From assembly GCA_030141605.1 (NCBI GenBank), contig JAQGDQ010000215.1:248001-312000 (forward strand): a stretch of DNA of 64,000 bases, given 5' to 3'. Under the pieces are notes generated by a model that was given only the letters and a program-made list of their open reading frames with translations, had not been told where the DNA came from and searched no databases. The DNA is from Tubiluchus corallicola (lineage: Eukaryota > Animalia > Priapulida). Of the stretch, positions 1 through 64,000 are shown one piece after another; the stretch's first letter is position 1; each line of letters begins with the position of its first letter. Both the position numbers and the translations under genes were made by a program.

Positions 1-2463
1 ACACTCCAGGGTGCACCACTCACTAACCAAAAACGTATTTTTAATCTTATTGACAAGATACAGTAATTTAAAATTTTACCAGTTAGTGACGTGCGCGCTA
101 CGAATGCTCTGATTATTTTTTCAAACTTTACAAAATGTTAACTAAACTTGTTTCAAATGACCTGTCGTCAAAATGCCTGCGTCTAACGGTCATCGCAGGA
201 GTTTAAACTTACATGTTTTATACAGCATTACTGACTGACGTCCTGTATGTAAAAAGGCACTATATAAGTGATATAAAATTTCAAGACGAATTTTTTAAGC
301 TTTATGTATATGGAGGATTTTCTTGTGCTTTAAACAACTAAATTATTATTCTAGTATTAAATTTATTTTATCTGGTTTACTAAAAGCATAACCTAAACGC
401 TTTACGCAATCAATGAAATTCATGTTTGGAATTGAACGTGCAGTTTTGTTATATGGCCGGCAAACCAAACAAATCTAAATGGTATTGACGTGTAGCCACG
501 TTTTCGTTTTAGTTTGCAAATTCGCAACAAAGCGTTACAGAAAAAGGCTTTGAAGCAGGGCAAAACAAACGACACACTGGGTTTAATTTGAAACTAAATT
601 CGATTTCGACCCTTGTAAATTTGATGCGTTAGCTTAAAAGAAGACCGGACGATTGTTTAGACTCACTCTCATTTTAATTTACAGTCCAAAATATATATTT
701 CTTGCCTATAAAAGTTAACAATTGTTCCTTATATTTGAATAATTAGCTTGCAAAGTTAATTAACGGCAATCGAACACAGCTATTGCTTACGTCAGAAACT
801 AACCACAGTTTGTGCAATGGCAGACGTCTTCCCTGGTGCGCCAGGCACATTTGTATAAGCGTTACAGTACTGCTGAAACGCATGATGTCACGAAAAATGG
901 GGCACGTCATATGACGTCATGAAACTAACACAGCAGTTCATGATCAGGGTTATCACGGTACCGTCTTCTATTTATCGGCCACGCGCATGTGACAAAAAGG
1001 CGTCGTTGCCAATCTTAGTAGATTCACAGAGCCGCCCGTAGCTTTGAAAGTTTAACGAAAGTTGAGTATCCCAGGTAATTATTATTTAGTCTAAGCTTTG
1101 ATTTAAAATAAGCTATTGTAGTTTTCAATATTTTAGAGCATTCTTTATTCTGAACTCGTGTATACACAATCATCCGGTTTTCCTTTAACTTAGCAATTCA
1201 ATATTCTAAAATTAGTAGCTGATTTTTCAACGTGAGCAGCTTTTTTTGGACGAATAAACTTTGTAATGAAGCCCTAAATTTCGGTTATTACTTTCAATGA
1301 GATCAATGCCAGTAAAATTAGGTGAACTTCAAGGAAGGATAACCTTTCTTTAGAACTGACAGATAAAAACTACGTTTTCTGAGCAAAACTATCTGTCAGT
1401 TGCATAGAAAGGCTGCACTTGCTTATATTTCTTCTAATTTTGCTGAAACGCTGGAAGATAATACTTCATTTGATTTAGCTTGGATGAGAGAGATTATAAA
1501 TCAAATCAATTCAAATGAGTTTCCTTCTGAAAGCTTTAAAGTAAATCATGGGGCACAATTATCGATTCTCCACGGATAGTTGTGTGAAGGCTGAGATTAG
1601 AACAAATTACCATTCGTCAAATTTGCATTCTGAAGAGCAAGAAGGCTCTCCGTACCGTGCTTGCTGGTCTTCAGAACTAGGCCTATATACTGACCCTGTT
1701 TTATTCGTGCAAGCAGTGAAGCCTTTACTCAGCTAGTGGCGTGATAATCACGGTACCATTAATAATAATTACAGACTACACGATAAGGCTCTGCCATAAT
1801 TGCAGACATCTCCAGGGTATATGGTTCGCATCTTCTCTTACGTCAATAATTTATGATCAATTAAGTTGGCATTAGATTTTCAGGCAAGAGCGCGAGAAGC
1901 AAGATGAAACGTGATATTGATACAAAGTAGGTTAAATTAATAATATTTTATTATAAATCGCTTTATACTACTTAACAGAAACGATATTGACTAAAACGTC
2001 ATATATTGAAGTACTAATACTGCTAGTCTAATGGCACAGATAAAGATGGCTTGCTAAAGATTTTGCTTTATTGCGTACTAACAGTTCTAAATCTCAATGT
2101 TGACTGCTCTAATTTGGCGTCATGCTTTGAGCAACATGATTTAATATAATGTAATGGATTAAAATGCAACATTTATTTTAAGTCGTATTTAGAATTTACA
2201 AACAATAGCTGTGGGCAGCTACTTTATGACTAATTTAGCTCAGATTTTTTTACTCAACTAAAACTATTGAACTGCATCAACAATGTCATTTATTAATCAG
2301 TATACATGCTTTGTCACATAACTCATTTCACACAACGATCATTTCCTTGAAGGAATGTTTCTGATTCACCAGTTCAGTGTTCATTGTTTTGGTCCGTCGC
2401 AATAGGTAAGCCATAACGTTGAGTGCTAGATCCCGGCCTGCAGAAAGCAGAAATGCACAAAAT

Positions 2464-2912
2464 AGCTGCAACAAGAGACCGCTTCTCAAACCTTGCAGTT
2501 GCAGCTGCAACAAGAGACCGCTTCTCAAGCCTTGCAGTTGCAGCTCCAACAAGAGACCACTTCTCAAGTTGCAGCTGCAACAAGAGATCGCTTCTCAAGC
2601 CTTGCAGTTGCAGCTCCAACAAGAGACCGCTTCTCAAGCCTTGCAGTTGCAGCTCCAACAAGAGACCACTTCTCAAGTTGCAGCTGCAACAAGAGACCGC
2701 TTCTCAAGCCTTGCAGTTGCAGCTCCAGCAAGAGACCACTTCTCAAGTTGCAGCTGCAACAAGAGACCGCTTCTCAAGCCTTGCAGTTGCAGCTGTAACA
2801 AAAGGCCAACTTTCAAGCCCTACAGTTGGCAGCTATAACAAAATCCGCTTCTCAAGCCTTGCAGTTGCAACTGAAACAAAAGGCCGCTTCTCAAGCCTTG
2901 CAGTTGCAGCTC
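2464..2912. repeat. Minisatellite, ~39-bp unit (GCAGCTGCAACAAGAGACCGCTTCTCAAGCCTTGCAGTT) with shorter variant units
   Basis: Direct tandem repeats visible in the sequence. The overlapping ORFs on both strands are periodic translations of the unit. Confidence 0.92.
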
Positions 2913-3204
2913 AGCTATTACAAGTTTACATAAATTTCTACGATTAGCAGGCTCTTCATGCGTTACCTACATACAAACTTCATTCAAAGTCGGTTTTACA
3001 ACAACAAACATTTTGTACAAGTCTTTACAGAAAAATACCCACTATCGTGCGGTATGTATAATGGGGAACGTCATCCACAGGTATCTTCAGGTTTTGAATG
3101 AACTTACTAAACTACAATGGTAACGTTGAAGAAGACAAAGAATCAGGGAAGCCTAGCGATCATTTTGACTTATGCTGGTATTACTTGAGACTAAAAGTAT
3201 CAGA

Positions 3205-4220
3205 TTGGTTACTTTACAACACGACAGCATATATAGATTACTTTACAACATGACAGCATATATAGATTACTTTAAAACATTACAGCATATATAGGTTACT
3301 ATACAACATGACAACATATATAGATTACTTTACAATATGACAGCATAATAGTTACTTACAACAGGATAGCATATATAAATTACAACATGACCGAACATAT
3401 AGATTACTTCATAACACGACAGCATAACAGATTCCTTTACAACATGATAGCATATATAGATTATTTTACAACATGACAGCATATATAGATTATTTTACAA
3501 CATCACAGCATATATAGATTACTTTACAACATGACAGCATAACGGATTACTTTACAACATGACAGCATAACAGATTACTTTACAACATGACAGCATATAT
3601 AGACTACTTTGCAACATGACAGCATACTAGCTTACTTATAACAGGACAACATATATAAATTACTCTACAACATGACTGAATATATAGATTACTTTACAAT
3701 ATGACAGAATATGTAGATTACTTTACAACATGACAACATATATAGATTACTTTACAACATGACAGCATAACAGATTACTTTACAACATGACAACATATAT
3801 AGATTATTTTACAACATGACAGCATAACGGATTACTTTACAACATGACAACATATATAGATTACCGTACAACATGACAGCATAACAGATTACTTTACAAT
3901 ATGACAGCATAACGGATTACTTTACAACATGACAGCATAACAGATTACTTTACAACATGACAACATATGTAGATTACTTTACAACATGACAGCATAACGG
4001 ATTACTTTACAACATGACAACATAACAGATTACTTAACAACATGACAGCATACTACATTACTACTAACAGGACAACATATATAGATTACTCTACAACATG
4101 ACCGAATATATAGATTACTTTACAATATGACAGAATATATAGATTACATTACTGCATTACAGCAATATATAGACTACTTTACAATACGACAGCATGTAAA
4201 GGTTACTTTACAACGTGACT
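3205..4220. repeat. Minisatellite, ~29-31-bp unit (TAGATTACTTTACAACATGACAGCATATA)
   Basis: About 1 kb of degenerate tandem copies read directly. Confidence 0.93.
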
Positions 4221-6621
4221 GTCAGCATAGGTATTTTGAGTAACTATAGTATGTTCAGGATAATAATAAATTACTACGAAGCTTGAAAATCTTCATGTAC
4301 ATTTATGTACAAAGGTTTAGCCGCTGAGAATTAGGTGAAATCAGAGAGGCGGATGGCAGTGCAATTCAAGGATTCTCGGGAGAAACAATTTAACAACCAG
4401 CGACGCTTTTCATTACAGCTCTGCGCGTATCAATTTGAGAAGCCCATCTCGTATAATCCAGCGGCTGTTATAGCCGAGGAGGAAGAGGCTGCGAGGTTGG
4501 GAAGAGGATGAGTCATTAACCTGATCAATTCGTTTTCACGACGTGACTTCGCTACACAGACGACATTCAGGGAGTCATCACACAGCTCTTCCTGTTGTTG
4601 TAAAATAATGACATGGCAAACGCCTCACGGCTGACAGAACAAAACTGAGCAAAGAGGCCATTGCTCAGTCAGATCTATTGTCTGCCCAGCAAAAATCACA
4701 TATATAGCGTTAAGTGAAAAGGTTTTTGAATAAAACCTGCATTGCAGCAGAGTAGCAACTTCCATTGAGGAACGTGTATACATGGTACAAATTCGGGGGT
4801 TAGCCATAAACAGCTTTTTAGCATGCGCAGAGCATAATCCTTGAGTACCAAATAACCAAGCCTTTGAGTGCCAGACATCTTGTATGAGCCAAATAACAGT
4901 TAAATAGGTTAGAATTCACAGCTAAATTACTCTGTTAATTTCTCAAAATAATAACAACACGGCATGTTGCAATTTTTATTAAGTGGCTAATTTATTGTTA
5001 TTTATTACCATTTAATAAACTTGTGGTTATCTTCAAATCTGGTAGCAGTAAACATGTGTGTGAACACCATATGTTAACAGATCTTGCTTATAAAGCATGC
5101 TTGTGCCCTTACTATTTTATTCCATTCTATCATTTTCATTAGAATTAAAAAGCGTACCACTTCAATAACTGATTAACCCGTTTTCTCTGCAAAAAAAGCA
5201 TCATATTACTTGAGTTCTTAGAAAAACTGGGTACCACGTATAAAAATATAATATCCGAAGTTTTTTTATACAGTAATTGTCGGTAAAACAATCTGAGATA
5301 TAACAACGCAGATTACCTCTAGAGCTGTAATTAGAATGCTGTTATATTGTGCGCACCTAGCAACATTGTTATTCGCGGAAAATGTCAGGCAGGCCATAAA
5401 AAGCCATTAGACAGATTAAATAAAAACACGAGAGCAACAGACCGGTGAAAAACAACACTGGATAATGGCTACCGTGGTATTTATACGCATTACAAGGTAG
5501 ATCATGAATGACTAGTCTTTTTCATTCAAATCTACCTAACCAAAAGCCAGTGGCAATGATATACTGTAGTAATGAACGACAACAACTTATTGTTAACGTT
5601 ATTCTTGTTCAAAGACAGTAAGCTAATGAACTGAAAACAGGGGAACTGGTATAAATTTAGAATTAATAGATTCGAGGGAAAAAACTTGTGTTCATAAGCA
5701 ACCATACTGCATCTGGGAATGTTCCAGTAAAAATATGAAAGCAGCAAAAAAAGGATGCCACGGCCAAACTATCTACGTTTAGGAACCAAAGACGAGACGT
5801 CCTTTCAAGTGGAACAAAAATGTTTTGATGTTTTGCACCAAAGTTTTAATTATGATATCATAAGAAGAAAATAATGGAATCTTTTGAAGACTGCCACACT
5901 GATGTTATTTACGCTTATTAATGAACATCAAAAATTTTAGGTCATTTGCTTAGATTTTTCCATTTCCGAAAATACAGAAGTTTTGAATGAATGAGTCAAT
6001 GAAATAAATGTCGGAAAAAATTTCGTTTGCCACTAATGTTAGAATTTACAGTAAGTGCTCTACGTGTCTACAATTTTCAATTCAAGCTAAACGATGCCAT
6101 TTCTTTCAACAGGTAATACGGTTTTTCATTTCTTTATGGGATACTTCATTCCAACACTCAATAGTTTTGCCTTTATATATCTGCATCAAATGGCTTTCTG
6201 CAGCCAGTATACGCTTTCTCTTAATGCTGGACACAACAGTCCAGAGGATTAAGTGCCTTTTTTCATGACAACAAATCTCTATCACTGCTTTATTCTTTTG
6301 ATGAAAACCATGATGTAAGCTGGTTGTTACTTATTGTTATTGTTTACTGTTAGAAGTAATATAGTTGAAAAATCAGGAATTTAAATTTAATTTAAGTTTA
6401 AGCTACTTTAAATTTTGTGCTTCCTGCAACATTGCATTTTCTTATTTACCACGTTCTCATGCGACTATAAACACAAGCTGACAAATTTCTATGAAAGATA
6501 ATTTAACTAAAAGCAAAATCCGCAAACTGATAACTGATAAATATTGTGTACAAGGAGTACTAAAGCAACTAACATCACTGACTAAGTGACCATAGTTAAC
6601 CTGCTTTCGATACATTACATT

Positions 6622-7144
6622 AAGTGGCGGCTCGTAGCTGAAATTAGTGGGGGTGCTGCAAAATTAAAAATTTTTAGCCATTGTTTTAATGCTGTGTAAA
6701 ACGAAACAAACATATGTAATTATAATGTTGTAATTGTAATTGTAAATAAACAAACTAATTTAAACATAACCTTGATAAACTCCCAAACAAAAAATATTGT
6801 TTTTTACAAATAGCCTAAATTGTCGCAGTTCAAGAATATGCCGATACACGGCTTTTAAACACATGACAACTGACAACACGTGCTGCAGTGTGCGACAGTA
6901 CTCTTTCTACCTAAAGTACAGCATCTTATCTCAGACATATGCGCATGGCCGCATGCGCATAGCAGCCAAACACCGCACTGCTTGGGCTGTGGAGCAAATT
7001 GTACTTCCTTCACGTGCTCCAGTTCCGCACAAGTATAAAGAAAGAACTAAAGAAAAAATATTATTATATTGAATATTATCGATAATAATGAGTGAAAACA
7101 GTGGGTGCAGCAGTACCACAGTACCTATATACGAGCCGCCACCT
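6622..7144. mobile_element. Non-autonomous hAT-type MITE (family H1)
   Basis: Terminal inverted repeats AAGTGGCGGCTCGTA...TACGAGCCGCCACCT. Perfect 8-bp target-site duplication ATTACATT (6614-6621 and 7145-7152). Related copies at 12840 and 14860. Confidence 0.88.
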
Positions 7145-7638
7145 ATTACATTATACTGTATCCTGCAAGTTTACAATGAAAAACATCCGAAACATACTTA
7201 CTAAGTTTTGTAACTGATATATTACCACTTATAACAAGACGCACTGTGCTGTTTATACTCATTTTAATTATGATATAGTATTAGGAAAAAATATTACTAA
7301 ATACTTTAGACTTTTTCATATTTTTTAATATTATTATTTTATATCTGGCATAGTTTGAATATACTATTATTATATAAACCTAAATAACTTGTTATTTAGT
7401 ACACCTGAGATTTAGAACTGACATCGGCGTCAGTAATAAGTTAAATCATTATACTAGACCTAGCTGCCTAATAATCGATATTAAACGATGGGACATGTCT
7501 TGGTTAAATACTCACCCAGTGAGCAAATTACTAGTACAGTGTACTACGTTTAATTTACCAAATATATATTAGTTATTACTTATTAGGTCTATACAATAAT
7601 TACAGTTCATGTATCAATTAGCATAGGCTCACATGTAC

Positions 7639-7791
7639 CTGTGTATACGATGGATCACTCAAATCGAAAGTCGCATTGGTAAATTGAAATGACAAGTCGA
7701 TGTGTGGAAACTGGTGGAATAAATCGACTAACCAAGACTTTTCATAAGTCATTGACTCAATATCAGTAACGGCAATATCCTCAGTAGACAT
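7639..7791 (-). CDS. tty: Tweety-family (TTYH) membrane protein, first coding exon only; later exons not found and presumably lie left of the window
   Basis: MSTEDIAVTDIESMTYEKSWLVDLFHQFPHIDLSFQFTNATFDLSDPSYTQ matches the tweety N-terminus (Y..pWwV.LlH..PH.dl.f......F.p.d..YqQ). It ends at a phase-0 CAG|GTACAT donor. Confidence 0.85.
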
Positions 7792-8367
7792 TTTGAAAAG
7801 TAAACACACCAAATTTAAATGTTTAGATACCAAATTCTGCTTCACACTGGCACCAAATAATTATTCTATATGTTCACAAAGCACTTTATAAATCCATGCC
7901 ACCACTCCGATGCTACCTTTCCATTCAAAGCGTTCAGTCATTGACATTCACCGCAGACTTCACATAAAAACTCTCGTGTAGTATGAGATGTTGCGAGAAC
8001 TTGAGCGGATGAAACTAATTCATTCATATAGGGGAAAGGATGAAAATGCGTGCAAAAGTGCCAGACGTTCACTGTTTTTTTTACTAGTTTATTGTTAAAC
8101 ATTAGCACAATGACACCACACAGTAGTAAGAATTTGACATATAAAAGAAATTAGACAATATTTGTTTGCATTTATTGTTACATATCCGTGCCTATGATTA
8201 GAACGCCCCTCAGATTAGTTGGACTCCACAAAGTCAGTGTTTATTTGTTGACCAGTCAACTGTGATTATACACTACTGTACGTTTACTCACGTGTGTTTA
8301 AGTGTTCATTCATTTGATCTCATGCAGAACAGCAAAAAACTTACTAATCTTTAATATTCCTTAGAAT
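7792..8367. promoter_or_regulatory. Putative bidirectional promoter / 5'UTR region between tweety and CRYM
   Basis: Divergent ATGs only 576 bp apart. Inferred from gene geometry only. Confidence 0.55.
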
Positions 8368-14661
<6,294 letters not shown>

Positions 14662-14859
14662 ACTCGTGTGTATATCTGTAATACAAAACTTCTACAGTTG
14701 TGTGCCAGAATTTTTAATAAAATCATATAAGTATGTTATTAGGTAAGTACACTCTGTATTTTTGCGGCAATTGTGATAATACCTTAATTGAGTATTATAA
14801 ATAGCTATTTTGTGTTTTTTCTTATTTTGATGATCGTAATTTTAATAATGGCAATGAGC

Positions 14860-15672
14860 CAGTTGTGGCTTGTGTATAGGTACTATGGAACTGCAGCACC
14901 CCCTATTTTCATATTATCACAGCCCGTATATTATCGATAATATTCACTTTAGATGTAAGCATGGCTGCATGCGCACGACAAATAAACACACCACCATGCT
15001 GGGCTGTAAAGCAAACAGTATTACCCTCACGTGCTCTGGTATCACAAGCTGTAATAGTATAAAGAAAGAACTAAAGACCTATACTGTTTGCTTTTTACAG
15101 TCAAGTAGAGGTATAATTTGTATAGTAAGTCTTTTTTCTTTAGATCTTTCTTTATACTTGTACGGAACTAGAGCACATGAGGATAGTACTCTTTCTGTCA
15201 CAGTGCAGCACAGTGGCGTGTTTGGTTGATGTGTGCATGCGGCCATGCTCACATGCCTGAGATAACATGCTGCATGCGGCACTGCTAGCGTCTGCTGCTA
15301 GGTAGAGTAAGTACTGTCGCTAACACAGTTTCAGTTGTCACGTGTTTACCGTGTATCCTCATATTTTTGGATGTGATAAAGTGTAGACTCAGCGTGTGTG
15401 CTTAAAATATAAATAATTTAATCATAGCTGCCTTGCTTCCCGCAAGAAATAAGTTCTGTGACTGTAAGTGAACTTCAACAGCTTAATTTTTCACAGTTGT
15501 CTCTTCACGAAAAAGTTGCAGTTAAGAATTGCTTGAAATTTGCTTAAAATTACAATTACAAAGTACAACATTTACATTACATATATTAGTTACGTTTTAC
15601 ACAGTATTAAAACAATGGGTAAAAATTTTCTGAAGCAGCAACAGCAGCAATTTTACCTAGGAGCCGCCACTG
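14860..15672. mobile_element. hAT MITE family H1, copy with an internal inverted duplication
   Basis: Ends CAGTTGTGGCTTGTG...TAGGAGCCGCCACTG. The body is homologous to 6622-7144. Confidence 0.75.
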
Positions 15673-16197
15673 GCAAAGACTTTTAAATATCTAAATCCTG
15701 TAAAGTTTACTGAGTTTACAAAGTCATACTGCAGTACTATTTTGTGAGTAAAGATTTAGGTGTTGTTCACAGATTGCGCAAGTCTTACCTCTCCTTTATA
15801 AAATTACTAAAAAACCTGTTTAGCTAATGTTTGTCATCAGTATATTGAGAATTATATTATTTAGTATTATTGTCCAAGTCAGTAGATTTGTTCTTAATCA
15901 ATAAGCCTAGAAATAATGAAGTTGAATTCAAATCAAAATGTATTTAACTTCTGTTGTTGATTAATAGCATTATTAACCCAAAGTGTTTTTATCATTTCAT
16001 AACAATTTTGACCTGTATTTCACATAAAATCTAAGTGCTATTTTTAGTTTAATCAAGATTGACACTATTTTGTTCATGTATATTCTTTTCTCTGGATTAT
16101 ATAGCAAATGTCATAATTTTAAAATTACTAATGTTTCCTAAATTAAACTGATAACATTAATGCCCACCAGTGTCTAAACATCATTTTATCTATATTC

Positions 16198-16392
16198 GGT
16201 AAAGGATAGCAGACTAGGTGACTTTATAGTCTTTTCGCTATCCTTTCTCTAGTTCTAGATCTATCTATACATTTTAACCATTCTTCAAAACTTATTAGAG
16301 ATTCTTTTATTAATCATGTTTCATTGTAACACTATAAAGAGATAAATAAAAAATTGAAATTGAAAAAAATCGAAAATTGAATTGAAATTGAA
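16198..16392 (+). mobile_element. Probable 3' end of an L2/Crack-group LINE or SINE
   Basis: Stem-loop AAGGATAGC-AGACTA...TAGTCT-TTTC-GCTATCCTT, then AATAAA and an (ATTGAA)n-like tail. Confidence 0.5.
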
Positions 16393-17285
16393 GTGTGTTT
16401 TCTTTCAACTTTTATAATCAAGTGATGGATTTAACATTTTGTTTAGACTTATATTTTGTATATATGATGCATGTGATCATTGAGTGCAGTTTGTATCGCT
16501 AGGTTTTGTACTATTGTTATTTTTATGGTTAAATAAATTATATCATTATGTTTTTCACTTTAATAAAGTTTATATGGGTTTGGTAAAGTTTGCTAAAGTT
16601 TATTTAATGGTCAAATAGTATATGAATTGTTAAAATAGTCTAACTTTGTAGTAAATAGGCCCTCATTATCCTGGACAAGGGCTTCTAAAATTCCGAGTGA
16701 GGAAGGTTATTAATAATAAAAAATACAGTAAATCTGCAATTATTTGTTTTTGTTGTTATGAAGGTAGATCCTTTTTCATCCATTCTGCATTTGGTTGCTC
16801 AGCAACATCCCATTAGCCCCACAGCCCACTGGCCTGTCAAATCTCATTTTCACTAAATATTGAACCTTATGGTGTACCAGTTTTTTCATCAAGTACTTCG
16901 TTTGCTTATTGGTTATTCAGCTGTGGTTGTGGGTCAAGATTATTTTTAATGAGATTACGTATACACCTCTATAATTGTAATTTGAAGTAATAGTAGCAAG
17001 TTAGCTAGTGGGACAAGGCATGCTTCCCGTTAAAGCTAAGGATAAAAATTTTGTTGAGAGACTAAGTGGTAGAAAAATCACGATGTTGAGGGACTAAGTG
17101 GGTGAAAAATCACGAGGTTGAGGGACTTTGGGCCTAAGAATGAAAAATATTTTTGAAAGAACAATGGGGTTTTTAAGACACCAGGGAGAAAAGTCCGGCT
17201 TCAGTGCTATGAAAGACTAAAAATTATATTTGCACTTTTGGTTTATGTTGCGCTATCCATGCTGCAATATTATCTGAGCTGTTAA

Positions 17286-17884
17286 AGGAAAGGCCAAGCC
17301 TTCTGGGAAGTTGGACTTATTTTACCGTTCATGCTTGGGCGCTCCCATTTTCAATGCCCATTCTTCTTCCAATGACGTCATTCGTCCTGAAGAAAAGTAG
17401 AAGCACTGTCATTCTTCACCAAAAATATAATAAGTTTTTACAAAATAATTAAATTACTAATTTTGTAATATTTTTTAGTGAACATTAGGTAAGTTGCAGA
17501 AGTTTCTGCTCCCATTTTCAATGTCCATTCTTCCAATGACGTCATTCGTCCTGAAGAAAAGTAGCGTTTACAAAAAAAATTAGATGGACAATTTTGTAAT
17601 ATTTTTGCGTAAACATTAGGTAAACTACAGAAGTTTGAATTAGTTTAAGCAGCGCGCGCTGACAGAAAGCCACGACGCGCTTACGAAAAGTACGAAGTCT
17701 CCCCGGTTACGTCATAATTTTCAAGTGAATGGCGGCAACCACCACGCCTGAAAATTTCTATTCAGCGGTAGTATAAATTAACATTATACTTTACAGTTTT
17801 GTGCAAATTTCTTTGTTATATTTTTCTAAGTTTAAGTGATAACGGTAATCTAAACCCAGCATACCGAGAGATTTGTTCTTTCCT
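17286..17884. mobile_element. Non-autonomous Kolobok-like element (family K2)
   Basis: TTAA|AGGAAAG...CTTTCCT|TTAA. Internal direct duplication (~17341-17500 vs ~17508-17635). Confidence 0.72.
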
Positions 17885-19167
17885 TTAATTTGGTCTGCGA
17901 TTCCAGGCTTCGGAAAATCGCACAGCTGTAATTCATGTAACTGCCTATTGAACCCAATTTTAAACATATTCTAAAGAAAATTGTTATGGGCTGTGATTAC
18001 TTAGTTAGAGGAACGGAAATCAAAGACGTAATGGGTCAAAAGATCAACTAACCCTTATAACCTGTAGATGTACGGTGTTTAATCCAGTGTCTAGATCAAC
18101 GAATTGCACTTTCTACACTGTCAGCGATCTAGATTAACATGTGCGTCTATTTCTATATAGTTCTTTTCAAATACATACTCATTAATAAAAGTCAATTACA
18201 AGTCTGGTGGACAGAACTTTACTAAATGTAAATTTTTGAATTGCAAAACAAGCGTTATGTTCACCTATAATAAAGGTTAATTACGCACGGTGTGATTTCC
18301 CATATTCAGGGGTTAATTTTTGTAATCAATGAAATAACCTTACAGTTTTAGTTAGGCCACATTTTTTTTCACTTAAAATCTATACTTTAGTAGTAATTTT
18401 GGTAGGTGGTACAAATGTGTAATCAGTGCCACTCACGTGCTATATTTTTGCATAGCATGGCGATGGTGACATCTATTGACATAAAATGGAGCATTATAAG
18501 GTTGTGACACTTTAAGTGTACTGCCCTGTTTGTTGTATGCAACGCGTTTAATCAGCTACCTCACAAAGATATTGCATAAGTGATCCATATAGTGTGACTG
18601 TCTAAGCGTTCTTCCGTGTGACATCTCAATTTGTTTAAAACACACTGTCATGGTTGTAGACCTACATTTTATTTGACCTCCAGCTAAGAATGCGTTACAT
18701 ACAGTTCAGACAATAAAGTTGTGTTCTTTCAGTAAGCATTTGTTGTAAGTTGGAAAACCAAGAGAGATGTATTAGTTTAGTTTTCTAACTGCATTAAAGA
18801 AACAATTATGTTCTTAAAACGCTTGTTTTTATTGGTGAGTGTAATTTTATCATTATTCTTATTATTATGATTTCAGATTATTCAGGTTTGGGATGTTGAG
18901 ATTATTGAGAAATAAAGATTATTGAGTTTGTCTCTTTGTTTCTGTCCAACTTGTCCCAAGACCTTACATACATATTTGTAATATTCCTTGATATGCCAGG
19001 GTTTGCTAATATTAATTAGCCTTGAAACTACATTATAATTTCATATTTTGTATTAATTGCATTAGCAGCTCTAACAAAAATTGACATTGGACAAAAACAA
19101 TTATCTAGAAGTACAGAAAGCCGTGATTACTCAGAAATGAGAATCGGCGTCTTTTTTATTTCCTGGA

Positions 19168-19245
19168 TTCTATATGGCCGAGTGGTTTATAGTGCAGGTT
19201 GCAGACATGCGCAGTGCCTGCAATCATGGGTTCGAAACCAGCAGC
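19168..19245 (+). mobile_element. tRNA-derived SINE head / tRNA pseudogene
   Basis: Pol III A box TGGCCGAGTGG (19175) and B box GGTTCGAAACC (19229). No intact acceptor stem. Confidence 0.6.
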
Positions 19246-19604
19246 TGCAAATGTTAGGGCATATGCAGGGTGAGATTTAGGTGAAGAGAAGCACGAGAAC
19301 GAAGAATCTTCATCCCAATCCGCCGTCTTCGATCACCACTACATGTAGGAAACGCAAGAGTTTTAAACAAACTTTAGTTTTAGTGAGCCGTGGATGACGA
19401 ATTTCATAGTTCCTTCTAAGATATAATAAGACACAAATGCCGCAGTTAATAAAAATGGATAAATGTTAATTTAAAATAAAATAAACTCTGCATAAACTTT
19501 GCAAAAACTATGCATTGGAAACATTATGCAAACTAAACAGAATTTTTTTAGAAGCAGAATTTGTTATGGTCTACAAACACTAAATTTGCAAATTTTGTTG
19601 TCTG

Positions 19605-19963
19605 CAGTGGCGGATTTAGGGGTTGGCCAAAGAGGCCTGGGCCCACCCTTTCATAGTAGCAGTTACAGCACACCAAATGAATATTTTCTCAGGATTATAA
19701 GCTTTAGAGCGTCTAGTGGTAGATTTTAATGACTTATATCGAGTAAAAAGTTCCGCATTAATGATTTCAGTGTAAAAACGTTTGTGCCTTTTAAGTGATA
19801 ATTGAAGTTTTTGGCATAATGAGTTTTAAACTATTGAATTTAGAAAATAGTAAGAAAAATTGTCTAAAATGTAGTAAAATACATTGGTAGCCGGGGTTCC
19901 CCAGACCCCCTAACTGCTGTTTCGTTGGGCCCACCCTTTTTCTAAGGCCTGTATCCGCCGCTG
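19605..19963. mobile_element. MITE with CAGTGGCGGAT...ATCCGCCGCTG termini
   Basis: Terminal inverted repeats, a subterminal GGGCCCACCCTTT at both ends, and GTCTG flanking both sides. Confidence 0.8.
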
Positions 19964-20510
19964 GTCTGGGAAGTATAATAGGATGGTCATGACTACTTGA
20001 TAGTGACAGTGCAGTACTTTTTAGATTCTACTGTATGTTGTTACATTCTCATTGAGCTCAAGGAAAGGCCCACGTCAATAAAATTAATCATCCATAGTTA
20101 TTAGAATGGAAAAATTCAGGGAACATTCGTAGATATGAATCGCAAAAGCACAAGGAAAATGAGTGAATACTTGGTTGGAGACTAGAGTACGCTATGACAG
20201 CATGAGCAAGAAAACCTTATGACAGTGACAAGAATATTGTACTATACATCATTATGGGATGATTCATCCATTTTTGTTAATTGTTTGTTAAGTCGTTACC
20301 TGAACTGTAAGTCATTAACTGGCCATTAGTGGCTATTAGTGCAGCCCCAATGTCTTCCTCACGATGATATGCATTTTTTACAAAACGTCAAACAGCTCGT
20401 TTTGTTAAAAATAAATATCGTCGAGAGGACGTCATTGTGACGTCACTGTTTCAGCAACTAAGTGAACTGACGTTTGCTCCACCAAGCCACAATGTTCTAT
20501 AAAATTCAGC

Positions 20511-20751
20511 CAGGGCCATTTCAGGGGGGGGGTAAGTGGGGATACTTCCCCGGGGCCTCACCCTTTTGCTTTATGCGTTCATTCAATTGTTCTTTCCTTT
20601 AACAACTGTATAACTCCATATTTTCTCTTCGAAAAAAGTCTTCTCCGGCGTTCTAGTAGTTCAAAAATTTTCTGGTGCTTCGCCCCCCCCCCCCGAGGGG
20701 GCCTCACACGCCCCACTTCCCCGGGCCTCGCTTAGGCTGAAGTAGGCCCTG
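20511..20751. mobile_element. hAT-type MITE (CAGGGCC...GGCCCTG)
   Basis: TIRs plus a perfect 8-bp TSD AATTCAGC (20503-20510 and 20752-20759). Confidence 0.9.
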
Positions 20752-22088
20752 AATTCAGCATAGATTGGTGACTATACCCTTACCTGCGCACGTTATACCA
20801 TCCTCCCTACGCACCCGTCCGTACAAATATGACCAAGTTCCATGTAGTGTGTGTCCTCTCCTACACATATTCCTTCTACCCTCGACAATCAGGAGTACTG
20901 ATAGTGCAACAGTGCTCGGTTACGTCAACAAATGTGGATATCTTTTAACATCATCCGTTTAGGTTTTCAAAGGATATGGCAACATGCAGGCAAATGTCAT
21001 TACTCAAAGTTTTATTTTATAAATAGTTAAAAAGTAAAAAGTTAATTTTTTAGCAATTTTTTTTAAAATTTGCAGGTCACTGTTATGGTAATAAAATACC
21101 GTTTCCATTGTTATGCTAATGTTTCATATCATTTCACCAGTAATGTACGCTATTGCTGTATTAGAATAACAAACTGACTGACCAAGCGCAGCCTTGAATA
21201 GAGTTAGTGTACCGGGTACCCATTGCTTAAATGAGTTTATTTATTGGCAATAGTTTGCATAGCTTGTTTATTTGCAACGTGTAAACTATTCTCATTAGTA
21301 TAGTTTAAAATGTTACAGATTTAATTTAATTGCACCATTGAAAGGAAATTTACCAAATAAGGAGTCAAAATATTGAAATTAAACAATAAAAATAAATGAA
21401 TTATCGTTTATTTATTATTAATTTTATAGCTTAAAATGTTTATAACATAAAATTTTAATTTTTTTAGATATTATTGAAATTCATGTAACTTAAGTTTACG
21501 AATTCGATCTGTGAAATTTGTGAAAGTACTTTGACCAAACAGGTTGTCTTCTTAATTATTAAGCTTCTGTTTATCATTCTGTTTATTTTTCTTATTTGTT
21601 AATGTTCTCTTTATTATTCTCTTTAGAATAAATGACTTTGGAACATGAATGAAATAGTGCAGGCTTTTCTGTACATAACAAGTACTATAATTTATGTGCT
21701 AATTCACATAAATGATTAGAACATGTCACGCTGTAACTATAACTATTATGAAAAAAGTGACCTATATCTAAAAAACACTATGTTTGTTTTAAACATATAT
21801 AGCTTGCAACGTAACAATTTGACTTTAAAATGTCTGATTTTGATAGAATTTTATTAAGTGGTAGAATAAATAGCACTAATATGAAATCAGATTTTAATAG
21901 CTGAAACGAAAATAAAAATGTACATGGAATTAGAATAAATTTATACTATACGTTTATATGTTCCAAGAATTTTTATTCTAACTCTAAATGCAAATTTAAG
22001 TCCTTTTGGAATTTACACAGTAAATATAACAGTTTACTGTGACATTTTATACTGACTGTTTATACAACAGCAAACTTAATCATAACTA

Positions 22089-22636
22089 ACTAGCAAAGGC
22101 CCAAAAAAATTTTGTGTATAAATACACTTATAATCAAAAATACGCGAACATCCTACCTAGTGTTCATTTATTTACCTAATGCCAAGCCAGCAGCGGCAGC
22201 TTTTACTGAATTAAAATTATAAGCAGAGTATAATGGATGACGTCAGAACAATGGCTTTGCGTCAGCAGTTTTCCAACCGAAAATTGCGAAAAATAGAACA
22301 TCTAATTAACTCGTCGTCACTCCTCTTGATGGATGTGTCCTAAAATATAGCCCGCACCATCGTGTAGCCCTGTTCTTCCTCTTTCTAGAGAGCTATATAT
22401 CTCCTTTCGAGAGTCCCATTAGGGACCGTTTTTTTACAGGCTGTTTGGTAAAATTTCGCCCCCCATTCCTCCCGGTGGGCCCGATTCGAAAAATAAGCCC
22501 CCAATGGCACAACACTAGATCAAGACCTTTCGTTTGATCTATAGATGCCGTCGACCGCAAATGGTGCCGTCGTCCGAGCTGTAGCCTCGAATCTTATATA
22601 CATATATAACATACTAGCGAAATTAATATATACGAT
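22089..22636. mobile_element. Possible non-autonomous Helentron/Helitron2-like element
   Basis: Starts ACTAGCAAAGGCCC. Ends with a (TA/CA)n microsatellite followed by ATTAATATATACGAT, the layout typical of DINE-1/HINE-like elements. Confidence 0.45.
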
Positions 22637-23464
22637 CATAACATCATTCAAGCTTTTTCAGATTCAATTCTCTTGGACCATTGAAATGAAAAACCATTGA
22701 AATTAAACAATATTGTTCTTGCTACTGCTTATGCCTTATTTTTACAAAATTTACTAATTCACATAGATCATTATGGTATATCTTGCTGTATTTATCATTA
22801 TTATATTGCAAGTAATATAGATCTAAAACTAATAAACATTACATTTTCTCTAAAACACATATACTCTGCAACATAACTAATAACATTAAAAGATTTGCTG
22901 AACAACTCTAGATTTGCTAGAATGAGTTTGTTGTAGTTTCCTATTGGGCCAAGGTAATTTCCAATGCTTTTTTGCAATAAATTGGACGTACATCATGACA
23001 ATGTTGGCTGTTCATATGGCGCCCCCTAACAAAATGTTCAGCACTTACTGTGTGATTGCCAATTAGTCCACATAGTAAATACAAAGCAATTAAGGTAAAA
23101 ATATAACTCTAACTTACAATAGGAAATTTTGTTACTCAAAGCAAGAATGTGCAATTATGAGAAACACTGAGCCTACAATGGTAGTTACCTATGTAATATA
23201 CGAAGCTCAAACTTGTACTGAACCAAGTAACGTTAAACAAGATGTCCTAAAAACAAATTCACAAACGATGTTAAATTGTTATCGTCATACGAATACGATA
23301 AAATTGGATTTTTCTCTTTTCTTGCACTTGACAGCAATAAATTCGTACTTTTGTATCAACCTCTTTACAGAAATTCAGTGGGGTACTATCTTTCTTACCG
23401 TGTAAACTAACATCACTTTTGCCGTACATCACAAAAAAGGAAAACAGTAATTTTAAAACATTAA

Positions 23465-24071
23465 AGCAAAACTGGACCCAGTCTTAAACTATAGGACAAA
23501 ACAATCTACTCCTTAAAATATTGAAAGGAAACATACTATTTTTTCAAAAATGACTTACGTGAAAGAATTATTACCACACAAACACAATTTCACGTTCGAG
23601 CCACTAGTTCTTCGCTGTTACATGCATTTCGCCAGTCGCTAGTTAGACGGGCACTAGCGCCTACATTTCGAAAACGCGTAGCACGAAAAACAGGTGCTGT
23701 ATCTCTCAGTTCAGATGTGTTAATTTGTGACGAACTGCACACGTTCAAAACTCATGCGTGAGCACAGCTGTAAAGTTGAAATTTGAGTTTTATAACTTGC
23801 ATAGTTTTAGTACAGCAATCTTACAGTAGCACTGTACTTCAATGTTCTCTTTCGCAAACGCGTGCAACACGCTCGTGGAATGTTTTTGCTGTTGAAAATT
23901 ATGTTAGTTTGTGATGTCATCAATAGTTGGGCTTGCCTCCGTTAATTAAGTTTTTAATCTATTATTTAATTATCAAAAACGCTTTTGCAGCATTAATTGT
24001 GTTAAAATGTATACATTTTATCGGACATGAAAATGGGGTGGGTAGTATATGAAAAATCAGCCCGTCTTCCT
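23465..24071. mobile_element. Kolobok-like element family K1, copy 2
   Basis: TTAA|AGCAAAAC...GTCTTCCT|TTAA; collinear with 11958-12569. Confidence 0.82.
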
Positions 24072-24543
24072 TTAAAAATATAGAAATTTCCAGAACGTGA
24101 TATTAAATGTTGTACTACAACGTTGCACCATTTAGGCATTAACATTTTTATTCACAAATAACAATATAAAATTGGTATTAAATCCAGTCCAGAGACTGTG
24201 CTTAGCTGATCCAGACCAAATAATTTTTTTGTTTTACGACAGCTGCAAGTGTATACGTACATAGACTGCATTAAAATTAAAATACTTCAGTGCTGAATAT
24301 AAACACTTTCACCACTTTGGTATAGTGTGCATTACAAGCAAGGACACCATTTTCTGCCAGAAATAGCAATGATTTTAGAAATTAGATATTACAACATTAA
24401 CCTTTCGTAATTGTGTTAATAAACTTAAGCGTTAAAACGGGCATAATAAGACATCCTATTATGGGCTAAACACTACACGTCCAGTTTTCCAAGCTTTCTG
24501 GGCAACGATTACTGCGACCTCACAATAGTTACGTCGTCTAGAC

Positions 24544-24690
24544 TAGGGGTGAGGATTTTCTACCGGAAACCGAGTTCGAATCGAGTCGAATTTGTGACCT
24601 TTAAACTCGAATCAAACTGACTTTCAACATTTCCGAATCTGAATAGAATTAGAATTTAGTTTCAAAGCTTTTCGAATAAATTTTCGAATC
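24544..24690. mobile_element. Truncated hAT-like terminus with TCGAA subterminal repeats
   Basis: TAGGGGTG start followed by repeated (T)CGAAT motifs. The second end was not found. Confidence 0.4.
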
Positions 24691-24856
24691 ACTGGCAAAA
24701 AGCGGTCCTGCAAAGATCAAACATATTGCTTGACTTTGTTCTGCGGTAAAAACTAATAATTTGTTGAAAAATTGTGCTCAGAAATCGCAGCTAAACTTGC
24801 TGACTGCATGGTCACCTCCTAATCTAGACTGGTACAAACCCTTTTACATTTTACAG

Positions 24857-29261
<4,405 letters not shown>

Positions 29262-30749
29262 CTTTTCGTAGAATAATTTGATAACTTTCGTCTGATCTGT
29301 TGCTGGTATTTTGCAGTAGAAAATTTGCATATATATATATACTTGCTAATAAAAGGATGTACCATTTTTTTATTACAGACACTTAAAAACATTTACAGTT
29401 AAAATACCACAACTGTATTAAGGCTTTCAATTTACATAGTTAAAAAAATATACGTTTCGGCAGATCTACTGCTAGCTCTGTCGAGACGTTTGACATGATC
29501 TTTTAACTATGTAAATTACAAGTTTTATTAAAATTAAGGATGTATTACATTTCAGTGTTCGAATTATGGGTTTCTAAATGAATAGTCATGAGTTGTAAGA
29601 GGGCATATTTTGTTATTTTAAGAGAAATAATAAAAAAATAAGAAAAGGAGCAATAAGGAGCTGCAGCTAAATCCGCGCAGGACTTATCATATTAACTCTC
29701 ATTTCTTGTTACTTCATATCAGTTTTAGAACCAGTTTGTGCTTTTGGAAATATAAATAATAGTGACGTGACCGGAATTTTGCTTAATTTGCAGCGATTTA
29801 TTCTTTTATTGGGGACAACAGTAGAGTTGACTCTTTTGTGGAATGCTTGCGGAGTTCACATGCACTCTTACGGGGAATGTTGCGTAGTAGAATCTTAGGA
29901 TTCAAAAACACTTCGTTTTATAGTTTTGAGGAAAGGAGAATAGCTAAGATCGAAGTTAAGTAATTTCGAGGCTGGTACAGGAATGCATGGATGGCTACCA
30001 GTTCAAAACTTTGTTATGTAATTTTCATTCGCTACACTAATTCTCAGTGTCTCATCTCCGAAGCATAGCTTTGAAAATGAACTTGATTCAGTGAGCACCG
30101 GAACTTTCCAGATCAAGTGAGCCCTGCCGTTGTCGCGTTGATTGTCCCGTTGTCGCGAGAATATAACGTACCACGTTATGGTATAGTGATTGCAGTGTAG
30201 CATAGTTGTAGCACAGTGTAGTAGGTACTACCGTAAGTGTGGTCTAAATCAAAGCTGACATTGATTTCTTAAAAAATTAGCCTCGTTCTGGTGGTTAAAC
30301 GAGGAGCAATTTTTGTGGAGTTGCAAAGGTCGACTTAGTTTATACTTTACCAATTATTCTGAAGACAACATATTTTACACAAACCATAGCAGTTCGTCAT
30401 TTTGCATCACTGTGAATTGATCGCATTTTATTTTTCTGTTGGGTACAGGTGACAAAAGTAATCCCATCTACCTGCCTCACAGAACATGATTTGAAAAACT
30501 ATTGTGCTGGTTACGAACTACCGTCTTCTTAAAATGGATGTATAAAGATGTTGGTACTGCTAAAACAAAGAGCGAACAAGAAGCAAGAAAGTCAATTTTC
30601 GATAATAATACAGCAGCATTGGATAAATGTTCTACAAAAGTTATATTTTCATAATTTGGTGGAAAAAGGAAAGGTGGGAGAAAAAACACAAAGATCAAAA
30701 CACCAATGGCGAACAAGGGTAGTAAACCTGACACCTGACACCAATAGAT

Positions 30750-30905
30750 CTGCACATCTCACGGTCATTCTAAGAAACTGTTTAAATGTTGCGCAAGAAT
30801 TGTAAAAGTTCATTTTTCTCACACTGTGTAGTGAACAAGTGGAACAGTTGGCCAGAAAGGGTGATCAGTGCACAGAATTTCAATCTTTTCAAGAAGCCAT
30901 TAAGG
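30750..30905 (+). mobile_element. Ancient CR1-type LINE ORF2 3' fragment within block A (also ~38730-38888 and ~44265-44418)
   Basis: Translates with a frameshift as GHSKKLFK...SFFSHCVVNKWNSWPERVISAQNFNLFKK, resembling the CR1 ORF2 C-terminus (RGHslKL...FFS.RVV..WN.LP..VV.A.....FK). Confidence 0.7.
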
Positions 30906-31384
30906 GCTTCACGGTAATCATGCTTTAAGAAGCCAAAATTATCATGAAACATTGAAACTGCAGGTTTTTTGTACCTTTGATGTAAAATCTCACAAGTCGA
31001 AACTATATTGCTCAACTTTACACATTTTATACTCAAAATTTTTCGTTAAGTTTTTAGGTAAAGACTCCAATAGGCTCTGAATCTTTTGCTAGAATTTTTT
31101 TAGTGTTGAAAGTTCCAGTCTTGAATCAAAATTGCCCTTCTGTGTGCGAACAGATGTAGATGCTCCTCTTTTAGGAAGCTGCTCACATTGAATATTATAC
31201 GTGATTAACATTTTTGTCCTCACTGACACACACTGAAAGGTTTGTGTATTTAATTTATGAGTTTGTAAATGAGGCATATTTACAAAAACGAAAAGTAATG
31301 GACTAAACTCTAGAGAAAATATATTTGTACAAGTTATATAGTTTATTAAACAATAATTTATATTTTACAAAACTTATATTTTAC

Positions 31385-31691
31385 AAAGATGCAGCAATAA
31401 AAGAAGCAGGAGACATTATTATTAATAAAGTATGTTGAATACAAATTGCATTTGTACCATTTTTGATTAAATTTCATTGTATAATATTTGCATTCTGAGA
31501 AGATATCAGCTTTCTGGCTGGCAAAATTCAACTAGAACTTAAATATAGAATCTACACTTCTATTTCACTTATGTGGTTAGTTCATTGCTACACAGTTATT
31601 TGATTAACTTACATGTATTTGATTTAGTTTGGGGTAGAGCTCATACTGTCAGGGATACCATAAGCACATGTGAGTGTACTCTTCTAACACA
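31385..31691 (+). pseudogene. Captured CRYM fragment (3' part of exon 6 plus start of intron 6), copy 1
   Basis: Collinear with 11624-11932 (AAAGATGCAGCAATA...ATTATTATTAATAAAGTATGTTGAA...TAACACA). Confidence 0.93.
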
Positions 31692-32310
31692 CGACACACC
31701 CTATTCACACCTTTGGCACGTCCAATTTACTGTCAAAGTTTCTCACTCAACATGCTGCACAATAACCCTTGTAGAAAGACCCATTGATCCATTGCAGAGA
31801 ACTTTGTGATTCGTCTTTGAAGCAACCCAAGTGTGGACAATTTTTCTGGCAAAAGAATGGCTGAGTCACTGGATAGTTGGAGGTGTCATTCATGTCTCCT
31901 TTCGTCAGGAGATGACGAATTAAAGTTTTCGGGCAAGCTAGAAAGAACGAATCCGCATCGCTGTCAGTAATGCTCACCATTTCTATCCATCTCTTTTCAT
32001 ATCCACCTTTTCATTACTATCTCTAGGTAAAACTTGAGCAGGGAATGCAGGGAATCTTCCAAGAATTGCGTCAACAACAATTTCTTGTTACTTCTAAAGA
32101 TGTATGTATTCAATTTGCATAATTCGCGTATCCATCGCCATTTTTTTCATGACCTCCAAGAATAATGAGGTTGCCAATGGAAAATCCACAGTTAAATTGC
32201 AGATTTCCGGTGGATATTCCAGCTCACAAATCACGAAATATCCCACGTTAGCATCCTTTTTGATGGTAGACAGATCAAGGCTACTACGATTGGCTAACTT
32301 TCAGAAGTAA
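31692..32310 (-). pseudogene. Decayed Polinton/Maverick/adintovirus-type protein-primed DNA polymerase B relic, copy 1
   Basis: Ordered motifs on the - strand: VGYFVICELEYPPEICNLTVDFPLA (consensus GY.lEvDLeYP.elHd.hndyPLA), LLKFYLE, DSDADSFF (degenerate YtDTDSf), DTSNYP..QPFF.....HLGCFKDES, RAKGVN. Contains stops, frameshifts and a large internal deletion. Confidence 0.8.
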
Positions 32311-32528
32311 AATTGTATGACGTAAAATTTACACAGGGCAATCAACACGTCACACGTTGCTTGCATAGCAACTGAAACTCAGATACAAGCCTTGTGACGT
32401 CACGCTATTGTAAGAACAAGCACTTCGAGCAAATCGGTTGAAGATGTAGGTGCTGCTGTGCAGCTGGTTTCACATTTTCTAAGTGCCTAGCAGCTGCACC
32501 ACCTTTTGTCGCTTGCTTCTTCTCCAGG

Positions 32529-34224
32529 ATGTTGGGTAATCGCAGCACCTATGTAGTACTCACGGGTTCTGCAACCTGGATAATTTTGAGAATTGCTTTA
32601 GTAGGAGGAATTCATTTTGTGGACAAAGATACAGCATGTAATAGCACTCGGAGATCTCCAGAATGTCCAAGATGTCGCTATGAGAACTATTACTCTAATT
32701 CGTCAGTCTGTCTAATCATTTTCAAAGGACGTCTGGATAAGAAAATTTTTGAAAGTGTCTTCAATGCTTTGTCCAAAGACACCGTTTATATATGGGAAGT
32801 TTGGCTCTTTGGCTATAACACTCAGCTTCGTGTATTAGCAAATGATATATTTGCTAACCGAAGGGCATATTTCGTTCGCAAGTTGGAAATAAAACATTCA
32901 GGATTAACAGAGATTACTGCCAACACTTTCACAATGTTCTCAAATTTACATCACCTTAAAATGATGACACATCATCACTTGACCTTTATAGATGACAAAG
33001 CATTTACAGGTCTACATAAGCTAGAATTTCTGGAAATAGCTGATGCTAAAAAATTGAAGTATCTTGGCAGCTTGGATCTTACAGACAGTCCAAAATTAAA
33101 TAAAATACTAATTAGAGGAACTGGAGTAAGACATATGGAAGAACCAAAAATATCTGTTCCCTATGCTAATGTAGAAATCACCATAATAAAAGGTATACTA
33201 TTAGAATGATTTACTGAAATACTGCTTCTGAGATTTTGTGATATGTTCTTTATTATTATTTCTCTGCTACAATATTAACTATCTTCAAAAGCTTAACACC
33301 TAATGTCAGCAAGCTTCATGGTCACACACATGAAATTGTGGCTTAGACAGTGAAGTAACAATGTTGTCAAATGTCAAGGGCATTAATTTTGCTAATTTTT
33401 CAATTATTACTCAACTCCTGTTAGGGTTTGGCTTTTATCATTTTCTTACATGCAAATAATTTACTTCCTAATTAAACCCAAAAAATGTTATTAATTAAAT
33501 ATGTACCCCAAATGTTCAAGTTTTGGATTTCGAGAATAAATTTACTAAACAAAAAGGCATCAGTATCTTAAGCAGCTTAACTGAAAACAATAATTGTCGA
33601 TATCACAATTGTTTGTTCATTACTGCTGGTTTTTATACAAACAATGAAGTAATAATATGTAACTGGTAAAATATTTTATAAAATAATCACAATAGCTGGT
33701 AAGCACACCAGGTCAAAACATCGCAAAAATTTCTATCATTCATATCATTCATAAGTTTGTTGCTTTAATAAAAAAAGCAAAAGAGGGAAACAAAGAAAAG
33801 TTGAATAACACATGAAAAGGAAAGGAAAAGAAGGAAGAGAGGAATACAAAAAAGGAAGAAAATAAAGAGGAATTAAAAAGCCAAAAAGAGGCACAAAAGG
33901 AAAAATAAAGCCAACAACAAAAACTTATAAAAGCACTTGACTAATTTATCGTGTTATTAATTTATTTTAGAATCATATTGGGGTCAGTACATTGACTGCG
34001 ATTGCACCTGGTCTTGGCTGTTCGATAATGACTGGAGAGGGATAAATGTTACATGTGACCCAGATGGACATGGTGATTACTCTACGTGGTTTATGCGGTG
34101 TAAACCACCGGTGGATGCAGTTATTGACAACAATTCACAACTGAAATTACATGATAATACAGCCTTAGCTGACCTTACGCAACTGGCAATTTTTTTATTT
34201 TACAAAATCTTTGCAGCACTATAA
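32529..34224 (+). CDS. LRR cell-surface protein, paralog 1 (305 aa): signal peptide, Cys-rich N-cap, ~5-6 LRRs, CDC-type C-cap, stalk, hydrophobic GPI-like tail
   Basis: Exon 32529-33192 (AAG|GTATAC) plus exon 33971-34224 (TTTTAG|AA) join in frame. LRRs include LTEITANTFTMFSNLHHLKM and LTFIDDKAFTGLHKLEFLEI. Exon 2 = ESYWGQYIDCDCTWSWLF...VTCDP...RCKPP...LAIFLFYKIFAAL*. Confidence 0.88.
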
Positions 34225-35477
34225 TTACTGCAGTATCAGATATAATTGTGATCATCATCAGTTATAACAGAAAATTAACACAGAATCAATGTTATGCAGG
34301 AAGTGATTGGCACGAAATATGTTACAAAATTAAATCAATCATTAGTGCTATTGCCAATGTTACTCTAAAGGAACGTACTCAAATAACAGAGTAAACTTCT
34401 TAAATAGATTAAATTTCTTTATACAAAATAAATCAATTTTGTAGCATTTTTTCCTTTGTGTTTTACTCTTCATACAATTTCTCTCTCAGTCTGTCAGCAG
34501 TGGCTGACTGACCCACCAGAATACCGTGAAGTTCTTCGGTGGGCCCCAAAGTAATGGATGATTAACTGTCATCGGTGTACTCTGTACATGCCTCGTCTTT
34601 TTATTTCAGTGAACATATCAGTAATTATTTAACCTTCATCACCCCAGAGATTGCCTTTAGTACAAGGAAGCAAATCATTATTAACTAAATTCACTAGTAA
34701 TGATAGCTATTGCTAAACAAGTATGCACACGTTTCAATTTTTAGTACACTTTGAAATCAATTTTAAATTATGCTTTGGAAATTATTCGGATTAGTTGTTC
34801 TATTATTGAGATTTTCATTTTTATTATCAGATTAATAAAATTTTCTAGTATTTGTCTTATGCATGCATTAACATAAAAATGAATACAGCAATATTGAATA
34901 GATGTAACATTTTAGTTATGCCAAAAACCTTTATTTTTATTGGATTGTTTTAACTATGTTTTAAGATTAAGTGGTTTCTTTAGACAGGACCCTTTTCAAA
35001 GTTTTCCCAGTAGAAATTTTAGTTCCAGTCTGCCACTAGCTGTCAGGACGGTTTCAGAACCAGTTTGTGCTTTAGGAAATATAAATAATAGCCACGTGAC
35101 CGGAATTTTGCTTAATTTGCAGCGATTTATTCTTTTATTGGGGACAACAGTAGAGTTAACTCTTTTGTGGAAAGCTTGTGGAGTTCAGATGCACTCTTAT
35201 GGGGAATGTTGCATTGTAGAATATTAGGATTCAAAAACACTTTGCTTTATAGTTTTGAGGAAAGGAGAAGAGCTAAGATCGAAGTTAAGTAATTTCGAGG
35301 CTGGTACGGGAATGGATGGATGGCCTTCAGTTCAAAACTTTGGTATGTTACTTTCATTCGCTACACTAATTCAGCGAGCACTGGAACCTTCCAGATGCTG
35401 CCGTTGGCCCGTTGATTGCAGTAATCTTGCTCGGATTGTGCCGAATTAAAATATAACGTACCACGTTGTGGTATAGT

Positions 35478-38090
35478 ATAATATTATGACCATTTATTTG
35501 CTGTAAACAAAATAATATTAAGAAGCAATGGAGTACGATTAACAGCTTACTAAAAATTAAAAGTAAAGCACAAGTTGCCCCTTCCTCTGTAGATAACAAT
35601 GGTCATACCACAAGTGACTACCACTCTATTGCTAATGCATTTAATAAATTCTTTTAGTCTGTAGGTAGTAATATGGCCAATAAAATTCCATCCATTTCGA
35701 AAACATACCAATCATTCTTAAATGCTCCAAATGATAAATCTGTCTTCTTTTACCTTATCTCTGAATTTGAAACATTGTTGTCTCTTAATAAACTTAACAA
35801 AAATAAATCACCTGGCCCAAAAATGTCCCAGTTAAATTCTACAAATTAGCAACTAATTTAATTGTCCCAGTTCTTTCTCGATTATTCAATATGGCAGTTT
35901 CTGAAGGAACCTTTCCTAAATGTCTAAAAGTAGCTAAAGTAAAACAACTTTATAAAGAAAATTCGCCAACCAACCTATCAAATTATCGTCCAATTTCTCT
36001 CCTGTCACCAGTTTCCAAAATTTTTGAAAATATTACTTGTAATCGCATTAACAATTTTCTCACTTCATGTAATATACTAATGAAATTTCAATTTGGTTTT
36101 TGCAAAACTTACTCCACTTCATTAGCTACTTCCGAATTTGTTGAAAATATGCTTCTAAATTTAGACAAAAAGTTTTCACTTGTGCAATATTCTTCGATTT
36201 ATCTAAAGCTTTTGAGATCACAGTTCAGCATGATATTCTACTACATAAATTACATTATTATGGCATCAGAGGCCCTGTCTTGGAACTCCTTAAATCGTAC
36301 TTAACTAACCAACAACAGTTCACCACTATTAACAATACATGCTCTGATTTGCTAGACATAAACTGTGGTGTACCTCAAAGATGAACTTTTGGGCCGCTGC
36401 TTTCCTGATCTATATCAACGACCTACCTCTTGCTACTAATTTTACACTCGTCTTTTCGCTGATGACACAAGTCTCTTCCTCACATCTACTAACTATTCAA
36501 CTTTACAACATCGCACTAACAATGAACTAAAAAAGATTGATGACTGGATGAAAGCAAATAAATTATCTGTTAATTACACTAAAACTATGTATATGTTAAT
36601 CATTAGGAACCTTTCACAACAAGACTTCCATTCTGAACTCAAAATTGGCGACACAACTAACAGAAAGTAATAGTATAAAATACCTTGGCTTGCATATTGA
36701 CAACAATATGAAGTGGACTACGCACATTTCCTCTACAGCAACAAAATTAAGCAAAACAGCTGGTATTTTTGCAAAGTTAAGACATTTTGTTAATTTGCCT
36801 ATTTTGAAAATGATCTACCATGCATTAGTCTATCCTTTCCTCCAATACTGTGTGTTGTCTTGGTGGCAAACAAAAAATACTTATTACAACCACTATTAAC
36901 AGTTCAGAATGAAATAGTTAAATACATGACTTTCGCCAATTACAGAGACCACGCCACACCATCGTACATACACCTTAGTTTATTGAAAGTAGAAGATATT
37001 TATAATCTTGAATTATTTAAATTCATGTATAAGTATAATAACTGGCAGTTGCCTGAATTATATACTAACTACTTTACCTTATACAAAGATGTTCACTTTC
37101 GCTATACTAGGTCTTCCAGTAAGGGACACTATTTTCAAACACGATTTAACACAGCGTATGGCTTAAATACCTTACAGCACAATGGAGTTATTTTGTGGAA
37201 TAGTATACCCAATTCAATCATTTCCCCTCCTTCTTTAAAAATAGCTACCAAACAATATAAGATATTTTTACTTAGTAAATATACAATGCACTAATGTTTT
37301 TCTTTTACTAATAGGTATCTTTATGACCTTTGTTACTTTATTAATAAAAGGTATATATCAATTAAAATGAAATTATTCATTCATCGCAACCTATATCTGT
37401 ATCTGTTTCCACTTGCAAAAAGCTCTTAGCTTATAACCAGCAAAAACCAGTGATACAAACATTTTTTGAATGTATTATTGTACCATTAATTTTGTGAACG
37501 AATCACTAAGATTCATATAATTTGCCTTCCCCCCTCTCCCTGACCATAGCACATTTTAAAGGTTATGATCGCTACATTACTACCATCAATTATATTGAAA
37601 TGTTCTATACAATTATAGTTATTACTATAAGTATAATGTATAATTTAATCTCTTCTCCCCCACTTAAATTTGACTATATATATGTGTATATATATATATC
37701 ATTGTATACACAAGTAAGCAATATGGTGCTTTGCAATACAAGTGGTACATTGACAGATAATCACATAATTCATATTCATAACTATTTTAAAAAAATTCAC
37801 TCTTTAAGGCTCACTCAAAATCATAATTACATATTATGTTTTCCTTTCTTAACTTTCAAGTTTATTGCTCTTATACCATTGCTATTACTACATCATTTAC
37901 GTCGTCCTTATTTACATTAAGTTATCTACAGAAGCATGCATAACTATAATCATTTTTTCATTTAAGTAAGATGAATGTGCAAATGACCGTATGGTCGTAC
38001 ACTCACCTCGCACTACTCAAATTATTTTATTTAAAGTTCGTAATGTGTTTGATATTGTACTTTTATGTGTGAAAATAAATTCATAGTTCA
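35478..38090 (+). mobile_element. 5'-truncated, inactivated non-LTR retrotransposon (L2/Crack/CR1 group), RT region plus 3'UTR
   Basis: RT motifs NYRPISLLSPVSKIFE, QFGF, DLSKAF, YGIRG, CGVPQ, GPLLFLIYINDLP, LFADDT and KYLGLHID, spread over frameshifted pieces. Ends AATAAA-TTCATAGTTCA. TATAGT duplicated at 35472-35477 and 38091-38096. Absent from the equivalent site in A1 and A3. Confidence 0.93.
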
Positions 38091-39372
38091 TATAGTGATT
38101 GCAGTGCAGCATAGTTGTAGCGCTGTGTAGTAGATACTACCATAAGTGTGGTCTAAATCAAAGCTGACATTGATTTCTTAAAAAAATTGCCTCGTTCTGG
38201 TGGTTAAACGAGGAACAATTTTTTGTGGAGTTGCAAAGGTCGACTTAGTTTATACTTGACCAATTATTTTGAAGACGACATATTTTACACAAACCATAGC
38301 AGTTTGTCATTTTGCATCACTGTTTCACTGTGAATTGATCAAGTTTTATTTTTCTGTTGGTTACAGGTGACAAAAGTAATCCCATTTACCTGCTTCACAG
38401 AACATGATTTGAAAAACGACTGTGCTGGTTACGTACTACCGTCTTCTTAAAATGGATGTATAAAGATGATGGTACTGCTAAAACGCCGAGCGCCAAGCAA
38501 GAAGCAAGAAAGTCAATTTTCGATAATGATACAGCAGCATTGGATAAATGTTCAACAAAAGTTATATTTTCATAATTTTGTGGAAAAAGGAAAGGTGGGA
38601 GAGAAAACACAAAGAGTCAAAGGGTAGTAAGTTACGATATGGAAAGGAGGCGTTACATAAACTATTTCGGGCTCAAAATGTTCCTAAATCATGATCATAA
38701 TTCAATGAAACAGCCACTGACACCAATAGATCTGCACATCTCATGGTCATTCTAAGATACTGTTTAAATGTTGTGCAGGAATTGTAAAAGTTCATTTTTC
38801 TCACACCACATAGTGAACAAATGGAACAGTTGGCCAGAAAGGGAGATCAGTGCACAGAATTTAAATCTTCTCAAGAAGCCATTAAGGGCTTCACGGTAAT
38901 CATGCTTTAAGAAGCCAAAATTATCATGAAACATTGGAACTGCAGGTTTTTATACCATTGGGGTAAAATCTCACAAGTCGAAACTACATTCCTCAACTTT
39001 ACGTATTTTTATAGTCAAAATTTTTCGTTAAATTTTTGGGTAAAGGCTCCAATAGGCTCTGAATCTTTTGCTAGAATTTTTTTAGTGTTGAAAGTTCCAG
39101 TCTTGAGTCGAAATTGCCCTTCTGTGTGCGAACAGATGTAGATGGTCTTCTTTTAGGAAGCTGCTCACATGGAATATTATACGTGATTAATATTTTTGTC
39201 CTCACTGATACACACTGAAAGCTTTGTGTATCTAATTTATGAGTTTGTAAAAGAGGAATATTTATAAGAACGAAAAGTAATGGACTAAACTCTAGAGAAA
39301 ATATATTTGCACAAGTTATATAGTTTATTAAACAATAATTTACATGTTTATTAAATAAAACTTATATTTTAC

Positions 39373-39683
39373 AAAGATGCAGCAAAAGAAGAAGCAGGAG
39401 ACATTATTATTAATAAAGTAAGTTGAATACAAATTGCATTTGTACCATTTTTGATTAAATTTCATTGTATAATATTTGCATTCTGAGAATATAGCAGCTT
39501 TCTGGCTGGTAAAATTCAACTAGAACTTAAATATAGAATCTACACTTCTATTCCACTTATGTGGTTAGTTCATTGCTACACAGTTATTTGATTAACTTAC
39601 ATGTACTTGATTTAGTTTTTGTTGTAGAGCTCATACTTTCATGGATGCCATAAGCACATGTGAATGTGTACTCTTCTAACACA
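39373..39683 (+). pseudogene. Captured CRYM fragment (exon 6 end plus intron 6 start), copy 2
   Basis: Collinear with 11624-11932 and 31385-31691. Confidence 0.93.
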
Positions 39684-40292
39684 CGACACACCTTATTCAC
39701 ACCCTTGGCACGTCCAATTTACTGTCAAAGTTTCTCACTCAACATGCTGTGCAATTACGCCTGTAGAAAGTCCCATTGATCCATCGCAGAGAGCCTTGTG
39801 ATTCGTCTTTGAAGCAACCCAAGTGTGGACAATTTTTCTGGCAAAAGAATGGCTGAGTCACTGGATAGTTGGAGGTGTCATTCATGTCTCCTTTCGTCAG
39901 GAGATGAGGAATTAAAGTTTTCGGGCAAGCTAAAAAGAACGAATCTGCATCGCTGTCAGTAATGCTCACCATTTCTATCCATCTCTTTTCATATCCATCT
40001 TTTCATTTCTATCTCTGGGTAAAACTTGAGCAGGGAATGCAGGGAATCTTCCAAGAATTGGATCAACAACAATTTCTGGTTACTTCTAAAGATGGACGTA
40101 TTCAATTTGCACAATTCGCATATCCATCGCCATTTTTTTCATGACCTCCAAGAATAATGAGGTTGCCATTGGGAAATCCCCAGTTAAATTGTGGATTTCC
40201 GGCGGATATTCCAGCTCACAAATCACGAAATATCCGACGTTAGCATCCTTGTTAATGGTACACAGATCAAAGCTACTATGGTTGGCTAACAT
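39684..40292 (-). pseudogene. Decayed Polinton/adintovirus-type DNA polymerase B relic, copy 2
   Basis: VGYFVICELEYPPEIHNLTGDFPMA, DSDADSFF, DTSNYPVTQPFF..KN..HLGCFKDES and RAKGVNK, in order on the - strand. Disrupted. Confidence 0.82.
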
Positions 40293-40510
40293 CAGAAGTA
40301 AAATTGTATGACGTAAAATTTACACAGGGCATTCAACATGTCACACGTTGCTTGCATAGCAAACGAAACTCAGATACAAGCCTTGTGACGTCACGCTATT
40401 GTTACAACAAGCAAATCGGTTGAAGATGTAGGTGCTGCTGTGCAGCTGGTTGCCCATTTTCTAAGTGCCTAGCAGCTACACCACCTTTTGTCGCTTGCTT
40501 CTTCTCAAGG

Positions 40511-42199
40511 ATGTTGGGTAATCGCAGTACCTATGTAGTACTCGCTGGTTCTGCAACCTGGATAATTTTGAGAATTGCTTTAGTAGGAGGAATTCATTGG
40601 ATAGAGAAAAATGCTACAGCATGTAATAGCACTCGGAGATCTCCAGAATGTCCAATATGTCACTATCAGAACTATTACTTTAATTCGTCAGTTTGTGTAA
40701 TCGTGGTCAGAGGCCTTCTGAATAAGAAAATTGTTGAAAGTGTCTTCAATGCTTTGTCCAAAGACACCGTTTATATATGGGAAGTTTGGTACCTTGGCTA
40801 TAACACCCAGCTTCGCGTGTTAACAAGTGATATCTTTGCTAACCGAAATGCATATTTGGTTCGCAAGTTGGTCATATATTATTCAGAATTAACAGAGATT
40901 ACCGCCAACACTTTCATAATGTTCTCAGATGTGGATCACCTTAAATTGAGGACAAATCATCACTTGACACTTATCGATGACAATGCATTTATAGGTCTAC
41001 ATAAGCTAGAATTTCTGGAAATAGCTAATGCTAGAAGACTGAACTATCTTGGCAGCTTGGATCTTACAGACAGTCCAAAGTTAAATACAATACTAATTAG
41101 AGGAACTGGAGTAAGACATATGGAAGAACCAAAAATATCTGTTCCCTATGCTAATGTTAATATCACCATAATAAAAGGTATACTATTAGAATGATTTACT
41201 GAAATACTGCTTCTGAGATTTTGTGATACGTTCTTTATTATTGTTTCTGGGCTACAACATTAACTATGTCCAAAAGTTTAACACCTAATGTCAGCAAGCT
41301 TGATGGTCACACACCTGAAATTGTGGCTTAGACAATGAAGTAACAATGTTGTCAAATGTCAAGGGCATTAATTTTGCTAATTTTTTAATTATTACTCAAC
41401 TCCTGTTAGGGTTTGGCTTTTATCATTTTCTTACATGCAAATAATTTTACTTCCTAATTAAACCCAAAAAATGTTATTAATTAAATATGTACCACAAATG
41501 TTCAAGTTTTGGATTTCGAGAATAAATTTACTAAACAAAAAGGCATCACTATCTTAAGCAGCTTAACTGAAAACAATAATTGTCGATATCACAATTGTTT
41601 GTTCATTACTGCTGGCTTTTATACAAACAATGAAGTAATAATATGTAACTGGTAAAATATTTTATAAAATAATCACAATAGCTGGTAAGCACACCAGGTC
41701 AAAACATCGCAAAAATTTCTATCATTCATATCATTCATAAGTTTGTTGCTTTAATAAAAAAGGAAAAGAGGGAAAGCAAAGAAAAGCTCAATAACACATG
41801 AAAAGGAAAGGAAAAGCAGGAAGAGAGAAATACAAAAAAATGAAGAAAATAAAGAGGAATTAAAATGCCAAAAAGAGGCAAAAAAGGAAAAATAATTCTG
41901 ACATAAAGCACTTCACTAATTTATCGTGTTATTAATTTATTTTAGAATCACCATGGGGTCAGTACATTGACTGTGATTGCACCTGGTCTTGGCTGTTCGA
42001 TAATGACTGGAGAGGGATAAATGTTACATGTGACCCAGATGGACATGTTGATTACTCTACATGGTTTATGCGGTGTAAACCACCGGTGGATGCAGTTATT
42101 GACAACAATTCACAACTGAAATTAAATGATAGTACAGCCTTAGCTGTCCTTACGCAACTAGCAATTTTTTTATTTTACAAAATCTCTGCAGCACAATAA
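40511..42199 (+). CDS. LRR cell-surface protein, paralog 2 (306 aa), same architecture as paralog 1
   Basis: Exon 40511-41177 plus exon 41946-42199 join in frame. The ORF is intact despite many substitutions. C-terminus LAVLTQLAIFLFYKISAAQ*. Confidence 0.88.
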
Positions 42200-45100
42200 T
42201 TACTGCAGTATCAGATATAATTGTCATCATCATCACTTACCACAGAAAATTAACACAGAATCAATGTTATGCAGAAAGTGATTGGCAGGAAATGTTTTTC
42301 AAAATTAAGGTCCATCGTTAGTGCTATTGCCAATGTTACTCTAAAGGAACGTACTCAAATAACAGAGTAAACTTCTTAAATAGATTAAATTTCTTTATAC
42401 AAAATAAATCAACTTTGTAGCATTTTTTCCTTTGTGTTTTACTCTTCATACAATTTCTCTCTGAGGCTGTCAGCAGTGGCTGACTGGCCCACCAGAATAC
42501 TGTGAAGCTCCTTGGTGGGCCCCAAAGTAATGGATGATTAACTGCCATCGGTGTACTCTGAACATGCCTCGTCTTTTGATTTCAGTGAACATATGAGTAA
42601 TTATTTAACCTTCATCACCCCAGAGATTGCCTTTAGTACATCAAGCTATCAGCATTTTGCTAGGTGGCAGGCCTGTGTTAAGATAAGCTGACCACGATGT
42701 GACACTAAATTACACATACCATTGATAGCTGGTTGGCAGCAGCTGCATAATTTTCACATACCTCCAGGAAGTAAATCATTATTGACTAAATTCACTAGTA
42801 ATGATAGCTATTGCTAAACATATATGCACACGTTTCAGTTTTTAGTACACTTTGAAATCATTTTTAAAGTATGCTTTGAAAATTATTCGGATTAGTTGTT
42901 CTATTATTGAGATTTTCATTTTTATTATCAGATTAATATAATTTTCTAGTATTTGTCTTGTGCATGCATTAACATAAAAATCAATACAGCAATACTGAAT
43001 AGATGTAATATTTTAGTTATGCCAAAGACCTTTATTTTTATTCGATTGTTTTAAAAATGTTTTAGAATTAGGTGGTTTCTTTAGACAGAACCCTTTTCAA
43101 AGTTTTCCCAGCAGAAATTTAGTTCCAGTCCGCCACTAGCAGTCAGGACGGTTTCAGAACCAGGTTGTGCTTTCGGAAATATAAATAATAGTCACGTGAC
43201 CGGAATTTTGCTTAATTTGCAGCGATTTATTCTTTTATTGGGGACAACAGTAGAGTTGACTCTTTTGTGGAATGCTTGCGGAGTTCACATGCACTCTTAT
43301 GGGGAATGTTGCGTAGTAGAATCTTAGGATTCAAAAACACTTCGTTTTATAGTTTTGAGGAAAGGAGAATAGCTAAGATCGAAGTTAAGTAATCTCGAGG
43401 CTGGTAGGGGAATGAATGGATGGCCACCAGTTCAAAACTTTGTTATGTAATTTTCATTCGCTACACTATTTCTCAGTGTCTCATCTCCGAAGCATAGCTT
43501 TGAAAATGAACTTGATTCAGTGAGCACCGGAACTTTCCAGATCAAGTGAGCCCTGCCGTTGTCGCGTTGGTTGCAGAATATAACGTACCACGTTATGGTA
43601 TAGTGATTGCAGTGTAGCATAGTTGTAGCACTGTGTAGTAGATACTACCGTAAGTGTGGTCTAAATCAAAGCTGTCAAGCATATACTTAAAAAATTAGCC
43701 TCATTCTGGTGGTTAAACGAGGAACAATTTTTGTGGAGTTGCAAAGGTCGACTTAGTTTATACTTGACCAATTATTCTGAAGACGACATATTTTACACAA
43801 ACCATAGCAGTTCGTCATTTTGCATCACTGTGAATTGATCGCATTTTATTTTTCTGTTGGGTACAGGTGGCAAAAGTAATCCCATCTACCTGACTCACAG
43901 AACAAAATTTGAAAAACTACTGTGCTGGTTACGAACTACCGTCTTCTTAAATTGGCTGTGTAAAGATGTTGGTACTGCTAAAACGCCGAGCGCCAAACAA
44001 GAAGCAGGAAAGTCAATTTTCGATAATAATACAGCAGCATTGGATAAATGTTCAACAAAAGTTATATTTTCATAATTTGGTGGAAAAAGGAAAGGTGGGA
44101 GAAAAAACACAAAGGATCAAAACGTCAATGGCGAACAAGGGTAGTAAACCTAAGGGTACTAAGTTACGATATGGAAAGGTGGCGTTACGTAAATTATTTC
44201 GGGCTCAAAATGTTCCTAAATCATGATCATAATTCAATGAAACAGCCACTGACACTACTAGATCTGGACATCTTGCGGTCATTCTAAGAAACGTGAATGT
44301 TCATTGCAAGAATTGTAAGTTCCTTTTTCTCACACCGCGTAGTGAACAAGTGGAACATTTGGCCAGAAAAAGGTGATCAGTGCACCGAATGTAAATCTTT
44401 TCAAGAAGCCATTAAGGGCTTCACGGTAATCATGCTTTAAGAAGCCAAAATTATCATGAAACACTGCATCTGCAGGTTTTTTATACTTTACACATTTTTA
44501 TACTCAAAAATTTCCGTTAAGTTTTTGAGTAAAAACTCCAAAAACCTCTGAATCTTTTACTGGACTTTTTTAGCGTTGAAACTGCTGAAAGTTCCAATCT
44601 TGAATGGAAATTGCCCTTTTGTGTGCGAACAGATGTAGATGCTCCTCTTTTAGGAAGCTGCTCACATTGAATATTATACGTGATTAATATTTTTATCCTC
44701 ACTGATATACGCTGAAAGGTTTGTGTATCTAATTTATGAGTTTGTAAAAGACTGGCATATTTACAAAAACGAAAAGTAATGGCCTAAACTCTAGAGAAAA
44801 CATATTTGTACAAGTTATATATTTTATTAAACAATAATTTACATGTTTATTAAATAAAACTTATATTTTACAAATGCTGGGAGTTTCTCACATAAGGTTT
44901 TGCATAAAACTACCTGAGAACAACATTTTTAAACAAAATACTGGTTCAGGTAAGTGCCTATATTTGGCAAAATTTGTTTAATCAATGGTTTATAGTTTAA
45001 TACATTCGCAAAACAATAAATTATTTTGTTACTCAACATTTGAAATTAGTAAATACAATTTAAATATAACAGTTGCGAAATGCAGCATAAGAATTTTATG

Positions 45101-46382
45101 CCATATTAATTATGGTATTAATTTATGCCATAATTGCTAGGTAATGCCAGTTAATTACACTTGTGGTGATTCTGGTAAACATACAATTATCAACAGGTGA
45201 TTCAATACCAAATATTTGATTTGCAAGAAAGCAAGCAGGCGGCTTTTAAAGCCAATTCTAACTGAAAGTGAAAAATATCCCCTGGTGGGATTGTTCTAAG
45301 TAAAAACCATTTTCAATTCTTACAAACTATCAGATTAATCATAGACAAGCAGAACAAATAAAATTAGAAAACGACTTGCTTACAATAATCACTGAACATA
45401 ATTACACATAATCTTAGTAATTGTAAGATGTTAAATTGATAAGTATGATAATAAATTGTAATGACTGACGTGTGAAATTTTACACCATTATTCGTGCACA
45501 TGGAACAAAGTTTGCGTGTAACAATATTAATGCATGGTTCACACAGATGTCATTCCTCTTTATATTTGTGAAAAAGCTGTTCACATTCCTCTCATAGAAA
45601 AGTTCGACTTAAATCAGACAATAGAGAACTCTTTATACGCATGTAGCTAAAGGAAAATAACCAGAATTATTGTGAACTAACAAGCATTTTCACAGTTTAA
45701 TTGAGCGCAAGCGCAGTTGCTGTAGGTCAGAGGTTAAACGTACCACAGTAACCTGTTTGAATTACAACCGTCACATGACATGTGGGTGAAGCAAAGAAGT
45801 CTGACACATCAGTTCAGTAATGTTAATTGTTTTATGCAGACTATGCATTAGTCTGTGCGTGGAGTGATTTACTAACGCAGGATCTTGCTTGGGAACAAAA
45901 AAATGAACCAGATAAGGTTCTAGCTTTGACCTTTTCAGGATCATCATCAATCGCTAGAATTGTGAAAAGGCTAATTGAGCTTTACATTACTTTACAGGAA
46001 ACCACATTTTGACAAAACACTTATTTGGCTATAATTTCCATTGCTGTTGGGATTTTACTCCAGGTAACAGGCCAAATAAGCTCAGCTAATTTCATCTAAC
46101 CTATGGAGTAAATTTAAATGCAATAACAGAATTTCTGGAACAGAGTAGAAAAATTCTTAGGCATTGTGCACATGGAATTAATCATCTGTAAAAATTTGAG
46201 ACATAATAAATATGAAACCGGATACATCACAAGCAATATAATCCAATTAGACAAATGTACGCATCGAGTGATAATAGCTTACAAAACTAATTACCACGTG
46301 GTGTCACATTGTAGTGAAATAAATTGTCATATACCACAGACGACGGAATTATTTCAGTATTCACAGTGCACGCTTACTGGCT

Positions 46383-46437
46383 CAAGTTAAGCAATTTGGG
46401 GTTTGGTTAGTATTTGGATGGGTGGTGACCTTTAGGA
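46383..46437 (+). pseudogene. Degenerate 5S rRNA-derived fragment (internal promoter region)
   Basis: CAAGTTAAGCAA...GGTTAGTATTTGGATGGGTG..GACC corresponds to 5S box A through box C. Confidence 0.65.
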
Positions 46438-47584
46438 CAACTTATTCTGGATGATTTCACCGAGGCCATACTGTAGTTTTCTCATCACGTACATACATCT
46501 GTAGCTAAGCTGTGCCAGTTCACATATCACCATAAAATATTATTCTCGATAACTGTATTAGTTTCAAATGCCACAACAATCAGCACAGGGTCTGCTGCAA
46601 TGCTTGACAACTAGGTACCTTCTGAACAATATGAAAAAAACCTTCACTTAAAAAATAATTATTATAATACAGCCGTAATAATAATAATCAGAATATATTT
46701 TATCCTAGTCGAGCTACTGGCTAGAATCTCATACTGCAAGAATTTAAAACTATGCATAATCTGACTGACATTTAATGAAACTGGTCAAATGAAATGAATT
46801 TCTGCTACACGAGAAAAACGACACAAAGAAGCAGTTAATTTACAAAAATATTTGAAAAATTGTAGAAGCTTTTTAATACTTTGTTTTCATAGTACTGTCA
46901 CTGTTTGCACAGATCTTATTACAAAGAAAATATTTCAAATTGAGCCTTTAGTTAATAGTATTTAGGCAAATACGTCATGTGCTTAAAAATAATAACAATA
47001 CTGAGGTTTAATTCTCAGCTGTTTATTTCTTATTCTAAGCAAACTGTTGGTTTTTAGACATGACTATAACTTAATACTGCACAGACAGAAAACCAAATTC
47101 ACAACCCGTCACAGTAACTGAAAACCGGAATTCAGTGCAGTGGGCATGTTTGTCTTTGAGACAGTGTGTATACACATCTGAACATGGCTATGACAATTCT
47201 GCCAATTCATTACCACTGATACAGCTCGGCAACGAACCGTTTCTGGTCCTTAATGTAAAAGATAGCCTTGCCATTGAGTGATAGTAACAACTTGTAGTAT
47301 GTTAAACAGCACGAAAAACAAACAATTGCTATTTTGTTGGACTAGATCTCCATAATTTACTCACTTTATAGAAAAACAACACTAGATAAGTTTTGCAAAG
47401 TACCAAAACCAGGATCACGTAATCGCTGTACAGTGTACACATAGTTAATTATAACTTCTCTATAAACAATGTAACAGGCTTATATATAAAATCATATATA
47501 CACACAAGAAATGGATATTACATCGCTTTAACATGCTCATATGATATCTTAGATCTTCCAAATTACTTTTTAAATCATTAAGTT

Positions 47585-50500
47585 CTAGCTCTTTTTTGTG
47601 TGATCTGTAGCTGCAATTTGTGCTGCAAGGTCAGCGAATTTAGCAGAATATTCGACGCTGTTCTCCGTCATAATAGCTTGCAATGCTGTATTCAATGACG
47701 TCTCAGCCTACAAGAACAAAACAAAAACATTTACACGCTAAGTGAAAAACACTGACGCATAACAGCAAATAATTTCTCTTTAGCGACTAGATTTTTCATT
47801 CACAGCAAGCTAATAAAATTTAGCAATAAAAATAATAAAAAAATTTTCTGAGTTGACCACTAACTACTCTCTCTTGGGTGTAGCATTTTCATTAAGCATA
47901 TGCTCTATAGCCAAGACTACAGCCACCTCTTCACCACTGACTACTTTCTCTTGGGTGTAGCATCTCATAAAGCATATGTTCTATAGCCAAGACTACAGCC
48001 ACCTCTTGACCACTGACTACTTTCTCTTGGGTGTAGCATCTCATAAAGCATTTGCTCTATAGCCAAGACTACAGCCACCTCTTGACCACTGATTACTTTC
48101 ACTTGGGTGTAGCATTTTCATAAAGCATATGCACTATAGCCAAGACTACAGCCACCTCTTGACCACTAACTACTTTCTCTTGGGTGTAGCGTTTTCATAA
48201 AGCATATGCTCTATAGCCAAGACTACAGCCACCTCTTGACCACTGACTACTTTCTCTTGGGTGTAGCATCTCATAAAGCATATGCTCTATAGCCAAGACT
48301 ACAGCCACCTCTTGACCACTGACTACTTTCTCTTGGGTGTAACATCTCGTAAAGTATATGCTCCATAGCCAAGACTACAGCCACCTCTTGACCACTGACT
48401 ACTTTCTCTTGGGTGTAGCATCTCATAAAGTATATGCTCTATAGCCAAGACTATAGCCACCTCTTGACCACTGACTACTTTCTCTTGGGTGTAGCATCTC
48501 ATAAAGTATATGCTCTATAGCCAAGACTATAGCCACCTCTTGACCACTGACTACTTTCTCTTGGGTGTAGCACTTCATAAAGCATATGCTCTATAGCCAA
48601 GACTACAGCCACCTCTTGACCACTGATTACTTTCACTTGGGTGTAGCATTTTCATAAAGCATATGCTCTATAGGCAAGACTACAGCCACTTCTTGACCAC
48701 TGACTACTTTCTCTTGGGTGTAGCATTTCATAAAGTATATGCTCTATAGCCACCTCTTGACCACTGACTACTTTCACTTTGTGTGACATTTTCATAAAGC
48801 ATATGCTCTGTAGCCATGCTAAAAATTTTAAACCATGTAACTATTGACAACCATATTGCATTAATATATATTTTATTTAGTTTTTATTTTAGAATTCATT
48901 TTGTACATTAAAAAAGTACATAATATTATAAAATGTTAAAACAGTCAGCTATACACGTTATATAAAAATTACAAGAGGCTAGTTAAAATATTTATATACA
49001 TGTATAAGCAACAAGTCCTTGCTTAAGGACCCTAATGTGTTCCAGCAAAATGCGACTTACTGTACATACATATGCATCTAAACAAAACACATGAGGCAAG
49101 TGAATGAAATACATAACACACATAGGCCTGCAATGAATACAATAAAAATTTTATATTTAAAAAAATAAGATGTTAGTTGAAACTGATTATTCTTGAAGTT
49201 ATTCAGCGTTTATCCTCACTTCTAGAAAATAAAGTTGAAAAAAGTCTTACCAGAGGATCGAAAGACTTCCCAAACAGAGTGTCCCTAGACGACTCACTAA
49301 TTAAACTGACCGGGAGGTGAGAATTGTTATTTTTCAGCGGGCTGTCATCCGTGAGCAAGCTAGAGAAGAGTGAATGACTGTCCTGTAAAACAAATTAAAG
49401 CAATTAGATGTGAAAAGACACACAATGAAGTGAAGTTAACATTTACCTCAAAGTATTTTAAACAAGCAAAGATCACCTCGACTTGACCGACGATTCGTAA
49501 ATTATGTACATGATCTTTATATGTGAAAGGAAACTCAAAGAATCATAAGCATCTAATTTACTTACTTCTCCATTTAGCCAAGCTCCTTGAGAACTACAAT
49601 CACCTCTGAAGTGAGCTTGCGGATTCAAGTTACCTAGCAACATGGCGGTAGCATCACCAGTGCCCTCTTTGCTTTGATGTGAGGGAGTATGCACATTCTC
49701 CAATAACGAAGTGGTGGTATCACCTGCTTTGTTATGACTATTTGCATCAGTCTTTACATTCAGGTTGGCCAATAACGTCAAATCAGAATCGTTAATTTTG
49801 CCAGTGTTGTTAACCTTACTAGCTGCTTCGCTGAGAAGACCTGTAAGCAGAAAAATCATTAATAATCATAGCATAAAGGAAGCTGAGCACCCAGAACCGA
49901 TCAACTAGTTAGATTTATGAAGATTTTAACAAATAATCTTATTAAGTTACTAAGTTTAAAGTTACTATACTAGACATTACCAGAGAAAGAAGGGCCACCA
50001 CCGAATGCATAGTCGATGAGCTTCTCAGCTGATTCCGCTAAACCACTGGAAGTCAAACCTACAGTAGGAAAAAAACGTTAAAACATTTCTATAGACTATA
50101 TTTTGATTTCAAATTATAGCTTCTAAATTAACCGAACAGATGAGATGTTTCAAAATTTTGACCACAAAAATATTACAAATGGAAACGTACTACTATTTTC
50201 ATGCACACAGTGACTACTATATAGGCTCTAATCTTACCATCCATAGACTGCAATGAGATATCAAACATCGAACGCGAGTTCAAATAGGACTTTTCCGAAA
50301 CAGCGTGTGGGAGTTTGCCAACATCTGGAGAAACAGACTCAGACGAGGGGATAAGCTGTGATAACAGCGATCGAGCAGGTGAACTTGTACACAACGGTGT
50401 CTCTGTAAATAAATTAAAAAGAAGCATTTCTCAAAGATCTTAGAAACATAAAACATTTAGTAAAAAAAATAACAAAAATTTACGTTGCACAAAATGACCA

Positions 50501-53500
50501 TTATATAGTATATAAGGTGTGCTCACCAATGTCTTTTTGTTCCTTCGTAACAGATTCCGGAAGAATCCCTGAAAAACAATTTTATATCGATTGTTCGTAA
50601 TTAATAAATTCAGTAAGAATATTTTAGAGCAAAATCTGATGGTCATTTAAAAACTGTATGAATATCAATTCAAAATCAGTAGAATAAACTTCATGACAAA
50701 CTATTCGTACATGGTCCAGTCTATGTAATAGAAACTTACTGAACTAGTCGACCTCATCTAACTGAAAGACTTACAAAAACGATAGACATTAATTAGCAGG
50801 AATTAAAACTCATCATCACACTGCAGGTGAAATTACCAATTCTCCACTAAGAGGTATTTTTAAATGTCTACATTAAAGACATTCGATGGATCCTACTTAC
50901 GTATAGCAGTTTGAATTTCTTCAGCTGTGGAAGTGACTAGAGTAGTTGATTTCGTTTGTACAGTTGGCTCCGATACTATAACTTTCGTAACGGTCGCCTC
51001 AGGTAAGAGCACATTATGCTCCTTTGACACAGTCCTGGTGTTAGTCAAGTGTGATATCCCAGGCACAGACAGATGACTAGATGCAGGCAGAGCAGAAGAA
51101 AGGCCCACGAGGGCGGATGCGGATTCCGGTGTTGATAAGAAGCCTATGTTGATTGGTGTTGTGTCAGCTATGATTGTCGTGTCTGCAGGAGTAATTTTGG
51201 CACCCGACGCGCTCGAATTGAAACTATTAAATAGGCCACTTGCTACAGAACTGACATCATGTGGAACTAGTGAAAACGGCATCACGTGTGTGGTCACCTT
51301 AGGTACTAAAGCTCTCTGAAAGAAATCAAAAGCTATGACAACTGAGTTAAAAAACCCAACTTCACAACAACATAGCAAATACAGTTTTTGTTACAAATCT
51401 AAAGACGAAAAGCTATGGTGAGATTACACAAATAAATTAGGATTTCACGAAAAACCAGCATTACTGACAGTATTGTAAAACTGCGTCTGTGCAATAGGTT
51501 AGATAATTATGAAAACGTTATGAAAAGAAGCAAAATGGGCCTAAATAGTTACTGCATCTGTTTAACTCCTTCAGGACCTATATCATTCAAAATGGGTCTT
51601 ATAAGACCTATGACTTTTCTGCTACTATATGAGCAGAGACATAACTAAATGATTACAAATTAGGTACTGTTCTATTCAATAGAATCCTGGCTATCCACTC
51701 ATGCTATTTGTTTAAGCATTTATAAATGATTTAATAGTCTGGTGTACACTTGCATGATCGTTCACACTAATTTATTGATCGCCTGCTTGCTACAGCCCAA
51801 GTTGTGCAATGTTCTGCAGCTATTCCAGGAAAAAGAACCGATCAGCTAACGAAAAATTGTTCCATCTTTTAACAGGAAGTTCTCTTTAAAAATACAGTAG
51901 ACTTGAGGCCAAAGTGTATCAGAGTGTTGTGACTGATGAAAGCTTTTTTCAATTTTTTCTGTCAAAAATCGATTTTTAATTTGTCTAAGGCAAGCAAATG
52001 CATTTCGTATATATTTTGCATAAAAGCCCATTGTATGAGGAGTAGAAGCATCAAAAATGATCAAATATAATGTAATTGCTGCTTAAGTGAGAGCAGTTCT
52101 TTATGAACGCATACAAAATGCAGCAAACACTTATGGTCCTGAAGGAGTTACAAGGACAGGTGGCTTGCGCTGTCACCATTTTTCCTCCAGTACACTAAAA
52201 GCCGAGTCAGGTTATAAAGGAATAGGGAGAGTTCTGTTTGAGCGAAACAAGGCTAAAAAAATTCCGGCAAGATCAACTTTTATTCTTCAAATTAGCTGGC
52301 ACTTAATGATATCATTAATTAGATTATGATCGTGAAGGCCAGAATGCCAGGTCAGACAATAATTCTGACAAGAGTTTATTCAGACCTAGGGCTCACAGAT
52401 CAGGAGCCAAGGATTGTAATCATTATGCCAGTACGCTTTCCTATGACTACAGTGATATAAAATGAACAATACCTGTACAACCAGGGGTTTCCTTTGCTTC
52501 TTTCTTGTATTCTAAAACAGACAAAGCAATTATTAAATTTTCCAAACTTTTCTAAATATTCTAATAACAATCTACTATGAAAGGTGACAAAATACTTTTT
52601 CTTTTTACCTAAAGTAAGTATCTAGAAGCAATTATTTAAAAAAGAAAATCAAGCTTCTCGTACCGACATCATTCCAATTTGAGCTATAAAACTCTTCGTT
52701 GGCATAGTCTGCACAGGAGGCGTACTTGCTGGTTTCAATGGTCTAGGAGCTGTAACGGTTGGTCGCCTAAAACCGCCGTCAAACTGAGAGTCATTGACAG
52801 CACCAATGCCTGTTGTTACTGTAGGAGTGACAGCTTGTAGTTGAGAAGCCTAAAGTAGAGAAAATTTGGGGGTTAATTAGACTGTAAAGAAGAACCAACA
52901 GACAATCAAGTGAATTATTTTAACTGGAAAAGGTTATTCTTTAACTCCACAAAAGAATGACAAAATGCCTCTAGAAACACAAGTAATAGTTGCAACTATA
53001 TATATATATATATGGCAGTCCAAGAAATTGCATGTTGCTTAGACTAAATTCATACTTCAGAAGCCTCAGCTACCGCACTAGCAATAAATCTTGACGAAGC
53101 CAAGTCACGTCTTGAGGACTTTGGCGTTACCGGGTTCTGTGTTCGACATGTGTTACGCGACAAAGCCGGACTACGCACGGTTGACTTGCCCACAGGTGGT
53201 GAAGACGGCACACCCGAATGACGACAGCAACATGGTGAAGACGACAGCATGTTAGCCTGTAACAAAAATCGATGTGCATTCAGCTAGCTGTACATAATAT
53301 ATGGCATGCACATTAAAGAAATTTTAGCTTTGAATTAAGCAAGTGGTCATTGGTTCAAACTGATAATTTATAGTTATTAAACTCAAGCTTCAAATGATGT
53401 ACAAAAAGACACGAAAACTATATTATTGAATTAGCTTTCAACCCCACAGTACAAAGGTTCATTGCAGTAAAACTCTATCATAAGCAAACATATTTGTTTC

Positions 53501-56500
53501 AGTATTAACTTAGTAAAGGCACACAGCACACAATCACAACCTATGTAAACTGCAAAATACATAAATTCTAATAGTCTGTATTGTATAACAAGGCTGAAAC
53601 AATATAAAAAATTCTCATTTCAGTGAATCAACACCAACGTAAGAAAAACCCAATTACAGCCACAAATCGGTTTTCAACCAGCAAATTCGAGTTGAAATTG
53701 TCTCCGTTCTCGAACAGAATTTCAGTACTTGACCAACCGACAAGCACGCGCGGCGAGCCGAGTAGACCCGAGCGTAACCGACCACGCCCGAGAGTAGTCA
53801 CACACGTGTTTCTGCTCTTGCTTACGTATACCATCACACTGCTACCAACACGTAAGGTTTTTTCATGTAGGAATAATGATGTTTTTCTTTCTAAGGAATT
53901 CTATTATGTTTTTTCTTGTCAATAATATCACATCTACTGTTTGAATAAGCATTTTCGCATTACTATATTTCATTTTGATAAAACTTTGCAGTTCATTTGG
54001 TGCTTGAGAACGGATTATTTGTTTTACATTATTTCTTATGTGAATAAGTCATTCAGTACTCAAACAAATCGGTTTTCAAACATTTTTTAGGAACGAATCA
54101 AGGTCGAAAACCGAGGTATGACTGTAAACATTAACTAAATGGTTTTCAATGAAGAAATTTTGAATCATTTAGTATAGAGAAATGTTTACATATCCATCAC
54201 AAATATCGTACCTGTTTAATCTTATTAGCTTTAAACTCAGTCGCTGCAAGTGACACTAATTTGGAAAGGCACTGCACCAGTTTCTTATCAATCGCATCCT
54301 AGAAGTGTTTCCCAATGGATTAGTGGGGACGTCAAAAAATTGCGCACAACGGCACGCTTTACCACACCCCCACAGCTATGTAAGGTCTACGAACTGAGTC
54401 CAAATAACAGACAGCATCACAAAAATTACAACATGGAATGAAAATCCATCGACTAGTGACTACAGTAGTTAACTACGATTTACAGGTTATATGAAAAAGC
54501 CCATAAATATGGCTGTTGTGGGCTTCGTAGAAGATTACGTTATACGAATGAGGTTAAGTTACATTGAGTAGCACCTTGTGAACAACTTACTTTCCTGGTA
54601 AAACTATTTTTCTACCTCAAGCATTCTGTTTCTCTAACCGATTTCACAAAATAATCAGAATTTATATCAAAATTTTGGCAATTGAAAAATCAATTGCATT
54701 TCGTAAATTAACTGATACTGTTAAGGAAAAACTTACAGAGGTATCATCTGATATCCATTCATACTCCAGTTTTACCTTCCCCGGACTTCCAAGCTGAAAA
54801 AACAACAAGTTGTTCATACAATGCATAAGTAATATATAAAAAGAAAACCTGAAGCCAACTGCAAAACCATTAGATGTTAGTGAAACAAAATAGAATTAAC
54901 GACCCATATTATTTACTCTTAGAGCAAAATCGGACCCAAGCCTAAACTGTAGGTCAAAACAATCTATTCTTTAAAATTTCGAAAGGAAACATGCTATTTT
55001 TTTCAAAAATGACTTACGTGAAAGAATTATTACCACACAAACACAATTTCACATTTATGCCACTAGTTCTTTGCTGTTACATGCATTTCGCTATTCATTA
55101 GTTAGACAGGCACTAGTGCCTGCATTTCGAAAATGCATTGCACAAAAAACAGGCGCTGTACCTCTCAGTTCATATGTATTAGCTTGTGACGAACTGCACA
55201 CATTCGACAGCTTATGCTTGAGCACAGCGGTAAATTTGTAACTTGCCGAATTTTACTACAACACACTGAATATATTACAATAGCACTGTACTCCAATTTT
55301 CTCTTTCGCAAACATGTGCAACACGCTCATGGAATATTTTTCTTGTTGAAAATTATGTTAGTTTGTGATATCATCAACAGTTGGGCTCACCTGCCGTTAA
55401 TTAAGTTTTTGATCTAATATTTAATTATCAGAAACGATTTTGCAGTATTAATTGTGCTAAAATGCATACTTTTTATCGGACTTGAAAATGGGGTAGTATA
55501 TGAAAAATCATCTTGTCTTCCTTTAAGTGCATTTCAATAGTATGTACTTTTGCCCTATAATTAGATGACATTAAGTGACACATGTAAGTGCCCGAACATA
55601 AGATATATAGGCTTAACTAACATTTACCATCAAATAAATTTCGCCGATAGTAATGTTATCTGCCTGTACTATTGTCCAGCCTTTTCGAATATCTTCTTCA
55701 CTCAGTGGTAACTTTTGTTTCTTGCTCGCTACGGTAACGGGAGTCGGTCCGGTTTGTTTTTCACCGACTGACGAATCACAAGTCGGTTTACACCTGTCGT
55801 CAATATGACTCTGACCACTGTCGTTGCTTATTTCCGTGTACGCCGTATCACTTCTCCGAACGCTCTCAGTGTCGCTCAAGGATTGCGGCACTTGTTCTGT
55901 GTCACTGTTTAACACTTCAATGCTGTTTTGTTGTCCGTTAACGAGAGTAGTCGCTGTACTAGCTATGACGTCACACGAAATATCTGCAGGTTTGCAATTT
56001 GGTAAATTGCTCTCTGCTTCTCCTAACTCATTGTGCTAGAACAAGAAAAGATCTTAAAAAACAGTACACTCGTATCTCGCTTTGCTGTACAGAAGTGGGG
56101 AGATGTCGGTCCGAATTTGCCGATTGTCCGTATTTACCGATACTAAGCTAGTACAGTACATGCCGTGTATTAGGGTCATGGTAATGTAGAATCAATCGCC
56201 TAACTGTCTCAAAAATGTCTAATACGGGCTCCTATGCAAAAGTATATAAAACTCTGCATAATTCCACACACATGCTGATTAAACCTCTTAAACACACTGG
56301 CATACAAGATACACACGTGTCGTCACACGCTGCTTGGTTGCACTGATGTAAACAAAGTGACGATCCGCCACCTAGTGGCAGCTCGCAAAACCACAGACTG
56401 CGGAACTTTATAACGGTCCAGATTTTGCCCGATTCTTCCGATATCCATAAAAGCGAGGTCCGGCAAATCGAGATACGAGCGTATTAATGGAAGACAACTA

Positions 56501-59500
56501 ACTCATAAGATTGAACAAGTGGGAAAATAAAAAAGCAAAGAACATTTAACCTATAAAGGATATTACATAATGCAAGATTAACAATGTATATTCTTACATA
56601 GCAACATGTAATTGTAATGAAACAGGCCATTAATTTAAATATCAGTTTACAAACCTCAACCAAATTATTTGTTCCAGCCTTTTCCCCGCCTGCTGCACTT
56701 TCCGCCGATGATAAGTGTGCATCATGCGCATCACGACTATCATCTGATGATATCTCCGCACACGAATTTCCGCTTTGACTACCATGGCAATCTTCACTTT
56801 TTTCATCCATTTCTTCAGCTTCCGCATCTTTCTCGACTCTATCACAGTCTTCCGTTTCCCGGTGACCGTTGATAAACTTTTTGCGGAAACTCTTCAACGT
56901 AACGTCGGCACTTACATTGTGTTCACTTCCCTGCACGGTGATTGGACATATGGTGATGCCTTTTGTGGGTTTTAGTCGCAAAATTTTCTCTTGATCATCC
57001 TCTAGCTTTAAATCCATTTTGTCTTTCTGTGGATTCAATGATAAAAATGAAGATTCAATTACTAGTAGACTATCTATAATGGAGCTATATAAAAACTTAA
57101 GGATCCAATAATTAATTACTAAAATCAAAATTACCCCCAATTTTCAAAAATATTTCGGACGAATGATTGTTTTCATTTTTTTGCAATTAGACACATCTGT
57201 GGGACAAAAATGTAAAAACAACAAAGCAAAATTTTCCTCATTGCAAATTTGCAAACATCTTAAAGGCAAATTATATTTAGTTTTTTTGAGAGATGAGCAT
57301 TTAATCGTACAATCAAACACAGAACGATTAATAAATGAAAACTAAGACAATTGATTTGTATACCCCGTCAAATAAAAGCAGCAAAATGTTCATTTTTAGT
57401 AAACTCAGCCATCATTCTACATAAAAAATGTCAAGCAAGAAACACATTTTACCATCCTTGATAATGACGTCCTCCATTTTCTTGACAAAAGTCTGATGAT
57501 AGTCGACAAGTGTTTATTTGCTGGTATGCTCAGTCGCACATTTGGATTTTGAGCAAGCGAATGAACGCGAGAAAAAGCGTCATTATTATGTGGACGTAGT
57601 TCCAAAATTACAAATGGTGGCAACTTTGGTGGCGGCTCAACCTCCTTGGGTTCTGAAAACAAGCAAACTAGACTTAATCTTGGTACAACCCAAAATAATC
57701 TAATTTGTTTACTAGGTTTACTATTGAAACAGCAAAAACTTGTTTGAGACACTTTTGGAAGTTGTAGCAGGAACTTGGAAAGAATCGCAGAAACTAAATG
57801 TGTTGTCACAGGAATGATCAAACATCGCTAAACAACCAGTGACTTTTAAAATATTTATGTAATAAACACTGCCAGTGCTGTGTACGCAGAGGAGTGAAAT
57901 TAAACAATGCTGTACCTGCTCAGTAAATGGATAGATGAACACTGTATTCATTAAGCATTCTGAATATTTCATTCACCATGCTCAATCTGGCTATTTCTCT
58001 CATTGAAAAAGATCTATTCATATGCAATGTTGACTAATAAGCTTAGTGTCGCATCTTAGATGATAGTCTTAATAAAGAGCTATGTTCCTGTCCTACCACA
58101 CCTATTCGTATTAAGTATGCCCTGTCACTGAGTCCTAGATTCTGGCTTTCAGTGTGTCAAACTATATGAACATGACATTGATCAAAGAACAAGCTGGATA
58201 CATGCAACTCACCTTCAACATTGTGCAGTTTCTTCAAGGCCGGGCATATTGGAGTTTTCACTCGAATATTCTTTGAACCCTTTGGTCCTTTTGTCCTCAC
58301 AAAAGTTGTTCTATGAAATATAAAAGTAACAAGAATCACTCTCTCATTCAACGTTCAAAAAAAGAAGAGCACCTGCAACTGACAAGATGAGATGTAAAAA
58401 TTTACAGGTAGTACAATTACCTGAAAATAACTAAGCGAATGTGACGGAGTAAACTCACAATGGTCGAGTTTTGGAAGCGATTTTCTTAAAAAAAGGAAAT
58501 GTGAAAAAGTCGATTAGCCCGGATTTGAACTCGGACCTTTGGCTTACAAAGGTGAATACCACGATACTAAAGAAAGACCACCACACCCAACGGATTATAA
58601 CAATGTTCATACCATCATTAATAATGATCACGAACTAAAGAGTTAAGCAATTAATTTCATGAATAAAAAAATTAGTAACTTACCCACTGTTTATTAGTTC
58701 CTGGAGTTTCTGCCCATTTTTTTCATTCATTCCTGCAGATTGACAAAATAACATTTCACCGCAATTCCAGCTGATACACGAGCGCCAGTGCATTTTTAAG
58801 TGTTAACCTTACTTCAAAGCAGATTAGGATGATGTAAGTTTGCTGGTAACAAGGTAGTTGAATGACAAACTTAACAAGAGTTCTTATCTAAGTGCAATTC
58901 TAAATGTAAACGTTTTCTTTCTGATACAAAAAAGTACCAAAATTCTTCGTTTTAAAGCGTTTATTAATGTACGCGAATAAGAATACAAAATACTTACGTC
59001 CAGCAATTTTGCTTCTTAATGCGCTGTAGTTTATTAGGCCATATAATTCTTGCGTTTGTTTCTTTATGTCTGAAATGAATCAGTTTGACTTAGAAAAAAA
59101 ACAGTGTAAAAATTGCTTAGAATAATAATTTCAATTTGAGAATGCAATTGCCAATTGTAGGTGCACCCAGTTTGGTAAAGGTTTAAAATTTCAAGCCAAA
59201 AAGCCTCAAATTGGTTGTACTTTTAGCTCCAGGATTTTACACATTGTAACTTTTATAGGGACAACATACCATCACCCAAGTCCAGATGCTTCGATATTTT
59301 GTGCCACGTACGATAGTAAAAAAACCGAATTTGGTCCTTGTTTTTTGGAACTATGTCTTGAGTTTGCATCTTCTTTTTAGACTTGGCAGCGATATAATTT
59401 TGGATCGCTTCAAAATCTTTTCCATGCTGAAAATACCAATAACACATAAATAGATTTAAATTTATCCTTAGCAGGCGCAGGCCATATGCTAAGCAACTGT

Positions 59501-60165
59501 CAACCGAGCATCCTAAATGCAGCTTTAGCACAACTTGTAACTTATATAAGATATGAACGGGTCTTTGGATTTTGTAATAAAATGTTAATGCTTGGAAGTA
59601 CTTCATTAACCTTGTATACTGAGAAACACATAATCAATTATTGATGGTATAACATACCTCACACAGGGCCTCGAAGAAAAGTTTAACATCATTGCTATTC
59701 CAGAGTTCCCAAGGACGTCTAGGTTTCACAGGAGGGGAACTTGTTGGTGATAACGTAGTTTGTGAGGGTGCAACTTTAGCTGAAATAGCAATACTTAACA
59801 GTATAATATATAATTTAACAAAAAAGTTTGTAAACAAATGACAAGCGATATAACTATAAGCTTGCATAAGAAGCTCTGCATGAACGAGACTAAAAACATC
59901 TTTTATTATAGCCATGTTTGAAAGATTTAGTGAAATAAAAACCTGGCCGTTTTGCTGGTGGTTGTGGCAAAGGTGGAGTTGAGTCTCGCCGTCGCCTTGG
60001 TACACGTGTACTGGCTCGCAATGGCTGACCGCCAGACGGTGAAAGGGAATCCGGGGCAGGCTTAGCAACTATTTCAACACATTGCAACTTCTGCAACTTG
60101 GAACGTGTCTCATGACGATGGTTAGCAACTATTTCAAGAACGCTGTCATGTTGCCCAGTGCTCAT
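47585..60165 (-). CDS. CRAMP1: Cramped / CRAMP1 chromatin regulator (SANT domain), 20 coding exons
   Basis: Exons 5'->3': 60165-59943, 59779-59658, 59426-59270, 59069-58998, 58732-58684, 58310-58213, 57652-57453, 57026-56655, 56035-55628, 54793-54737, 54298-54212, 53256-53056, 52849-52664, 52511-52473, 51315-50901, 50402-50238, 50058-49981, 49840-49566, 49382-49251, 47707-47585. All are GT-AG and phase-compatible. Motifs: RRPWELW...FFEALCEHGKDFEAIQ, KNKDQIRFFYYRTWHKI, QELYGLINY, RVKTPICPALKKL, LAQNPNVR, GEIYLMLG.PGKVKLEYEW, RKPLVVQR, MTENSVEYSAKFADLAAQI. The start ATG is the least certain part. Confidence 0.95.
47854..48815. repeat. Minisatellite, 76-bp unit, ~12-13 copies, in the last CRAMP1 intron
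   Basis: Unit TGACCACTGACTACTTTCTCTTGGGTGTAGCATCTCATAAAGCATATGCTCTATAGCCAAGACTACAGCCACCTCT; spacing measured as 48007 to 48083. Confidence 0.95.
51566..52147. mobile_element. piggyBac-like MITE
   Basis: TTAA|CTCCTTCAGGACC...GGTCCTGAAGGAG|TTAC: perfect 13-bp TIR, right TTAA mutated. Confidence 0.82.
53621..54124. mobile_element. Tigger/pogo-like non-autonomous element (degenerate left end)
   Basis: Right end AACCGAGGTATGACTG|TA is Tigger-like. CAGT at the left end. Repeated CAAATCGGTTTTCAA subterminal motif. Confidence 0.55.
54923..55522. mobile_element. Kolobok-like element family K1, copy 3
   Basis: TTAG|AGCAAAAT...GTCTTCCT|TTAA; collinear with copies 1 and 2. Confidence 0.82.
56067..56481. 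mobile_element. Tc1/mariner-type MITE
   Basis: TA|CACTCGTATCTCGCTTTGCTG...CGGCAAATCGAGATACGAGCG|TA: ~21-bp imperfect TIR with TA TSD. Confidence 0.8.
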
Positions 60166-60700
60166 TGCCTTGTCTGCAGTTTGGTTTTTCTTATTAAAAG
60201 ACAAGAAAAACAATTCAACAAAATATAATCAAGAAAGCTTTTTATCTTTTCTTTGTGATCTCAATTGTATTTATTATTGAATTGTTCACTAAAAGATACT
60301 TCTAACATTGTGAAAACGCATAATAGTTCGCAAAAACGTCAAATATATATATTAATATCAGACAAAACATGAAGAAAATTTACTGCAAAACGCCCAAGAA
60401 AAATGGCGGCTGTATATTGCTAGTAAAATATACCAAGTTTGTTCTATTAAAACATAATCATCTTTGTCAAACACATCCTCCTTTCGTTTAACCATAACAA
60501 GAATAATTTATAATCGCTAACATTGCTTTTGATTAAGCGAACTTTACAAAATTATACAGAAATATTAAAAAGATGTTTCTCCACGTCAAACAAAAACAAC
60601 CCAATTTATTCCCTTCTGCGTTCACAAACGGCAGAAAGTTCGCGGTTGACTGCTCGGCGACATCTAGTGTGCAGTTGTTGAAACCCATTATAAAAAAACT
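60166..60700 (-). promoter_or_regulatory. Putative CRAMP1 5'UTR/promoter region
   Basis: YY1-like AAAATGGCGGC (60400-60410) and CTCF-like GGCGACATCTAGTGTG (60656-60671) upstream of the ATG. Motif-level evidence only. Confidence 0.4.
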
Positions 60701-61319
60701 CACAGTGATTACAGGAAGCAAAGGAAATAAACACAAAAAACTAGTCAAGGATAGGATATTTCACGGATAACAGACTTGGACTTTAACAAATCAGGATTTC
60801 ATATAATAATCACAACGGTGGGATTTTCACAATGTCAGGTAAAATCAATTCAAGCCACTTTCCCAAGGTCCGGCTACGGCTCTCCATGACTGACGTAGTA
60901 ATGAAATTTGCGAATAAATTATGACTTGCGATTTAAATGATATACATATGTGAGGAATAAGCCGAAATTTCGATGAACAATCCACTGTTTCTCAGTTTCT
61001 TCACTGTTGAGTTCTGAGTTTTAACTAACGAGTAACGATCTTTCTGAGGAACTATCCTGCCTAATTCATGAATGAGCAGTTACCTAGTAGTCATAATAAT
61101 CTAGTTAGTTTCTATTTAGTTTCTAGTGCAAACGGCCCGGCCAGGCAGCTAGTCTTTTTTAATTTGTGCGGCAACATTCTGATTGGCTTAGACCAAAAAG
61201 CTGACAAACGTTTAATATAGAAATCAAGTAACGTAGAAAATAAAATAAATCTGTAATTTCCTCATATTAGTGAGCCAGCTAGTCAACAACTGACGAAGTT
61301 AAAAATGTTAGTCTTTTTC

Positions 61320-61525
61320 TCCACCACCGCCGCTGCCGCCAGCGCCACTTACACCACCCCTACCACCACCACACCACCACTACCACCACCACAACCACCA
61401 TCACCACCACTAACATCAGCAACACCACCACCACCACCACCACCACAACCACCACCATCACCACCATCATAATCATTATCTTCACTGTCCTCATTGTCAT
61501 TTCATCATCATCATCATTATCATTA
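61320..61525. repeat. (CAC/CAT)n microsatellite
   Basis: Direct reading. Confidence 0.88.
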
Positions 61526-61903
61526 ATAGGTGTTCACTCAATTGCGACTGAAATTTAAATTACTAGAAAATAATTTAACAGCAACATATATACAATGTTG
61601 ATAATTATGATAGGATTATTTCTGTGTGGCCCACGTTGAATAGTTCGGCAGAAATAGAATTTTTTCGTTGCTCTGCAAAGCTGATTACATGCTTATAATC
61701 TCAGTAATTTCTCCAGTTCGCAGGTGTGCAACGGCTGCAATCATCTTTTGAAAGTTTAAGCTTAAATCATTAAATTTCGTCATGAGTTTTCCAACATTTC
61801 ACGCTTGGAAGTTTCTAAACAATTACTAGAGCATTTGAGCCTGTATGAAACAAAATACCGTGTTTGGTGAGAGATGGAATCTGATAGAAAATAAATGTGA
61901 AAT

Positions 61904-61981
61904 GTGATGATGATGATGATGATAATGATGATGATGATGATGATGACGTTGATGATGATGATGATGACGTTGATGATGATA

Positions 61982-62022
<41 letters not shown>

Positions 62023-62076
62023 GATGATGATGATGATGATGATGATGACGACGACGACGACGACGATGATGATGAT
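61904..62076. repeat. (GAT/GAC)n microsatellite
   Basis: Direct reading. Confidence 0.92.
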
Positions 62077-64000
62077 TTTAAAAAACTTGCTTTGTACAAT
62101 ATATACACACATATATATATATATATACATGCAAGACGTCTACTTGCACGCTGATAATTCTGCACTGCATCATGATATAAGAGTATATATAAAACACCTG
62201 AACACCTAATATATAGATGCAACAAAGTAGACGCTAACCGAAGAAAACACCTATTAGAAAAACCCTGCAGGGGAAAACATAAACAGTGTATATTTTTTGA
62301 AAAATAATAAGATGCATTAAATAAAAAGCTCTAGTTAATTTTGCGACGGTTTTATCGTATCAGTTTGTAAAAGGACGTAAAAGGGTTAAATGCATATTAC
62401 AATGTAAATTTTAGTTCGCGCACACATGTGTATATATATTTATATACATGTATAACTCAGGCATAATTTATCCTGGTTAAATCGTAAGTTTAGCAAAAGT
62501 CTTTGTAAGTAAAGCGTGCATGTAGAAAAGTTTGTCATTTTTAATACTTTCCCAATAGAGTCATCTAAATAATCTCAGTGAACGAATTCTGTTATTACGA
62601 ACCTTAATTATTATAAATAATTGCTAAAATGTTTTATAAGCAAGTTTATGGTACATGTATTAAGGACATAATTGAGATGTGGGTAAAGTGCTAGCGAGTC
62701 ACGCCCACTCATTACTTACTATTTACCTGTAATACTTCCACATTTCAGAAACGACGGCGATCTAATGTTTGAATTTGTTTGTTATAGCCGAACTTTGAAC
62801 TTTATTTGGTTCCATCAGGATGGCGACAGGAAATGTGTAAAATCGTACAAAAGATGGCGCCAGCAAGCAATGGTGTTACAACGTCATTTTCCGCCCTCAC
62901 CTATACCCCAGAGCTTTAGATTGTTTGCTAACAAAACGCATGCAAATGTTTTCTGAGTTCTGGTAGCTCAATTTAAAATGGTCTCTCTATATTCTAACGC
63001 TATTGCTTAATCATTCAAATCACATATCTTTTATATTTATATTCATAAACAAATTTATATTCCTTGAAGTTCTTTTGAATCAAACCACCACGATAGAAAC
63101 CTGGTGACTGAGAATTGGTATGTCTTTCAGTTAAACTGGGCAACGGTCTTCTGTTGGCAGTCTCGTGAGGCAATGGAATATACGTGTTGGTGGTTTTTGT
63201 AATGACGTCTGTTGCTGTCTCTAGAAGAGTAGTATGTGCAGGATTGAAAATGTGGAACCCCACTGTTTGAATTCATCTTTGGCAAAGTACATCTCAAAAT
63301 TCTTTTGTTTGAGTTGCTGGTTTTCCTTGTATTTTTGTTGTCTAAAAACAACAAAGAAAAAAGCTTAATGCAAATTATCAATGTTTCTGACAAATAAACA
63401 AACTGGGGATTTTGCACACTTGGCCATCTGACTTTGTTAGTTGCTTATCGTAGACGACAAAAATACACCTAAACGACAGCAATAGTCACACTGCAGCAAC
63501 TTCTTAAAACTAGTTGCCTAGCAGTTTTTGACATATGATACTGAAATTGTAGCTTTTGTTTGTAAATTTCTATTCGACTGTTTTAACAAAATAATGTATT
63601 TATAATTATTTACTACCATAAGAAATGCATATTATCTATCAACTACAGCAATTGCTTATAGTCAGGTTTAAATTAAATATTTATGTCATAAGAATCTATT
63701 TTAAATTTTGTGATGTGTAGCTGTCGTTTATTTTAATATATTAGTTTGTATTTTTTTTATATTTTTGTTACGGCCTCCTATACGTCTCTCTAGATGTTGT
63801 CATGTTTGTTATGCTGTGTTGTTATGTTTTTTGTATGCCAATAAATCTCTAAATTTCTATATCAGAAGACAATTAAATTGTCAGAAATTGTGTAGTTACT
63901 AGTTCAAAGGTTAAAGTAGGCGTTGAGAGGTTAAATCGTTAATTTCGTAATTTTTTTTTGCAGTTGGATGCGCCATTGTTGAATTGTTGGATGCACCATT

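What the first reader, a model, noticed from the sequence alone, without database searches (positions are those of the whole stretch)
32529..42199. Pair of VLR-like, probably GPI-anchored LRR receptors diverging at the predicted ligand-binding face
Seen: both genes are intact. By hand count, exon 1 differs at about 42 of ~221 residues plus one codon indel, but at only about a dozen purely synonymous codons. The signal peptide and most of exon 2 are nearly identical, and the intron has stretches of hundreds of bases with almost no differences. Changes cluster in and just after the LxxLxL strands: LIIFKGR/VIVVRGL, VWLFG/VWYLG, LEIKHSG/LVIYYSE, NLHHLKMMTH/DVDHLKLRTN, IADAKK/IANARR, and the mature N-terminus FVDKD/WIEKNA. 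Established: this architecture (SP, LRRNT, LRRs, LRRCT, stalk, hydrophobic tail) with concave-face variability characterises agnathan VLRs and other LRR immune receptors. Inference: a lineage-specific diversifying recognition family (pathogen, allorecognition or gamete), convergent with VLRs rather than orthologous. I see no donor cassettes for somatic assembly in this window.
Basis: partly seen in the sequence, partly recalled or inferred. Interest (0 to 1): 0.85.

Follow-up and report, generated by a model that had tools for sequence, protein, structure and literature searches.

The report
Twin LRR genes, diverging binding region
Two neighbouring, intact gene copies in what is likely an invertebrate encode leucine-rich-repeat proteins, predicted to sit on the cell surface, that differ sharply only in their predicted binding region, which likely means selection keeps two recognition specificities apart; they are not lamprey-type adaptive receptors.

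Summary
Two open two-exon genes (305 and 306 aa) lie in a tandem array. Exon 1 differs at 42 residues plus one codon indel, with 13 synonymous-only codons. Noncoding DNA differs by 5.6%.

Changes favour the beta-strand segments (22 of 75 against 11 of 88 elsewhere), but are not resolved to outward-facing side chains.

The selection claim needs amending. In the variable region dN is 2.7 times the noncoding rate, but dS is raised too, so dN/dS is about 1.3 and not significantly above 1. The pattern is a divergence peak inside otherwise homogenised copies, as expected when selection resists gene conversion.

The genes fail VLR membership: the germline gene is complete, no cassettes lie in the window, repeats are 24-28 residues, and there is no Thr/Pro stalk. 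No homologue beyond generic LRR matches was found. The longest gap-free match is to FSH-receptor repeats, a lead only.

Best reading: an orphan, germline-encoded, probably GPI-anchored recognition pair, likely immune. Expression, GPI anchoring, ligand, family size and lineage are untested.

The parts
32529..33192 (+). Gene A exon 1: predicted signal peptide (about 28 aa), 4-Cys N-terminal cap, 7 LRR strands
33193..33970 (+). Gene A intron, 778 nt, phase 1, GT-AG; holds a low-divergence tract at about 33300-33775, a likely recent gene-conversion tract
33971..34224 (+). Gene A exon 2: 4-Cys LRRCT-like cap (CxC-x16-C-x14-C), short linker, hydrophobic tail to the stop
   Evidence: LRRCT assignment rests on Cys spacing only
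40511..41177 (+). Gene B exon 1, same layout, one extra codon
41178..41945 (+). Gene B intron, 768 nt, phase 1, GT-AG
41946..42199 (+). Gene B exon 2
32608..33010 (+). Divergence peak between A and B (52 differences in 400 aligned columns): mature N-terminus and most of the first five repeats
29722..35050 (+). Tandem unit 1, carries gene A
   Evidence: 29722-30043 matches 35051-35372 (93%); 30735-34664 matches 38717-42640 (93%)
35051..43150 (+). Tandem unit 2, carries gene B and a 2.7 kb insertion with a broken reverse-transcriptase (LINE-like) fragment
43151..44874 (+). Truncated third unit that ends before the gene
   Evidence: matches 29722-30729 (94%) and 38091-39375 (85%); one search finds no third coding copy
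34427..34432 (+). Candidate polyadenylation hexamer of gene A (counterpart at 42403 for B)
   Evidence: motif only
40171..40181 (+). NF-kB-like motif upstream of B only
   Evidence: consensus recalled; weak (3 of 100 shuffles reach the window's count)

Best explanation
Two intact tandem genes encode LRR-only proteins that are predicted to be exported and likely GPI-anchored, and they likely act as germline-encoded recognition molecules whose binding regions selection keeps different while gene conversion likely homogenises the rest. Shown: intact frames, tandem array, Cys-capped LRR layout, a peak of both amino-acid and synonymous divergence over the N-terminus and first five repeats, near-identity of the C-terminal third and part of the intron. 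Inferred: export and GPI anchoring; binding through the strand face and the loops after it; conversion between the copies; selection against conversion in the binding region; a microbial or parasite ligand; signalling through a partner or action as an opsonin, since no cytoplasmic tail exists.
For: Intact genes with hydrophobic N- and C-termini and no tail after the C-terminal stretch. Seven-strand LRR model, pLDDT 64, matching extracellular LRRs at Z 10-13. Columns 29-180 differ at 39 of 151, columns 181-268 at 4 of 88. dN there is 2.7 times the noncoding distance (p 4e-8) and 3.9 times at the 42 exposed strand positions. Fourfold sites differ at 7 of 45 there against 3 of 59 elsewhere and 208 of 3696 noncoding columns (p 0.012). 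A noncoding window with 4 differences in 400 points to recent conversion. Such a peak is the published signature of selection under conversion (PMC3924837, passages). Several exposed changes are radical (E121V, K123Y, H124Y, H142D, M147R). Precedents: mosquito APL1 (PMC3050937, passages) and amphioxus VLR-like proteins (PMC10199209, passages).
Against: dN/dS is 1.13-1.27 and not different from 1 in mature exon 1, columns 29-180 or the exposed positions (p 0.5-0.7). The dS excess weakens without CpG sites (5 of 41, p 0.054). The exposed-position mask (14 of 42, p 0.015) does no better than the same mask shifted by 3 (14 of 40), and 6 of 28 inward or ladder positions also differ. The mask and the 29-180 boundary were chosen after seeing the alignment. 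Only two sequences, no alleles or outgroup. Many GPI-linked LRR-only proteins are not immune (Connectin, Nyx, Omg, NgR; PMC2235866, passages). Gene A has an Asp inside the hydrophobic tail where B has Val, which could weaken anchoring.
Confidence: 0.5

Rival explanations
1. Relaxed constraint: one or both copies drift after duplication, and exon 1 looks more divergent only because conversion happened to miss it or brought in a patch from an older copy.
For: dN/dS close to 1; inward positions also change (6 of 28); a third unit has lost its gene and a LINE-like fragment sits in the array.
Against: No stop or frameshift in either gene; changes favour strand segments (22 of 75 against 11 of 88); the signal region and columns 181-268 stay nearly identical.
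Confidence: 0.2
2. The repeats come from a glycoprotein-hormone receptor (type A LGR) ectodomain that lost its 7TM part; the proteins are surface decoys or binding proteins for cystine-knot ligands, now diverging in specificity.
For: The A/B profile ranks FSHR and TSHR first among 52 solved sequences. B residues 116-222 match FSHR without a gap over 82 residues (27.5 bits, 23 identities by my count); LHCGR, TSHR and a nematode LGR match in the same register. Repeat spacing 24-25-25-24 and loss of the Asn ladder fit. FSHR has the highest identity, 20%, among the 50 rows.
Against: Generic LRR proteins reach 27-33 bits on the same query, with gaps. For gene A FSHR ranks 17th. By fold FSHR scores Z 10.3, below TLR13, TLR3 and AMIGO-1. 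Type A LGRs have 12 LRRs and a hinge (PMC12753827, passages); these have 7 strands and a different cap. Other 25-residue-repeat proteins exist (P0107, P0110).
Confidence: 0.15
3. Self/non-self or gamete recognition or cell adhesion rather than microbe sensing; same anatomy, different ligand.
For: Diverging surface and possible GPI anchor suit this equally; GPI-linked LRR adhesion proteins are known.
Against: No partner gene seen in the window; allelic polymorphism, which such loci need (own knowledge), could not be examined.
Confidence: 0.1
4. A and B are two alleles of one gene placed side by side by the assembly.
For: Flank divergence of 5-6% is within the heterozygosity of some marine invertebrates (own knowledge); no genome was held to check.
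Against: A three-unit head-to-tail layout with a truncated third unit. Five listed contigs of run X1 in single-copy parts of the window differ from it at only 10 of 2637 letters, far below the A/B distance; 3 of the 8 listed pieces were left out as lying in duplicated or repeated DNA, and long contigs favour low-diversity stretches.
Confidence: 0.04
5. True VLR genes of a jawless vertebrate, or a somatically assembled equivalent.
For: Overall order of parts; VLRA is among the tied top fold matches (Z 12.6, rmsd 2.9, 147 aligned, 15% identity).
Against: Complete germline genes with a coding intron, no cassettes in 64 kb, repeats of 24-28 residues, no Thr/Pro stalk (definition in PMC3308329, passages). 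The neighbouring cramped-like exon is only 63-70% identical to its best hits and departs from the vertebrate rows.
Confidence: 0.01

Closest known systems
Agnathan variable lymphocyte receptors (VLRA/B/C)
   Same: Signal peptide, Cys-capped LRR solenoid, hydrophobic C-terminus, variation around the strands; tied top fold match.
   Different: Complete germline gene, coding intron, no cassettes in the window, irregular 24-28 residue repeats almost without Asn ladder, no Thr/Pro stalk, nearly invariant C-terminal cap.
LRR_Only class of extracellular LRR proteins, GPI-linked subset (Connectin, Nyx, Omg, CD14; PMC2235866)
   Same: Signal peptide, LRRNT, LRRs, LRRCT, short hydrophobic tail; the class is rich in lineage-specific singletons.
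   Different: No orthologue among them; here a young pair with a local divergence peak.
Anopheles APL1A/B/C (PMC3050937)
   Same: Tandem germline LRR paralogues, paralogous conversion, high amino-acid diversity; fold match Z 10.5-11.6.
   Different: APL1 proteins are secreted and act with TEP1 and LRIM1; no sequence kinship shown; no immune data here.
Amphioxus VLR-like Bf66946 and FrLRR (PMC10199209)
   Same: Invertebrate germline LRR proteins that resemble VLRs without somatic assembly; FrLRR has a predicted GPI site.
   Different: FrLRR has a folate-receptor domain and Slit-type repeats; no kinship tested by sequence.
Glycoprotein-hormone receptor ectodomains (FSHR, TSHR, LHCGR, nematode LGR)
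   Same: Longest gap-free sequence match, 82 residues, same repeat spacing.
   Different: Seven strands instead of 12 LRRs, no hinge, no 7TM domain in the predicted product.

Membership tests
VLR | Incomplete germline gene with non-coding intervening sequence in place of the LRRs | tested here: not met
   All repeats are encoded in one open exon in both genes; definition from PMC3308329 passages.
VLR | Flanking donor LRR cassettes | tested here: inconclusive
   tblastn of both proteins finds only the two genes in 64 kb; VLR loci span about 2 Mb and no genome was held.
VLR | 18-residue LRR1, 24-residue LRRV/LRRVe, 13-residue connecting peptide | tested here: not met
   Spacing 28, 28, 24, 25, 25, 24; Asn at the ladder position in 1 of 14 repeat positions.
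VLR | Thr/Pro-rich stalk | tested here: not met
   25 residues after the last Cys hold 3 Thr/Pro in each gene.
VLR | No intron in the coding region | tested here: not met
   Phase-1 intron between repeats and C-terminal cap; predicted from DNA.
VLR | Somatic assembly in lymphocytes of a jawless vertebrate | not testable with these tools
   No RNA; lineage not fixed (searches point away from vertebrates).
LRR_Only extracellular LRR proteins, GPI-linked | Extracellular-type LRR solenoid | tested here: met
   Pfam LRR_8 27.8 and 28.1 bits, cut-off 27; fold matches Z up to 12.9, rmsd 3.0, 163 aligned.
LRR_Only extracellular LRR proteins, GPI-linked | No other extracellular domain | tested here: met
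   No other Pfam family in either exon of A or exon 1 of B; holds for the two-exon model.
LRR_Only extracellular LRR proteins, GPI-linked | Signal peptide | tested here: inconclusive
   Hydropathy 2.4 over 11 residues near the N-terminus; SignalP not available.
LRR_Only extracellular LRR proteins, GPI-linked | GPI signal at the C-terminus | tested here: inconclusive
   Terminal hydrophobic stretch (2.1-2.4 over 11 residues, 1.6-1.7 over 19) with no tail; contains polar residues; NetGPI not available.
LRR_Only extracellular LRR proteins, GPI-linked | Cys caps LRRNT and LRRCT | tested here: inconclusive
   Four Cys at each end; no Pfam or PDB hit for exon 2; N-cap has pLDDT below 50.
Type A LGR (glycoprotein-hormone receptors) | 12 LRRs, hinge region and 7TM domain | tested here: not met
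   Seven strands, stop after a short hydrophobic tail; definition from PMC12753827 passages.
Type A LGR (glycoprotein-hormone receptors) | Descent of the repeats from an LGR ectodomain | tested here: inconclusive
   Top, gap-free match for B and for the profile; not top for A or by fold.

The most novel reading that the evidence does not exclude
A glycoprotein-hormone-receptor ectodomain has been cut loose from its 7TM domain, recapped, GPI-anchored and duplicated, and is now diversifying as a recognition molecule: an independent route from an endocrine receptor to a VLR-shaped receptor family in an invertebrate.
Probability: 0.15. Interest if true: 0.75.

Novelty: new member of a known kind. 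Interest (0 to 1): 0.42.

Why it matters
Germline LRR-only proteins are the pool from which VLR-like receptors are thought to arise, and few invertebrate cases show the binding region diverging. This pair gives a small, testable case: two 84%-identical proteins whose differences sit in one region, inside an array that seems to undergo conversion. If the repeats do come from a hormone receptor, it would show a new source for such recognition proteins. Without expression or ligand data it remains one more orphan LRR pair.

Tried and rejected
No whole genome is held, so no family census. Homologue searches: 0 of 44 candidates scored among proteins of 106-338 aa; 8 of 7993 longer candidates at E up to 10, all generic LRR proteins; the HMMER search of 1.84 billion representatives gave 640 hits, the listed 150 all partial repeat matches at 24-36% identity; 46 of them scanned in Pfam showed no 7TM family among the five best families shown per protein. 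The ESM Atlas could not read the sequence. Sequencing runs: no RNA holder listed. Exon 1 of both genes had little or no contig cover in run X1, which proves nothing because of the tool's filter. I first read summed depth as four haplotype copies, then dropped this: listed contigs outside the genes have depths of 9 to 54. A two-chain fold of exon 1 with the exon 2 cap gave no verdict (scores 0.33, 0.56, 0.01; mark 0.34). The single-sequence model of exon 2 was poor (pTM 0.30) and showed only a C-terminal helix with some confidence; it was not used for a fold search. Foldseek gave no match at E up to 0.001. FSHR is not among the 50 rows. Promoter motifs: the CRE-like octamer lies upstream of both genes but occurs 9 times in the window, so it is not specific; the NF-kB-like site is in B only. 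Earlier findings: 0 in 3 look-ups. Paper searches for a described family of this kind (listings and abstract starts) showed none; the library is partial and no supplements were read. PMC2396169 (passages) reports no such LRR-only group in the passages shown.
Full report
Observation. Gene A runs 32529-33192 and 33971-34224 (305 aa), gene B 40511-41177 and 41946-42199 (306 aa). Each has one phase-1 GT-AG intron and an open frame. The splice is predicted from DNA. Exon 1 differs at 42 residues plus one codon indel, and 13 codons differ only synonymously. The first 28 residues differ at 1 position and exon 2 at 7 of 84. All quoted motif pairs are present.

Locus. The genes lie in a head-to-tail array with units starting near 29722, 35051 and 43151. 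The third unit stops at 44874, before the gene. Unit 2 carries a broken reverse-transcriptase fragment. tblastn finds no other LRR piece in the 64 kb. Noncoding parts of the two units differ at 208 of 3696 aligned columns. Five listed contigs of run X1 in single-copy parts differ from the window at 10 of 2637 letters (3 of the 8 listed pieces left out as duplicated or repeated DNA, thousands not shown). A and B are therefore more likely paralogues than alleles. The host is an animal with 35% GC. An exon of the neighbouring cramped-like gene is only 63-70% identical to the best 120 of 722 hits, whose named members are nearly all fishes, and it departs from the vertebrate rows printed. I infer an invertebrate; the lineage is not fixed.

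Protein anatomy. Pfam LRR_8 is reached just above its cut-off. A model of mature exon 1 (mean pLDDT 64, first 34 residues unreliable) has seven parallel-type strands. It matches extracellular LRR solenoids at Z 10-13 with no clear winner: TLR13 12.9, TLR3 and AMIGO-1 12.4; VLRA 12.6 tied with TLR3 and AMIGO-1. Repeat spacing is 28, 28, 24, 25, 25, 24 and the Asn ladder is almost absent. Four Cys flank each end; both termini are hydrophobic and nothing follows the C-terminal stretch. That suits a signal peptide and a GPI signal, though no predictor was run and the tail holds polar residues. The segment after the last Cys is not a Thr/Pro stalk.

Where the changes fall. Using the LxxLxL register, exposed strand positions differ at 14 of 42 against 19 of 121 others (one-sided p 0.015). 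Whole strand segments differ at 22 of 75 against 11 of 88 (p 0.007). Shifting the mask by +3 gives 14 of 40, shifts of +1 to +7 give 10-14 and shifts of -3 to -12 give 3-7; 6 of 28 inward or ladder positions differ as well. So the signal is 'strand plus the loop after it', not side-chain-resolved. It is also one-sided: 39 of 151 in columns 29-180, 4 of 88 in columns 181-268. The mask and this boundary were set after I had seen the alignment.

Selection. With a codon model and noncoding DNA as clock (distance 0.059), dN in columns 29-180 is 2.7 times neutral (p 4e-8) and 3.9 times at exposed positions. With dS free, dN/dS is 1.27 and 1.24, not different from 1, because dS is raised too (0.12, p 0.034 against noncoding). 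Fourfold sites confirm it: 7 of 45 in that region, 3 of 59 elsewhere (p 0.012; 5 of 41 and p 0.054 without CpG sites). A scan-corrected test finds a peak of 52 differences in 400 columns from 32608 and a trough of 4 in 400 noncoding columns, each beyond all 2000 shuffles. A peak of divergence in converted duplicates is described as a signature of selection that resists conversion (PMC3924837, passages). That fits better than simple accelerated protein change, but two sequences cannot exclude relaxed constraint with patchy conversion.

Relatives. No true homologue was found. One lead emerged: the A/B profile ranks FSHR and TSHR first among 52 solved sequences. B residues 116-222 align to FSHR without a gap over 82 residues, with LHCGR, TSHR and a nematode LGR in the same register. 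Against this, generic LRR proteins reach equal or higher scores with gaps, FSHR is 17th for gene A and mid-list by fold, and type A LGRs have 12 repeats, a hinge and seven helices (PMC12753827, passages). In the same search VLRC and VLRA score lower (E 0.0017 and 0.14).

Mechanism. Most likely (0.5) both proteins are exported, tethered by a GPI anchor or shed, and bind a foreign ligand through the strands and following loops of the first five repeats. With no cytoplasmic part they would act through a partner or as opsonins. Conversion and unequal crossing-over keep caps, intron and flanks alike, while selection keeps two specificities. Rivals are drift (0.2), a hormone-receptor-derived decoy (0.15), self or gamete recognition (0.1), false duplication (0.04) and true VLR (0.01).

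Comparison. By the features in PMC3308329 (passages) these are not VLRs: complete germline gene, coding intron, wrong repeat lengths, no stalk. They belong with LRR-only extracellular proteins, a class rich in lineage-specific singletons and with non-immune GPI-linked members (PMC2235866, passages). They would work like mosquito APL1 paralogues (PMC3050937, passages) or amphioxus VLR-like proteins (PMC10199209, passages). Five paper searches showed no description of this family (listings only, partial library, no supplements read).

Verdict. Real and well observed, but over-scored. It is a new orphan member of a known kind, with a clear divergence peak and an untested link to hormone receptors. 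Interest 0.42.

Noticed in passing
window 11624-11935, 31385-31694, 39373-39686: A 310 bp piece (end of an exon plus intron) of the gene at about 8.7-14.6 kb is copied upstream of each LRR gene at 93-94% identity. The source gene looks like mu-crystallin/ornithine cyclodeaminase by eye; that name is recalled and was not tested.
   Followed up: partly
window about 47600-60200, minus strand: Multi-exon cramped-like (CRAMP1) gene; one exon is 63-70% identical to its best hits, with no close relative in the collection.
   Followed up: partly
window 28772-28890, minus strand: Full-length 5S rRNA match, 77 bits, solitary and next to an (AAT)n run; may be a dispersed copy or pseudogene.
   Followed up: no
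window 32505-32528 and 40487-40510: Splice-acceptor-like pyrimidine tract ending in AG one base before the ATG of both genes: a 5' UTR intron, a trans-splice site or an upstream coding exon is possible.
   Followed up: partly
window 35500-37300: Broken reverse-transcriptase (LINE-like) fragment between the two genes, with frameshifts and stops.
   Followed up: partly
window 44292 / 38780 (run X1): One X1 contig joins these places with 23 letters that are not in the window: a further variant of the repeated flank may exist as an allele or another copy.
   Followed up: partly
window 28947-29258: Open frame of 104 aa ending at a donor-like site, no Pfam family; possibly an exon of an unrecognised gene just upstream of the array.
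   Followed up: partly
window 2400-2900, 3200-4220, 13125-13807, 47853-48816: Four minisatellite arrays, plus a dispersed repeat of about 620 bp at 11954, 23461 and 54919 that is very deep in run X1.
   Followed up: no
whole window: The CRE-like octamer occurs 9 times against 0.6 expected; several may lie in repeats.
   Followed up: no
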